Below are positions 1 to 64,000 of a stretch of 64,000 bases of DNA, piece by piece. The translations under genes and the position numbers were made by a program. The notes beneath the pieces were generated by a model, which saw only the letters and a list, made by a program, of their open reading frames with translations, ran no database searches and had not been told where the DNA came from. This stretch comes from Spartobacteria bacterium (GTDB lineage Bacteria; Verrucomicrobiota; Verrucomicrobiia; Chthoniobacterales; UBA6821): positions 1,922 through 65,921 of the forward strand of contig CANKJN010000003.1 of the NCBI GenBank assembly GCA_947482345.1, read 5' to 3'. Within the stretch, counting starts at the first letter, position 1, and each line of letters opens with the position of its first letter.

Positions 1-363
1 CTCGACTATCAGGATATCCGCAACCTTGCTTCCAGCCATGTCCCGACACACGTCGTCGTCGGCTACCTCCGCTCCACCCAGCGGGTCTACAACTTCAGCT
101 ACGCCCAACTTGCCGGCCTCAAGGCCGCCGGTGCCAAGCCCCATCTCCTCAACTACCTGACTGAGACGCAGGGATTCTACGGGAACAACCAACCACCCAA
201 GCAGGGCGGCAAGGTCCCCAAGTATGTGAAGGACAACTCCAAGCTGAATCAGGATCAGCAGCCCTTCTTCTACAACGCCCCCCTGATCGACGACTGGTAT
301 GACTCGGCCTACACCGAGTCCTGCTACAGTCCCTTCTCCTTCGACACGGGCGGGGGCGGTTAG
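1..363 (+). CDS. C-terminal fragment of a hypothetical protein (5' end lies outside the window)
   Basis: Frame 1 is open from base 1 to TAG at 361-363. Codon usage is GC3-rich like neighbouring genes. No recognisable motif. Confidence 0.45.
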   Translation, partial: LDYQDIRNLASSHVPTHVVVGYLRSTQRVYNFSYAQLAGLKAAGAKPHLLNYLTETQGFYGNNQPPKQGGKVPKYVKDNSKLNQDQQPFFYNAPLIDDWYDSAYTESCYSPFSFDTGGGG

Positions 364-416
364 TCCCTGGCGTCGTCGATCACTCCGTCGATCCATACCC
401 CGCACGACCGACCGGG

Positions 417-995
417 ATGAAGCGTGGCAGGGGTCTCCAGCTTTTCCGGGATCTTCACACACCGCTGGTCCATCTGGTGGGGGATCATCTCAAGGGCCGT
501 GTGGAGACACGGGCTGACCGACTCGGCCGGAACAGGGAACTGGACCATGTCTGGATCAGTATGGATCCCGGGCTTTCAGTCCGCGTCATGGTCTCGGTGA
601 ATACCTTCTCGATTCGCAACGCCGCGGCGGGGTTCGATCCCAGGGTCCGCCTCGGGTTGATGCGCGGCACATGGGATCGCCTCCCCGAGCGCGGCATCAA
701 CGAGTGTCACCGCTTCAGTTATGAGGAGATTCCGGAAATCGGTTCCGTTGATTTCCTTCCGATGGAGAGGGTGTTTTTGGAGTCGATGATCCTCGATCGG
801 GTGCATCAGGCGATCCTTCTGGAGGCATGGGGGACTCCCTACCACCGCGAGATTTCGGGGATTCATCAGATTCACAGCAGAAGGGGAAGCTGCGCCGTGT
901 CCGAATCGATCGAGGGAAGGGACGGGGCCCTGAGATTCTATTTCCGCGAGGAACAACGCATGGAGACCCTCCTCTTCAAGTTCTGCGGGCAGTGA
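417..995 (+). CDS. Hypothetical protein, possibly DUF2278/YukJ-like
   Basis: 192-aa ORF with GC3-rich codons. The C-terminal stretch GIHQIHS...GRDGALRFYF resembles the YukJ-family GIHDIH...QDGAL region, judged from memory only. The start codon is uncertain. Confidence 0.45.
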   Translation: MKRGRGLQLFRDLHTPLVHLVGDHLKGRVETRADRLGRNRELDHVWISMDPGLSVRVMVSVNTFSIRNAAAGFDPRVRLGLMRGTWDRLPERGINECHRFSYEEIPEIGSVDFLPMERVFLESMILDRVHQAILLEAWGTPYHREISGIHQIHSRRGSCAVSESIEGRDGALRFYFREEQRMETLLFKFCGQ

Positions 996-3286
996 GGGAG
1001 ATCCCGATCCTGAAGCAACGCTTTCCCTTCGCGGGACTGCTGTTGGCCGCCATGGCGGGCATCCTGCTCTCCTCGTGGTTGGGTGCGGGGTGGCCCTTGG
1101 TGATCGCCTTGGTGCTGCTTTCACTTCCCCTGGTGATCTTCCGTAGGCGAGGCGGTCTCTGCTGGGCTCTGGTGCTATCCCTCTTCTCTCTCCTGCAACT
1201 CTGGAACTGGCAGGAATCCCCCGCAAGGAAGCTGGCCGTGTGGCTTGATGAGCATCCGGGGGAGTTTCACGTCGAGGGGATTGTCTCGGGGGAACCGAAG
1301 GTCTCCTCCCCGGGAAGCGTCACCTTTCCGATGCGGCTCGGGTCTCTCGTTCCAATCGGGACGAACGAGTCTTCGGAGCAGGCAGGGAAACCGGTCACCA
1401 TTCCCGTCGAGGTCCAGGTGAAATGGTCCGGAGTGATGCCGCGATACGGGGACATGGTCGGCTTTCAGGCCATTCCGTCCCGTCCGGCGCTTCCGCGCAA
1501 TCCCGGCGCGATGGATTACCGGCGATGGCTGGAGCGGCACGGCATCCATACGCAGTTCCGAATCGATCCATCCGAACCGGGGGCGATCCTCTCTTCCGGA
1601 CATGGGAATCCCCTGATTGCCTGGGCGATCTCGTCACGTCAGCGGATGGAGGCGATCCTCGCCGTGGACATGGGGGATTCCGCCGAGGTGCTCAGCGCCA
1701 TCAAGGGAATCACGCTCGGTGTCACGGAGAACTCTCCGGAGGGATTCACGGACGACTTCCGCTTCACCGGAACGATGCATCTCTTCTCGGTCTCGGGACT
1801 CCATGTCGGCATGCTGGCCGTGATCATCTGGTTCGTGTTGAAGGCGGCCCGCATTCCCAGGGGTTGGGCCGTGGCGCTGACCATTCCCGTACTCTTCTTC
1901 TACGTCGCGGTGACGGGACTCAAGTCGGGGAGTGTCAGGAGCGCAACCATGGCCTCGATCATGCTCGTCGGGCTTGTCCTCCACAGGAGGTCCCCGATGA
2001 TCAACACGCTGGCCGCATCGGCCTTCCTGCAGCTTGCGATCGATCCGAACATCCTCTTCTCCGCCGGGTGGCAATTCTCCTACACGGTGGTGTTCGCCAT
2101 TCTGGTGGCTGCGGGGCCGATTGAGCGATGGATCGCCTCAAGGCATGCTCCCGATCCCTTCATCCCCCCGAAGCTGCTGACCCGGCGGGAGCGCCTTGGA
2201 TTTGACACCTGGAATCACCTTGCCGGCCTTGCAGCCGTCTCGGCCGCCGCATGGATCGGATCGCTGGTGCCGACGATCGCCTACTTCCATCTCGTCTCGC
2301 TCTCAGCCTTCGGGGCCAACCTCCTTGCCGTTCCGCTTGCCTTCGGTGTCCTTTCCCTCGGGATGCTCTCCCTTCTCGGCGGCTCCGTCTCGCTCTGGGT
2401 GGCGGGTGCCTTCAACAATGCCAACTGGCTGGTCACCAAGCTTCTGCTCCTTGTGGTCCAGGTGAGTGCCATGATGCCAGGAGGTCACTGGTTTGTTGGT
2501 CCCCCTGGGAAGCCCTTTCCCGTGATGACGATTCTCGACCTGCGGGGAGCCTCCTGCGCGGTGATCCGGAGTGGCGGTGACTTTGCCATGATCGATGCCG
2601 GGCGCCGTCGTGACGCCATCTCCACGATCCTTCCCTTTCTCGAATCAATCGGAGCCAACTCCGTTCGGAGCGCCCTGATCACGAAGTCCGATGCCGCGCA
2701 TCTCGGGGGACTTGCGGAGATCATGCGTGAGATTCCCGTGAAAGGGACGGCTCTGCCTCCGGGAGACGGACGATCCCCCGTGGCCAAAAAGTTCCAGGCA
2801 GACGGGAGGAAAGTGCGTCGGGTGCAGGCGGGGGAAGAGTTGGCATTGTCCCCTGGCGTGACCGCCTCGATCCTCGCCGCCGCTCCCGGGAAGGATCGTG
2901 ACTCCCTGATTACCAGGGTGACGATGGGGGAAGTGAGGATCCTCATCCTTCCCCGGCTTTTCGGAGGAATCTCCGAACTGGTGATGAAGCTTCCCGATCA
3001 GGAACTCCATGCCGATGTACTGGTTCTTCCGTTGGGCGGTTCGGAGATGTCGGCAACTTTGGGTGTGATCCGCAAGGTCTCTCCGCGTGTCGTGGTCTCG
3101 ACCGTCGATGCCCTGAACCGTAACGGGAAACCAAGCGGTGAATGGAAGGGTGTGCTTCGTGAGGAGGGGATCACGCTCCTCCGCCAGGATGAGACGGGGG
3201 CGGTGATTCTGGAGGCCGATCCGAAAGCTCCCAGGGCAGTTCCCTTTCTAGGGGAACCGCTGATTAAATCCCATGAAGGCCGCTGA
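992..3286 (+). CDS. comEC: ComEC/Rec2 DNA internalisation competence protein (DUF4131 + ComEC core + metallo-beta-lactamase-like C-terminus)
   Basis: Polytopic membrane core with the motif FRFTGTMHLFSVSGLHVG and a C-terminal beta-lactamase-like domain. A GTG at 992 overlaps the upstream stop (GTGA); an alternative ATG lies at 1052. The last 12 codons and the stop lie inside the IS terminus at 3248-3290. Confidence 0.85.
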   Translation: MREIPILKQRFPFAGLLLAAMAGILLSSWLGAGWPLVIALVLLSLPLVIFRRRGGLCWALVLSLFSLLQLWNWQESPARKLAVWLDEHPGEFHVEGIVSGEPKVSSPGSVTFPMRLGSLVPIGTNESSEQAGKPVTIPVEVQVKWSGVMPRYGDMVGFQAIPSRPALPRNPGAMDYRRWLERHGIHTQFRIDPSEPGAILSSGHGNPLIAWAISSRQRMEAILAVDMGDSAEVLSAIKGITLGVTENSPEGFTDDFRFTGTMHLFSVSGLHVGMLAVIIWFVLKAARIPRGWAVALTIPVLFFYVAVTGLKSGSVRSATMASIMLVGLVLHRRSPMINTLAASAFLQLAIDPNILFSAGWQFSYTVVFAILVAAGPIERWIASRHAPDPFIPPKLLTRRERLGFDTWNHLAGLAAVSAAAWIGSLVPTIAYFHLVSLSAFGANLLAVPLAFGVLSLGMLSLLGGSVSLWVAGAFNNANWLVTKLLLLVVQVSAMMPGGHWFVGPPGKPFPVMTILDLRGASCAVIRSGGDFAMIDAGRRRDAISTILPFLESIGANSVRSALITKSDAAHLGGLAEIMREIPVKGTALPPGDGRSPVAKKFQADGRKVRRVQAGEELALSPGVTASILAAAPGKDRDSLITRVTMGEVRILILPRLFGGISELVMKLPDQELHADVLVLPLGGSEMSATLGVIRKVSPRVVVSTVDALNRNGKPSGEWKGVLREEGITLLRQDETGAVILEADPKAPRAVPFLGEPLIKSHEGR

Positions 3287-3750
3287 AGAGCAATTGTTTA
3301 GGGTCTTATGTAGTTGAGAGAGGGTACTGGCGGAGGTGTTTGAGTAGGATGGGGTAGATTTTACGATGTCTGTGGTTCCAACGCCACTCGCATTCTTTGA
3401 GATGGATGAGGAACTTTTCCTTACGGATGCTACGGAGTTTTAGGAGGCGGTGTTTGGCGAAGCTCCAGAAGGATTCGATGCCAATAACGTGATTCTTACC
3501 CCGAGCGAACTGTTTTTCATGATGGTGAACTCGATGATGCTGGTAACCATTGGTTACCAGCCCGTCATAAGCCTTCCATCAATCCGTATAGACATTACTG
3601 CTTGAGAGAACGTGTCCCTTGAGGATCGGCATCAGCTCTTGCTTGGAGCAATTCTTCACCACACTGACGAAGACCCGATCGCCGCGTTTATGGAGCCCCA
3701 AGAAAGGGATCTTACCCCCGGCACCACGGCCTCGCTTGCCTCGTACTCTG
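3248..3750 (-). mobile_element. 5'-truncated IS1595-family (ISXO2-like) element remnant with one intact terminus
   Basis: The terminus CTAGGGGAACCGCTGATTAAATCCCATGAAGGCCGCTGAAGAGCA lies at 3248-3290. It is followed by the transposase C-terminal half on the minus strand. Homology stops abruptly near 3750, next to the HlyD stop. Confidence 0.7.
3306..3750 (-). pseudogene. IS1595-family DDE transposase, C-terminal half only, with an in-frame TGA
   Basis: Manual minus-strand translation gives RGKRGRGAGGKIPFLGLHKRGDRVFVSVV...NVYTD*WKAYDGL...HVIGIESFWSFAKHRLLKLRSIRKEKFLIHLKECEWRWNHR. The stop replaces the expected residue in the YTDxWKAY motif. The N-terminal third is missing. Confidence 0.75.
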
Positions 3751-3758
3751 CATTAAAG

Positions 3759-4736
3759 CTATTTTCTTGAGATTTCGGATAGGCTTGCGCTGTGCGCTGA
3801 GCGCGGATGTCCTTCCACAAGAAGATCCATCTGCTGGCCCACAAAAAGCGTTTTTGTCGGTGCGACCACTTGATAAATCACCTGAAGAACCCGCGTGTCC
3901 ACCCTCTCGCGCGGATCCCCTGTGAGCGAGCGTTTCGGGACCACCAATGGCTCAAAACGGACAAACTGAAGATCGAACCGATCGTTCGCATTGCCGCGAG
4001 GAGTGGCCGTGGCTCGGGCACCGGCAGCAAGTCGCGGTATGTCAAACTCATCCACATCTCCCCGGACGTGCAGGGGCTCGGTGGAACCGAGCAGAAGACG
4101 CGGTTCTCCGGAGCCACTCGCGTCAAGGAATTCACCTGGCCGCATCCGAGTTTGAAGAATAGTCCCATTCTTTGGGGCGCGGATCGTGCTGCGATCAATC
4201 TCCGTTTCGACCGAAGCGACCTCTGCACGGTTGAGGCGCACCGCGGCCAAGGTCGAATCTAACTCCGCCTCCAGTTTCTCCAACTCTGAAACCCTGTCAT
4301 CACGGTCTTGCGACGCAATGGTTCCGGCATTTGCCAACCGACACGAAGTCAGGGCGCGACGGCGTGCCTGCTCCAGAAGCTTTTGAATCACTGTCACCTG
4401 TTTTTCAGTCTGTTCGACCCGTGCCAATGCCACCGAGCGCTGCGCATCCAAATGCCGGTGATCGAGAACAAAAAGCGCCTGATTGGCCTCAACTCTTTCT
4501 CCGGCTGCGACCAGCACGGAGGCAACGACTCCTGGAAAGGGGCTCCCAATGGCAATGCTTTCTGAGTTTGGCTCGATAATTCCGACAGCCGCAACGGTGT
4601 GCTCGAACAGGGATTGCGGAGGTGGAACAGCTGGCTCCGTTAACTCTTGTTTAGGCTGCGTGCTCAGGATGGCCACGGCAGAAATCCCGACCGATGCAAG
4701 ACCTACTAAGGAAAGAATAATGGTAGTGGGCTTCAT
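3759..4736 (-). CDS. HlyD/DevB-family membrane fusion (periplasmic adaptor) protein
   Basis: N-terminal TM anchor, coiled-coil middle and beta-barrel-like C-terminus. 4-nt overlap with the upstream ABC ATPase gene. Confidence 0.75.
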   Translation of the reverse strand: MKPTTIILSLVGLASVGISAVAILSTQPKQELTEPAVPPPQSLFEHTVAAVGIIEPNSESIAIGSPFPGVVASVLVAAGERVEANQALFVLDHRHLDAQRSVALARVEQTEKQVTVIQKLLEQARRRALTSCRLANAGTIASQDRDDRVSELEKLEAELDSTLAAVRLNRAEVASVETEIDRSTIRAPKNGTILQTRMRPGEFLDASGSGEPRLLLGSTEPLHVRGDVDEFDIPRLAAGARATATPRGNANDRFDLQFVRFEPLVVPKRSLTGDPRERVDTRVLQVIYQVVAPTKTLFVGQQMDLLVEGHPRSAHSASLSEISRK

Positions 4737-5491
4737 GGTTGATTCAGTGATTCGATCTTTTTGGACGAGCGGATGAGACCGTCTTCCATCTCGATAATCC
4801 GATGCGCAAAGTGAAAAACCCGACTGTCATGCGTGACCACGATCACCGCGCGATCAGGATGAATTGCAGAAGTGGCGAGACGTTCCATGACCGATTCTCC
4901 GCTGCGGTGATCTAAGGCCGCTGTCGGCTCGTCGCAGATAATCAAGCGTGGCTCATGCACAAGAGCTCGCGCAAGAGCGACCCTTTGCTGCTGACCTCCC
5001 GAGAGAAGTTGAGGAACGAGCTCTGTGCGGTGCGCCAGCCCCAGATGGGTCAAGACCTCGCGCGCCTTGCCGATCGCGTTTTCGCGCCCCCAACCCGCCG
5101 CAACCAAAGGCACGGCGACATTCTCTGCGGCGGTGAAGGCCGGGAGCAGGTTATACTGCTGGAAAACAAACCCCAAGTACTGGCGTCGAAAAAGAATCCG
5201 CTCTCGCGGGGCAAGGAGGCTGAGCCTTTCTCCAAAGAGGCTCACCGTTCCAGAATCAGGCGCGAGCAGGCCGGCGATTATAGATATCAGGGTGGTTTTT
5301 CCGCAGCCTGATGGCCCAACAAGGAATGTCATTTCGCCCAAAGCAGCCATGAAATTCACCCCACGGAGAACATCGACTTTGGCCTCTCCCTCGCCAAATG
5401 ATTTCCAGATCGAGGCGCACGTGACCGCGCCAGTTAAGTCAGGAACGGAAGACATCGGCAGGCTCCAGGTTGAGGACTTTTTTGAAGGCAA
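4733..5491 (-). CDS. ABC transporter ATP-binding protein (DevA/MacB-ATPase/LolD-like)
   Basis: Walker A GPSGCGKTT, signature LSGGQQQRVALARAL and Walker B LIICDEPTAALD. The start is uncertain (5491 or 5455). Confidence 0.85.
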   Translation of the reverse strand: MPSKKSSTWSLPMSSVPDLTGAVTCASIWKSFGEGEAKVDVLRGVNFMAALGEMTFLVGPSGCGKTTLISIIAGLLAPDSGTVSLFGERLSLLAPRERILFRRQYLGFVFQQYNLLPAFTAAENVAVPLVAAGWGRENAIGKAREVLTHLGLAHRTELVPQLLSGGQQQRVALARALVHEPRLIICDEPTAALDHRSGESVMERLATSAIHPDRAVIVVTHDSRVFHFAHRIIEMEDGLIRSSKKIESLNQP

Positions 5492-6572
5492 ATCCTGCTG
5501 TGATAAGGGTGATCAACCCGATGCTTATGCAGCACAGCAGTGTAACCTGCCACGGCAGGTAGAGAGATCGAAAAAATGGCATCGTTGCCGCCGAAAAGCT
5601 GGTGCCAACGGCAAGCATCGTGCCTAGAGCAAGCCCAAGGACGACAACGATTCCAGCCATCGTGGCCACCATGACCGCCAATTGCCCGTGCGTGAATCCG
5701 AGCACTTTCAGAGTCGTGAAAGCGCGGGCATTCTCTTTGACAAACATCAGAAAAGTCTGCCCTGAAAATGCGGCACCAACGATCAGCCCGACGGTGATGG
5801 TGATGTAGAAGAGGTGTGGCACTCCCTGGTCCATGTAGAACCGGGAACTGGCCTCCTCAAACTCCTCGCGGGTCAACGCTTTCCAACCAGTCGCCGCACG
5901 AATCTCGCGCGTCACTTTCCCCCGATCCGCGTCGGCTTCGAATCGACCGACAACAAATGTTGTGCAACGGCTTTCGGCCCGATTAAGTTGGATGGCAGTG
6001 GAATGACTTACATGAATGATCGGAAATCCGGTAAAAGGAGGTGACGCGTTGCTGACTCCTTTGATTTGCAGCCATTTATCATGGATGCGAATCCTCATTC
6101 CGGGGCGAAAAGTCTCGCCGGGATACAGGAGGGCCATGCCGCCTGGATCGATAACTGCGGAATCGCGCTCGTCAAGGACCGAACTGTCGCCGATGTTCAT
6201 CCGCGGTTCCCCAACCTTGCTCTGCTCCGGCACTCCCAAGATGGTGACGCTACTCAGTTTTCCGGCTTCCGTGCGGGCGGGTGCATCTACCTTGAGCAAG
6301 GTCAAGGCCCACTTCACGCCAGGAAAACCGCGCACAATCTCAGCTGCCGTGTCTTTGAGTGGCTTAGCCTGATCAAAGCATTCGGTTGAGGAATCCATCA
6401 CCCAAAGATCGGCTTCCCGCACATCGCGAATCTGGGAGTCGGACATGGCGAGGAAACTAACAAGAAACGAGGCTTGGTTTTGCGTCAGAAATGCCGCCAT
6501 AGCAATGGCCAAGACCATCGCAAGAAACTTTGGACCATCATGACTCAACATCGTAAAGGCCATCGAAATCAT
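5439..6572 (-). CDS. ABC exporter permease, FtsX/DevC-like
   Basis: N-terminal TM, a large periplasmic domain and three C-terminal TM helices, typical of DevC/MacB-type permeases. In an operon with the ATPase and adaptor genes. Confidence 0.75.
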   Translation of the reverse strand: MISMAFTMLSHDGPKFLAMVLAIAMAAFLTQNQASFLVSFLAMSDSQIRDVREADLWVMDSSTECFDQAKPLKDTAAEIVRGFPGVKWALTLLKVDAPARTEAGKLSSVTILGVPEQSKVGEPRMNIGDSSVLDERDSAVIDPGGMALLYPGETFRPGMRIRIHDKWLQIKGVSNASPPFTGFPIIHVSHSTAIQLNRAESRCTTFVVGRFEADADRGKVTREIRAATGWKALTREEFEEASSRFYMDQGVPHLFYITITVGLIVGAAFSGQTFLMFVKENARAFTTLKVLGFTHGQLAVMVATMAGIVVVLGLALGTMLAVGTSFSAATMPFFRSLYLPWQVTLLCCISIGLITLITAGFAFKKVLNLEPADVFRS

Positions 6573-7219
6573 CGCCCTCTGTCCTCCTTGGTTTTGGCTG
6601 TTGGCTTTTTTATCGGTCCCTTGATTTTCATATTAAATGCAGTGCAGATCCATGTTTGGAAAAGCCGGGAGGACGCCCGCCAGTCCAGGCCAGGATCGCA
6701 CGCCATCCGGGATATCAGCCCGTCAATGCACGCGATCATGAAGACGGCCCCCTCGTGCGGCTTGATGGATCCGTCAATCTCGCCCCTCTCAATAGCAAAG
6801 CAGATCAGCGTTTCGATGCGCTTAGTAAGCACTGCATAGTATTTCTTAAGTACAAGAGCAATTTCGGGGTTGGTGGAGGCCTCAGCCGTGATTTGCAAGA
6901 ACATGGCGAGCTCATCTCGATTCGCGCACCCCTGCTCTGCGATCGAGCCAAGGGTGGAAATCACATCAGAGAAAGGCATCGCAGGAGGAATTTCCGCCAC
7001 CGCTGCCTCCCAGCGGGCGCGATCCAGATCAATAATGCCCTTGATGATCGCTTCTTTGGAATCGAAGTATCCGTAGAGCGCACCAACGCTGAGAGACTGG
7101 AATTCGCAGAGGTCGCGCATTGAAGTGCTGTGGAAGCCCTTTCGGGCGAAGCAGCGCATGCACCCATCGAGGATGGCGAGCTTCTGCTTTTCGTAACGTT
7201 CGGAAGTGAGCTTAGGCAT
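6569..7219 (-). CDS. TetR/AcrR-family transcriptional regulator
   Basis: N-terminal HTH FARKGFHSTSMRDLCEFQSLSVGALYGYFDSKEAII. The ATG at 7219 is preferred over the ORF-track start at 7273. 4-nt overlap with the permease start. Confidence 0.85.
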   Translation of the reverse strand: MPKLTSERYEKQKLAILDGCMRCFARKGFHSTSMRDLCEFQSLSVGALYGYFDSKEAIIKGIIDLDRARWEAAVAEIPPAMPFSDVISTLGSIAEQGCANRDELAMFLQITAEASTNPEIALVLKKYYAVLTKRIETLICFAIERGEIDGSIKPHEGAVFMIACIDGLISRMACDPGLDWRASSRLFQTWICTAFNMKIKGPIKKPTAKTKEDRGR

Positions 7220-7240
7220 GGAGATTGGTGGAATATAAAA

Positions 7241-7254
7241 AACGAATGTTCGTT
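7241..7254. promoter_or_regulatory. Candidate TetR operator palindrome AACGAA-TG-TTCGTT
   Basis: Perfect 6-2-6 inverted repeat 22-35 nt upstream of the TetR ATG. It is adjacent to a TATATT -10-like hexamer on the minus strand. Confidence 0.4.
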
Positions 7255-7443
7255 CTGTATTTTGAGAAGTCAAAGCTTTATTCTAATTTTTTCAAGATGA
7301 GATGTATTTTGCTTCATTGTGTGAATTGCAAGAAACCCCACCATCGAAACAAGCCTTGTCAAGAAGGCTAAAGAAATTGTCAACAGGACCAAATGCGCTG
7401 CCACTCTTTGCCTCTGTCAGTCAGTTTTGCTCCCCGTATTCAT

Positions 7444-7800
7444 GGGAGCCTTCCCTTTTCGGAAGGCAAATTCAGCCGCCTTGGCGCATTCCAGCGGATC
7501 GAGAAGGCCGATATTGAGCATTGGGGAAATGATCGAGTGGAACATGTCGGGCTCCCCCTCGATCATCAGGTCCTGCCAGGTGCCGAAGTGTGGGAGCCGC
7601 TCTTCCACGAAGTGCTCCATCCATTTCAGGGATTCCTCCCGTGTCACGGGAAGGGCGAAGTCCGCGGCTTTGTCGGGTGCATCCGGAAAACAGACTTCCA
7701 GGTCGGTCGCGACCTCCCGGGTGATGGGGTCCTGTTCCGGTCTTGGAAGTGCCCGTGGGCGTGGTGAACCGGCCTTCTTCGAATCGCGGAGCGTACCGTC
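7444..7800 (-). pseudogene. Internal fragment of a second photolyase/cryptochrome-like gene (paralogous to 8955-9315)
   Basis: About 357 bp align with the intact gene at 8320-9864 with scattered substitutions (protein ...SPRPRALPRPEQD.ITREVATDLE.CFPDAP...). It has no start region and no C-terminal half. Confidence 0.8.
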
Positions 7801-7965
7801 GTCTCGACCGTCGATGCTTTGAACAGGAACGGAACTCCCAGTTCTGAATGGAAGGGTGTGCTTCTTGAGGAGGGGATCACGCTCCTCCGCCAAGATGAAA
7901 CAGGGGCGGTGATTCTGGAGGCGGATCCCAAAGCTCCCAGAGCAGCCCCCGTGGCCATTCCGTTT
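7801..7965 (+). pseudogene. Duplicated, diverged comEC 3'-end fragment
   Basis: Encodes ...EWKGVLLEEGITLLRQDETGAVILEADPKAPRA..., matching the comEC C-terminus at 3093-3247. It is joined directly to the photolyase fragment on its left and to the MITE terminus on its right. Confidence 0.8.
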
Positions 7966-8288
7966 CTAGGGGAACCGCTGATTAAATCCCATGAAGGCCG
8001 CTGAAGAGCATTTGCTGATTTTTGAAGGCGCGAGCGCTGGGCGATACCCGCAGCGGTCTCGCCCGAGCGAGCAACGTCACAAAAATCGACAAATGGCTTC
8101 AGCCCTACGGGTTGCGGAGATCCAAGCCAAAGGCCACAAAGCCTTTGGCTTCGTGGCGTGGCACGGGGACCAACTGTGTTGGCTTGGCGCTTACAGCCCA
8201 CTGCGGGGATGCTCGCGCCAAGCCGCCTTGCCCGCGGCCCATTCTTCCCGCAACGGCCTCTATGCGATTTAATCAGCGATTCCCAACA
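7966..8288 (+). mobile_element. MITE-like non-autonomous element sharing termini with the IS1595-type remnant (copy M1)
   Basis: Left end CTAGGGGAACCGCTGATTAAATC, right end GATTTAATCAGCGATTCCC (inverted). The first ~45 bp are identical to the IS end at 3248-3290. There is no credible ORF. A second copy lies at 35364-35645 in inverted orientation. Confidence 0.75.
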
Positions 8289-8319
8289 TCGCGAATCAAC
8301 CGGTTCCGCTTGATCGGGT

Positions 8320-9864
8320 TCACCGAAGCGATTCCAAAAAAGCCTTTGATTGAGTGACGATGGCGGCGCGTTCCTCCGCCGGTCGCTTCATCCACGAACG
8401 CACCATCATGGCCGTGCGCGGGTTATTAGCGAAGCGCCCGCGATGGGTTTCGTAGAAGTTCCAGTAGAGGAGGTTGAAGGGGCAGGCTCCCGGCCCTGTT
8501 TTGATATCCGGACTGTGGGGACATCCCCCGCAGTAGTTGCTCATCTTGTGGATGTATGATCCGCCGGCTGCATACGGCTTGGTTGCCATGAATCCGCCGT
8601 CGGCATGGAGGGCCATTCCGAGGAGGTTGGCGGCCATCACCCAGTCATGGGCGTCGATATACATCTCGTTGAACCAACGGAGCGCCTCACCGGGCCTGAC
8701 TCCCGCGAGCAGCAGGAAATTGCCGAGGATCATCAGTCTCTGGATGTGGTGATTGAAGCCACCCTTCAGGACTTCCCCCAAGGTCTGACGGAGGCAGTTC
8801 ATGTCCGTCTCGCCGTCATAGAAGAAGGAGGGGAGGGGGCGTTCGGCTTCGAGACCATTGACCCCCACGTACTCGGGCATCTTCAGCCAGTAGACCCCGT
8901 TGACGAATTCGCGCCATCCGATGATCTGCCGGATGAATCCCTCCACGGCATGCAGGGGAGCCTTCCCTTTTCGGAAGGCAGATTCAGCCGCCTTGGCGCA
9001 TTCCAGCGGATCGAGAAGGCCGATGTTGAGCATCGGGGAAATGATCGAGTGGAACATGTCGGGCTCTCCCTCGACCATCAGGTCCTGCCAGGTGCCGAAG
9101 TGTGGGAGCCGCTCTTCCACGAAGTGCTCCATCCATTTCAGGGAGTCCTCCCGTGTGACGGGAAGGGCGAAGTCCGCAGCTTTGCCGGGTGCATCCGGAA
9201 AACAGATTTCCAGGTCGGTCGCGACCTCCCGGGTGATGGCGTCCTGTTCCGGTCTGGGAAGTGCCCGTGGGCGGGGTGATCCCGCCTTCTTCCAATCACG
9301 GAGCGTGGCCCTGTTCTCGACATCGTAGTTCCAGTCGCCACCGACCGGCTTCCCGTCGCTCTCCATGAGTAATCCCGTCCGCCTCCGCATCTCGCGGTAG
9401 AAATTCTCCATCAGCAGACGCTTCTTTCCCTGCGCCAGTTCGGCGAAATCCTCCCGGGAGCAGAGGAATTGGGTGTCTGGAACGATGCGGAGCGGGTATT
9501 CCAATTTCCCGCCAAGGGAGTCCAAGGCGAGGCTCTCATCGTGGTTGTTAGGCCGGGTGACGAGAATCTCCGAGGGCTTCCAGGCCGTGCAGTGACGGGC
9601 CAGGGCGGAGCGCATGTCGGGAGCGTCGTTGATCCGGTGGTAGTCGACCTCCCATCCCTCGGCCTCCCGTTCCGCGGCGTAGTGTCTCATCGCCGAGAGA
9701 AGGAGCATCAGGCGATGCCGATGGTAGGGGAGCTTTCCGAAGGTCTGCCGGGATTCGATGAAGAGCAGGCAATCCGTCCCCTTCCTTGCCGAGAGGAGGG
9801 ATGCGTTGGTGACCGAGAGTTGGTCGGCGAGGATCCAGACTGTCCGCCGAGTCTCCGCACTCAC
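8320..9864 (-). CDS. FeS-BCP/CryPro-type photolyase-cryptochrome family protein ((6-4) photolyase-like)
   Basis: COG3046-like N-terminus. The C-terminal cysteine pattern C...CGGC-x12-C (YCGGCPHSPDIKTGPGAC) matches the spacing of the four [4Fe-4S] ligands known for PhrB/CryB. GTG start overlaps the HAD stop. Confidence 0.8.
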   Translation of the reverse strand: MSAETRRTVWILADQLSVTNASLLSARKGTDCLLFIESRQTFGKLPYHRHRLMLLLSAMRHYAAEREAEGWEVDYHRINDAPDMRSALARHCTAWKPSEILVTRPNNHDESLALDSLGGKLEYPLRIVPDTQFLCSREDFAELAQGKKRLLMENFYREMRRRTGLLMESDGKPVGGDWNYDVENRATLRDWKKAGSPRPRALPRPEQDAITREVATDLEICFPDAPGKAADFALPVTREDSLKWMEHFVEERLPHFGTWQDLMVEGEPDMFHSIISPMLNIGLLDPLECAKAAESAFRKGKAPLHAVEGFIRQIIGWREFVNGVYWLKMPEYVGVNGLEAERPLPSFFYDGETDMNCLRQTLGEVLKGGFNHHIQRLMILGNFLLLAGVRPGEALRWFNEMYIDAHDWVMAANLLGMALHADGGFMATKPYAAGGSYIHKMSNYCGGCPHSPDIKTGPGACPFNLLYWNFYETHRGRFANNPRTAMMVRSWMKRPAEERAAIVTQSKAFLESLR

Positions 9865-10469
9865 AGGAAGGAGAGCGATTTCAACTTTGCTTCGAAGAGG
9901 TCGTGCCGTTTCGGATCGTAGTGATGGCCGATGAAGCCCACCGACTCCGCCCCCTGCACATTCTCCAGCAGGTCATCGATGTAGAGCGTGGTTGCGGGAT
10001 CGACTCCAAACTGGTCTTTGGCGAGTTCAAAGATCCGGCGCTCGGGTTTCATGACGCCGGCCTTGTACGAATAGACACCGTCGTGGAAGAGACCGGAGAA
10101 GAAATCGTACTCCTCGAAAATATGGTCGTGATGGATGCAGCCGATGTTCGAGAGGAGATAGAGAGGCGTCTTCCCATGGAGGGTGCGGGCCCACTCGACC
10201 ATCGGGGTGTTCACCTCGAAGATCCGTGTCCAGATCCCCATGAAGTGATCCTCGGGTCCGTCATGAGCGAAGGCTTCCCTGACGATCCTGACAAACTCCT
10301 CGCGGCTGATCGTGCCGCTCTCGTGGGCCATCCGGTGAGGATGGAGCTCCTCGATGGAAGGGGCGACCGTTTGGCCCGTGTGGGCAAGGAGCGCCCGCTC
10401 GGCGATGAAGTAGTCGAAGGTCAGGAGGACATTCCCGATATCGAAGATGACGGCGTTTACTGGAGGCAT
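9861..10469 (-). CDS. HAD-superfamily hydrolase (subfamily IA-like)
   Basis: Motif I VIFDIGNVL at the N-terminus and a C-terminal YIDD motif. Confidence 0.75.
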   Translation of the reverse strand: MPPVNAVIFDIGNVLLTFDYFIAERALLAHTGQTVAPSIEELHPHRMAHESGTISREEFVRIVREAFAHDGPEDHFMGIWTRIFEVNTPMVEWARTLHGKTPLYLLSNIGCIHHDHIFEEYDFFSGLFHDGVYSYKAGVMKPERRIFELAKDQFGVDPATTLYIDDLLENVQGAESVGFIGHHYDPKRHDLFEAKLKSLSFL

Positions 10470-10527
10470 AGGCTTTTAGGCTGAAGACTGAAGGCTGTTA
10501 GGTTTGGTTGCGCTTCCCTGAGGAATC

Positions 10528-10791
10528 CTATCCAAAGAGCTTGTCGAAATCATTGTGTGAACCGATCCAGACCCAGATCACCGTATCGCCGGAACGCTCC
10601 CCGACGGCGCGATACTGCTCGTTGATTCTAAGAGACCAGACATGATCATATCCTCCCAGTTTCTTGAACCGCAGGGAGGGGTGCGCGGGATTCTTGACAA
10701 AGAGTTGGTAGGATCTTTTCGCGGAATCCCTGATCCTGGGATCCAAAAGCTCATAGGCCCTCCAAAAACTGGGCCGGACGCGCGAAATCAC
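10528..10791 (-). CDS. RelE/ParE-superfamily type II toxin
   Basis: 87 aa with NPAHPSLRFKKL...WSLRINEQYRAV...WVWIGSHNDFDKL, the typical RelE/ParE/YoeB-like pattern. 4-nt ATGA overlap with the upstream small gene. Confidence 0.7.
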   Translation of the reverse strand: MISRVRPSFWRAYELLDPRIRDSAKRSYQLFVKNPAHPSLRFKKLGGYDHVWSLRINEQYRAVGERSGDTVIWVWIGSHNDFDKLFG

Positions 10792-11006
10792 AACCTCGAA
10801 ACATCTAGAGGCTCTTCACCCTCCTGGGCAGATGCCTTTAAAAATTCCTCAAGCTTGGGACGAGGCTTGGTGTCCGCAATCATCTTCTCCCAGTGATGTT
10901 CTCCGAGTTGGGCGAGCAGGAAACGGGCAAAATCGACCACCTCGGAACGCTTCTCCTCCGGAAGAGCCTCGCAGACTTCGATAATATCGGCAGTGGCACC
11001 GCTCAT
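10788..11006 (-). CDS. Putative antitoxin (DUF2281-like)
   Basis: 72-aa acidic protein immediately upstream of the toxin and translationally coupled to it. The LPEEKRSEVVDFARFL motif is typical of DUF2281-type antitoxins. Confidence 0.6.
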   Translation of the reverse strand: MSGATADIIEVCEALPEEKRSEVVDFARFLLAQLGEHHWEKMIADTKPRPKLEEFLKASAQEGEEPLDVSRL

Positions 11007-11453
11007 AAGAGCAATCTAGAAGGGGATGTTTCCTCCGTCAATAGCGGCAGGATGTCAGGCGGGGGCGCTACACCTCAACAATCTAGGAGGCCGCGTTAAA
11101 AGAGTTAAAAAGTGAAAATGTTACAACCAAGGCTCTGGGAAGAGCCGCGTAAGATCCCGCGAATGCGGGACCCGAAGCGCCACCGCTTGCCTGGAGGCAA
11201 GTGGCGTCAACATGGATCCGTGAGATCCCTGACCTGAGATTCGGGAGGGGAGTGTCAGGGAAAACGTCGTCAAAAGATGCCTGCATCAGTTCAATTCGGC
11301 CTCGGCCTTCAGCCCCTTGTAACCTTTTAACGGTGTAACGCTTTTAACCCTTCCGGGACTCACCATCCGGGTGAACTGTTCAAACCTGTCAACACCGCTC
11401 TATTGCGCAATCTGGGTTAAACAGCGGTTCCCTAACTGTTTTCAGCCTTCAGT

Positions 11454-12584
11454 CTAATCAACCTTAAAAGCGGCCTCTCCGAGGACCGCATTCGCCGCAT
11501 TCCTCGCACCCTCCGGGGTTCCCGTTTTCGTGGCGTTGGCTTCCCATGTCTTCCAGACCAGGGCGCCGCGGGCGAAGGCATGCCGCACAGCGGCGGCGAT
11601 CGCCTTGGGGGAGGTGGAGGTGCATCCGCAGTCGGCCTTGGTGAGGAGTTCCGCATTCCCCTCCTCCTGTCCCGGAAGGACCTGGCTCATGACGAGCGGG
11701 GTGGCCGCCGCAAGGCATTCCTGCACGGTGGCACCTCCGGCCTTGGCAACGATGAGGTGGTTGGCCGCGAGTCTCTCGGGAAGATCGGGCATCCACCCCT
11801 CGACCTTGATCGGCTTCCGGAATCGCGACGCGATCGCCTGAAGTGTGGTCCGGAGTTTCTCGTCACGGCCGCAGGCGGCGGAGAGTTCGATTCCCTCCAC
11901 GCTACCCAGTTCCTTGAGAATTCCCGTGGCGTTTTTCTGTCCTGGATTGGCTAGGAAGAGAACCTTCGGGAGATGTCCCGTACCGGGGACTGTTCGCCGA
12001 CCCCTGAGGGTTTCAAACACCGGTGGGACGGGAAATCCGGTGACGCTCAGTTTCGCACGGGGAACCCCGGCGTTTTCCATCACCTCCGCGGTCTCCTCAT
12101 TGGGAACAAGGAACAGGTCGGAGTAGCCACTGTACCAGAGGGAGTTGATGCTGATGGAGTCGGTGACCACCGTGACGGTCCTGAAAGGTCGGTCGGTCTT
12201 TCCGTGCAGGTGATCGAGGAGGTGGTTGTACCCCGGGTAGGTGGAGGCGATGACAGCCGGCCTCATCTCCGCGACAGTCCTGGCGAGAAGGCGCGCTCCC
12301 CGCTTGTAGACCGCCACGCGACCGGGTGCCGCCTTGTCCTTGTCGAGATACTTGTAGAAGGCGCCCCAGAGTCCTGGGCAATGATTGATGAAGAGGAAGT
12401 ATCCCTTCTGGACGATCTTGTAGAGCCGGCCGTAGGCCTCGGCAAAGAGATCGCGCACCTCGACGGGACGGTCGGGATCGAGAGTCCGCAACGCGGTTGC
12501 CAGATTACGGGCGGCGGCGTTATGTCCCTCGCCGAAAGCGGAGGTCAGGATGAGGATTGGGCGCTTGGTCGTAGCGGCGGTCAT
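11454..12584 (-). CDS. MGDG-synthase/MurG-like glycosyltransferase (GT28 family)
   Basis: N-terminal ILILTSAFGEGHNAAARNL motif and a C-terminal GT-B nucleotide-sugar binding region (KAGGATVQE). Confidence 0.7.
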   Translation of the reverse strand: MTAATTKRPILILTSAFGEGHNAAARNLATALRTLDPDRPVEVRDLFAEAYGRLYKIVQKGYFLFINHCPGLWGAFYKYLDKDKAAPGRVAVYKRGARLLARTVAEMRPAVIASTYPGYNHLLDHLHGKTDRPFRTVTVVTDSISINSLWYSGYSDLFLVPNEETAEVMENAGVPRAKLSVTGFPVPPVFETLRGRRTVPGTGHLPKVLFLANPGQKNATGILKELGSVEGIELSAACGRDEKLRTTLQAIASRFRKPIKVEGWMPDLPERLAANHLIVAKAGGATVQECLAAATPLVMSQVLPGQEEGNAELLTKADCGCTSTSPKAIAAAVRHAFARGALVWKTWEANATKTGTPEGARNAANAVLGEAAFKVD

Positions 12585-12615
12585 GGGTCGAACGGGAAAA
12601 TGCGGAAGGTGAGTT

Positions 12616-13689
12616 TCAGAGCCATTTCTTGCGACGGAAAAAGAGCAACATTCCCCCCGCCGTCAGCAGCACCACGACCCAGAAGGCGGGGTATCCGTAG
12701 GCCCAGTTAAGCTCGGGCATATTCCACGGTTTCTCCGTGTTGAAGTTCATCCCGTAGACACCGGCCAGAAAGGTGAGGGGGATGAAGAATGTCGAGACGA
12801 GCGTGAGGACGCGCATGATCTCATTGGTGCGGAAGCTGAGGCTCGAGTGGTAGATGTCCATGAGACCGGCGGTGAGATCGCGGAAGCTTTCCGCGATATC
12901 GATCGCCTGGGTCACATGGTCATTGCAGTCCTTCAGGAAGATCCGGGTGCTCTCCTTCACGTAGCCGGAGTCATCCCTGAGCAGGTGACCGATGACTTCG
13001 CGGAGCGGCCAGGCGATCCGGCGCATCTCCAGAAGCACACGCTTGTTCTGGAAGAGATCCTTCAGCGCCGCCTTGGTGGGGTTCCGGATGAGGTTTTCCT
13101 CCAGGGTCTCTGACTCGGTGCCGATCATCTCCAGCACGGGGAAGAAATGGTCGATCGCATTGTCGAGCAGGGCATAGGCCAGGAAATCGGCCGCTGATTT
13201 CCGGATGAGGGTTCCTTGCTGTGCGAGCCGCTTCCTGACGCCGGTGAAGGGATCCTTCCGGTTCTCCGACTGGAACGTGAGGACCGTGTTCTTGTTGAAG
13301 AACATGCTCAACTGCTCCACCTCGACCCCAAGGGACTGCTCCGTGTCCCTGTAGATCATCGTGGTGATGAGGAAGATGCCCTTGTCGGTCTCCTCGATTT
13401 TCGGCCGCTGGGTCGTGACGATATCCTCGATCATCAGCGGATTGAGACCGAAGTGGGAGGCCAGGATCCGCACGTTCTCCGTGTCATGGAGGCCTTCCAC
13501 GTTGATCCAGTTCATTTTCCTCCGGTCGAGTTGGCCGATCGCCGAAGCCGCGTCGCCGCAACTGATCTCCTCGTAGGTTGTCTCGTCGTACCGGATGAGG
13601 TTGATGACCGGGGGCATGGTTTCCATGCTTCCCTCGACCTGGAGGGAAGCGGGGGCGGTGCCCGGCTTGTGATAGATCAACTTGATCAT
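12616..13689 (-). CDS. corA: Magnesium/cobalt transporter CorA
   Basis: Two C-terminal TM helices with the signature GVYGMNF. Confidence 0.9.
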   Translation of the reverse strand: MIKLIYHKPGTAPASLQVEGSMETMPPVINLIRYDETTYEEISCGDAASAIGQLDRRKMNWINVEGLHDTENVRILASHFGLNPLMIEDIVTTQRPKIEETDKGIFLITTMIYRDTEQSLGVEVEQLSMFFNKNTVLTFQSENRKDPFTGVRKRLAQQGTLIRKSAADFLAYALLDNAIDHFFPVLEMIGTESETLEENLIRNPTKAALKDLFQNKRVLLEMRRIAWPLREVIGHLLRDDSGYVKESTRIFLKDCNDHVTQAIDIAESFRDLTAGLMDIYHSSLSFRTNEIMRVLTLVSTFFIPLTFLAGVYGMNFNTEKPWNMPELNWAYGYPAFWVVVLLTAGGMLLFFRRKKWL

Positions 13690-13692
13690 GGA

Positions 13693-14595
13693 TTACTGGG
13701 ATCGGAGGTGATCGTAGCCGGAGGGAAGCGGAGTGGGAGGGAAATCCGCAGGGGTCATCCGACCGATGCAGGTGAGCGGGATCCGAGGGAAGTGAGCGTT
13801 CCAGCGTCGCATGATCGGTGGCCAGCGCGAGGGGGTGATCGTCAGGAGTAGTTCGTAATCCTCGCCGTCCGAGAGGGCTTCCCTCGCCGTGCACCCGCGG
13901 TGACACGGGAGTGATTCCGGAGCGATCGTGAAGGAAGTACCGCTCTCGATGGCAAGCTTCGGAAGATCGCTCCCGAGTCCGTCGCTTAGATCCATCATCG
14001 CGGTGACACCCCGTTCGGCACCAAGCCACCGTCCCTCGTCAAGGCGCGGGGAGAAGCGGAGATGGCGTCCGCTCTTGAGGGAACCGCCAAGTCTTCCCGT
14101 CACGCAGATGAAGTCGCCGGGGCGGGCCCCGCTGCGGAGCTTGAGATGTTTCTTCTCCACCTCCCCGGTGAGGGTGACCGAGAGGAAGCAGGGGACGGGT
14201 GAGCGGACGGTCTCTCCGCCGACCACCGAGATGCCAAAGGCCCGCGCCGCCTTGCCGATGCCACGATAAAGAGCCTTCCAGTGGCTACCCTTCCACGAGG
14301 TGGGTGCCGCCACGGTGATGACGGCTTGGCGGGGGGTGCCACCCATGGCTGCGATGTCGCTGAGCGGGCGGCAAAGGGCTTTCCAGCCGACAAGATCAAG
14401 GCGAGTGCCCGATGCGAAGTGAATGCCTTCCACGAGCGCATCGGTCTTGAGCAGTTGCACGATCCCCTTTGCGGCCGAAGGCCTGATCACCGCGCAGTCA
14501 TCGCCGATCCCGTTGAGCACATCGCGCGAGGGATTGGGAAGGGAGGCGGAGATCAGCTCCAGCAGCTCCGCCTCAGACCTTGGTGATCCTTTCAT
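13693..14595 (-). CDS. thiL: Thiamine-monophosphate kinase
   Basis: GIGDDCAVI motif and the AIR-synthase-related two-domain layout. Confidence 0.85.
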   Translation of the reverse strand: MKGSPRSEAELLELISASLPNPSRDVLNGIGDDCAVIRPSAAKGIVQLLKTDALVEGIHFASGTRLDLVGWKALCRPLSDIAAMGGTPRQAVITVAAPTSWKGSHWKALYRGIGKAARAFGISVVGGETVRSPVPCFLSVTLTGEVEKKHLKLRSGARPGDFICVTGRLGGSLKSGRHLRFSPRLDEGRWLGAERGVTAMMDLSDGLGSDLPKLAIESGTSFTIAPESLPCHRGCTAREALSDGEDYELLLTITPSRWPPIMRRWNAHFPRIPLTCIGRMTPADFPPTPLPSGYDHLRSQ

Positions 14596-14794
14596 GAAGG
14601 GAAGTACTGAATGGTTAATGTGGAACTCATGAACTCAGGGGGCAAAGGCAGTTGGGAAGTTTTCTGACTTTGGGTAATTCCTACCGAGCGGATGAGGCCG
14701 CCACCTGCTTCACCAATAAAAAATGTTTCCTTAATGATGCTGAAAATTCCTGAGTTCTTGAGTTCCATATTCTTTCGCCCGGGTCTCCTTTTTC

Positions 14795-15607
14795 TCACCT
14801 TGCCATTTCGGGCCAGAGAATCAGCGCCAGGATGGTGAGGGCGTTGAAGGTGGCATGCATCGTGATCGTGGCCCAGAGCGATCCGGTCCGCTCGTAGAGC
14901 AGGCAGAGGATCACGGCGAGGAGTCCGAGACCGAGCATGGAGGGGAGATGGACATGGATCGCCGCGAAGAGCAGCGAGGAGGTGAGCAGCGCGGGAAGCC
15001 TCCCTCCGAACCGCCTTATCACGCCGTAGAAGTAACCGCGGAAGAGGATCTCCTCCGCCACGGGGGCCACGATCACCGCCATGAAGATCACCGTGGCGCG
15101 ATGCCGGGGATCCGGGTGCTCCAGGAAATAGCGTACGATCATCTGTGCGTCATCGGTCTCTCCGAAGACTCCCTGGACGAACGATTGCGCGACCAGGATC
15201 AGCGGGTAGGTGATGAGCAGCCAGAGAAGACCGGTGCCCGCCGCCTTGGGAAACTTCGAGGGCTGGAGGCCGAAGAATGAGACAGCGGATTCGCGCTGGA
15301 ATCCCATGACGCCGATGACACCCAGGATCAACGAGGAGTAGACGATCGAGTTGGCCAGGATCGCATTCAGGGTGATCGCCTTAGGGGCGTCGAGCGACTG
15401 CCAGATGACCGTGATCATCCAGATGGCGAGGATGCCCGCGCAGAAGGCATCCGGGATGCCGTAGGGCTGTGTCTCGAGCGTGGCGCGCCGCGAAGCGCGA
15501 TGGGCCAGCCATCCGTAAAAGCCGAGCAGAATGAGCAGGATCAGCCCGCTGGGAAGGAGTTCCTGGAATGTCGGGGCGAGTGCCAGCGGCGGCAGGGAAT
15601 TGATCAC
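14795..15607 (-). CDS. CPBP-family intramembrane glutamic endopeptidase (CAAX protease-like)
   Basis: Polytopic protein with APVAEEILFRGYF and FAAIHV motifs. Confidence 0.8.
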   Translation of the reverse strand: MINSLPPLALAPTFQELLPSGLILLILLGFYGWLAHRASRRATLETQPYGIPDAFCAGILAIWMITVIWQSLDAPKAITLNAILANSIVYSSLILGVIGVMGFQRESAVSFFGLQPSKFPKAAGTGLLWLLITYPLILVAQSFVQGVFGETDDAQMIVRYFLEHPDPRHRATVIFMAVIVAPVAEEILFRGYFYGVIRRFGGRLPALLTSSLLFAAIHVHLPSMLGLGLLAVILCLLYERTGSLWATITMHATFNALTILALILWPEMAR

Positions 15608-16605
15608 GGGGCGTAGAAGGGAGGAAGGAGGTAGAGGCGTCCGGTCTCAAGTTTCACGCCCGGAGCCGTACCGAGATTCAGATCAAGGCGGATGTCGCTC
15701 TTTTCGGAATCCTCGAAGAATCGCAGAAGGCGTCCGATTCCGCGCTTCTTCTCGTATCGGACGACCTCGGCTCCGGGGGCCTTGCCCAGGGAGCGGGCCT
15801 TTTCCCAAGCATCCTCGACATAGCCCGTCTGGTCGACGAGCTTCGCCGCAAGGGCATCCTTTCCGCTCATGACACGACCGTCGGCCACGCCTTCCCTCAG
15901 GGTGGCCGGATCGAGTTTCCTCGCGGTGGCCACGATGTTCAGGAATCGGTCGTAAGTCTGCATGACGAGCGCCTGGAAATATGTCTTCTCCTCCTCCGTC
16001 AGGTCGCGGGCACCGTTGAGCGCATCCTTGAATTTGCCGCTTTTGAAGATCACCGACTGCAGGCCGATCTTTCCGAAGAGTTCCTTGTAGTTGAGTGTCG
16101 AGATGATCACGCCGATGCTCCCGGTGAAGGTCGTGTCGGTGCACATGATCCAGGAACCGGCGCAGGCGATGTAGTAGGCAGCCGAGGTGCCGATCGAGTT
16201 CATGAAGATGACGACGGGCTTCCTGGAGCTTAGTTTCGCCAAGGCATGGTGGATGGTGTCGCCGGCCGTGACCTCGCCGCCGGGAGAGTCGACCGAGAGG
16301 ACAACCGCCTTCACATGGGGATCATTCTCCGCCTGCTGGAAGGCTTCCTTGAGTTCCTCGACCATATCCCCGTTCCTGCTGACCCCGCCTCCGAAGGAGA
16401 TCAGGCCGTCGAGGCGGATCAGGGCGATCTTGTCGGAGGAATCCTTGCCGGGGGAGAGCCTTGTTTCCGTGAATTTCTTCTCGGTGATGACCTTCGCCGG
16501 GCCCGAACCGCGGGAGCCAAGGGCGACTAGGAGGATGAGATTGCCAAAGAGGCTCAGGCCGAGCGCCACGAAAAGGACCAAAGAGAGGCATCCAGACTTT
16601 TTCAT
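15604..16605 (-). CDS. sppA: Signal peptide peptidase SppA (36K type)
   Basis: ClpP/crotonase fold motifs (DSPGGEVTA, GSIGV). The ATG at 16605 (MKKSGCLS..., signal anchor) is preferred. The ORF-track N-terminal extension is encoded by low-complexity word sequence. Confidence 0.85.
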   Translation of the reverse strand: MKKSGCLSLVLFVALGLSLFGNLILLVALGSRGSGPAKVITEKKFTETRLSPGKDSSDKIALIRLDGLISFGGGVSRNGDMVEELKEAFQQAENDPHVKAVVLSVDSPGGEVTAGDTIHHALAKLSSRKPVVIFMNSIGTSAAYYIACAGSWIMCTDTTFTGSIGVIISTLNYKELFGKIGLQSVIFKSGKFKDALNGARDLTEEEKTYFQALVMQTYDRFLNIVATARKLDPATLREGVADGRVMSGKDALAAKLVDQTGYVEDAWEKARSLGKAPGAEVVRYEKKRGIGRLLRFFEDSEKSDIRLDLNLGTAPGVKLETGRLYLLPPFYAP

Positions 16606-16846
16606 CGGACACTCAGCGTGGATGAAAAAGCTAAAAGCTAAAATGAGAAAAGCTGAAAGAAGGCATTGAGGGAAAAGTGCCATTATGAAATTTACACAAA
16701 CGAGCTGAGCCTTTGCTGCTCTGACCTAACAGCCTTCAGTCTACAGCCTATCCACCTGCCTGCTGGAGCGGGCTTGTGAATAACTTGGGGACAACGGGGA
16801 AAAACTCCCTCCCGATCACTGCTGGCACAAGTCGCCTCAACGCTTT

Positions 16847-18226
16847 ATGAATCTTCCCATGTCCAAAGCAGAACTTCGCGCCCGACTCGAGCAGATCGGC
16901 GTGCGGCCGAGCAAGATGCTCGGGCAGAATTTCCTCCTCGATCCGAACCTGGCCAAGGCCATCGTCGCCGGTCTTGATCCGCAACCGGGTGACCATCTTG
17001 TCGAGGTGGGGCCCGGCATGGGCGCGCTCACCACGCACATCCTCGACTCGCCCGCGCGGCGCATCACACTGATCGAGCGGGATCACCGTCTCGCTGCAGA
17101 GCTTCGCGAGCGCCATGCCGCGGAGATCGAGTCCGGGCGTCTCGAGATCAGGCAGGGTGACGGGGCGAAAACCGATCTCCTTTCCCTCCATGGCCACGGC
17201 CCCGTGAAGATGGTGGGGAATCTTCCCTACAGCGCCTCCACAGCGATCATCTCGCACTTCACTGCGGCCTTTTCACCCGCATCCAGACTTGTTCTGATGG
17301 TGCAGAGGGAGGTTGCCGAGCGTCTTGCCGCGGCTCCGGGGCACAAGGACTACGCCGCGCTGACCGTGCAGCTCGGACGCCGCTGGTCGGTGAGGAAGCT
17401 GCGCATCGTTCCTCCCGACGTGTTCTGGCCCCGTCCCGCCGTCGAGTCGGCGGTGATCGAGGTGAGCAAGCGCCCGGTCGAGGGTCTCCCAAACTGCGAT
17501 CCCGAAGGATTTTCGGCCTTGGTCCGGCAGGGATTTTCCTCCCGCCGGAAGCAGCTTCGCTCACTGCTCCAGCTCCCCGACGGGGCGTGGGAAGAGTGGG
17601 CCTCGGCCAAGGGGCACCCACTCACCGCCAGGGCCGAGGATCTGCCCGTGGATGACTGGGCCGATCTCGCCCTCCATGTCACCCCGGAGGGGCATGATCA
17701 TCCCTGCGAGATGTGCGATGTGGTCGATTCCGAAGATCGCGTGACCGGTTCCAAGCTTCGGAGCGAGGTCCATGTGAATAACCTGACCCATCGTGCCGTT
17801 CACCTCTGGATTTTCAACGGGCGAGGGGAGCTCTTTCTTCAGAAACGCTCCCCCTGGAAGATCAATCACCCCGACCAGTGGTGCTCCAGCGCCGCCGGCC
17901 ATGTCGATGCCGGTGAGACCTACGAGGCGGCGGGCCATCGGGAGATGCGGGAGGAGATCGGCACCGACTGCCCGCTGGTGAAGTTCTGGAAGACCGGTGC
18001 CTCGGAGGAGACCGGTTATGAATTCGTGGAGTATCTGGTCGGCCGGTGCGACGGTCCCTTCCGATTTGCTCCCGGAGAGGTGGAGACCGGGGCCTTTTTC
18101 CCTGTGGATCAGATCCGAGGGTGGATCAAGCGTTCCCCGGAGGAATTCACCCCCCTCTTCAAGATGGTCGCCGCGAAGTTCCTGAATGAGACAGAGAGAC
18201 TCATAAAAATGGCACCTGTCTCATAA
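16847..18226 (+). CDS. rsmA: Fusion protein: 16S rRNA (A1518/A1519-N6)-dimethyltransferase RsmA/KsgA + C-terminal Nudix hydrolase
   Basis: N-terminal ~275 aa carry KsgA motifs (LGQNFL, EVGPGMGALT, NLPY). The C-terminal ~170 aa carry a Nudix box, GHVDAGETYEAAGHREMREEIG. Confidence 0.85.
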   Translation: MNLPMSKAELRARLEQIGVRPSKMLGQNFLLDPNLAKAIVAGLDPQPGDHLVEVGPGMGALTTHILDSPARRITLIERDHRLAAELRERHAAEIESGRLEIRQGDGAKTDLLSLHGHGPVKMVGNLPYSASTAIISHFTAAFSPASRLVLMVQREVAERLAAAPGHKDYAALTVQLGRRWSVRKLRIVPPDVFWPRPAVESAVIEVSKRPVEGLPNCDPEGFSALVRQGFSSRRKQLRSLLQLPDGAWEEWASAKGHPLTARAEDLPVDDWADLALHVTPEGHDHPCEMCDVVDSEDRVTGSKLRSEVHVNNLTHRAVHLWIFNGRGELFLQKRSPWKINHPDQWCSSAAGHVDAGETYEAAGHREMREEIGTDCPLVKFWKTGASEETGYEFVEYLVGRCDGPFRFAPGEVETGAFFPVDQIRGWIKRSPEEFTPLFKMVAAKFLNETERLIKMAPVS

Positions 18227-18281
18227 ATGAGACATCATGTCCCTTATGCCGCTTTTTTTAGATGGCGAATATATTCTATAA

Positions 18282-20297
<2,016 letters not shown>

Positions 20298-20458
20298 AAC
20301 CGAGAAGTAGGATCGAGAAGTCAGCTTCCCTGATCCCCCACTTTTTAACCTTCTAACCTTTTAACGTTTCACTTCATCCACACTTTAACAACAAGCCCTC
20401 CCGCAGGTGCGGGACCGGGCGCCTGTTAGAAACCACACAAACCAAGGAAACACACACC

Positions 20459-20752
20459 ATGGCAGTATCCATCCAACCTCTCGCCGACCGGGTGCTCGTT
20501 CAGCCGATCGAAGAGAAGGAAGTCAAGAAAGGCGGGATCATCATCCCCGACACCGCGAAAGAGAAGCCCCAGGAAGCCAAGGTCATCGCCCTAGGCACCG
20601 GCAAGCTCGACGACGACGGCAAGAAGGTCCCCTTCACCGTCAAGAAGGGCGACAAGGTCCTCATCTCCAAGTACGGAGGCACCGAGGTCAAGGTCGACGG
20701 CGAATCCTACCTGATCATGCGCGAGGACGACATCCTCGGCATCATTGGCTAA
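20459..20752 (+). CDS. groES: Co-chaperonin GroES
   Basis: 97 aa, [10 protein letters not shown]...[18 protein letters not shown]. Confidence 0.97.
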
Positions 20753-20782
20753 TCCACCACACTCACCAACACACAAACTTAG

Positions 20783-22429
<1,647 letters not shown>

Positions 22430-22466
22430 GTCCGACTCCCACGCTTCTCTAAGAAGTTACAGCAGC

Positions 22467-22500
22467 AGCCGGGTCAGAAATGACCCGGCTGTTTCTGTTT
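22467..22500 (+). terminator. Rho-independent terminator of groESL
   Basis: Stem AGCCGGGTCA, loop GAAA, stem TGACCCGGCT, followed by GTTTCTGTTT. Confidence 0.75.
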
Positions 22501-22581
22501 ATGAGGTATAGCGGGGGCTTGGAGAGCGGTTTAGACTGTAGGCTGTTAGGCTGTAGGATTTGCCAGTAAGTCTACAAAAGG

Positions 22582-22609
22582 TTGCAAAAAAAGCAATTAT
22601 GTGTAGAGT
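22582..22609 (+). promoter_or_regulatory. Candidate promoter of the AbiE cassette (TTGCAA-16 nt-TAGAGT) with a flanking imperfect inverted repeat
   Basis: Hexamers at 22582-22587 and 22604-22609. The ATG at 22619 would give a near-leaderless mRNA. GTCTACA/TGTAGAG half-sites flank the promoter, a possible AbiEi operator. Confidence 0.3.
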
Positions 22610-22618
22610 CTATCTCAG

Positions 22619-23155
22619 ATGCAGCCCCTCAAAAAGCTGGCAATGACCTTGGATTCCCTTGCCAGCAGGGAGCACTCACTCTTTGCCTCTTCAGATCTGA
22701 GGGCGGCATTCGAGAAGTATGATCAACTGCCAGTCCTGCTCTCCCGTGCAGTCAAGGCTGGTCTCCTCAAGAGGATCTGTCGTGGCATTTACCTCTATCC
22801 TAAGGGGGGGTATCCCATGGGGGACCTTCTCTTCCATACGGCGGCCCGCTTACGGGCCGATGAGTTCAACTATATCAGTCTGGAGACGGCATTAAGTGAT
22901 GCCGGACTGATATCCCAGATCCCGATGAATTGGATTACCATCATGTCCTCGGGCAGAAGCCATACCATTGATTGCGGCGAGTTTGGGCACATCGAGTTCA
23001 TCCATACGGAGCAACGTCCCGAGGAGATCTGCGGGGAACTCGCCTACGATCCCGCGCGCCATCTCTGGAGGGCTTCGGAGAAGCAGGCCCTGCGTGACAT
23101 GAAAATGACCCGGCGAAGCATGGACCTGGTCAGTATGAGGAAGGAGACTGCATGA
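22619..23155 (+). CDS. AbiEi-family type IV toxin-antitoxin antitoxin / transcriptional regulator
   Basis: 178 aa with a winged-helix-like N-terminus (AVKAGLLKRICRGIYLYP). 4-nt ATGA overlap with the downstream AbiEii-like gene. Confidence 0.7.
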   Translation: MQPLKKLAMTLDSLASREHSLFASSDLRAAFEKYDQLPVLLSRAVKAGLLKRICRGIYLYPKGGYPMGDLLFHTAARLRADEFNYISLETALSDAGLISQIPMNWITIMSSGRSHTIDCGEFGHIEFIHTEQRPEEICGELAYDPARHLWRASEKQALRDMKMTRRSMDLVSMRKETA

Positions 23156-24024
23156 GTTCGGCGACACTCTTCAATTCCCTCGTTGACGAGGCACTCAAGT
23201 CGCGTCCCGAGTTAGCACTCCTGCGTCCCGTCGTGGAGAAGGAGTTGCTCCATCACGACATTCTTAGGGAGATGAGTCAGGAAGGACTGCTCTCCAGCCT
23301 CACCTTCATCGGCGGCACTTGTCTGAGAGCCTGCTATGGCTCTACGCGTCTCAGCGAGGATCTCGATTTTACCGGAGGGAACGATTTCAAGCGCTCCGAT
23401 CTCATGGAACTGGGGATGGTGCTCAGCGAAACTATCGGCACCCGCTACGGACTGAAAGTCAGCGTGAGCGATCCCGTCAGGACGGAAGGGAAGGTCAGCA
23501 CCTGGAAGATGAGTGTAGAGACCTGTCCTGGTCGCAAGGATCTTCCTGCACAGCGCATCCATCTCGATATCTGCGCCATCCCCAGTCACGACCCCCGCCC
23601 CATGATGTTGCGTACCCTCTATGGCGTCGATATGGGGACCTCCGGTCTCATCCTTCAAGCCCAGAGTAGGGAGGAGATCCTTGCAGACAAGGTGATAGCC
23701 TTGGCATTCCGCGAGGGGCGAATCAAGAACCGTGACCTCTGGGACATCGTCTGGCTCCAACAGCAGGGAGTGGAACTCCCCGTTCAACTGATCCCGCTCA
23801 AGATCCACGACCACCGCCGCTCCAAGGACGAGTTTCGATCACTCCTGCTGGAGAGGGTGGGGGAGTTGAGAAAGAGCGAGGCGCTTAGGAAAGACTTCAT
23901 CAAGGAGATGAGACGATTCCTTCCCGTGGCCACGGCGGCCCAGACCGTGGAACAGGAACCTTACTGGCGGTATTTGACTCAAGTTATTGGGGAGGAAGCG
24001 GAGAAGGCGCTGGCTATTCTCTAA
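23152..24024 (+). CDS. AbiEii/AbiGii-family nucleotidyltransferase toxin (DUF1814)
   Basis: 290 aa with the pol-beta NTase motif [22 protein letters not shown]. Confidence 0.8.
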
Positions 24025-24046
24025 GGAACCGCGGTTCCCTAACCCA

Positions 24047-24202
24047 ACCAAGGTCACCCGCAGCGCCCTGCAGAACGCCGCTTCCATCAGCGGACTCCTG
24101 CTCACCACCGAGGTCACCATCGCGGACGCTCCTGAGAAGGAGAAGGCCCCTGCGATGCCACCAGGTGGCGGAATGGGTGGAATGGGCGGAATGGACTACT
24201 AA
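24047..24202 (+). pseudogene. Duplicated groEL 3'-end fragment
   Basis: Encodes [51 protein letters not shown], nearly identical to the groEL C-terminus. The copy continues through a second terminator. Confidence 0.85.
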
Positions 24203-24233
24203 GTCCAAGCCTAGCCTAAAAAGCTCAACAGAG

Positions 24234-24267
24234 AGCCGGGTCAGCAATGACCCGGCTCTTTCTGTTT
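24234..24267 (+). terminator. Second copy of the groEL terminator
   Basis: Stem AGCCGGGTCA, loop GCAA, stem TGACCCGGCT, then CTTTCTGTTT. Confidence 0.7.
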
Positions 24268-24445
24268 CTAGGCTTGGAGGCTTGGGATTTTGGCGCAGGG
24301 CGTTGTTGCTGCTCGGTCAGCGTAGGTTCACTACGCTTTCCCTCGCGACGCCTAGCCCTGCATCCAAACTTCCAAGCCTCGACTGCAGTGGGGAAGGTCA
24401 GCAGTCTTTGGTGGCTTCGAGTTCGGTTAAAATCACGAAATCTTA

Positions 24446-24784
24446 TTAAACCCCTTGTTGTTTAAGGTTCCAATCAGTGAATCCAGAGATAACAGTCATA
24501 TCCTCAAAAAACTGATTTTCTGTGATTCCATCCAAAATTATCATTCTTCTTAATTCATGGAAAATTTTGTGGAATCTTGTGCTTTCATTAAGGCTGTTCC
24601 ATCCAGGAATATTTACACCATATTTATTTAAATAACCTTTGGATAGTTTAGGTATGTCGTTGATGAAATTCTCACATGCGAATATCTGAATAATTCCTCC
24701 ACCTTTCATTCCGCAAGAGTTTATGTGAGTTGCTTCAGACCAGCAAATCAGCGCAATTTTAGAATCAATAGAGTTTTTTAGCAT
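24446..24784 (-). CDS. Small hypothetical protein (112 aa) in the most AT-rich DNA of the window
   Basis: The ORF lies 76 bp downstream of the helicase gene and is co-directional with it. I recognise no motif. The coding call rests on length, context and shared atypical composition. Confidence 0.5.
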   Translation of the reverse strand: MLKNSIDSKIALICWSEATHINSCGMKGGGIIQIFACENFINDIPKLSKGYLNKYGVNIPGWNSLNESTRFHKIFHELRRMIILDGITENQFFEDMTVISGFTDWNLKQQGV

Positions 24785-24860
24785 TAAATCCGGAGTTTTA
24801 TTTCAATTGCGTTAGGTTTTGATATTTAAGTAAGGCCTAACTTATATTCGCGCAACGTTT

Positions 24861-27800
24861 TTATTTATCCCAAACGAATCCAATTTCAGTAAGGCGAGCC
24901 ACTTTATCAGCATCAAGAATTCCTTTGCGCTTTTTCTGACGCTGTTTCGTAGCCCAGTTTGCCAGGCCAATATTAGCCTTAAAGTGCCTTGGGACATTGC
25001 AATGTCCATATTCTGCTCTGAAATCAAGTATATCCCTGAATCGATCTTCCCAAGTATTTTGCGTCCCTTCTTTGCCCCAAGATACACCAAGAAAGGTCAG
25101 TTTTTCCTCATGAATCAGGGAAAGAGTCCCCTTGCGTTTTTTACTTCTTTGATCAGTAAGCCATGCACCAAGTGACGGGTTGTCCTTGAATCGAGCCGGA
25201 ACATCACAATGCCTGTGAAGTTTTTTAAAATCTCGAAGTTCTTCAAAACGCTTATTCCAGATTTCATTGCCGATTTCTGAATCTATTCGAGGAGAAACCC
25301 ATTCAAAGCAGATATCCGAAAGAAGCCTTTCGTAGTCTTGGTTGAGTAATCCTCTTGATTTCTTTGATCGTTGCGTTCCAACCCACCGTGCAAGAATAGG
25401 ATTTTCTGGATACTGGCTCGGCACATTGCAATGACCATAGAGCTTTTTAAAATCCAAGAGTTCCTGATAGCGATCCCACCATCGCTTATCGTGAGCGTCC
25501 CAAACGAATCCCGCGTCATTGAGCTTACTAACTTTTTCAGGATCTAAAGTGCCTTCTTTGAAGGATTTTCTTTGGTACATTATCCATATACCAAGTGATT
25601 GATTCTCAGGGTCTGTAGGAGAAGCATTTGTGTGCCCGGTTTTCTCTTTGAATCTCAAAAGTTCAAGGTATCGCTCTTCCCATCTGCACTGCTGCTCGCT
25701 CCAACGGAATCCTGCGTGATCGAGTAGGTTTTGTCTCTCAGCGTAAAGAAGCCCTCTTGTTTTTGCGCTCCTTTGGTTTTCAACCCATGAGCCAAGCATT
25801 GGGTATTCCGCACAGCCTTTTGGAACGTTCGTGTGACCATACTTAGCTTTGAATTGGAGGAGTTCTGCATAGTGCGTCTCCCACTTGGAGACTAAACCAT
25901 CTATGCACTGAGCCGCTACGGCTGACTCAATGTCATTTAGGTGTACATGAGGGCCTATAACCTCAACCAATTCGCCGAAGGGTCGATCAACAACTCCTTC
26001 CTCAAGAACAGAGTTAATCGCTGAGAGCCTGATGGTATCTGCCAGCACTTCATCCTGCTCCTGCATTGTTTGTAGAACATCCCAGATTTCATCGAAGTCC
26101 GCTCGGGCTACCGCCTCATCTAGGCTTTCGCCTGACTCAACCTCGACATAGAGAGGAACGAGAACATACCCGAGTTTCTTGCCGGGTGATTTTCGCATTG
26201 CTCGGCCTGTAGCCTGAACGATGTCTACCAGACTGCGTCTCGGTGAAAGAAACGCCACCATGTCGACCGCTGGGACATCGACTCCCTCGGTGAGGCATCG
26301 GGCATTGGACATTATACCACTGTCTGAGGCCCTGAAATCGCGCATGATCCGTTCTCGATGGGCGGTCGGCATCGCTCCGCTGACATGGAAAGTGCAAAAT
26401 TCTGGAAGATGAGTTCTCACTCCCTCGCTGGTATCCGCAACGAAGGAAGAGGCGGATGCCACCGTATTGTGAAAGGTAAAGATGCGGCGGACACCGTATT
26501 TATAAGCGGCATCACGGAGTGCAATCTGGTTAGCCACCTGCCTAGCCTGAATAGCATCGCCATCGATCAGAACCTGCCCTCTGCTGATCAGTTCATTTGT
26601 CACCATTTCGGAGGTGATGACCGAGATGACAACTTTGTAGCCGCAGATGATTTCGCGTTTGGCTGCTTGGCTGAAACTCAGTGTGTAGCAGCGCGTTCCG
26701 AATACCTCGGGGTTATCCATCGAATAGACCAGTTCCGCGTCACCTGATCTGTCCTTCTTTCTTGGATTGTGGTGCCGTGGAGTGGCCGTGACGAAGAGTC
26801 GCTTGGCGATGAGGATATTTGCGTCCTTCAGGGCGTAGGAGAGTTTGGATCCATCGCGGCCTGCGGTCTTGTGAGCCTCGTCGAAGATGCCGAGATCGAA
26901 GGATTCGTCCGGATGCATGGCCGCACCAACCACTGTTGCGGATTGGTAGGTACTGAAGACGATCTTGGTTCCCTTGAACGGGGCATCAAGGAAGCTGCGG
27001 ACGGTTTCGGGATTCGTGGAAACCTCGAAATCGAGGTCCGACTGGGCCGTGCTGATCGCATCGGCATCTCCTTTGACGGTGGGATCGGAGCAAACGCAGA
27101 GGTAGGCGAGTGATTTGAGACTCGTTTCCTTTAGCCACTCGTGGAGCGTCTGCCGAAGCAGGGCGAGCGAGGGAAGCAGGACGAGGATCTTTTGTGCGCC
27201 AAGCTGTTCCGCTGTCCAGAGGGTGACGAGGGTCTTACCCGTGCCACAGGCCATGATAGCGGTTGCACGACTTTCCTTTTGGAGTGTCGGAACGATGGCG
27301 GCCAGTGCCTCCTCCTGATGGGGAAGGGGAGTTTTCCTCGGGGTGCGGACTGTGGCCTCGGCAAGCCATGCCTCAATCGCAGCGAAGTCCGATGCCCCCA
27401 TCCGGTCTAGATCCGATCCCCTAATGCAGAAAAAGCCCTGTCGGTCGTTGATGACGGAGGGAAGTTCGTCGCAGTTGGTGATCAGGATGCGGCTTCGGAT
27501 GTGGGGGCTGTCGGCCAATCCCATGAAGGTCGATAGCTCACGCCAGGTCATCGGGTCCCGGCCCGTTCGGAATTTTACCTGATAAGCGCTCAGATCCCCA
27601 AGGAGCGTTTGAAGGACTCCATCGATGCCGTAATCCATCCCACCCAGCCCCAGCTTGCTCAGGATATCAAGCGGGGTGGCGTTCAGCGGCCAGACTTCTT
27701 TGGCATCATGCTTCCGCTGGGTGGCGAGATACGCCTCGGCAAAAACCTCGAAGGCATCGCCCTTTCCCTTGTTCTCCGGAATCGCCGTGATCCGTTTCTC

Positions 27801-27875
27801 CAGATCCGCAAACGACTTCACCCCGGCAAACAGCCCGGACTTGGCAATCTCTCGTGATTTCGTGTGCAGTGGCAT
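24861..27875 (-). CDS. Mrr-like PD-(D/E)xK nuclease domain + SF2 (DEAH) helicase + five C-terminal helicase-associated (HA) repeats
   Basis: The N-terminus has GDAFE...DYGIDGV...YQVKF. Helicase motifs are ACGTGKT (I), FDEAHKTAG (II), TATP (III), LTEGVDVP (V) and QATGRAMR (VI). Five ~65-aa repeats follow, of the form W..(R/H)(Y/F).EL..FK...GH.NVP......LG.W...QR. The ATG at 27875 is preferred over the TTG at 27902. Confidence 0.85.
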   Translation of the reverse strand: MPLHTKSREIAKSGLFAGVKSFADLEKRITAIPENKGKGDAFEVFAEAYLATQRKHDAKEVWPLNATPLDILSKLGLGGMDYGIDGVLQTLLGDLSAYQVKFRTGRDPMTWRELSTFMGLADSPHIRSRILITNCDELPSVINDRQGFFCIRGSDLDRMGASDFAAIEAWLAEATVRTPRKTPLPHQEEALAAIVPTLQKESRATAIMACGTGKTLVTLWTAEQLGAQKILVLLPSLALLRQTLHEWLKETSLKSLAYLCVCSDPTVKGDADAISTAQSDLDFEVSTNPETVRSFLDAPFKGTKIVFSTYQSATVVGAAMHPDESFDLGIFDEAHKTAGRDGSKLSYALKDANILIAKRLFVTATPRHHNPRKKDRSGDAELVYSMDNPEVFGTRCYTLSFSQAAKREIICGYKVVISVITSEMVTNELISRGQVLIDGDAIQARQVANQIALRDAAYKYGVRRIFTFHNTVASASSFVADTSEGVRTHLPEFCTFHVSGAMPTAHRERIMRDFRASDSGIMSNARCLTEGVDVPAVDMVAFLSPRRSLVDIVQATGRAMRKSPGKKLGYVLVPLYVEVESGESLDEAVARADFDEIWDVLQTMQEQDEVLADTIRLSAINSVLEEGVVDRPFGELVEVIGPHVHLNDIESAVAAQCIDGLVSKWETHYAELLQFKAKYGHTNVPKGCAEYPMLGSWVENQRSAKTRGLLYAERQNLLDHAGFRWSEQQCRWEERYLELLRFKEKTGHTNASPTDPENQSLGIWIMYQRKSFKEGTLDPEKVSKLNDAGFVWDAHDKRWWDRYQELLDFKKLYGHCNVPSQYPENPILARWVGTQRSKKSRGLLNQDYERLLSDICFEWVSPRIDSEIGNEIWNKRFEELRDFKKLHRHCDVPARFKDNPSLGAWLTDQRSKKRKGTLSLIHEEKLTFLGVSWGKEGTQNTWEDRFRDILDFRAEYGHCNVPRHFKANIGLANWATKQRQKKRKGILDADKVARLTEIGFVWDK

Positions 27876-28029
27876 AGGGGATGTCGGAGTGTAGGACAAC
27901 AAGCATCCCCCTCCAAGCCTTCAAAGCTCCTAAAGGGGGATGAGTATCCATGGACTGTAGGGACATTTCACCATTGGCGCTTTTTTTCCGCACAATGAAG
28001 GCTAGATTGATACAAGTCACTACGGAGCC

Positions 28030-29313
28030 ATGAGGACCCTTCCCGATCACCCCCTGCGCTATGCCATGGTCAATGAGCTGCATGCGCGTCCTTTCCCGGT
28101 ACTTACGACGCCCTGTCAGGTGGTTTATTTTGCCATTAAGGAACCCAAAGACGCCCGTAAACGCGATCGAGATAGGGATCGGGCCCATTTAACTACCCTG
28201 CTCGATCAATTTGGGGTGAATCATCCCGAAGCACGTGCGACGCATTTTGAAGCAAGTCTGGGCAAAACAGAATTGAAATGGGAATCGCATACGGAGTTTG
28301 TAACCTATTCCGCCTTTACCCCCGGCTTGGATGCACGGCCTTTTGATCCAGCAGGAGCGTCCGTATTACCCCCCGACTGGTTGGCCAAAGCACCTGGTCA
28401 GACCCTGGTTGCTATGATGATCCGCGTCGAGGAACTGCCCGAGGATGAGGAAAAGATCCTGCCGATGTTGCTCGATTGTTTCGTTCCCGAAAGTCTCGCA
28501 GTCTCCTATGTCCTCGATGGGGCGGCGGTCGTTGCCGGGGATTTTCGCATCGATGCAGCGGGGTTCATGCGGATTTCGGTTTTCGTGCGTAAAAAGACCG
28601 GCACACGAAGGGTCGGGCGGATTGTGCAACGTCTCTGCGAGTTGGAAACCTATCGTGCAGCCTCGATGTTGGGCCTGCCAAGGGCATGGGAATTATCGGG
28701 GGAGCTGAATGCGCTGGACCCGCGCCTTTCGGCGCTTGTCTCAGGGTTGGATGAGCGCGGAGAATCCGCCGAAAAGGTACTCCACGAGTTACTCTCCATA
28801 GCGGGGCAACTGGAACGCCTTGCTGTACAGGCCAGCTTTCGTTTGCCGGCCACCGTAGCCTATGAGGCAATTGTGAATCAACGCATCGCTGTCCTACGTG
28901 AGACGCGGTTTCAAGGCCGCCAAACATTTGCCGAATTCATGACGCGCCGCTATGACCCTGCAATGCGCACCGTCCGCGCCACCGAAGCGCGCCTTACCTC
29001 CATGGCGGATCGTGCAGAACGAGCGGCGGAACTGCTTCGCACCAGGGTCGATGTGGAGCGTTCGGCACAAAACCAACAGATTTTGCAGAGCATGGACACC
29101 CGCGCAGATACGTCCTTGCGCCTGCAACATACGGTCGAGGGTCTCTCGGTGATCGCCATCAGCTATTATGTTTTGGAGTTGATGGCCTATCTGACGGCAC
29201 CCTTGGCTGATGCGTGGCATCTACCTAAGGTTTGGCTGATGGCGGGATCTGTCCCGGTGGTCTTGGTATTGGTCTGGGCCGGAATACGGCGGTTGAAGTC
29301 TCCTTCTAGATAG
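28030..29313 (+). CDS. DUF3422-family membrane-anchored protein (CorA-like topology, function unknown)
   Basis: 427 aa. The N-terminal HPLRYAMVNELHARPF is typical of DUF3422. A long helical region is followed by two C-terminal TM helices. Confidence 0.65.
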   Translation: MRTLPDHPLRYAMVNELHARPFPVLTTPCQVVYFAIKEPKDARKRDRDRDRAHLTTLLDQFGVNHPEARATHFEASLGKTELKWESHTEFVTYSAFTPGLDARPFDPAGASVLPPDWLAKAPGQTLVAMMIRVEELPEDEEKILPMLLDCFVPESLAVSYVLDGAAVVAGDFRIDAAGFMRISVFVRKKTGTRRVGRIVQRLCELETYRAASMLGLPRAWELSGELNALDPRLSALVSGLDERGESAEKVLHELLSIAGQLERLAVQASFRLPATVAYEAIVNQRIAVLRETRFQGRQTFAEFMTRRYDPAMRTVRATEARLTSMADRAERAAELLRTRVDVERSAQNQQILQSMDTRADTSLRLQHTVEGLSVIAISYYVLELMAYLTAPLADAWHLPKVWLMAGSVPVVLVLVWAGIRRLKSPSR

Positions 29314-29318
29314 AGGCC

Positions 29319-29506
29319 ATGTGTGCCCGGGAGGCAGGGTTGTAGACCACGCGAAGCGTAGCCTGAAGGGTAACCAAACACCCAGGAGGGTGTGCGGAAG
29401 AGAGCGATGCAATCGCTCCCCGAAGGGTGCCACAGCTCCCCGGAAGGGAAGTGGCATCAAGCGGCATCAGACGGAGTGTGCGACAACAAGCATCCCCTTC
29501 TAAGCT
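29319..29506 (-). repeat. Structured repeat family, copy A (canonical orientation on the minus strand)
   Basis: Aligns as a reverse complement with 62800-63030 and 39441-39530. Contains the hairpin GAGCGAT-GCA-ATCGCTC (29402-29418), a CCC-TTCG-GGG hairpin and others. Confidence 0.75.
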
Positions 29507-29612
29507 GGATCATTCAGCGCTTCCCTTTAATCTCATGAGGGTAAATTCCCCGCCCCTTGGGGCGACCCAAGAAATAAAGAAACCAAATACCCCGCTGCTT
29601 GCGGTGGGGTTC

Positions 29613-29632
29613 TTTAATCAGCGCTTCCCTAG
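29613..29632. repeat. Solo IS/MITE terminus fragment
   Basis: TTTAATCAGCGCTTCCCTAG matches the MITE end TTAAATCAGCACTTCCCTAG at 35626-35645. A weaker second copy (ATTCAGCGCTTCCCT) lies at 29510-29525. Confidence 0.55.
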
Positions 29633-29660
29633 ATCCTATCGCCTCGCCTTATAGCCTTAT

Positions 29661-29675
29661 TTAGAATAATTCTTG
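29661..29675. promoter_or_regulatory. Fur-family 7-1-7-like box TTAGAAT-A-ATTCTTG
   Basis: The core AGAAT-A-ATTCT is a perfect palindrome about 40 nt upstream of the fur-family gene that heads the suf cluster. Confidence 0.45.
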
Positions 29676-29713
29676 ATTGAGGATTGCATGCTGGTAGGTT
29701 TTCAGCCCGCCGC

Positions 29714-30181
29714 ATGAAGAAGGATTCATCCATTCCAGCCTATGAGAACGCGATGGGAAGAGAGGGCCTGAGGCTCACTCCCCAGAGGCGTCAGGTCTAC
29801 GAGGTGCTGATGGACAAGCGGGACCATCCCACGGCCACGGAAGTCTTTATCCGTGCCCAGAAGCGGATGCCTTCGATCTCGCTCGCCACGGTCTACAATT
29901 GCCTCGAGACGATGGTCGGCAACGGCTTGGTCAAAGCCGTCCATGTCGACCGGGAACCGACCCGCTTCTGCGCAAATCTCCGCGAGCACGGCCACTTTCA
30001 CTGCTCCGACTGCGGCAAGGTGACCGACATCGAGTTTTCACAAGCCCGCGACAAGGGATGGAAGCTTCCCGACGGTTTCCTCGTCACCCAGCACGACGTG
30101 ACCCTCCGCGGCCTCTGCGCCGATTGCGGCACGGCTACAAAGTCCTCCACTCATTCCAGAAACAAACCAACCACCAAGTAA
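29714..30181 (+). CDS. Fur-family metalloregulator (Fur/PerR/Zur-like)
   Basis: Winged-helix [14 protein letters not shown]...HPTATEV, and metal sites [12 protein letters not shown]...CADCG (two CxxC pairs). ATG at 29714. Confidence 0.85.
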
Positions 30182-30186
30182 GAACC

Positions 30187-30954
30187 ATGTCCGCCTCTTC
30201 ACTCTCCATCCGCGACCTGCATGCCTCGATCGGTGACAAGCCCATCCTGAAGGGGCTCACCCTCGACATTCCGAAGGGAGAGGTGCACGCCATCATGGGC
30301 AAGAACGGGGCCGGCAAGAGCACGCTTGCCAAGATCATGGCCGGTCATCCCGACTACACCGTCACCTCCGGCGATGTGCTTCTGGACGGCGAGAGCATCC
30401 TCGGTCTCGAGCCCGATGTCCGTGCACGACTCGGACTCTTCCTGGCCTTCCAGTACCCCATGGAGATCCCCGGCGTCACCATCGCCAACTTCATCCGCGC
30501 CGCACTGCAGGCCCGCCTTCCCGAGGGGGAGGAGCTCGAGGCGACCGAGTACTATGCCAAGCTCTACGCCAAGATGGATGCCCTCAGTGTGCCCCGCGGG
30601 TTCACCTCGCGCTCGGTGAACGAGGGGTTCTCCGGCGGCGAGAAGAAGCGCTGTGAGATCCTCCAGATGGCGATGCTCGAGCCCTCTTACGCGGTGCTTG
30701 ACGAGACCGACAGCGGTCTCGACATCGATGCGCTCAAGATCGTCTCCGCCGGCGTGAATGCGCTCCGCGGTCCGAATATCGGAATGCTCGTGATCACCCA
30801 CTACCAGCGCCTGCTCGACTACATCGTCCCCGACAAGGTTCATGTCATGTCCGAGGGCCGCATCATCCTGAGCGGCGACAAGGATCTCGCCCTCAAGCTC
30901 GAGGCCGAGGGCTACGACTGGGTCGAGAAGGAATACGGGACTAAGGCCGATTGA
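30187..30954 (+). CDS. sufC: Fe-S cluster assembly ATPase SufC
   Basis: [10 protein letters not shown] Walker A and the typical SufC N-terminus ([19 protein letters not shown]). The ORF-track start at 29899 is an upstream artefact. Confidence 0.95.
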
Positions 30955-31022
30955 AGTCTCACCCCGCTTTTCAATCCATCACCTCTTTCCCTAGCTCCCA
31001 ACTTCCAGCTCCCAGCTACCAT

Positions 31023-32435
31023 ATGAGCACAGAGACCAAACCCGACATCGATATCGACCGTTCCGTGGGCGATTTCCGCTACGAGATGGACTACGCCTAC
31101 GATGCCGGCGTCGGCCTGACCGAGGCGACAATCGATTATATCAGCGACGTGAAGGGGGATCCCGATTGGGTCCGTGCCTTCCGCAAGGAGGGTTACCGCA
31201 AGTTTCTTGAGAAGCCGATGCCGACCAATTGGGCGACCAAGGATCTGGAGAATATCGTCTTCGAGAACATCCGCTACTACCTCGCGCAGGGACAGCAACC
31301 GAAGCGGAGCTGGGACGAGGTTCCCGAGGACATCAAGAAAACCTTCGAGCGCCTCGGAATCCCCGAGCAGGAGCGCAAGTTCCTCGCCGGAGTGGAGGCC
31401 CAGTTCGACAGCGAGGCGGCCTACTCCAACATCAAGGCGGCCGTCGGCGAGCAGGGCGTCATCTTCGTCGGCTCCACCGAGGGGCTCAAGGAGCACCCCG
31501 AGATCTTCAAGAAGTGGTTTGGCAAGGTCATCCCGAGCGGCGACAACAAGTTCTCCGCGCTGAACAGCGCCGTCTTCAGCGGCGGCAGTTTCATCTACGT
31601 CCCGCCCGGGGTGAAGGTGAAGCACCCGCTCCAGGCCTACTTCCGCATCAACGCGCAGAACTTCGGCCAGTTCGAGCGCACCCTGATCATCGCGGACGAG
31701 GGGGCCGAGGTCATGTACATGGAGGGTTGCACGGCGCCGAAGTTCGAGACATCTACCCTACACAGCGCGGTCGTGGAGTTGGTCGCCATGAAGGGGGCCA
31801 AGATCCAGTACGTCACCGTCCAGAATTGGAGCTCGAATGTCTTCAATCTGGTTACCAAGCGCGGCCTCGCCCACGAGGATGCCGAGATCAAGTGGATCGA
31901 TTGCAACATCGGCTCCCGCCTCACCATGAAGTATCCGGGTGTCGTCATGAAAGGGAAGGGTGCCCGCGGTGAAGTCGTCTCGATTGCACTCGCCGGTGAC
32001 GGCCAGCATCAGGACACCGGAGCCAAGATGATCCATGCTGCCGATAACACGACCAGCAACATCATTTCCAAGTCGATCAGCCTCGGCACCGGCCGCGCCA
32101 CCTACCGCGGCATGGTGCATGTCCCCAAGCATCTCAAGGGGTGCAAGAACAACACCGAGTGCGACGCCCTGCTCATTAACACCCACAGCCGCACCGACAC
32201 ATACCCCGCCATCAGCGTCCGCGGGCAGGGGAATGCCGTCCAGCACGAGGCGAGTGTGAGCCAGATCAGCTCCGAACAGATATTCTACATGCAGCAGCGC
32301 GGCCTGAGTGAGGCGGCGGCGATGAGTCTTGCCGTGAACGGATTTGTCAACGACCTCGTCCAGCAGTTCCCGATGGAATACTCCGTCGAATTGAAGCGCC
32401 TCATCGACCTCGAGATGGAGGGATCGGTCGGATGA
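31023..32435 (+). CDS. sufB: Fe-S cluster assembly scaffold SufB
   Basis: Full-length SufB similarity (...[10 protein letters not shown]...[20 protein letters not shown]). The ATG at 31023 sits just after a low-complexity leader. Confidence 0.95.
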
Positions 32436-33709
32436 GCTCCTCCAATTCCGTCACCTCCGTCGCCCCCGCCAACGGTCACTGGCCTGAGTGGTTTCACCAC
32501 GATCAGCAGGCGTCATGGGATCTCTTCCAGGCGCTCCCGCAACCGAAGCGCAATGAGGAACCATGGCGTTTTGCCAACCTCAAGGCGACCGATCTCTCCG
32601 GCTTCTCCACGGCCGCTCCCGTCAGGGATGCCGCGGATCTTGTTTCCCGTTCCTCGGGACTGACCGATCTCTCGGCCAAGCTGGTCTTCGGAAACGATGC
32701 GCTTCTCCACTCCGAGACAGCTGGACTCCCTGCCGGTGTGATTGTTCTGCCGCTGGAGAAAGCGGCGAAAGAGCATGAGGATCTTTTCAGGAAGAGCTTC
32801 ATGACCTCGGAGGTCCGCCTCGGATCGAAGAAATTCGCAGCCCTTCACAAGGCGCGCCTCCGCGCCGGAACCTTCGTTCATGTCCCCAAGGGAGTTGCCG
32901 TGCTGAAGCCGATCGAGATCTGGCACTGGGTCGAGGGTGAGTCGGCGGCCGTCTTTCCCCACACCCTGATCGTCCTCGAGGAGGGCGCCTCCGCGACCGT
33001 CATCGACCGCTTCGTCTCCGCTGGAAACGAGGTCTCCCTGGCCGTCGCGGTGAATGACCTTTCGCTCGGCGCGGGTTCCCGGCTCACCTATGTCGGTGTC
33101 CAGGACTGGAGCGACAAGACGACGGCCTTCCATCTCAACACCACCGGTGTGGAGAAAGCGGGCACCTCCACCGCCCTCCAGTTGAACCTCGGCGGCGCCT
33201 ACATCCGCGGTGAGAGCGACAGTCACCTGCGTGGCGAGGGATCGCGCAGCGTCATGCTCTCGATCAATCCCGCCTCCGGCGAGCGCGAGATCGACCAGAG
33301 GACCTTTCAGGATCACTTCGCCCCGCGTGCGACGAGCGACCTTCTCTACCACAATGCCCTGGCCGATTCCTCGAAGACGATCTTCGCCGGCCTGATCAAG
33401 GTCGAGGAGGCCGCCCACGAGACCGATGCCTACCAGAAGGTTCGCAATCTCATGCTCAGCGACGAGGCCGAGGCCAATTCCATGCCCGGACTCGAGATTC
33501 TCGCCGACAACGTCCGCTGCACCCACGGCGCCACGTCAGGCGAACTCAACGAGGATGAACTCTTCTACATGATGGCCCGAGGCATTCCACCCAAGCAGGC
33601 GGCGCAGCTCATTGTTCGCGGCTTCTTCGGAACCGTCCTCGAGCGTCTGGAGAATCCCATGCTTCAGGAGCATTTGGGAGAAATCCTCGACCGGAAGTTA
33701 AACTTGTAA
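32432..33709 (+). CDS. sufD: Fe-S cluster assembly protein SufD
   Basis: 4-nt overlap with sufB. The SufB/SufD beta-helix C-terminal region is present ([23 protein letters not shown]). Confidence 0.9.
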
Positions 33710-33910
33710 AATCAGCCGTAACAAATCAGCGACTGGCGAACACATAGCCGTGGGAACGGCTTGGGTAGACTGAACGAAAGTTCAGCCCGCAAGGGTGAGC
33801 CGAGCAGGAGCGAGCGAATCAAAGCTGATAGGACTGCAAAGCAGCCCCGATAGGGGCGAGTGGCTTGGGAAAGCCCGAGTTCAAATGCGTAGCAACGGCC
33901 GGGTCAGTCA

Positions 33911-34235
33911 AATCAGGAAAGGAGAAAGAAATCCCTGAGGGCCGGCTGATTTCTAGCGCAGAAGTAGGGGAAAACTCACAGGGATGAAGGGGATAAAGGG
34001 GATGGGAGAAATCCCCTGTCCCCGATCGTATCCAGCATATTACAGTGACACTGGGGGCACGGATCAGCCCAACTGTTCCAAAATCCTTTTCATCCCCTTC
34101 ATCCCTGTGAAATGTCAGGGATTCTCTGACTCCTTTTTTCCGGATCAAACCTGCAGCGTCGCTGGTACTTGAAGCATCCAAACGGAGGTTTGGCAGGGAA
34201 GTCCTTTCCTAAGCCGATCGCCTTGAACTGTTGCC
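33911..34235. repeat. Direct repeat copy 1 (decayed MidA-like gene 3' end plus its downstream region)
   Basis: Aligns with 35800-36168. The 34150-34235 part is a frameshifted copy of the methyltransferase C-terminus, with a 14-nt deletion. Confidence 0.8.
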
Positions 34236-34291
34236 TTACGCCGCGACGTCCCGGCACTCAGCCACTCTTTAAGAACCCATCCGCAGAAAGA

Positions 34292-34441
34292 CTACTCTGC
34301 GGCGGAAGCCTCTTCCTGCGGTTCGGATGAGGAAGATCCGGCAGCTTTGCTTGCGGCCTTGGCTTTTGCTTTTTCTTCCTTCTTGCGCTTCTTCTCCATT
34401 TCTTTCCTGCGCTTCTCGAACCCGTAATTGATTTTGACCAT
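34292..34441 (-). CDS. Small lysine-rich protein (49 aa), below the ORF-track cutoff
   Basis: Manual translation gives MVKINYGFEKRRKEMEKKRKKEEKAKAKAASKAAGSSSSEPQEEASAAE*. A hairpin CCGCAGA...TCTGCGG overlaps the stop. It replaces the overlapping spurious 76-aa ORF. Confidence 0.5.
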   Translation of the reverse strand: MVKINYGFEKRRKEMEKKRKKEEKAKAKAASKAAGSSSSEPQEEASAAE

Positions 34442-34477
34442 GGTCTTCGGTGGTTGGTGGTTGTGGCTGGTTGGTGG

Positions 34478-34813
34478 TCAAACGTCGCCGTTCAACCATT
34501 TTGTAAATTGCTCATCAAGGCGCTCCTTCATGGCCCCGATGTCGTGGGACATGTCGGTAAACTGACCCCACTTCAAGATGTCCTTGGCCTTTCCGGAACC
34601 CTCGATTTCGAGGATAAAATCCTCCACGAGGATACCCTGCGAGACGTGGGTGGAGCGGAGGTGTTCCTTGCAGAGATCAGCGGTCTGATTCTGGCGATTT
34701 TTCGTGCCGAGTCCCATGTCAGAGAGGGAAAAGCGCTCCGCAGGAGTCGCTGGAGTGACGGCAGGATGAGTGAAAGGACTGATGCAATGTCCTGTGAATC
34801 TACCCCCCTGCAT
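34478..34813 (-). CDS. Hypothetical protein (start uncertain: 34813 or 34717)
   Basis: 111-aa ORF with plausible codon usage, upstream of the 49-aa ORF and co-directional with it. No recognisable motif. Confidence 0.45.
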   Translation of the reverse strand: MQGGRFTGHCISPFTHPAVTPATPAERFSLSDMGLGTKNRQNQTADLCKEHLRSTHVSQGILVEDFILEIEGSGKAKDILKWGQFTDMSHDIGAMKERLDEQFTKWLNGDV

Positions 34814-35049
34814 TCGGTTGAGCGAATGAATTCCGCTGGAAAGCCAAGGATCCGTTGGAGTCCCCTCATTACGCCGGGGTCCAAAGGTTTACCTTGCTAA
34901 TGTTTGGAAATGCCCCACATTCAAACTGTTCGATTTTTAATGATTTGTTGCGTGGTGAATTGCCAATTGAGTTTTTCAATGGTGGTTTGAAACCCGGTTC
35001 TCGGGAACGGCTCTGATTAGCGGATTTCGTATCAACCACACACACCAAC

Positions 35050-35367
35050 ATGAAACTCTACGTAGGCAATCTGACCTTTGACACCACCGACCAGGATCTC
35101 CGTGATCTCTTCACCCAGTACGGCAAGCCGACCGAGGTCGCCCTGGTCACCGACCATGAAACCGGCCGTTCCCGCGGATTCGGCTTTGTCACCATGGGCA
35201 ACGCTGAGGAAGGCAACGCAGCCATCGCGGCACTTGAGGGCAAGGACTTCCAGGGTCGCAACCTGACCGTCAACGAGGCCCGTCCCCGAGAGGATCGTCC
35301 TCCAGGAAACAGGGGCGGAGGCCGCTCCTTCGGTGGCGACCGCGATCGCGGTCCTCGCCGTTATTAG
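35050..35367 (+). CDS. RRM-type RNA-binding protein with a Gly/Arg-rich tail
   Basis: RNP2 LYVGNL, RNP1 RGFGFVTM and a C-terminal RGG-like tail. The stop TAG (35365-35367) lies in the MITE terminus. Confidence 0.9.
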
Positions 35368-35645
35368 GGAAGGGCTGATTAAATCGCATAGAGGCCGTTG
35401 CGGGAAGAACTGGCCGCGGGCAAGGCGGCTTGGCGCGAGCATCCCCGCAGCGGGCTGTAAGTGCCAAGCCAACACAGCCCCCGGCCTGTTATCTCCGCAA
35501 CCCGCAGGGCTGAATCCATTTGTCGATTTTTGTGGCGTTGCTCGCTCGGGCGAGACCGCTGCGGGTATCGCCCAGCACTCGCGCCTTCAAAAATCAGCAA
35601 ATGCTCTTCAGCGGCCTTCATGGGATTAAATCAGCACTTCCCTAG
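35364..35645 (-). mobile_element. MITE-like element, copy M2 (inverted relative to M1)
   Basis: Reverse complement of 7966-8288, except for a ~45-bp internal indel. Termini are TTAGGGAAGGGCTGATTAAATC and GATTAAATCAGCACTTCCCTAG. Confidence 0.8.
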
Positions 35646-35662
35646 TCATCTCTCCACAAAAA

Positions 35663-35697
35663 AGCGGGACCTCATTACAGGGGTCCCGCTTTTTTTG
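35663..35697. terminator. Bidirectional Rho-independent terminator
   Basis: An A-run, stem AGCGGGACC, loop, stem GGTCCCGCT, then a T-run (TTTTTTT). Confidence 0.75.
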
Positions 35698-35799
35698 TGC
35701 CTTGAAAGGATTGGCCTTTTGGCCCCACTAGCAACGGCCTTTATGCGATTACCCCAAAAATTGCATTAGAGGCGGGAAGTACAAAGAATTTTATCAGGA

Positions 35800-36168
35800 A
35801 ATCAGGAAAGGATAAAAGAACCCCTGAGGGCCGGCTGTTTTCTAACGCAGAAGTAGCGAAAAACTCACAGGGATCCGTAATGGATGCGAAGCAACGGCCG
35901 GGCCAGCCAAGGGGATAAAGGGGATGGGAGAAATCCCCTGTCCCCGATCGTATCCAGCATATTGCAGTGCCACTGGGGGCACGGATCAGCTCAGCTGTTC
36001 CAAAATCCTTTTCATCCCCTTCATCCCTGTGAAATTGCAGGGATTCTCTGACTTCTTTTTCCGAATCAAACCTGCAGCGCCTCGACTCCCGGGCGCTGGT
36101 ACTTGAAGCATCCCAGCGGAGGCTCGGCGGCGAAGTCCTTTCCGAAGGCGATCGCCTTGAACTGTCGC
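35800..36168. repeat. Direct repeat copy 2 (intact MidA-like 3' end plus downstream region)
   Basis: Aligns with 33911-34235. It is continuous with the intact gene at 36066-37253. Confidence 0.8.
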
Positions 36169-37253
36169 CCCATGGTGCCGGGGTTCAGAAGTGTCTGCAG
36201 GGAGCGCAGGTCGCCGCGCGCCGCATCGCTCGCGGCGGTGAGATCACCGAGTGAGCGGAGCCACGGTTCGGCGGTTCCGACGAGGAAGTGATGCTGGTCG
36301 CTGTAACCGAGGAGCCCGAAGCCGATGGAGCGGGCTTCCGCCGCCAGAGTCGTGAAATCGATCTGAGCGGTGATATCGCGCAGGCCGGGTTCGGGGAGGG
36401 GATCGTTGTAACGTTGATGATCCTGGTAGGCCATCACGGTGCCATCGGCCCGATGCGGGGCGTAGCGATCCTCTCCCACCTGGCCGTAATCGATAGTCAG
36501 GACGATGCCGCGTTGCAGCTTCGCATGCAGTGTCGCGAGCCATGGGGAAAGTCCCGGATTCCATTCGACCCGGAAACCGGGAGCGAGGTTGGTCGGCAGT
36601 TTCGCGGCGACAGCCCTCAGGGCGGGATCTGGAATAGGACGGGTGACTAGCCGGAGACCCTGTTCTTGTAGAACCACGCATTCCTCCTCCCAGACGCTGC
36701 CGCTCCACCGGAGCGAGTCGACGGGGAAGGCGTCCAAGAGCTCGTTGGAGAGATGGATGCCGGTGAATTCGGGCACCTCCTCGAGGGTAGTCACCCAGCT
36801 GACGTCGGGGAACGATTGCAGCCGTTCCCGTTGCTTTCGCTGATTCACGGCAAAGGGTTCCACTATGAGGAAATGCGCGGAACGGCTGAAATCATCGGAG
36901 CTCTTGGCAATCTCCCCGAGAATATCGGAAGCCATGCTTCCGTCGTTGGCCCCCTGCTCCACGATCGTGAATGGGGAGGGGCGGCCAAGTCGCTCCCAGA
37001 CTTCCCTGCAGACAGAGGCAAGGAGTCGTCCGTAGATCCCTCCGACGCTGACGCTGGTGAAGAAATCCCCCTCCTTCCCCACCCGCGCGCGGCCCGAGGC
37101 GTAGTAACCGTGCTCCGGGTGATAGAGGGCCGTCTCCATGAAGCGGCGGAAGGGGATGGCGCCGCTCTGCTGAATCTCCTTTATGATGATGGAAATCAGA
37201 GGCGGTGCTGAAACCTGTGATGTGAAACCTGAAACTTGAAATTCCGGGTTCAT
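36066..37253 (-). CDS. MidA/NDUFAF7-family SAM-dependent methyltransferase (DUF185)
   Basis: The FRRFMETALYHPEHGYY N-terminal motif and overall family layout. The start is uncertain because the first ~15 codons are low-complexity word sequence. Confidence 0.75.
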   Translation of the reverse strand: MNPEFQVSGFTSQVSAPPLISIIIKEIQQSGAIPFRRFMETALYHPEHGYYASGRARVGKEGDFFTSVSVGGIYGRLLASVCREVWERLGRPSPFTIVEQGANDGSMASDILGEIAKSSDDFSRSAHFLIVEPFAVNQRKQRERLQSFPDVSWVTTLEEVPEFTGIHLSNELLDAFPVDSLRWSGSVWEEECVVLQEQGLRLVTRPIPDPALRAVAAKLPTNLAPGFRVEWNPGLSPWLATLHAKLQRGIVLTIDYGQVGEDRYAPHRADGTVMAYQDHQRYNDPLPEPGLRDITAQIDFTTLAAEARSIGFGLLGYSDQHHFLVGTAEPWLRSLGDLTAASDAARGDLRSLQTLLNPGTMGRQFKAIAFGKDFAAEPPLGCFKYQRPGVEALQV

Positions 37254-37384
37254 TTGGAGGAGTCGGCTGATGAGTTGTTTCTCGGATCTGGGAAGGGGGG
37301 AGAAGCGAAAGAAGTCAGATGGATCCGCTGTATTCAGGTCTCAGCTTACAGATTTCATCCTTAGCGGTATTCTGACCGCGTCGC

Positions 37385-38965
37385 TCACTGGCCGCGGGTC
37401 ACTTCGCGCGCGTAGATGTTGATCTGGCCGTCATCCCCGCGCTTCACGGAGGTGATCTCGAAAGGACGGAGCGTGTCGCGCGAGAGCATGCTCCCTTCGG
37501 TCGGGGGCGTTACGCCCGCGGGAAACTCCACGATCACACGCACCTTCGAACTTGGGCCGACGGGTACTCCCGCCACCGCGCCCTGGGGTCGAAGCACGGC
37601 GCGTCCGTTGCCGGAGGCGGTGACCGAGAAACGGCCCTTGAGATAGTTGCGCTCACCGCCGATGCCGCGCTTGGCGAGTTCCTGGCTTTCGGAGGGTTCC
37701 ACGAGCCGACCTCTAGGCATCTGCCCCGGCGCATAGACAGGCCAGACCTGGGAGGGGGAGGCCGCGGCCGGCTGCATGATGGCGGTGACGGCGTTCGAGG
37801 GGGTCAGCGCGGAGGGTGGCTGCGTCAGAGCCGGGGGGGCGGCGGCAACCGGTTTGGTCGCTGGTGTGGCGACGGGAATTGCCGAGGGTGCGGGGGTTGC
37901 CACTGGCTGGGCAGGGAGTGTCGCCGGAAAAGTGTTCACGGGGGTTGCCACGGGAATGGCCACGGAAACAGGGGTCGCCACCGGGATCGCCGGCAGGACG
38001 GGTTGTGCATTCACCGGGATGGCGCGCGCCACGGTCGGTTCCGCGGCGGGCAGCGCCCCCTTCGCGGGAGTGGATGGAGTGGAGACAGCGATGGCTTTGG
38101 CCACCTTGGGTTCCGGAGTCGGTGTGGCCATTTCCTCGGCAATCCTGCTGATCCTCAGGCCCAGTCCAGGTTTGTCGGTCCCCTTGCCTAGTTTTCCGCC
38201 CGAGAGTGCCCCGATCTCATCGCGTGAGAGGACGGGAAGTCCTGACTCGAGGTTGAGTTCCAGCGGTGGCTCCAAGGAGAAGCTGGTGCCTCCCTTTGCC
38301 GATCCGTAGCTTCCATAGAGGAGCGGCATCGTGGTGAGCAGGATGCGGCTTTCGCCGATCCGGTCGATGTGAACGACCGCCGAGAGGTCGAGCGGTTTCT
38401 CCAACTTGATCTCCTGAGCGGGGGTGAGGGATCGCTTCAAGGCCGGGAGATTAGACTCCTCGCAGGTGAAGGGTTGCTCCACGAGGATCTCGGGCTGTTC
38501 CACCGCCTGAAGCAGGGCGATCAGTCCGGGATTGCAGAACGATTTCTTCGTCAGGGGAAGAGTGCCGATGACCCGGTAGGTCCCCACGGCATAGGGGACC
38601 AATTCGCGGTTCTGATGGTAGTTGCGGATAAAGTTGCGGAGCAGTTTCTCATTGGTGCGGCTGATCTCGGAACCCGTCATCGATCCGAAACGCTCAAGAA
38701 GCTGGCCCGGTTTGAGGAACTCCCCGCGGGGGGCCGCCGTGACATCGAAGCGCTGGGGAGGCTCCACCTTATGGAGTCGGAGGAGCAGCCTGTAGTTCGC
38801 TGCCTTCTCAGGATGGGCGAAGATGTAGTAACTCCCCATCCAGCAGAGGAAGACGAAGCCGATCAGGAGGAAAATGAAGACCGTCCAACCGAAGAGGCTG
38901 TCCGAGTTGCCGCCGCTCCGGTGCCCGGAGTGCGCCTGATAGCTGTAGTAGCGTTTGCCTGCCAT
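37385..38965 (-). CDS. Hypothetical membrane-anchored protein with a Pro/Ala/Val/Thr-rich repeat region
   Basis: One N-terminal TM (WTVFIFLLIGFVFLCWMGSYYIF). The central region has degenerate repeats (IPVATPV...). The ATG at 38965 avoids overlap with the HesB gene. Confidence 0.6.
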   Translation of the reverse strand: MAGKRYYSYQAHSGHRSGGNSDSLFGWTVFIFLLIGFVFLCWMGSYYIFAHPEKAANYRLLLRLHKVEPPQRFDVTAAPRGEFLKPGQLLERFGSMTGSEISRTNEKLLRNFIRNYHQNRELVPYAVGTYRVIGTLPLTKKSFCNPGLIALLQAVEQPEILVEQPFTCEESNLPALKRSLTPAQEIKLEKPLDLSAVVHIDRIGESRILLTTMPLLYGSYGSAKGGTSFSLEPPLELNLESGLPVLSRDEIGALSGGKLGKGTDKPGLGLRISRIAEEMATPTPEPKVAKAIAVSTPSTPAKGALPAAEPTVARAIPVNAQPVLPAIPVATPVSVAIPVATPVNTFPATLPAQPVATPAPSAIPVATPATKPVAAAPPALTQPPSALTPSNAVTAIMQPAAASPSQVWPVYAPGQMPRGRLVEPSESQELAKRGIGGERNYLKGRFSVTASGNGRAVLRPQGAVAGVPVGPSSKVRVIVEFPAGVTPPTEGSMLSRDTLRPFEITSVKRGDDGQINIYAREVTRGQ

Positions 38966-39030
38966 GTGATCAGGAAAGAAGAACCGCAGGGGAAATCGCT
39001 GGCAAACGAAAACGGAAGGACATGAAGGAA

Positions 39031-39360
39031 TTAGGCGCTCTTTTCCCCGGGCTCGAACGACGTGCCGCATCCGCAGCTTCGGGCCGCCTTCGGATTGATG
39101 ATCCGGAATCCGGCCCCCGTCAGGTCATCGCTGTAGTCGAGGGTGCACCCGGTGAGATGGGGGAGACTTTCCGGATCCACGGCAACAACGGCGCCATCCC
39201 GCATCGCCACGGTATCCCCATCCTGCGGAGCTCCGAGGTTCATCGCGTATTGGAGGCCGGCGCATCCGCCCTTCTCCACGGCAAGGCGCAGGCCGGGGGT
39301 TCCTTTTTCAAGGGCCAGTTCCCTCAGGTGCTTCGCCGCCGCCTCGGTAATCTCGATCAT
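39031..39360 (-). CDS. HesB/IscA/ErpA-family iron-sulfur cluster insertion protein
   Basis: 109 aa with GGCAGLQY and a C-terminal CGCGTSF motif. Confidence 0.9.
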   Translation of the reverse strand: MIEITEAAAKHLRELALEKGTPGLRLAVEKGGCAGLQYAMNLGAPQDGDTVAMRDGAVVAVDPESLPHLTGCTLDYSDDLTGAGFRIINPKAARSCGCGTSFEPGEKSA

Positions 39361-39440
39361 GATGATGTCATTTTATTGGAGTCGCTCCTTAAGTCAACGG
39401 GAGGCGGTGCCCGTGCCGTTTACTTCTTCATAATTCATAA

Positions 39441-39530
39441 TTGATGGCATCCGCCTCCCGGCGGACGGTGCCACCCTTCGGGCAACGACATCGTCGTTGT
39501 CTTCCGCGCGCCTTGCCAGGGACTTGGTTC
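39441..39530 (+). repeat. Structured repeat family, copy C (short)
   Basis: Shares ...GCCGCCTCCC..GGTGCCACCCTTCGGGCAACGAC-ATC-GTCGTTG..CTTCCGC...TTGGTTC with copies A and B. It lies directly upstream of mutL. Confidence 0.65.
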
Positions 39531-39549
39531 ATCATTCATCCTTTCCCCC

Positions 39550-41328
39550 ATGGGTTCCATCCGCCTCCTTCCTGACATCCTTGCCAGCCAGGTGGCTGCC
39601 GGCGAGGTGGTGGAGCGCCCCGCCTCCGTGGTCAAGGAACTGGTGGAGAACTCCATCGATGCCGGCGCCCGGCGCATCACCATCGAGTTTCAGCGGGGCG
39701 GTGCCCGCCTGATCCGGGTGACCGACGACGGATCCGGCATGGACCGCGCCGACGCCCTTCTCTGTCTGGAACGCCATGCCACCAGCAAGATCCGCGAGAG
39801 CGGCGATCTCGCCGCCATCACCACCCTCGGATTCCGCGGCGAGGCCGTGCCCAGCATCGCGAGTGTCTCCCGTTTCCGCCTCTCCACGCGCCGCAGGGAG
39901 GATGAGGCGGGGACGCTGATCGAGGTCACCGGTGGGAAGATCCACGGGGTGCAGGATTCCGGCGATGCTCCCGGCACCACCATCGAGGTGGCCGACCTCT
40001 TCTTCAACGTCCCCGCCCGCCGCAAATTCCTCCGGGGCGAGCAGACCGAGGCCGCGAATCTGCTGCAGCAGATCGAGATCCTGGCGGTCGCACATCCCGG
40101 TATTTCCTTCATCTGCAGGCGGGACGACCGGGAGGTCTTCCGTCTGGCCGCCACGGAGGATCTGGCCGTGCGGCTCCGCGATCTGCACGGGGAGGCATTC
40201 CTCGGAAAACTGATCAAGGTTCCTCCCCTCGAGAGCCATGGAGTGCGCGTGCATGGATGGATCGCCAGACCGGGCGAGGGGCGGAGTGACAGGACCCGGC
40301 AGATGACCTTCGTGAACGGGAGGATTATCCGGAGCCCCGTTCTCTCCCTGCCGCTCCGAGAGGCGTGCGACGGAGTCCTTGCCAAGGGGTTGCATCCCCC
40401 CGCGGTTCTCTTTTTCGAGATCGACCCGGCGGCGGTCGACTGCAACGTCCATCCCGCCAAGCGCGAGGTCCGTTTCCGGGATCCCGGAGTGATCCGAGCC
40501 GCCGCCCTGGAGGCCGCCCGCTCGGCTTGGGGTGCGGCTTCTCCCGCCGCCCCATCACTTGAGGCGATCGGCCCCGGTTCCGACCCGCTCTTCCCACCGA
40601 TCATCAATCCGTCATGGTCGCCTTCCGCCGGCTCCCATCAGCAGGAGTTTGCGGTTCAGGAACCCGACGCAGCCCGTGTCGCAGAGTCACCCACTAGGTT
40701 TTCATCCCCAACTTCCAACTTCCAACTTCCAACTCCTCCAGCGGTCCAATTTATTGGATCGCTGTGCGGCCGCTACCTCCTCTTCGAGGAGCAGGAGAGC
40801 CTCATGATCGTGGAGATCCGTGCGGCCCGGGAGAGGATCCTCTACGAGCGTTTCCTTGCACGTCTTGGTCAGGGTGAACTCGAGAGCCAGAGTCTGCTGC
40901 TTCCCGAGATCCTCGAAATGTCGGTGGCCGATCTGGCGTGGATCGACGCCCACCGCTCCATCCTCCGTGCAGCCGGACTCGTGGCCGAATCCTTCGGACA
41001 GGGAAGCCTCGGAACAGCGAGTCTCAAGGTCGATGCCATCCCCGCCGCCGCCGCGTCCCTTCCCGTCATGGAGATCGTGATCCGTCTGGTGGACGAGCTG
41101 AGGACCCTTGCCGAGACACCGACCCTTGATCTCCCGGGCCGCGAAGCCCTTGCCGCCTCCGTAAGCCGTCTTGCGGCGGCCGGAGCGAGACTTCCCTCCG
41201 GAGAGGAGGGGGGGCGGATGCTCCTGCGCGACCTGCTTGACTGCAATCATCCCTACGTCACTCCGAAGGGACGCCCCACCATGAGTCAGATGGCGCCCGG
41301 CGAACTCTCACGCCGCTTCACGGCCTGA
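39550..41328 (+). CDS. mutL: DNA mismatch repair protein MutL
   Basis: GHKL ATPase N-terminus (VVERPASVVKELVENSIDAG, TLGFRGEA) and a C-terminal dimerisation domain. Confidence 0.95.
   Translation: MGSIRLLPDILASQVAAGEVVERPASVVKELVENSIDAGARRITIEFQRGGARLIRVTDDGSGMDRADALLCLERHATSKIRESGDLAAITTLGFRGEAVPSIASVSRFRLSTRRREDEAGTLIEVTGGKIHGVQDSGDAPGTTIEVADLFFNVPARRKFLRGEQTEAANLLQQIEILAVAHPGISFICRRDDREVFRLAATEDLAVRLRDLHGEAFLGKLIKVPPLESHGVRVHGWIARPGEGRSDRTRQMTFVNGRIIRSPVLSLPLREACDGVLAKGLHPPAVLFFEIDPAAVDCNVHPAKREVRFRDPGVIRAAALEAARSAWGAASPAAPSLEAIGPGSDPLFPPIINPSWSPSAGSHQQEFAVQEPDAARVAESPTRFSSPTSNFQLPTPPAVQFIGSLCGRYLLFEEQESLMIVEIRAARERILYERFLARLGQGELESQSLLLPEILEMSVADLAWIDAHRSILRAAGLVAESFGQGSLGTASLKVDAIPAAAASLPVMEIVIRLVDELRTLAETPTLDLPGREALAASVSRLAAAGARLPSGEEGGRMLLRDLLDCNHPYVTPKGRPTMSQMAPGELSRRFTA
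40708..40735 (+). repeat. Heptanucleotide tandem repeat (CCAACTT) x3 plus a partial unit, inside the mutL linker
   Basis: Read directly as CCAACTT CCAACTT CCAACTT CCAACTC. It encodes PTSNFQLPT. Confidence 0.9.
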
Positions 41329-41433
41329 TTGCTCTGGCTGCTCTTTTCGCTCATCCATTTCTTGGAGGCCCTTCCTCCGCTTCGTCTTGGTTGCATTGCA
41401 AAATATGTGATGAAGCATCCCACCTTCAGTCTT

Positions 41434-42741
41434 TCAGATTGTTCCTTCGATCCCGGCCTGCAGGGCGGCCTGGTGGACCAGTCTGACGGGAACGCCGTAT
41501 CGGGCGGCTGCTTCGGCGCAGGAGGAGAACTCGGGTGACTGCTGGAGGATTTCCCCGCGCAGTGTGCCGACCTTGACGGCGATCTCCCCGTAGGGTGTGG
41601 ATACGCTGGAGTGATGACGCTCGAGCTTGAGACGATCCATCCTGTGGCGGCGAACGCCGAATGCCGTGGTCTCGCGAAGAATCCTCTCGGTGAGTTTGCC
41701 CGCCTTCTCCTCTTGGCAGAGGACTTCCAGGATCCAACCGGAGCGTCCCTTCTTCATGACGGTCGGGGTCAGGGTCGCGTCGAGTGCGCCTGCGGAAAGG
41801 ATCGCTTCGAGGGCATGAGAGGCATGCTCCGGGGTGAGGTCATCGAGATTGCATCGGAGTTCCACGACCTCGTCGCAGTCGGTTGACCCAGAGTCGATCG
41901 ACGCGCCGAGAATCAGGCGAAGAGCGTTGGGGCGGTTTGGTGTATGGCGTGAACCTAGCCCGTAACCGATGGCCGAAACGCTTGTTTCCTGCATCGGGCC
42001 GAAGGCGGAGGCAAACTCCGCGATCAGGGCCGCGCCGGTGGGGGTAATGTGTTCCCACGGCTCCTCGACCTGACGGAAGGGGATTCCTTGGAGCAGTGCC
42101 AGCGTGGCCGGGGCGGGGAGGGGAAAGGTTCCGTGGGCGCAATGGACATGTCCGGTTCCCTCTATCAATGCTCCGCAGGTGATCCTGTCTAGCTTCAGGT
42201 GGGCGAATCCAGCGCAGGCTGCCACGATGTCGGCAATGGAATCCTCGGCCCCGACTTCATGAAAGCCGACGGTTTCGGGAGGGACTCCATGGATGCCCCC
42301 TTCGGCAATGGCGATTCTCTGAAAAACGGAGAGGGCGTGCTGCTTGACCTCCTCGGGTAGGCGGCTCTGCCCGAGAAGGGTACGGATTTCATCATGGGTG
42401 CGGCCATGGGTGTGGGAATCCCCGTGATGATGGGAATGGCTGTGGGAATGCGAAGGGGAATGCCCATGTCCGTGCGAATGATCATGTGCATGATCGTGGG
42501 GATCATCGTGGTGGTGATGGCCGGCGGCATGGCCCTCCTCCCCGTCGTGTCCCTTCACCCGGAAGCGCCATCCCGAGATGCCGCCGCGCTCTCCCCGGAC
42601 AAACCGGCACTCAGGGAGAGTGATCGGAAGGGCGGCAAGGGCTTCCTGGAAAACCTCCTCGGGCACCCCGAGGTCGCGTAGTGCCGAAACGGTCATGTCG
42701 CCGCTGATGCCGGCGAAGGGGTCGATGTGGAGAAGTTTCAT
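41434..42741 (-). CDS. larC: Nickel-pincer cofactor biosynthesis protein LarC (DUF111)
   Basis: MKLLHIDPFAGISGDM N-terminus and an internal His-rich stretch (HHHHDDPHDHAHDHSHGHGH...). Confidence 0.85.
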   Translation of the reverse strand: MKLLHIDPFAGISGDMTVSALRDLGVPEEVFQEALAALPITLPECRFVRGERGGISGWRFRVKGHDGEEGHAAGHHHHDDPHDHAHDHSHGHGHSPSHSHSHSHHHGDSHTHGRTHDEIRTLLGQSRLPEEVKQHALSVFQRIAIAEGGIHGVPPETVGFHEVGAEDSIADIVAACAGFAHLKLDRITCGALIEGTGHVHCAHGTFPLPAPATLALLQGIPFRQVEEPWEHITPTGAALIAEFASAFGPMQETSVSAIGYGLGSRHTPNRPNALRLILGASIDSGSTDCDEVVELRCNLDDLTPEHASHALEAILSAGALDATLTPTVMKKGRSGWILEVLCQEEKAGKLTERILRETTAFGVRRHRMDRLKLERHHSSVSTPYGEIAVKVGTLRGEILQQSPEFSSCAEAAARYGVPVRLVHQAALQAGIEGTI

Positions 42742-42922
42742 GGGCAGGCGAGCGGTGTGGGGATGATTTGGAAAGAGTTTCAAAGGCGGTTCGCCAAGGC
42801 AATCACGCACGGAAGTTTTTGAAGCTCGGATCCCCCTCTCCGGGGAGTGGTAAAAAAATCTCATCTACATGTCGCCAACAGGGGTGATGTTTGTTAATTC
42901 CTCTGCTCCTATTTCAAAGAAA

Positions 42923-44899
42923 ATGTCCCAACCCGCCTCCGGATCCATCACCCTGCAGAACTCCGTGCTCTACAATGTGGAGGGATGGTCGGAAGGCTAT
43001 GTGTGCATCAACGGTGCGGGACACGCCGTGATCCGACCCCGACGGAAGGAGGGGGAGGAGATCGATCTGATGGAACTGGTCGATGAGGCCAGGGAACGCG
43101 GGCTCCGTTTTCCCCTGCTCATACGCAGCCACGACCTGCTTCGTGACCGCGTCCGCAGACTCAACGAATCCTTCGCCCGCGCGATCTCGGAATGCGGCTA
43201 CAGGAACCAGTACCGCGGCGTCTTCCCGATCAAGGTGAACCAGCTCTGCGAGGTCGTGGAGGAGATCGTCGACGCGGGGCTTCCCTACCATTTCGGCATC
43301 GAGGCCGGCAGCAAGCCGGAGATGATCGCCGCCCTCGCCGTCCATTCCGATCCCGAGAGTCTCGTCGTGGGCAACGGCTACAAGGATGACGAGTTCATCC
43401 GTGCCGCCCTGCTCGGGTTGAAGCTCGGCAAGAAGGTGATTCTTGTCGTCGAGAAGCTGGAGGAGTTCCACCAGATCCTGGCCGTCGCCAAGCAGGTGGG
43501 GGTCCAGCCGATGATCGGCGCCCGTGTCCGTCTCCTCTCCAAGGGAGCAGGCAAGTGGGCGACAAGCGGCGGTGAGAATGCCAAGTTCGGTCTCTCGACC
43601 GCCGACCTGGTCTCCATGAGCGACACGCTCCACGCCGAGGGGATTCCCGATGCCCTTGTCCTGCTCCATTACCATGTCGGATCCCAGGTTCCCGACATCC
43701 AGACGATCAGCCGGGCCACGCGCGAGGCGGCGCGCTTCTACGCGAAGCTCCGCAAGATGGGCCACGCCCTCGGCTATCTCGACGTGGGGGGCGGTCTCGG
43801 CGTCGACTACGACGGATCGCGCACGAGCTTCGACAGCTCGCGCAACTACTCCCTGCACGAGTACACCCGCGACATCGTCTACAACATCATGGAGATCTGC
43901 GACTCCGAGCAGGTCGAGCATCCCGTGATCGTCAGCGAGAGCGGCCGCTTCATCGTGGCCCCGCACTCGGTGCTGATCATCGAGGCCTTCGGATCGATCG
44001 AGAAGGAAGCCCAGTCCGATGATGTCTCCTCCTCGCCCGAGGATCCGAAACTCGTGGCCGACATGATCGAGATCAGGGCGGGCCTGAGCGAGAAGCGCCG
44101 TCTGGAGAATCTCCACGATGCCCAGCAGATCCGCGACCGGGCGCAGTCGATGTTCGACCTCGGCCTGCTCGATCTGCGCGCCAAGGCCAAGATCGACACG
44201 CTCTACTGGCACATCGCCGCCCGCATGGTCCAGATGCACCGCGGAATGGCGCAGGTTCCCGAGGAGGTGCGCGAACTCGAAGTCGCACTTGCCGACCAGT
44301 TGCTCTGCAATTTTTCGGTCTTCCAGTCGCTCCTCGACCACTGGGCTCTCGGTCAGCTCTTCCCGGTGATGCCGATTCACCGCCTCGACGAGGTGCCGGA
44401 ACGTAGCGGAACCCTTGTCGACATCACCTGCGACTCCGACGGCAAGATGGCGAAGTTCATCGACTTCCAGGATGTGAAGGAGACCCTTCCCGTCCATCGT
44501 GTCCGCCAGGGCGAGCCCTACTACCTCGGCATCTTCCTCTCGGGTGCCTATCAGGACATCATGGGGGACCTTCATAATCTCTTTGGCCGCGTGAACGAGA
44601 TGCATGTCTTCCTCGATGAGGATGAGGAGGCCGGCTACTACATCGAGGAGGTGCTTCCCGGAAACACCATCGACCAGGTCCTGACCCTTACCCAGTGGGA
44701 CACGAAGGAACTCGCGCGCCGCATCAAGTCCCAGGCCGATGCCGCCCTCAAGGGAGACCGTCTCAAGCCGAACGAGGCGATGCGCCTGGTGGACGAGTAC
44801 GAGAAGATGTTCCAGTCCTACACCTACCTTGATTTCAATGCCCGCCGTCCGAACGGTGCGGTCACAGTCCCCACCAAGCACCCCTCCAATAAGTCATGA
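42923..44899 (+). CDS. speA: Biosynthetic arginine decarboxylase
   Basis: Full-length SpeA-like sequence (YRGVFPIKVNQ PLP-lysine region, GYLDVGGGLGVDYDG). Start chosen at MSQPAS. Confidence 0.9.
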   Translation: MSQPASGSITLQNSVLYNVEGWSEGYVCINGAGHAVIRPRRKEGEEIDLMELVDEARERGLRFPLLIRSHDLLRDRVRRLNESFARAISECGYRNQYRGVFPIKVNQLCEVVEEIVDAGLPYHFGIEAGSKPEMIAALAVHSDPESLVVGNGYKDDEFIRAALLGLKLGKKVILVVEKLEEFHQILAVAKQVGVQPMIGARVRLLSKGAGKWATSGGENAKFGLSTADLVSMSDTLHAEGIPDALVLLHYHVGSQVPDIQTISRATREAARFYAKLRKMGHALGYLDVGGGLGVDYDGSRTSFDSSRNYSLHEYTRDIVYNIMEICDSEQVEHPVIVSESGRFIVAPHSVLIIEAFGSIEKEAQSDDVSSSPEDPKLVADMIEIRAGLSEKRRLENLHDAQQIRDRAQSMFDLGLLDLRAKAKIDTLYWHIAARMVQMHRGMAQVPEEVRELEVALADQLLCNFSVFQSLLDHWALGQLFPVMPIHRLDEVPERSGTLVDITCDSDGKMAKFIDFQDVKETLPVHRVRQGEPYYLGIFLSGAYQDIMGDLHNLFGRVNEMHVFLDEDEEAGYYIEEVLPGNTIDQVLTLTQWDTKELARRIKSQADAALKGDRLKPNEAMRLVDEYEKMFQSYTYLDFNARRPNGAVTVPTKHPSNKS

Positions 44900-46005
44900 G
44901 CGATCCGGCATCCCTGAAACACACTCCGCTGGAATCCGCCCATGTGACCTGCGGTGCCCGCATGGTCGAGTTCGGCGGCTGGTTCATGCCGGTCCAGTAT
45001 TCCGGCATCATGGACGAGCACAAGGCGGTGCGCTCCGCCTCGGGAATGTTCGACATCTCCCACATGGGTGAGGTGACCGTGGAGGGGCCGGGTGCCCTTG
45101 CATGGCTCGAGAGCCTGCTCACCAACCGCGTCGGCAAGCTGGCTGTCACGCGCGGCCAATACACCCTGATGCTCGATGCGAAGGGGGGCGTGATCGACGA
45201 CCTCATCATCTATCGCAACGGCGAGATGTCCTATTTTCTGGTTATCAACGGTGCCTGCCGCGATCTCGATCTGGAGTGGATGCGCTCCCGCCTCCCCGCC
45301 GACGGCTCGGTGGTGCTGAAGGATCAGGGGGATGATTATGCGGCGATCGCGCTTCAGGGGCCCGATTCCGAAAAGATCCTCAGGTCACTCTATCCTGCCT
45401 GCGAGGTGCCCAAGCGCAACGGGATCGCCCCCCTGACCTCATCGGCCGCAGCTGTTTCCCCGCTGGTTGCCCGCACGGGATACACAGGTGAGGATGGCTT
45501 CGAGCTTTTTGTCCCCGTGGCTGATGGCATTGCCCTCTGGGAGAGTCTGCTGGCCGCCGGTGTGAAGCCGTGCGGGCTCGGTTCCCGCGACACCCTCAGG
45601 CTCGAGATGGGGTATCCGCTCAACGGCTCCGACCTCTCGAGCGAACGGACCCCCCTGGAAGCCGGTCTCGACAGGTTCACGGGCCTGGATGACCCTGAGA
45701 AGGGTGATTTTTCCGGTCGCCCGGCGCTTGAGCAGCAGCGCACGGCGGGACTTCCGTCACGGCTTACCCCGCTGAAACTGACCGTCTCCGGCCCCCCGAT
45801 GCGCTCCCATTATGCGGTGTTCGCGGGTGATTCGCAGATCGGTGAGACCTGCAGCGGCGCCCTCTCCCCAAGCCTGGGGGAGGGGATCGCGATGGCCTAC
45901 CTGCCACCCGCCTTCTCGGCACCCGGAACGGCCGTGGAAATTGAGGTGCGTGGCCGCCGTTACGCCGCTACGATCACGACTTTTCCGTTTTACAAGAAAC
46001 CCTGA
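44896..46005 (+). CDS. gcvT: Glycine cleavage system aminomethyltransferase T
   Basis: GcvT motifs (MVEFGGWFMPVQY, FDISHMG). 4-nt overlap with speA. Confidence 0.95.
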   Translation: MSDPASLKHTPLESAHVTCGARMVEFGGWFMPVQYSGIMDEHKAVRSASGMFDISHMGEVTVEGPGALAWLESLLTNRVGKLAVTRGQYTLMLDAKGGVIDDLIIYRNGEMSYFLVINGACRDLDLEWMRSRLPADGSVVLKDQGDDYAAIALQGPDSEKILRSLYPACEVPKRNGIAPLTSSAAAVSPLVARTGYTGEDGFELFVPVADGIALWESLLAAGVKPCGLGSRDTLRLEMGYPLNGSDLSSERTPLEAGLDRFTGLDDPEKGDFSGRPALEQQRTAGLPSRLTPLKLTVSGPPMRSHYAVFAGDSQIGETCSGALSPSLGEGIAMAYLPPAFSAPGTAVEIEVRGRRYAATITTFPFYKKP

Positions 46006-46042
46006 ATCCACCCTTCTCAACCGACTCAATCCTACCATCACC

Positions 46043-46420
46043 ATGAACGTTCCCGCCGATCTCCGCTACGCAAAGACCCACGAATGGATCCGGGTCGAGG
46101 GTGACACCGTGACCGTCGGGATCACCGACCATGCCCAGACCGAACTCACCGACATTGTCTATGCCGAGCCTCCCAAGGTCGGCGCCGAGGTGAAGGCCGG
46201 AGCCACCGCCGCCGTTGTAGAGTCGGTCAAGGCCGCCAGCGACATCTACTCCCCGCTCAGCGGAACGGTGACCGAGGTGAATTCTGAACTTTCCGCCAAT
46301 CCCGCCCTGCTTAACACCGATCCCTTCGGTCAGGGGTGGATCTACAGGATGGAGGCCTCCAGTCCCGCCGAAGTGGAGGCGCTTCTCACTCCCGAAGCCT
46401 ACACCGCCCAGATCTCCTGA
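46043..46420 (+). CDS. gcvH: Glycine cleavage system H protein
   Basis: [13 protein letters not shown]...[16 protein letters not shown] (lipoyl-lysine motif). ATG at 46043. Confidence 0.95.
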
Positions 46421-49290
46421 TGAGCGCGGCTTCGGGACTCAATGATCTTGACGAAGTTTTCCGTATCGGGCGCTTCACACGCCGTCATCTCGGTTCCGAG
46501 AACGAGGGCATCGGAGCGATGCTCTCCACGCTGGGATGCTCCTCACTGGAGGATCTGATCGCAAAGACCGTCCCCCCCGGGATCCGTCTCAAGCGCCCGC
46601 TTGATCTGCCCGCGGCCCTCTCCGAGGAGGAGGCCCTGGCCGAACTTCAGGGGATCGCATCGCAGAACGAGAATCGCCCCACCTACATCGGCATGGGGTA
46701 TCACGGAACGCATCTCCCGGCCGTGATCCGCAGGAACATCCTCGAGAATCCCGGTTGGTACACGGCCTACACCCCCTATCAGGCGGAGATCTCCCAGGGA
46801 CGCATGGAGGCCCTGGTCAATTTCCAGACCATGGTCTGCGACCTGACCGGGATGGCGATCGCGAATGCCTCGATGCTCGACGAGGCCACGGCCGCCGCCG
46901 AGGCGATGGCCATGTGCCACGACCTCAAGGGGCAGGGGGGCGCCTCCCGCTTCTTTGTCTCCGAGGGGTGCCATCCCCAGACCATCTCCCTGCTGCGGAC
47001 CCGCACGGAGCCCATGGACATTGAGCTGATCGTCGGCGGCATCCACGACGTTCCCAATGCCGGCCTCTGCGGCGGCATCGTGCAGTACCCCGCCACGGAC
47101 GGGACGATTTCCGATCCTAAGCCCCTGATCGACGCGATCCATGCCGCGGGCGGTCTTGCCGTGGTCGCAAGCGACCCTCTTGCCCTGGTCCTGCTCAAGG
47201 CCCCCGGAGAGTTCGGTGCCGACATCGTTGTCGGATCGACCCAGCGCTTCGGAGTCCCGATGGGATACGGTGGCCCTCACGCGGCCTACCTCGCCGTGCG
47301 CGACGAGTTCAAGCGCCGCCTGCCCGGACGCCTGGTCGGGATCTCCCGAGACGCCGACGGCAACCCCGCATACCGCCTCACGCTCCAGACCCGGGAGCAG
47401 CACATCCGCCGCGAGAAGGCGACAAGCAACATCTGCACCGCCCAGGTCCTCCTCGCCGTCATCGCCTCGATGTACGCCGTCTATCACGGCCCCAAGGGAC
47501 TGCGCGAGATCGCCGAGAAGGTCCATCTTCAGGCGCTCAAGCTTGCGGCCTCGCTGGCCAAGGCGGGATGGGAGGTTTCCAAGGGCCCATTCTTCGACAC
47601 AGTCCGCGTCACGATGACCCCGGCCGAGTCGGCATCCCTCCGTTCCCGCGCTGAGCATGCCGGCATCAATCTCCGCTACCTCGGCGAGACTGCCGTGACC
47701 GTTTCCCTCGACGAGACCACCGCGTCGGTCGACCACCTTGCCGATCTCTTCGGCACCGGTCCGGGGAATGCCGTCAACGACGCGCTCGCCTGGCAGACGC
47801 CTGATGCCCTGCGCCGCTCCACTCCGATCCTCACCCATCCGGTCTTCAACTCCTACCACACCGAGACCGAAATGCTGCGTTACCTGCGCCGCCTTGAGGC
47901 CAAGGATCTCTCCCTGACCACCTCCATGATCCCGCTCGGATCATGCACGATGAAGCTCAACTCGACCTCCGAGATGCTCCCCGTCACTTGGGAAAAGATC
48001 GGGGGACTTCACCCCTTCGTGCCGGTCTCCCAGGCCAAGGGGTACGCCGTCATGTTCCGCCAGCTTGAGCAGTGGCTCTCGGAGGTAACCGGATTCCATG
48101 CCGTATCCCTCCAGCCCAATGCCGGCTCCCAGGGAGAGTATGCGGGGCTTCTCGTGATCCGCGCCTACCACAGGTCGCGCGGCGACCAGCACAGGAACGT
48201 CTGCCTGATCCCCACCTCCGCCCACGGTACCAATCCCGCGAGCGCCGCGATGGTCGGCATGGAAATCGTCGGTGTCGCCTGCGACAACGAGGGGAACGTC
48301 GATGTCGCGGACCTGAAGGAGAAGATCGCCGCGCACCGCGACCGTCTCGCCGCGCTCATGGTGACCTATCCCTCGACCCACGGCGTCTTCGAGTCACGCA
48401 TCAAGGAGATCTGCGCGATGATCCACGAGGCCGGAGGACAGGTCTACATGGACGGGGCCAACATGAATGCCCAGGTGGGTCTTTGCAGTCCCGGCGACAT
48501 CGGGGCCGATGTCTGCCACCTCAATCTTCACAAGACTTTCTGCATCCCTCACGGCGGCGGTGGTCCCGGCGTGGGCCCGATCGGTGTCGCCGGGCATCTC
48601 GCCCCTTTCCTTCCCGGACACTCCGTCATCCCGACCGGCGGATCGCAAGCCGTGACCGAGGTGAGCGCCGCCCCCTGGGGAAGCGCCAGCATCCTGGTCA
48701 TCAGCTGGATGTATCTGCGCATGATGGGGCCGGATGGTCTCGCCATGGCCAGTGCCCTTTCGATCCTCAACGGCAACTACATCGCCAAGCGTCTCGAACC
48801 CTTCTTCCCCGTCCTCTACAAGGGTGAGAACGGCACCGTCGCCCACGAGTGCATCCTCGATTTCCGCGAGTGGAAGGCCCGCGCCGGAGTCGAGGTCGAG
48901 GACATCGCCAAGCGCCTCATGGATTTCGGCTTCCATGCCCCCACCATGAGTTGGCCCGTCCCCGGTACCCTCATGGTCGAGCCGACCGAGAGTGAGTCCA
49001 AGGAGGAACTCGACCGCTTCTGCGACGCCATGATCGTGATCCACGGCGAGCTCACCGCCATCGAGAAGGGGGAACTAGACCGCGCCGACAACCCACTCAA
49101 GCGCGCACCCCATACCGCCGCTACCGTCACCTCCGACGAATGGAACAGGCCCTATTCACGCCAGCAGGCCGCCTATCCGGCCCCCTGGCTCAGGAACCAC
49201 AAGTTTTGGCCGAGCGTTTCGCGCGTGGATAATGTCTACGGAGATCGGAATATCTTCTGCTCCTGCCTCCCTGTTCAGGGAGGGGGCTAG
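46420..49290 (+). CDS. gcvP: Glycine dehydrogenase (decarboxylating), single-chain P protein
   Basis: About 956 aa of full-length GcvP similarity, including the PLP site region [18 protein letters not shown]. The start overlaps the gcvH stop (TGATG). Confidence 0.95.
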
Positions 49291-49367
49291 GTCCTTTGAG
49301 TTCTAGCGTCGTTGCCCTGCGCTTGCAGTAGTTCACTACAGCTGCGCTTGGGCGCCTAGCTATCTCC

Positions 49368-49402
49368 TCAAAATACCGTCGCCCCTTCAGCAAAACGACG
49401 GC
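49368..49402 (-). terminator. Possible terminator downstream of the DUF202 gene
   Basis: On the minus strand: CCGTCG, a 14-nt loop, CGACGG, then TATTTTG. Confidence 0.35.
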
Positions 49403-49433
49403 CAATGTCCCCAGTCACCGTGATTTTCTTCGA

Positions 49434-49805
49434 TCAGAAGAGAATCTTGCTGACGTAGAGGAGGACGAAACTCGCCAAGAGTATGAAGATCGCCCCAGTG
49501 AGCAGGACGCTGCGGATTCCATAGGTTTCCTGGGTTTCGCTCTTGATGAGTCGCGTCGTCGTAGTGAAACGCCACGTTGAGAGGATCATGATGAGCAGAC
49601 CCAAAGCGACGAGGACGATCCCCGCCTCCCTGCCCAGCGGAGATGTCATCTGGAATTTTCCATCTGTCATGGATCGTGCAAAGGCCCTGACCACGAGATC
49701 AAAGCGTTCGAGGAGGAATCCGAAGGCGATCAGTGCCAGCGATGTGCGCATCCATGCGAGATAGGTACGCTCATTGGCTGCGAGGTCGTTGTAGCGTGGA
49801 ATCAT
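49434..49805 (-). CDS. YidH/DUF202-family membrane protein
   Basis: LAANERTYLAWMRTSLALIAFGF motif and three TM segments. Confidence 0.75.
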   Translation of the reverse strand: MIPRYNDLAANERTYLAWMRTSLALIAFGFLLERFDLVVRAFARSMTDGKFQMTSPLGREAGIVLVALGLLIMILSTWRFTTTTRLIKSETQETYGIRSVLLTGAIFILLASFVLLYVSKILF

Positions 49806-50119
49806 ATTTTCTCAGTGATAGTTCCCGACATCTATCCTGTCGATACCCGGCGGGTTGATTCTTGCACGCCTGACGCGCCATCAAGACTTCCACGCAATCG
49901 GTCGCTCCTCACTGTAGTGAGGAGGATCTAAGCGAAAGCGCTAGGGCTATTCCCTGTCGCGGCTGAGAAGGTGGGATTAGAGCTAGTTTATGGAAGCGGA
50001 CGTTCTGCAGGAAGGAGTTACGAAAACCGTCGATGAGTTCGGCAGCGGTTCCCTCGAGGAATATTCGAATACTCCCCAAACGAATAATGAATAGCGAACA
50101 ACGAATAAGGAATGAAGCC

Positions 50120-51931
50120 ATGACCAAAGCGACATCCAAAGCGAAGCCGAACCCCAAGGCGGGATTCGTGGCGAGATCCGTTACTGCCTCAAAAACAAAA
50201 CCGAGGCCGCAACTTCCCAAAACTCCCACCGGTATCCGGGGATTCGATGAGATCACTGGAGGGGGGCTTCCGACCGGGCGGCCCACTCTGGTCTGTGGTG
50301 GAGCGGGGTGTGGCAAGACGGTCTTTGGAATCGCATTTCTGGTGAATGGGGTGACCCATTTTGGCGAGCCGGGTGTCCTGATGTCGTTCCAGGAGAGTGC
50401 AATGGAACTGACCGATAATGTGGCCTCGTTCGGTTACGACCTGCAGGATCTGATCCGGCGCAAGAAGCTGGTGATTGACTGTGTTTGTATTGAGCGCAGC
50501 GAGATCGAAGAGGCCGGCAACTACGATCTGGAAGGCCTCTTCATCCGCCTAGGCCATGCCATCGACTCGATCGGTGCCAAGCGAGTGGTGCTCGACAGTA
50601 TCGAATCACTCTTCGGCGCCCTGCCCAACCAGTCGATCCTTCGTGCCGAAATCAGCCGTCTGTTTCGCTGGCTCAAGGCAAAAGGTGTCACCGCTGTCAT
50701 TACCGGTGAACCCGGAATCGAAATGCTGACTCGGCAGGGGCTTGAGGAGTATGTCAGTGACTGCGTCATCAAGCTTGATCAACGGATCGCGGATCAGGTC
50801 GCCTCGCGCCGTCTGCGCGTGGTCAAGTACCGGGGCTCGGATCACGGCACCAACGAGTACCCTTTCCTGATCGATGAGAGCGGTCTCATCGTGCTGCCGA
50901 TCACCTCGGTCACTCTTGAGCACAACGTTTCGATCGAACGCGTCTCTTCCGGTGTGCCGCGTCTGGATGCCATGATCGGAGGCAAGGGTTATTACAAGGG
51001 GAGCAGCGTGCTGGTCTCGGGCACGGCCGGCACCGGCAAGAGCAGCCTGGCCGCGCACTTTGTCGATGCGGCCTGTCGCAGGGGCGATCGCGCCATCTAT
51101 TTTACCTTTGAGGAGCCGGCCAAGCAGATCATCCGCAACATGCGCTCCATCGGGATCGACCTACAGCACTGGGTGAAGAAGGGGTTGTTGGAATTTCACG
51201 CCACACGCCCGAGTACACACGGCCTGGAAAAGCACCTGCTCCTGATGGAAAGCGCCATTAATGACTTCATACCCAAGGTGGTGTCGGTCGATCCCCTGAA
51301 CAGTTTCCTCATGGGTGGCAATCAGCTCGAGGTGAAGGGAATGATGATGCGCCTGGTGAATTTCATGAAGACACGCGGGATCACCAGTGTGTTTACCAGT
51401 CTGACCTCGGGCGGTGCGCCGATCGAGCGGACCGACATCGCGATCTCCTCCCTGATCGACACCTGGATCCTGCTGCGCGATACCGATTATGGCGGGGAGC
51501 GTAACCGCACGCTGTACGTGCTGAAGTCGCGCGGAATGCCGCACTCGAACCAGATTCGTGAGTTTCTGTTGACAGACAAGGGTATCAAATTGAGCGATGT
51601 CTATGTCGGCGCGGCCGGCGTGCTGACCGGGACGGCACGGTTGAATCAGGAGGCCATCGATGCCGCCGCGAAATTGCTGCGCGAGCAGGAAGTGAAGCGG
51701 GGCCGCGACGAACTCGAAGGGAAGCACCGGATCATGGAAGCGCAGATCGCCGCCATGCGCGCCGAGTTTGCCGTGCAGGAACTGGCCAGCAAGAAAGTCA
51801 CCGATGTGCAACAGGCCATCGAGATGATGGCAACCAAGCAGCGTCAACAGATGTCGCGTGCCCGAGGAGCTGATATCACCCCCCCCCCCGGATTTCACGC
51901 CGTGACAACCGAAGTGAATCCAAATGAATAG
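50120..51931 (+). CDS. kaiC: KaiC-family double-domain RecA-like ATPase with a C-terminal coiled-coil extension
   Basis: Two Walker A motifs (GGAGCGKT, GTAGTGKS). The GIRGFDEITGGGLP entry motif and the CII region DIAISSLIDTWILLR (Ser-Ser at the phospho-site position) are present. About 100 aa of heptad-like tail follow CII. The ATG at 50120 follows a low-complexity leader. Confidence 0.85.
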   Translation: MTKATSKAKPNPKAGFVARSVTASKTKPRPQLPKTPTGIRGFDEITGGGLPTGRPTLVCGGAGCGKTVFGIAFLVNGVTHFGEPGVLMSFQESAMELTDNVASFGYDLQDLIRRKKLVIDCVCIERSEIEEAGNYDLEGLFIRLGHAIDSIGAKRVVLDSIESLFGALPNQSILRAEISRLFRWLKAKGVTAVITGEPGIEMLTRQGLEEYVSDCVIKLDQRIADQVASRRLRVVKYRGSDHGTNEYPFLIDESGLIVLPITSVTLEHNVSIERVSSGVPRLDAMIGGKGYYKGSSVLVSGTAGTGKSSLAAHFVDAACRRGDRAIYFTFEEPAKQIIRNMRSIGIDLQHWVKKGLLEFHATRPSTHGLEKHLLLMESAINDFIPKVVSVDPLNSFLMGGNQLEVKGMMMRLVNFMKTRGITSVFTSLTSGGAPIERTDIAISSLIDTWILLRDTDYGGERNRTLYVLKSRGMPHSNQIREFLLTDKGIKLSDVYVGAAGVLTGTARLNQEAIDAAAKLLREQEVKRGRDELEGKHRIMEAQIAAMRAEFAVQELASKKVTDVQQAIEMMATKQRQQMSRARGADITPPPGFHAVTTEVNPNE

Positions 51932-52622
51932 GAAAGCTGTAGCGCACAACATCAAGGCGGCGAACGGCAAAGCAGGCCCTGATTTCTTTTCGCTGAGGCT
52001 GTATGTCGTCGGAGAGACGCCGAAGTCGCAAGCGGCCATTGCCAATCTGGAGAAGATTTGCGGGGAGTATCTTGCCGGGCACCATCAGATCGAAGTCATT
52101 GATCTGCTGAAAAATCCGCAACTCGCGCTGGATCATCAGATCGTGGCGATCCCGACGCTTGTCATCGAGCAACCGCTTCCGGTGCGCAGGATCATCGGCG
52201 ATCTCTCCGATACCGACCGGGTGCTGATCGCCCTTGGCTTGAGGGAGCTCCCGCCACGCGCGATAAGAACACTGCCGAACTTTTACGAATGGAACTATTA
52301 CACGCGTTCCAGTGACCTCGTACCATGCGAGGCCATCGGATTCACGGGCTCAAACCTTGGTCTGGTTCAAAGTCTCCCGGAAATCGCGGGTAGCAACGAG
52401 AAGCTTGTCATGAAGGATTGGGAAGTGACGATTCCAGAGGGAAAGATATCGCCCGCTCAGATCCTGAGACGCGGTGATTACCTGGTCTGGGATGGGACCG
52501 CCTTGAGAGTCTGGGGGGATCAGGACTTCAAAGAGAACTTTCAGCCAATGAAGCCTCCGTCCTCACTTCAAGCTGGAACACCCAGGAATCTCAGGGTGAT
52601 AACGCTCCCGAATCCCCAGTGA
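51924..52622 (+). CDS. kaiB: KaiB-domain protein fused to a ~125-aa C-terminal domain of unknown function
   Basis: The N-terminal thioredoxin-like KaiB signature is LRLYVVGETPKSQAAIANLEKIC...IEVIDLLKNPQLALDHQIVAIPTLV. The remainder has no motif I recognise. 8-nt overlap with kaiC. Confidence 0.75.
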   Translation: MNRKAVAHNIKAANGKAGPDFFSLRLYVVGETPKSQAAIANLEKICGEYLAGHHQIEVIDLLKNPQLALDHQIVAIPTLVIEQPLPVRRIIGDLSDTDRVLIALGLRELPPRAIRTLPNFYEWNYYTRSSDLVPCEAIGFTGSNLGLVQSLPEIAGSNEKLVMKDWEVTIPEGKISPAQILRRGDYLVWDGTALRVWGDQDFKENFQPMKPPSSLQAGTPRNLRVITLPNPQ

Positions 52623-53456
52623 TCAGGATTGGATCGAGTCAATCGTCGGGAGGCGGTGTCTGCGTTCTCCAAGCCGGGGGATGCAGGCGATGAGGGCCTT
52701 GGTGTAGGGATGCTGGGGATTGCGGAGGATCTGGTCGGTCTCCCCATACTCGACGACCTCGCCCCGGTACATCACGGCCACATGGCGGGCGAGACCGCGG
52801 ATGATGGCGAAATTGTGGGTGATCAGGAGCACCGCCATGCCGAGGTCGCGCTGGAGTTCCCGAAGCTTGTCGAGGATCTGCTTCTGGATCGTGACATCGA
52901 GCGCCGTGGTCGGTTCATCGGCGATCAGAAGGTCAGGACGCGCCGAAAGAGCCATGGCGATCATCACGCGCTGCTGCATGCCGCCGCTGAGTTGGTGGGG
53001 GTAGTCGTGGAGTCTCGAAGCCGGATCGACGATCCCGACGGCATCAAGCCAGCGGATGATCTCGGAATCGATGTCGGTCACGTCGGGCCGGTGGAGACGA
53101 ATCATCTCCGCGATCTGGCTGCGAATCGTGTAGACGGGGTTGAGCGAGGTGGAGGGCTCCTGGAAGATGTAGGCGATCTTCCCCCCGCGAACCTCGCGAA
53201 GCTCCGCATCCGAGGCCTTCAGAAGGTCCTTCCCTTCAAAGAGGATCTCACCGCCCTGATAGACGGCGGGAGGTGTGGGTAGAAGTTGCGAGATCGCGAG
53301 CGCGGTCACGCTCTTGCCGCTGCCGCTCTCACCGACGATCGCAAGGGTTTCGCCTTTGCCAAGCTCAAGGGAAACTCCCTTGAGGGCCGGGGTGATGGTC
53401 TCGCCCGAGCGGAAAGCGATTTTGAGGTTGCGGATGGAGAGCATGGGAAAAGGCAA
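52623..53456 (-). CDS. Peptide/nickel ABC transporter ATP-binding protein (DppD/OppD-like)
   Basis: Walker A GESGSGKS, signature [12 protein letters not shown], Walker [13 protein letters not shown] and the OppD-type C-terminal extension. Confidence 0.85.
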
Positions 53457-53471
53457 ATTATGAAGGATGAA

Positions 53472-53852
53472 TTATGAAGTATGAAGGGCAGAGGCCTTGG
53501 TCTTCTTGGAAATGGTCGTGAGGATTGCGATGAGCTGATCGCACTCATGATAGAGATCCTTCAATTTCCGAGAGCTGACGATATCAGATTCAACGAGCAA
53601 CTCGAGCCAGTAGGCGGTTTCATCAAGCTCCTTGATGCAAACTCCGATGATGGAGATGAACTCTGCTTTGGACCTGGAGCGCTTGGCTTCGCGGAAATTG
53701 GCTCCAACTGATGTTCCTGATCTCAGAGCCTGCTTTCCCAATACTTGGGCCTGCGTGTTCTTGGGAAGGGAACAGTAAAGCCTGATCATCCGAAGGGCGA
53801 ACTCCTTCGTCCTTGCGGAAAGCTCAACAGGGGGTGTTTTTTCATTTTTCAT
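53472..53852 (-). CDS. Four-helix-bundle protein (23S rRNA intervening-sequence protein family, TIGR02436-like)
   Basis: Motifs FALRMIRLY...LGKQALRSGTSVGANFREA...EF...KELDETAYWLELL. Start chosen at MKNEK (53852). Confidence 0.8.
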   Translation of the reverse strand: MKNEKTPPVELSARTKEFALRMIRLYCSLPKNTQAQVLGKQALRSGTSVGANFREAKRSRSKAEFISIIGVCIKELDETAYWLELLVESDIVSSRKLKDLYHECDQLIAILTTISKKTKASALHTS

Positions 53853-53898
53853 TCTGCATTTTTCCTTTCCTTCATCCCTCATAACTCATCCTTCATCA

Positions 53899-54777
53899 TT
53901 ACCCGCGGCTTTCCGCCGCCTCCCTGAGCGCATCGCCTGCAAGAAAGAATGACAGCGAGGCAATCAGGATGGCGAGTCCCGGGAAGAGGATGAGCCACCA
54001 GGCGTCGAGCAGGTAGGTCTTCCCGTCGGCGATGATGTTGCCCCAGGTGGCCTGCGGTGGCTGGACGCCGAAGCCGAGGAAGCTCAGTCCTGCTTCCGAG
54101 AGGATCGCCTCGGGAATGCCTAGCACGGCGGTCACTAGGATCGGTGCCGCGGCATTGGGGAGAATGTGGCGGGTGATGATGGTCCAGGCGTTCTGGCCTA
54201 GAACTCTGGCGCTCTTCACATATTCCGCCTCACGCAGGGTCAGGAATTCCCCCCTGACAAGCCGGGCCGTGCCTGTCCAACTGACCAGGCCGATCACGAC
54301 AACGATATTGATGAGGCTCGGCCCGAGGAGGGCGACGGCTGTCAGCATGAGGAAGAAGGTGGGGAAGCAGAGCAGGGCGTCGACGGAGCGCATCAGGACC
54401 TGGTCGGTGATGCCCCCGAAGTATCCGGCAAGAGCCCCCACCACCATGCCGATCGCCAGCGAGACAAAGACCGCAATGAGTCCCACGGTGAGCGAGATCG
54501 AGGCGCCGTGGAGCATCCGGGAGAGGACGTCACGGCCGAGATTATCGGTTCCAAGCCAGTGTTGAGAGGAGGGAGGCAGAAGCTTCTGCTCAAGGTTGGT
54601 GAGATTCGGGTCGAAGGGCCAGTGATGGCCGAACTGGGAGAGGAGGGCCGTCCCTCCGGCCAGCAGGGCGAAGAGGATGATGAACATCACCGCGATCCGG
54701 GCGATCGGATCGGCTCGGAACCGTCGAAGGATCCGTGCGCTTGGTGTTTCGGAAGAAATCGTTGGAACGGCACTCAT
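53899..54777 (-). CDS. Peptide/nickel ABC transporter permease (DppC/OppC-like)
   Basis: Six TM segments and a BPD_transp_1 region. The ATG at 54777 sits 1 nt after the upstream permease stop. The ORF-track N-terminal extension overlaps dppB and is rejected. Confidence 0.85.
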   Translation of the reverse strand: MSAVPTISSETPSARILRRFRADPIARIAVMFIILFALLAGGTALLSQFGHHWPFDPNLTNLEQKLLPPSSQHWLGTDNLGRDVLSRMLHGASISLTVGLIAVFVSLAIGMVVGALAGYFGGITDQVLMRSVDALLCFPTFFLMLTAVALLGPSLINIVVVIGLVSWTGTARLVRGEFLTLREAEYVKSARVLGQNAWTIITRHILPNAAAPILVTAVLGIPEAILSEAGLSFLGFGVQPPQATWGNIIADGKTYLLDAWWLILFPGLAILIASLSFFLAGDALREAAESRG

Positions 54778-54778
54778 T

Positions 54779-55741
54779 TTATTCGAGTCGTACACGCGGA
54801 TCGACCGCCGCGTAGAGCAGGTCGGAAAGAAGGTTGCCGAGCAGGATGAGTGCCGCCCCGATGAAGTTGAGCGCGACGATGGTCGGGTAGTCCCGTTCCA
54901 ACACCGCCTCGTAGAAGAGGCGCCCCATGCCGGGGTAGGCGAAGATGCTCTCGATGATGACCGAACCGCTGATGAGCGCCGGAAGAAGCATTCCGATGCC
55001 GGTGACAAGCGGTCGGATCGAGTTCCTGAGGGCATGCTTGTAGAGAACCGTCTCCTCGGCGAGCCCCTTGGCCCGGGCGGTCCTGATGTAATCCTCGCGG
55101 AGCGTCCCGATCATCGTGGCCCGTAGGTAGCGTGACTGGGAGGCGATTCCTCCGATGGCGAGGATCGAGGCGGGAATCAGGAGATGCCAGAGGGTGTCGA
55201 GTCCCGCGGCAAAACCGCTGGGGAAGACGATGCCGTAGCTGCGGGTGCCGAGGATCGGGACGCCGAAGCCCTTCACCAGCACGATCGCAACCAGATAGGA
55301 GACCCAGAATCCCGGCAGGGCGATGAAGAGGAAGGCGACAAACGATCCGGCCATGTCCTGCCAGCGCCCGGCATGCCGCGCAGCATAGACGCCCAGCAGG
55401 GTTCCGAAGGAGAGGGAGATGAGGATGGCGGTGATGTTCAGCGCGAGGGTGGCGGGAAGGCGCTCCATGATCTTTCCCATCACGGGGCGGTCATCCTTGA
55501 TGCTGCGCAGATCACCCGTGAAGAGGTCCTTCATCATGAGTGTGTATTGCTCGTGCAGGGGGCGATCGAGGTGGAACTTCTTCCGGAAGTTGGCCTTCAC
55601 CTCGGCGGAGATCTTGGGATTGAGCTCTCCCCACGGATAGGGGCTCCCGGGGGTCATCGTGACGATGAAGAAGGAGATGATGCTGATGATGAACAGCAGC
55701 ACCACGCTCAGGGCGAGACGGCGGATGAGGAAGGAAGTCAC
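54779..55741 (-). CDS. Peptide/nickel ABC transporter permease (DppB/OppB-like)
   Basis: 320 aa with the typical N-terminus MTSFLIRRLALSV... and the EAA-loop region YIRTARAKGL. Confidence 0.9.
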   Translation of the reverse strand: MTSFLIRRLALSVVLLFIISIISFFIVTMTPGSPYPWGELNPKISAEVKANFRKKFHLDRPLHEQYTLMMKDLFTGDLRSIKDDRPVMGKIMERLPATLALNITAILISLSFGTLLGVYAARHAGRWQDMAGSFVAFLFIALPGFWVSYLVAIVLVKGFGVPILGTRSYGIVFPSGFAAGLDTLWHLLIPASILAIGGIASQSRYLRATMIGTLREDYIRTARAKGLAEETVLYKHALRNSIRPLVTGIGMLLPALISGSVIIESIFAYPGMGRLFYEAVLERDYPTIVALNFIGAALILLGNLLSDLLYAAVDPRVRLE

Positions 55742-55895
55742 TGAAGGAAAGGATGAATTATGAAGGATGAATGATGAAAGGAAGAGGAGTCACCCGGCAT
55801 AGAGCGCCGGCGTATAGCGACGGCGTTTTGCCAAATGGAAAAACGAAACAAGATTGATCCCTTCGGGCATTTCATAATTCATCCCTCATCCTTCA

Positions 55896-57788
55896 TCATT
55901 GTTTTGGCGCATACTCCGGCCGGTAGAACCACACCAGGTCGTAGCTCCAGCCGGCCTTGGTCATGGTGACGGGTGCGTCGATCCATTCGCCGGGTGAGGG
56001 GCCCGGGCGTCGGATCCGGTAGCTTCCCTTCCACATGACCGAGGTCTCCTCGGGGACAAAGAGGAACAGGTAGGGTTGGTCGGCATAGATCGCCTGCTGG
56101 AGTTTGCCGGCAAGCCTGATGATCTCGGGACGGGCGTATTCCTGCCGCAGGTCGGTCAGGAGGTGGTCGACTTCGGGATTGTTGTAGCCGATGAAGTTCA
56201 GTTCCTCGGGATGGGTCTGGCTGGAGTGCCAGATCCCGTATTGGTCGAAGTCGTATCCAAGCCCCCAGCCCATGACGATGGCGTCGAATTCCCCCTTGTT
56301 GACGAAGCGCTTGAGCAGGACGGCCCACTCGTAGATCTCGACCTTCACCTCGATGCCGACCTGCTTGAGGTCATCCTGGACAAGGGTGGCGATGTCGCGA
56401 CGGACCTCGTTGCCGTTGTTGGCCAGCAGGGTGAAGCTGAAACGCTTCCCCTCCTTCACCCGGATACCGTCAGGGCCAACCTTCCACCCGGCTTCATCCA
56501 GAAGCTTGCGGGCGGCGGCCGGATCGTAGGGGAGTGGTTTCACCGAGGGGTCGAAGAACCATACCTGCGGAGTGAAGATCCCGGTCGACTGCACTCCCCG
56601 GCCATAGATGATGTGCTTGATCATCTGGGCGACATTCACGGCCTGAGCCAAGGCTTGCCTGACCCTGAGGTCTTGGAACATGGGACGGCGGAGATTCCAG
56701 CCGATGTAGTTGTACCTGTTGCCGGGGACGCTGAAGAGGTCGAGGCGGGGATCCTTCTCCAAGCTCTTCACGGCCCAGGGGCTGACATCCCAGAAATCGA
56801 CCTGCTTGGTCTGGAAGGCGAGTTGGAGGGTGAGGGGATCGGGCAGGACGCGGAAGACGATCGAATCGAGCCATGGGGAGCCGAGGAAATAGTCGGGGTT
56901 CTTTTTTAGCCGTATGAACTCATTGGTCTTCCAGGAATCGAACTTGAAGGGGCCTGTGCCGATCGGCTTCCGGTTATAGGCCTCGGGCCACTTGGAGGGG
57001 TCGAGTTTTCCCAGGAGGTGCTCGGGCAGGATCGCCCCCATCCAGCTCAGGAGCGCCGGGGAGAAGGGCTTCTTGTAGCGGACAATGACCGTTTTCGGAT
57101 CCGGCGTCCCGACGCTCTCCACGAGATCGAAGTCGGAGCGGCGAGGGGAGGCCACTTTCTCGTCCATGATGGCCCGGCACGTGAAGGCGACATCCGCCGA
57201 GGTGAAGGGGGCGCCGTCATGCCAACGCACCCCGTCGCGCAGGGTGAATCGGATGATCGGTTCGGCCTTGAATGGGCGCTCCTTACCGCCGGGCTCCAAG
57301 GCGGGGAAGGGGAGTGGGTGGAGGTCATTTTTCTCAAAGAACCCCGCGATTTTTTCTGAAACTTCGAGCCCCGGCTGGCGTAGCGTGATGACGAGATTTT
57401 TCCCCTTTTGTTCAGTATTCGAAATCTCACCCTTAAAATTAAAAGCGGTATTGAGTTGCGATGCCGGTATCGTTGCCGTTTTGGCTTCTTCTTCAGTCGC
57501 AAACTGAAACGTTGTTTCCTGCGATAGCTCCCACCCGGTGGCCAGATCACCCACGATCTCGAGATCCTGATTGTATTTGATCAGGCCGTTAAAGATCAGC
57601 CCCCCGATCTGGGAAGAGGCCGAGTCGGCCTGCTGGATCGGGTTCAGAGTGGAGGGTTCCCCGAGGGTACCGATCGACATCTCGTTCTTCTTGGCCACCG
57701 AGAGGTAGGTGGCATTGACGAAAGCCGCCGCCAGAAGGAGAAGCAACGCAACCGGAATGCCGTAGAGAAAGAGCCGGAGGGAACGCAT
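55896..57788 (-). CDS. ABC transporter substrate-binding protein, family 5 (peptide/nickel)
   Basis: 630 aa with a signal anchor and SBP_bac_5-like core. It heads the permease/ATPase operon. Confidence 0.85.
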   Translation of the reverse strand: MRSLRLFLYGIPVALLLLLAAAFVNATYLSVAKKNEMSIGTLGEPSTLNPIQQADSASSQIGGLIFNGLIKYNQDLEIVGDLATGWELSQETTFQFATEEEAKTATIPASQLNTAFNFKGEISNTEQKGKNLVITLRQPGLEVSEKIAGFFEKNDLHPLPFPALEPGGKERPFKAEPIIRFTLRDGVRWHDGAPFTSADVAFTCRAIMDEKVASPRRSDFDLVESVGTPDPKTVIVRYKKPFSPALLSWMGAILPEHLLGKLDPSKWPEAYNRKPIGTGPFKFDSWKTNEFIRLKKNPDYFLGSPWLDSIVFRVLPDPLTLQLAFQTKQVDFWDVSPWAVKSLEKDPRLDLFSVPGNRYNYIGWNLRRPMFQDLRVRQALAQAVNVAQMIKHIIYGRGVQSTGIFTPQVWFFDPSVKPLPYDPAAARKLLDEAGWKVGPDGIRVKEGKRFSFTLLANNGNEVRRDIATLVQDDLKQVGIEVKVEIYEWAVLLKRFVNKGEFDAIVMGWGLGYDFDQYGIWHSSQTHPEELNFIGYNNPEVDHLLTDLRQEYARPEIIRLAGKLQQAIYADQPYLFLFVPEETSVMWKGSYRIRRPGPSPGEWIDAPVTMTKAGWSYDLVWFYRPEYAPKQ

Positions 57789-57922
57789 ATCAGGGAAAAG
57801 ATGAAGGAGGAATTATGAATGATGAAACGGTGAATCACAGGCTATTCCATGGAAACTTCCACCAAAAATCGCCTTTGGAGGTTGTCCCTGAAGGATCTCC
57901 CTGCTTTCCTTGTCGGTTCATC

Positions 57923-59311
57923 ATGAAAGTCACCACAGAACAGAAAGAGACCTGCATCGTCGACCTGCACATCGAACTTCCGCCCGATCGCTTCCACTCC
58001 GAGTGGAAGGAAGTGGGCGGCGAATACCGCCGTCTGGCCAATCTTCCCGGCTTCCGCAAGGGCAAGGCCCCGCTCGCCATCGTCGAGAAGAAATACGGAC
58101 AGGACATCGAGCAGGAAGTCACCCGGAAGCTCCTTGATGCCGCCGTCCGCGAGGCGATCAACGAGCAGAAGCTCGGCCCGGTCCAGAGCCCGAACGTCCG
58201 CGATATCAAGCTGGAAGGGGACCGTTCCCTGCGCTTCACCGCGACGATCGTGACACGCCCCGCGATCACCCTGCCCGAGTACAAGGGACTCCAGGTGACC
58301 GTTGAGAAGCCTGCCGTCGATGAGAAGCAGGTGGAGGAATTCCTCGAGGGACTGCGCGGCGACCTGGCCGACTTCAAGACGGTCGAGGGGCGTCCCCTCG
58401 CGATGGGTGACTTCGCGGTCCTCGATTACGAGGGTTCCATCGAGGGAAAACTCCTCTCGGAGACCTACCCCGACCTGCAGCCCACCTACACAGGCCGCAA
58501 GAACTTCTGGATCAAGCTGGAGGAGGAGCGTCCGATCCCAGGTCTGGCCGCCGCCATGGTCGGCATGAAGGCCGGAGAGACGCGCGACTGCAGCGTCAGC
58601 TTCCCGACCGAGTTCGGCGAGGAGAAGCTCCGCGGCTACAAGGTCTCCTACAAGGTCACCCTGCACGAGATCAAGGAGCGTGAGCTTCCCCCGCTCGACG
58701 ACGCCTTTGCCGCGAAGCTGGCCCCAGGTTCGACCCTCGAGAAGATCCGTGAGCAGATCCGTGAGCGCCTGCAGGCCAATGGTGAGGAGAACTTCACCCG
58801 CGCCGTCCGCGCCGATGTCGTGAAGCAGCTTCTCGCCATGGTGACGGTCGACATCCCCTCCACGATGGTCCAGCAGGAGAGCACCTCGATCCTCAAGGAG
58901 ATCATCCGCGAGAACCAGCAGCGCGGCGTCTCCGAGGAGGAGCTCCGTTCCCATCAGGAGGAGTTGCTCGGCGCCGCCCGCCAGAGCGCCGGGGACAAGG
59001 TGAAGCTCAACTTCATCCTCGGCGAGGTCATCGGCAAGGAAGGCATCAGCGTCTCCCGCGAGGAACTCGCCTGGCGCATCACCAACATGGCCGAGCGCTA
59101 CCAGATGACACCGCAGAAGCTTCTCAAGGAACTTCAGAAACACCGCGCCATCGCCGGCATCGAGGAGGAGATAGCCCTCGGTAAGGCCCTTGATACGGTC
59201 GTCTCTCATGCTAGGGTGAATGGAGAGGATCCCAAACCGATCCATCACAACAATCCTTCCCATGATGAAGAACCCCATGTCCATGGCCCCGGTTGCGGGC
59301 ACGACCACTAA
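57923..59311 (+). CDS. tig: Trigger factor with an unusual His/Cys-rich C-terminal tail
   Basis: N-terminal ribosome-binding motif GFRKGKAP. The FKBP and C-terminal arm regions are present. The tail is [22 protein letters not shown]. Confidence 0.9.
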
Positions 59312-59312
59312 G

Positions 59313-59981
59313 ATGAGCCACTTCAACAACGGCAACGGATCGGGCGCCCCCCATTCCATGCTCGTCCCGATGGTGGTCGAGCAGACCGGCCGGGGCGAAC
59401 GCAGTTACGACATCTATTCCCGCCTTCTCAAGGACCGGATCATCTTCATCGGCACCGGAATCGACGATCATGTCGCCAATCTGGTGATCGCCCAGTTGCT
59501 CTTCCTTCAGATGGAGGATGCCAAGAAGGATATTCACCTCTACATCAACTCGCCCGGCGGTTCCGTCACGGCGGGTCTGGCCATCTACGACACGATGCAG
59601 TTCGTCACCTGTGACGTGAACACCTACTGCATGGGGATGGCCGCCAGCATGGGGGCATTCCTTCTCTGTGCAGGAACGAAGGGGAAACGCTTCGCCCTGC
59701 CCAACTCCGACATCATGATCCACCAGGTCTCCGGTGGTGCCCATGGCACCGCCAGCGACGTCGAGCGGAGTGTGGAGTTCATGTACAAGCTGAACCGCCG
59801 CCTCACCAAGATCATCGCCGATAACACCGGCAAGACCGAGGAGCAGGTGAAGAAGGATGCCGACCGCGACTACTACATGACCGCCGATGAGGCCTGTGAA
59901 TACGGACTCGTCGACGAGGTCGTGAAGTACCGAAAGGAACTCAAGAATCCTCCCGAGAAGGCGAAGGATTCCGCCGAGTAA
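59313..59981 (+). CDS. clpP: ATP-dependent Clp protease proteolytic subunit
   Basis: [16 protein letters not shown], and catalytic Ser/His regions ([17 protein letters not shown]). Confidence 0.95.
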
Positions 59982-60002
59982 TCTCTCCAAGCTCCCAACG
60001 TC

Positions 60003-61283
60003 ATGGCCCGATCCAGCAACCTGACGATGTGCTCCTTCTGCGGGAAGAGTCATGCGGAAGTCCGCAAGCTCATCGCAGGGCCCGGAGTCTACATTTGTGA
60101 CAGCTGCATCACGGTCTGCAAGGGGATCATGGACAAGGAGGGGGGCGAGGGGCTTTCCGGAGGAGGGGAGCCGGTACTGCGGGTTCCCAAGCCCTCGGAG
60201 ATCCGCGCCGAACTCGACCGGCACGTGATCGGTCAGGATCTTGCCAAGAGGACCCTCTCGGTCGCCGTCCATAACCACTACAAGCGCATTGCCATCGAGC
60301 GCCAGGGATTCCCTCCCGGCGTCCTCTCCGAGGGGCTTTCCGAAGTCGAGGTGGAGAAGAGCAATATCCTGCTGATGGGGCCGACCGGCTCGGGGAAGAC
60401 CCTGCTGGCACGCACGCTCGCGCGGATCCTGGATGTTCCCTTCTGCATCGCCGACGCGACCACCCTGACCGAGGCGGGTTATGTCGGTGAGGATGTCGAG
60501 AACATCGTGCTACGCCTGCTTCAGAACGCCGACTACGACGTGAAGCGCGCCGAGGTGGGCATCGTCTACATCGACGAGATCGACAAGATCGGCCGCAAGA
60601 CCGACAACGTTTCCATCACCCGCGATGTCTCCGGTGAAGGAGTCCAGCAGGCGCTGCTCAAGGTTCTCGAGGGAACCACCTGCAACGTTCCGCCCCAGGG
60701 AGGCCGCAAGCATCCCCATCAGGAGTACATCCAGCTCAATACCCAGAACATCCTCTTCATCTGTGGCGGGGCCTTTGTCGGCCTCGAGAAGATCATTCAG
60801 CGTCGCATCGGCGGAAAGACCCTCGGTTTCCATTCCAAATCGGAAGGGGAGATCGATCCCGCCGACGCACTCAGGATCCTTTCCTCGGTGGAGCCGGAGG
60901 ATCTCCTCTCATTTGGGATGATTCCCGAGTTCATCGGACGTCTTCCCGTGCTTGCCTCGCTCGAGCAACTCGACGAGGAGCAGCTCGTCCGCATCCTGAC
61001 CGAGCCGCGCAACGCCCTGGTGAAGCAGTTCACCAAGCTGATGGCCATGGATGACATCTCCCTCACCGTGACTAAGGACGGTCTCTCGGCGCTCGCCGAG
61101 TCGGCCGTGAAGAAGGGAACCGGCGCCCGTGCGCTCCGCTCCCTGCTTGAGAAAATCATGCTTGATGTGATGTACGAGGCTCCGGATCGGGATGATCTCA
61201 CCGGAGTCACGATCAACCGCTCCGTTGTCGAGGGTAAGCGTGCCGCCATGGTGCGCCGTCGTCAGGAGAAGGACGCCGCCTGA
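60003..61283 (+). CDS. clpX: ATP-dependent Clp protease ATP-binding subunit ClpX
   Basis: N-terminal zinc finger CSFCGK...CDSC, Walker A GPTGSGKT and the IGF-like loop region. Confidence 0.95.
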
Positions 61284-61287
61284 GTCC

Positions 61288-61914
61288 GTGGAACGGATCG
61301 AGAATCCGGAACTGATTCCCGTTCCCGGGAGGATGGCCCCGAACGAGGTGCTGGCGGAAGCCCGTGCCGAACTGATCCGAAAATCCGCGGGATTTTCACG
61401 GATCGAATGTGATTTCGGCGCCTCGAAGGGGAAATTCCTCTCGGAGAGCGCGGTACTGAACCCTGCGGTCTTCTTTGCCGGGATCGAGGGGCTTTCCGAC
61501 AGGGTGAATCGCGCCAACAGGAAGATCGAGCGTCAGGGAATCGCCAATGCATCGCTCTGGCGGGGTTGGGGAAAGGAATCCCTCGATGCCCTGATTCCCG
61601 ACGGGTTCCTAGACACCCTGCATGTCTCGTTTCCCGACCCATGGCCGAAGAGGAGGCATTGGTTCCGGCGCCTTGTGAAGGAACCCTTCCTTGAGGTGGC
61701 GGCAAGGAAGCTCAAGCCCGGGGGCGTGCTGCGCCTGATGACCGACCACCTTGGCTACTTCGCCTCGATGAAGGAAGAGGTTGCCACACATGGTGGTTGG
61801 GTCGAGGTCGACTGGCGGGATGGGTTTCAGCGTCCTGTGACCGAGTTTGAGACCATCTTTCTCGCCAAGGGGGATCCAATCGGTCGTGTTGCGGTGAAAA
61901 GAGGCGAGGGTTGA
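61288..61914 (+). CDS. trmB: tRNA (guanine-N7)-methyltransferase
   Basis: Motif LHVSFPDPWPKRRHWFRRL. The start is uncertain (GTG 61288 or ATG 61333). Confidence 0.8.
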   Translation: MERIENPELIPVPGRMAPNEVLAEARAELIRKSAGFSRIECDFGASKGKFLSESAVLNPAVFFAGIEGLSDRVNRANRKIERQGIANASLWRGWGKESLDALIPDGFLDTLHVSFPDPWPKRRHWFRRLVKEPFLEVAARKLKPGGVLRLMTDHLGYFASMKEEVATHGGWVEVDWRDGFQRPVTEFETIFLAKGDPIGRVAVKRGEG

Positions 61915-62129
61915 AGGGGTGCAAAGTCAAAAGGCAGAATGAAAAATGAAAAAGGATCAGGGCAACCGAATGGGATCAAAGGGGGAGTGAAGAGCCAACG
62001 AAGTCAGGGGGGGCGGTTTGCTTTTTAAGCGTATGCTTTTGCACTTTGCAAAAATTCCTTCGTTGGCACTGCGTGGCGGAAATTCCTTCAGGAGTTGATC
62101 TGACAAGGAGTTGAAGTCAGGCTGATCCT

Positions 62130-62714
62130 GTGACGGAGTTCTCCCCAGATTCCGATAAGACTGATGAGTCGGATCATGATCTGATGGCGGCTGTTGCCGC
62201 CGGAGATCAGCACTCTTTCCGGCGTTTCGTGGAGCGTCATCAGAATCTGGTGATCGGTACGGTAGCCCGCATGATCGGTACCGCCGATGCCGAGGATATA
62301 GCCCAGCAGATCTTTCTCAACGTCTGGAAGTCCGCGCCGCGCTGGCGCCCCGAGGCGAAGGTCACCACATGGCTGATGACCATCACCAAACGACTGGTCT
62401 TCAACGAAGCCCGGCGCCGTTCCCGTACGAGAATCGTTCCCCGGGAACCCGAGGAGGCGTTTCCGGAATTCCCTGATACAAAACCTTCTCCAGACAGCGA
62501 GATCCTGGAGCGGGAAATGCATGCCGCAATCGAGGCGGCGATGGGGGCGCTTCCGGAGAGGGAACGAGTGGTCGTGGTGCTGAGACGTTATGAAACGATG
62601 CCGTATGAGGAAATCGCCGCTGTCCTTGGAGTAACCGTTCCCTCCGTGAAGAGCCTCCTTTTCCGTGCCCGCAATACCCTCAGGGAGAAGTTGAGTCCCT
62701 ATCTGGAGGACTGA
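62130..62714 (+). CDS. ECF-type RNA polymerase sigma-70 family factor
   Basis: Region 2 (AEDIAQQIFLNVW...WLMTITKRLVFNEARRR) and region 4 (YEEIAAVLGVTVPSVKSLLFRAR). GTG start. No adjacent anti-sigma gene is apparent. Confidence 0.85.
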   Translation: MTEFSPDSDKTDESDHDLMAAVAAGDQHSFRRFVERHQNLVIGTVARMIGTADAEDIAQQIFLNVWKSAPRWRPEAKVTTWLMTITKRLVFNEARRRSRTRIVPREPEEAFPEFPDTKPSPDSEILEREMHAAIEAAMGALPERERVVVVLRRYETMPYEEIAAVLGVTVPSVKSLLFRARNTLREKLSPYLED

Positions 62715-62799
62715 TTGAACCCGAACTCCGAAATTGAGCAGAGCGATTTGACATAATCTGCTGACCGCAAAGAAATATTGCCTCGCTCGCTCCCGCTGG

Positions 62800-63030
62800 G
62801 TTGAACGGCACTTTGCTTTGCCTCAGCATCTCCCGATGCATTGATGCCGCCTCCCTCCCGGGAAGCTGCGGCACCCTTCGGGCAGCGACAGAGTCGCAGT
62901 CTACCGCACACCCTCCCAGGTGTTTGGTTCGTCCCCTTCGGGACTGTCCCTGCAGTAGAGGGAAAGGCTACGCGGTGCCACCAGGCACTCGGCGGTCGCA
63001 ATGCCGTGCCGCCCTCACGTGCTACACCTC
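62800..63030 (+). repeat. Structured repeat family, copy B (longest)
   Basis: Core 62836-62968 aligns with the reverse complement of 29347-29470. Hairpins are GCCGC...GCGGC, CCC-TTCG-GG, GCGAC-AGA-GTCGC (62885-62897) and ACACC...GGTGT. Confidence 0.75.
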
Positions 63031-63355
63031 ATGAAGGCTCAACAGCCATTTCCCAAGAGCATGGGTTGTCGATCCACGCCTGTATCCATCGATACGCCCT
63101 CGGATCTCCGCAAATCCCATCAGTCAGAATCTTGCACCAATTGACTCGCTCATTCCCATGAGACTCGCCTCTCGCTTCACTCGGGCGGCCTTCGGCACTC
63201 TAACCTGCTCACCCCTTCGCAGGGTTCATCTCTTTCGTCTTCGGAATTCGGATTGAATCTCATCAACTACACAGGATCCATGCGAATTTTGTGACAATTC
63301 CCGCGGCCTGTGATTTGTCCTGTCGCTGTCGTTTATCCCGGAATATGCTGAATAC

Positions 63356-63877
63356 ATGAAATCCTATCTCTGGACCCGGAAGCTTCGCGAACTTTACGAC
63401 AAGGCCGTTGATCTCTACCGCGGCGGTAACCGCGATCTGGATAGCTATTTTTCTGCGGACGAGCACTCTTGGCTGACCTCCGTAGGCCTCCGTCCCATCA
63501 ATCTCTATGACTGGGCAGAGGACATGGTCTCGGCAGGGGAACCCGATTGGAACACCGTCCTCCTCATCGCCGCTGCTCGCCGTGATTACTTTCTCGTCCA
63601 TCAGAAGGGTGTCACCGCCAACACGGTGACCGAGGCTGCGGAACTCCCCGCCAAGACGGAAGAACTGGCAGGCATAATCTGGCTTCCGCGCATTATCGCG
63701 AAGTCCACCTGCTTCCTGAAGGGCGGCCTCTGTCATGAGATCATGTACGGGTGCGGGGGTGACAGGCGCTTCCTCAAGGAGCATGACATCCATCCCGCTG
63801 ACTTCCTACGGGCAGTCTGGGCCTCAGGAGGTGATCAGGCCAAGGTACTCGCCTTCGTGAAGGGATCGGCAAAGTAA
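63356..63877 (+). CDS. DUF5069-family protein
   Basis: 173 aa. The C-terminal half LPRIIAKSTCFLKGGLCHEIMYGCGGDRRFLKEHDIHPADF resembles the DUF5069 signature, judged from memory only. Confidence 0.55.
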   Translation: MKSYLWTRKLRELYDKAVDLYRGGNRDLDSYFSADEHSWLTSVGLRPINLYDWAEDMVSAGEPDWNTVLLIAAARRDYFLVHQKGVTANTVTEAAELPAKTEELAGIIWLPRIIAKSTCFLKGGLCHEIMYGCGGDRRFLKEHDIHPADFLRAVWASGGDQAKVLAFVKGSAK

Positions 63878-64000
63878 ACCAGTGCGTACCGGTCTTTTGG
63901 GTACAAGTTCACAAGGGCATTTCACAAGAGCCTCAGGCAGCTTCCTTAGCATTGAGTTCGGAAGAACAGTTTCCTCCCCCTCTTTGCGTCCGTTGCGCGA

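Follow-up and report, generated by a model that had tools for sequence, protein, structure and literature searches.

The binding-protein gene (SBP) and dppB of this Spartobacteria bacterium are separated by a long inverted repeat made of short, repeated words (positions 55742-55905), which raises the question of what such an element is and why similar words recur at distant loci. The question was addressed across a window of 64,000 nucleotides, the whole stretch of DNA analysed, with gene calls taken from contigs 100% identical to it. The DNA belongs to a freshwater verrucomicrobium (Chthoniobacterales); kaiC, hesB and the STRR-like repeats had hinted at a cyanobacterium, an origin that was rejected as the best genome matches are metagenome-assembled genomes of Verrucomicrobiota/Chthoniobacterales. 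The original prediction proposed a family of long-stem hairpins, acting as mRNA stabilisers, attenuators or translation-initiation leaders, or else footprints of a mobile element.

Two puzzles form the background. Tandem heptamer repeats, present in cyanobacteria and a few other phyla, and the intervening sequence (IVS) protein gene, first seen in 23S rRNA, have both been known for decades without explanation; the cyanobacterial short tandemly repeated repetitive (STRR) sequences and the TAACTGA repeats have been unexplained since 1990. The window joins both puzzles physically, as an IVS-protein gene lies between mirror-image heptamer arrays in an ordinary transporter operon. The best explanation for the whole, to which we assign a probability of roughly 0.6, is that the focal hairpin derives from the termini of an operon-riding PF05635/TIGR02436 cassette, either as a copy lacking the ORF or as a remnant.

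Heptamer arrays in the focal spacer and across the window

A perfect 14-nt pair had been predicted at 55751-55764 / 55871-55884. It is present and extends to 31-nt arms (55749-55779 / 55870-55900) that are 84% complementary, with 90 nt between them:

55870..55900, minus strand: R-arm (purine-rich, 5' arm on the mRNA), tandem heptamers with an ATGAA core and a period of 7
55780..55869, minus strand: loop of the focal hairpin, 90 nt, specific to this locus and its orthologues
55749..55779, minus strand: Y-arm (pyrimidine-rich, G-free, 3' arm), ending 7 nt before the dppB GTG start (55739-55741)

The SBP stop codon, TGA (55896-55898), is located inside the R-arm. The loop contains a called 30-aa ORF without family match and, in 1.0 Mb of related DNA, matches only orthologous spacers.

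While the original prediction correctly recognized a recurring family of word-built inverted repeats, it overlooked that they are built of 7-nt units in tandem, and in some cases of octamers. Its statement that they are far more regular than ordinary intergenic DNA is borne out by TRF, which finds 20 tandem arrays in the 8.5 kb of intergenic DNA versus 1.74 +/- 1.3 (maximum 7) expected from 200 dinucleotide shuffles. Period 7 predominates, with nine intergenic arrays of period 7 or 14 (0.29 in shuffles) and six of period 8 (0.28 in shuffles). Arrays of period 7/14 occupy 16 places in the window, 13 of them intergenic and three in the 55 kb of coding DNA. Among intergenic 7-mers, GGATGAA (14 copies in nine regions) and ATGAAGG (13 copies in ten regions) rank highest, the shuffle maximum for any 7-mer being 10. 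Lag autocorrelation over the whole intergenic DNA, with z of about 3-4 at lags 7-10, is only weakly informative because the arrays are a minority of this DNA. Array density reaches 24-25 per 100 kb in this clade versus 2.6 in distant relatives. The words of the window include GGATGAA, TCCCAGC, AACGAAT and others, found at the following places:

10470..10507, minus strand: CAGCCTT/CTGAAGG-family words adjoining the ATG of the HAD hydrolase gene
14617..14771, minus strand: octamer-word inverted pair GAACTCAT / TTCCTGAG, 23 nt, 91% complementary, 109-nt loop
16626..16659, minus strand: AAAAGCT x4.7 array, located 20 nt 5' of the called start of sppA
24204..24285, plus strand: octamer words CCAAGCCT / AGGCTTGG bracketing a terminator hairpin, at a duplicated groEL 3' end
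30988..31021, plus strand: TCCCAGC x4.7 array, ending 1 nt 5' of the sufB ATG
39427..39549, plus strand: two TTCAT-family arrays in the same orientation (39427-39442 and 39530-39549), the second adjoining the mutL ATG
50079..50113, plus strand: AACGAAT x5 array, ending 6 nt 5' of the kaiC ATG
57789..57826, no strand assigned: array of the ATGAA/TTCAT family, in the 26-nt spacer of the divergent SBP and tig genes
61920..62070, plus strand: AAAGGCA/AATGAAA-family arm and weak partner, downstream of trmB

The sppA array, placed directly 5' of the ATG by the original prediction, is 20 nt away from the called start. The hesB arm was misassigned: 66 nt separate the array at 39427-39442 from the start of hesB, and the abutting one belongs to mutL, on the other side. 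Overall, the words had been described as usually abutting start codons, which holds for about half of them: 13 of 27 arrays are at most 21 nt from a start codon, and six are at or near a stop codon. The other inverted pairs were also recovered, namely the pair upstream of thiL (14617-14639 / 14749-14771), located between the stop of an Rce1-like gene and the thiL start, the pair near 61919 (61920-61936 / 62034-62050, 17 nt, 82%) with its nested pair (61991-62003 / 62058-62070, 13 nt, 92%), and the perfect 11-nt pair at 24204-24214 / 24268-24278, which brackets the terminator hairpin 24232-24259.

These other word families are the same kind of 7-8-nt tandem array, in G-poor leaders and after stop codons; the CAGCCTT/CTGAAGG family, for instance, is also present at 11440-11453, 16726-16752 and 22532-22557. 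A Shine-Dalgarno (SD) core precedes only eight of 52 genes and leaders are G-poor, hence the idea of a translation-initiation leader appears plausible, from the sequence, for the G-poor arms abutting start codons. Read in the sense of SBP, the array at 57789..57826 is G-poor; read in the sense of tig, it is SD-like (AAGGAGG).

No known RNA family or tRNA was detected across the window at gathering scores, nor any Rfam rRNA match. A dispersed GC-rich element lies between the arrays 39427-39442 and 39530-39549, and a miRNA match from a relaxed scan of 39300-39600 was dismissed as chance. The window also carries an RRM-type "RNA-binding regulator" gene at 35050-35367.

A four-helix-bundle gene cassette with the same termini

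The longest inverted pair (53456-53487 / 53869-53900; 32 nt, 88% complementary, 381-nt loop) was missed by the original prediction and is found 2 kb from the focal element, between dppC and dppD. Its arms belong to the same ATGAA/TTCAT family and enclose a whole gene, for a total cassette size of 445 nt:

53869..53900, minus strand: cassette R-arm, beginning at the dppC stop codon
53472..53852, minus strand: gene for a four-helix-bundle protein of 126 aa, PF05635 (23S_rRNA_IVP, 71.8 bits) and TIGR02436 (90.6 bits)
53456..53487, minus strand: cassette Y-arm, overlapping the last codons and TAA stop of the ORF

The closest solved relative of the protein is PDB 2rld (E = 9.5e-23), which contains five chains. 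The R-arm provides SD-like AGGA and ATG motifs 5' of the ORF, while the Y-arm ends 11 nt before the dppD ATG (53444), and the predicted MFE and centroid structures alike contain the outer stem. Neither a recombinase or transposase nor a target-site duplication was detected for the cassette.

The focal element consists of the same two termini without the ORF, and is probably either a remnant or a non-coding derivative of the cassette. Its Y-arm and the next 5 nt are 97% identical over 36 nt to the 3' terminus of metagenomic four-helix-bundle cassettes. When the focal and orthologous spacers were compared with 81 four-helix-bundle genes by blastx and blastn, the arms alone matched; no match was detectable between the focal loop and the gene body. 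In one relative (L109), a full cassette fills the SBP-dppB spacer itself. The 5' part of 61920..62070 shares 90% identity over 31 nt with the leader and first codons of the four-helix-bundle gene of the window. The suggestion of a mobile-element footprint came close for the ATGAA/TTCAT family, whose arms form the two ends of a dispersed cassette carrying a PF05635 gene. Most of the other word families of the window (TCCCAGC, AACGAAT, CAGCCTT, octamers) have no neighbouring four-helix-bundle gene within these 64 kb.

About 80 metagenomic relatives of the cassette were examined and most bear such arms, with the consensus AAGGATGAAGGATGAATT|ATG ... CATAA|TTCATCCTTCAT, by which the start and stop codons of the cassette are in phase with the repeat. 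Successive repeat cores are spaced by 7 nt in 189 of 235 cases. A same-strand ORF ends at most 80 nt upstream in 55 of 73 cassettes, and in 36 of these 55 the gap from its stop codon to the cassette ATG equals 3 modulo 7. The cassette is dispersed, its flanking genes falling into at least 36-40 different clusters. The dppC-dppD site itself is filled in some close relatives and empty in others, the empty spacers measuring 4-13 nt (about 20 nt in L019), and comparison of filled with empty sites revealed no target-site duplication. In two relatives (L001 and L006), the same spacer contains other four-helix-bundle lineages, the flanking genes of L001 being 98-99% identical. Nearest-neighbour four-helix-bundle proteins often share a repeat word, yet pairs that are 76% identical can have unrelated words, so that a protein-word specificity is only partly supported.

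Because this genome is rich in arrays, finding gene and array side by side within one clade would by itself carry less weight than the examples from further phyla. In Cyanobacteriota, Chloroflexota, Bacteroidota, Spirochaetota and Bacillota, fourteen homologues on plasmids have 7-nt-periodic flanking repeats, with a lag-7 self-match of 0.543 upstream and 0.542 downstream. Most other lags give about 0.26, and the gene bodies 0.259. The repeated words vary by lineage (arrays of CCCCAAT, the STRR1 word, were found at the Planktothrix locus alone) and the period of 7 is constant across phyla. In the two records checked, few arrays occur in the neighbouring 40 kb. At three four-helix-bundle loci, from Treponema, Bernardetia and Chondrinema, the flanking arrays are in direct orientation. 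The join between gene and array thus extends to six phyla in all, and no open-access paper or preprint was found linking PF05635, TIGR02436 or four-helix-bundle proteins to heptamer repeats.

Proposed mechanism and alternative explanations

These features outline how the cassette is built. It resides inside operons, with its purine-rich arm placed behind the stop codon of the preceding host gene. Since 7 equals 1 modulo 3, every reading frame finds TGA stops and ATG starts in this arm, which also supplies an SD-like AGGA. After the cassette ORF, the G-poor arm restores, for the host gene that follows, a leader without SD as is usual in this organism. The focal SBP-dppB element would then represent the cassette termini minus the ORF, at a site which carries the full cassette in L109. 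Given that the arms mirror one another within a single word family, the mRNA can form a stem of some 30 bp enclosing the loop or the ORF, the same layout as that of the rRNA IVS. The 23S rRNA IVS elements are characterised by their excision from the transcript, RNase III cutting within the stem. In the cassette and the focal element, the stem is probably an intercistronic processing or stability element, for example a substrate of RNase III or a structure protecting the 3' end of the SBP message, and dppB initiation may depend on ribosomes terminating inside the 5' arm.

Alternatively, the hairpins could have been selected by the host as intercistronic, REP-like mRNA structures, protecting the SBP message from 3' exonucleases and setting the SBP-to-permease ratio, the resemblance to cassette ends being incidental. 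In E. coli, the REP element between malE and malF is established to protect the upstream message and to influence the ratio of binding protein to permease. The focal palindrome is likewise extragenic, lies exactly between SBP and permease genes and could stabilise the upstream message. Its RNA folds at -55 kcal/mol (z = -5.0; 0 of 200 shuffles fold as well), and several orthologous spacers with different words also fold well (z = -5.2, -3.0, -2.4 and -2.3). The regions 61910-62080 (z = -0.2) and 14590-14800 (z = -1.6) do not beat shuffles. However, in 71 distinct cassettes, with arms anchored on the start and stop codons, the per-column Watson-Crick frequency equals the independent-column expectation, and no base-pair covariation between the arms was found beyond the shared consensus. 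In the comparison with related genomes, which had been suggested as a check, several orthologous SBP-dppB spacers (L004, L015 and L016) keep the arrays but lose pairing (z about 0), from which it follows that an RNA-stem function is not universally conserved. Together, these data do not support long-stem hairpins under structural selection and indicate that the arrays are primary and the RNA stem secondary. Moreover, close relatives manage without any spacer element, the spacer being just 5 nt in L183, despite the presence of the cassette, and 5-33 nt in many others. Beyond pairing, the arm sequence itself is conserved across unrelated sites and flanks a gene. A host-selected REP-like hairpin appears unlikely. 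REP/BIME elements are built on a conserved imperfect palindrome of about 35 nt, repeated genome-wide and served by a cognate RAYT transposase. In contrast, the repeats here are low-complexity tandem words whose pairing is not conserved in orthologues; no E. coli-type REP palindrome unit was seen among the repeats of the window, and no RAYT/Y1-transposase domain among the Pfam matches of its called genes. Nor does an attenuator, as had also been considered, or a terminator fit, the focal stem being followed by CCTTTCCTTCA GTG with no T-run and no terminator-like site at 55742-55905.

Another explanation, which we regard as comparably doubtful, is that the arrays are sites for a protein reading single-stranded nucleic acid in 7-nt steps and controlling SD-less translation, the inverted layout being secondary. 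Putative readers are the four-helix-bundle protein as a pentamer, the RRM-type Rbp, a cold-shock protein or ribosomal protein S1. Consistent with this idea, the period is constant across phyla while the words vary, arrays adjoin the starts of SD-less genes, PDB 2rld has five chains and the window encodes the RRM-type regulator at 35050-35367. A protein-binding role has already been proposed for the TAACTGA repeats (PMC4679880), and an interacting partner, still unidentified, for the Nostoc heptamers (bioRxiv 10.1101/2022.06.06.494920). Nevertheless, the different words of proteins 76% identical argue against sequence-specific recognition by the four-helix-bundle protein, and many arrays are located after stop codons or far from starts.

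It is highly improbable that the arrays arose neutrally, through replication slippage in weakly constrained, G-poor intergenic DNA, and are paired by chance from a small repertoire of words. Such an origin would fit arrays that are short, degenerate and different among relatives, their lineage-specific density and the lack of covariation, but slippage alone does not explain why the period is 7 in five additional phyla precisely where a single gene family ends, why cassette arrays are in phase with the start and stop codons of the cassette as well as the stop codon of the host gene upstream, or why both arms of a pair use the same word in mirror orientation.

Least probable of all are classical MITEs or transposon footprints, whose 7-bp target duplications would have multiplied through successive rounds of insertion and excision. 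Short non-coding insertions with terminal inverted repeats, present or absent among relatives, and the direct-orientation arrays at the Treponema, Bernardetia and Chondrinema loci recall them. However, the loops are unique to each locus, no internal sequence recurring in multiple copies across 1.0 Mb of related DNA, filled and empty sites show no target-site duplication, the gene list of the window has no transposase, and most array pairs are inverted, which target duplication would not yield.

Relation to known heptamer and IVS systems

The preferred reading, a cassette with heptamer termini, finds parallels in two groups of elements. The first comprises STRR and other heptamer systems, notably the TAACTGA arrays of Beggiatoaceae, Cyanobacteria and Bacteroidetes (PMC4679880) and the Nostoc heptamers near start codons (bioRxiv 10.1101/2022.06.06.494920). 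As in these systems, the arrays of the window are tandem, of period 7 and 2-6 units, almost all intergenic, often ending a few nucleotides before a start codon that lacks an SD sequence; they contain stop codons in all three frames in one orientation and differ among strains. In contrast, they occur in Verrucomicrobiota, a phylum absent from both studies, form many word families and frequent inverted pairs, and are tied physically to PF05635/TIGR02436 genes, a link not made in those papers. The TAACTGA word itself gave no match to TAACTGATAACTGA in the window with up to two mismatches.

The second is the 23S rRNA IVS of Coxiella burnetii, which carries an S23p/PF05635 ORF, measures 428-444 nt and has been called a selfish element of unknown mobility, IVSs being scattered sporadically among bacteria (PMC4990558). 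The 445-nt cassette described here similarly has a terminal inverted repeat of about 30 bp around its PF05635 ORF. It differs from the 23S rRNA IVS in its location, the intercistronic dppC-dppD spacer of a protein-coding operon instead of a 23S rRNA helix, and in its arms, which are tandem heptamers. Diversity-generating retroelements, which include an Avd-type four-helix bundle, are distinguished by their reverse transcriptase: no RT domain is present among the called genes of the window, and the neighbours of the cassette are dpp transporter genes.

More speculatively, and with low probability, PF05635/TIGR02436 proteins and heptamer arrays might be two halves of one cross-phylum system. The protein, whose related crystal structure is a pentamer, would bind, or help to generate, arrays in 7-nt steps, arrays at start and stop codons (STRR and TAACTGA included) would serve as landing or regulatory sites, and the rRNA IVS would be the same cassette in rRNA. 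If the link between gene and arrays holds genome-wide, both puzzles would gain a concrete, testable handle (7-nt array binding, IVS-like stem cutting and SD-independent translation) and a new kind of operon-riding selfish cassette would be defined.

The arrays also bear on annotation and assembly. They may break assemblies, as illustrated by one contig (L083) which was initially considered as a strain variant of the focal spacer and proved to be merely an assembly gap, with Ns exactly over the spacer. The arrays also displace gene-start calls, relatives of one and the same protein being annotated with lengths of 126 as well as 137 aa.

Heptamer arrays in the window

The 14-nt perfect inverted pair originally predicted between the solute-binding-protein and permease genes is present and extends to 31-nt arms (55749-55779 / 55870-55900), which are 84% complementary and separated by 90 nt. 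Both arms are built of tandem heptamers (AAGGATG/AATTATG/AATGATG and their complements), a feature which had not been noticed. The region of this focal element is delimited by two genes:

55896-57788, minus strand: SBP_bac_5 solute-binding-protein gene (SBP), whose stop codon marks one limit of the region
54779-55741, minus strand: dppB, permease, GTG start, whose start codon marks the other limit

The gene map relies on gene calls on contigs from four independent samples overlapping the window, which are at least 99.98% identical to it over the overlap (three of the four at 100%). The best matches of the DppB protein, at 99%, 98% and 94% identity, are all in metagenome-assembled genomes (MAGs) labelled Verrucomicrobiia or Chthoniobacterales; a cyanobacterial origin of the window is rejected.

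The other inverted pairs of the original prediction were likewise recovered. Compared with 200 dinucleotide shuffles of intergenic DNA, the 8.5 kb of intergenic sequence contains 20 short-period arrays where 1.74 ± 1.3 are expected, including nine of period 7/14 (0.29 in shuffles) and six of period 8 (0.28). By location, 13 period-7/14 arrays are intergenic and 3 fall in coding sequence, which totals 55 kb. Among intergenic 7-mers, over-representation is strongest for GGATGAA (14 copies in 9 regions) and ATGAAGG (13 copies in 10 regions), the shuffle maximum for any single 7-mer being 10 copies. The repeats are real and more regular than had been realised. That they usually abut start codons holds for about half of them (13 of 27 arrays within 21 nt of a start), and six arrays lie at or near stop codons; the claim for hesB is incorrect, the gene abutted by an arm in that spacer being mutL.

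A Shine-Dalgarno (SD) core (GGAG/GAGG/AGGA at -18 to -4) precedes just 8 of the 52 called genes, the frequency of G upstream of start codons is ~0.15 versus 0.30 genome-wide, and C dominates positions -1 and -2. At dppB, dppD, SBP, mutL, sufB, clpX, thiL and the HAD gene, as in most cases, the arm abutting the start codon presents the word in its G-poor strand. Its purine-rich strand is found after stop codons, and in front of genes only at the few with SD-like leaders, namely tig, kaiC and a four-helix-bundle gene.

Arrays also occur in coding sequence. A perfect CCAACTT array (3.9 copies, 40708-40734) inside mutL encodes PTSNFQLPT around residue 386 of 592, ahead of the C-terminal part; since a change in copy number would frameshift mutL, it could act as a mutator switch. 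Another (CTGAAAC, 4.9 copies, 37208-37241) falls inside the opening ~15 codons of the Methyltransf_28 gene as called, which has either an array-encoded N-terminus or a mis-called start codon.

A dispersed gene between heptamer arms

The longest inverted pair of the window, absent from the original prediction, is 53456-53487 / 53869-53900 (32 nt, 88% complementary). Its arms belong to the same word family as the SBP-dppB element and enclose a 126-aa gene between dppC and dppD. The product matches PF05635 (23S_rRNA_IVP; 71.8 bits, cut-off 33.8), TIGR02436 ('four helix bundle protein'; 90.6 bits, cut-off 24) and PDB 2rld (E = 9.5e-23). In the 471-nt transcript, the outer stem of this cassette is found in both MFE and centroid predictions.

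Among close relatives, the dppC-dppD spacer is either empty, mostly 4-13 nt (L004, L007, L008, L010, L012, L013, L016, L019), or filled with arms and gene (L001, L002, L003, L006, L014, L015, L017). L001 shares 98-99% identity with the window in the flanking genes but only 66% in the inserted gene, whose best match is a different lineage; the gene inserted in L006 belongs to yet another lineage. The cassette has thus undergone replacement at one and the same site. Furthermore, in another compared locus, L183, the cassette is present and the SBP-dppB spacer is just 5 nt; the two elements are gained and lost independently. Similarity of the focal spacer to cassettes is confined to their termini (97% over 36 nt) and does not extend into the gene body. 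In L109, the SBP-dppB spacer contains a complete cassette, exactly at the place of the ORF-less hairpin of the window. Neither a recombinase nor a target-site duplication nor a multi-copy loop was detected.

A metagenome scan identified 80 loci encoding relatives at 59-83% identity. The flank consensus is AAGGATGAAGGATGAATT|ATG on the start side and CATAA|TTCATCCTTCAT on the stop side, the start ATG being the ATG of a repeat unit and the TAA stop lying within the repeat. Successive repeat cores are spaced by 7 nt in 189 of 235 cases and by 14 nt in 24, and the best pairing register of the arms juxtaposes the start and stop codons. An upstream same-strand ORF ends within 80 nt in 55 of 73 loci; for 36 of these 55, the stop-to-ATG gap is 3 mod 7, which makes the stop codon of the host gene a TGA belonging to the array. 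A downstream same-strand ORF starts within 130 nt in 55 of 75 loci. Flanking genes fall into at least 36 clusters upstream and at least 40 downstream.

Two observations suggest that heptamer arrays may disturb assembly and start-codon calling. In L083, a metagenome scaffold from the same population, N runs (4653-4752 and 5810-5909) lie exactly over the SBP-dppB spacer and another stretch of the SBP gene, and four-helix-bundle proteins of nearly the same sequence are called at 126 aa in some cases and 137 aa in others.

Conservation of the period across phyla

A tblastn search of plasmid records returned 30 records with homologues (36-59% identity), mostly cyanobacterial, the others from Chloroflexota, Bacteroidota, Spirochaetota and Bacillota. 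At all 14 plasmid loci inspected, the gene lies between short words in repeated copies, for the most part tandem heptamers. The annotated genes to either side of it share the same strand in 11 of them, and several loci are within defence operons. The words are lineage-specific.

Words flanking four-helix-bundle genes in plasmid loci, and their relative orientation
Chlorohelix, plasmid 1: GGATGAA / TTCATAA (the word of the window); inverted
Gloeocapsa and Chlorohelix, plasmid 2: TTTTAGA / TCTAAAA; inverted
Nostoc C052 and Dolichospermum: AATTCGT x4 / ACGAATT x4; inverted
N. punctiforme: GTCGGAG / CTCCGAC; inverted
Planktothrix: AATCGTA / TACGATT, adjoining CCCCAAT; inverted
Euhalothece: CCAGTGA / TCACTGG, ~14 copies; inverted
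Treponema: upstream (TCCGCTC)6.6, preceded by a separate (AGGAAAG)41 array; downstream (CTCTCCG)11; direct

Pooled over the 60-nt flanks of the 14 loci, self-match reaches 0.543 upstream and 0.542 downstream at lag 7, and 0.505 and 0.522 at lag 14, versus ~0.26 at most other lags and 0.259 in the gene body; on either side, 11 of the 14 flanks have 7 as their best lag. Few arrays occur in the 40 kb surrounding the genes of Chlorohelix and Treponema, hence their adjacency to the gene is not a background effect there. Nearest-neighbour proteins often have a common word, even across phyla, and proteins at 76% identity can carry unrelated words. The invariant feature of the flanking arrays is their period, not their sequence.

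Defence contexts recur among the plasmid loci (L170, L169, L177, L180, L167, L179): DrmD/4HB/PglX, DUF1156/4HB/HEPN (twice), hsdS/4HB/hsdR, and a position adjoining cas1/cas2 (4HB, four-helix-bundle gene).

RNA stem, proposed mechanism and known systems

The focal transcript is predicted to fold at -55.1 kcal/mol (z = -5.0). Among 71 cassettes, each arm is conserved to its own consensus and no covariation between arms was detected, the per-column Watson-Crick frequency being that expected from independent columns. Conservation of the fold in relatives is partial: z-scores of orthologous SBP-dppB spacers extend from -5.2, where it is retained, to about 0, where it is not. In L004, the 5' and 3' arms belong to different word families, and in L015 and L016 the arrays are kept and the stem is absent. 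The lack of covariation and this variability argue against pairing as the conserved feature. The arrays are accordingly regarded as the primary feature, and the stem as resulting from the way they mirror each other, although it may be used in some loci. In more distant Chthoniobacterales (L021, 3900-4001; L038, 2733-2831), the SBP-dppB spacer is occupied by a hairpin of another kind, GC-rich and near-perfect (GTGGCATCGGCATCCTGCC..., z = -3.6 and -4.4, respectively), which looks like a separate REP-like family.

The cassette is an ORF with mirror-image heptamer termini located between co-directional host genes, with the host stop, cassette start and cassette stop codons all in phase with the arrays, and its downstream arm is a G-poor leader as at other genes of this genome. 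As 7 = 1 mod 3, all three frames of the purine-rich arm would contain TGA and ATG, which overlap as ATGA. Insertion directly after a host gene would thus likely be harmless, and the cassette ORF could be translated by coupling to that gene. The pyrimidine-rich arm would provide the host gene that follows with an initiation region free of SD once more, and the arms could pair into a stem of ~30 bp resembling that of rRNA intervening sequences (IVS). Within the SBP-dppB element, which lacks an ORF, the stem may shield the SBP message; it may also tie the initiation of dppB to the termination of ribosomes at the TGA that lies in the 5' arm.

Known rRNA IVSs are cut by RNase III, and that of Coxiella burnetii possesses a 28-bp stem, a length of 428-444 nt and an S23p ORF (PMC4990558). 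The gene-bearing element of the window (445 nt) agrees with the structural definition of an IVS but not with its definition by location. Tandem TAACTGA heptamers with stops in three frames have been described just upstream of SD-less starts in Beggiatoaceae, Cyanobacteria and Bacteroidetes (PMC4679880), heptamers occur near start codons in Nostoc, their interacting partner being unidentified (bioRxiv 10.1101/2022.06.06.494920), and an excess of heptameric repeats has been noted in bacteria (PMC4692102). None of these three reports mentions Verrucomicrobia or a four-helix-bundle gene. The arrays of the window fit the general definition of the short tandemly repeated repetitive sequences of cyanobacteria, but lack the specific TAACTGA word. 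Intergenic heptamer arrays at SD-less starts are a known but unexplained phenomenon, of which this is a new phylum-level instance. What appears to be new is the anatomy, with arrays as mirror-image termini of a dispersed, operon-riding PF05635 cassette whose 7-nt period is conserved across six phyla. In the limited literature available, no link between PF05635, TIGR02436, four-helix-bundle or IVS proteins and heptamer repeats was found, and an earlier description is possible. This anatomy opens two old questions to experiment. Terminator, MITE and DGR memberships were rejected, failing on the features tested. As to REP elements, the repeats are low-complexity tandem words in which no palindromic unit of the E. 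coli type was recognised, and Pfam hits on the called genes of the window include no REP-associated transposase domain.

Several other features of the window were observed. A dispersed GC-rich element of ~90 nt (core GCACCCTTCGGGCARCGACA...GTCT.CCGC), without Rfam match, is found between two TTCAT arrays upstream of mutL (39441-39530) and downstream of the ECF sigma gene (62841-62925). The groEL 3' end is present in two direct copies (22269-22500 and 24042-24267, 88% identical), one on each side of the AbiEi/AbiEii toxin-antitoxin genes (22619-24024, plus strand). The second copy still encodes the last ~55 GroEL residues plus a terminator hairpin, and the arrangement resembles an insertion at the end of a gene which brought a replacement end. 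A 357-bp direct repeat (7438-7794 and 8950-9306, 94.7% identical) was also found, and the '158-aa' ORF 7417-7893 looks like an incomplete copy of the DPRP (cryptochrome/photolyase-related) gene 8320-9864. Long non-coding stretches around the gene of an RRM-type 'RNA-binding regulator' (35050-35367) contain a 156-bp inverted pair (7966-8121 / 35491-35645, 95% identical) and a ~250-bp direct pair (33987-34235 / 35909-36169, 88% identical). Finally, the region 50120-52622 of this verrucomicrobial window encodes a 603-aa KaiC homologue and, after it, a protein of 232 aa that has a KaiB domain.
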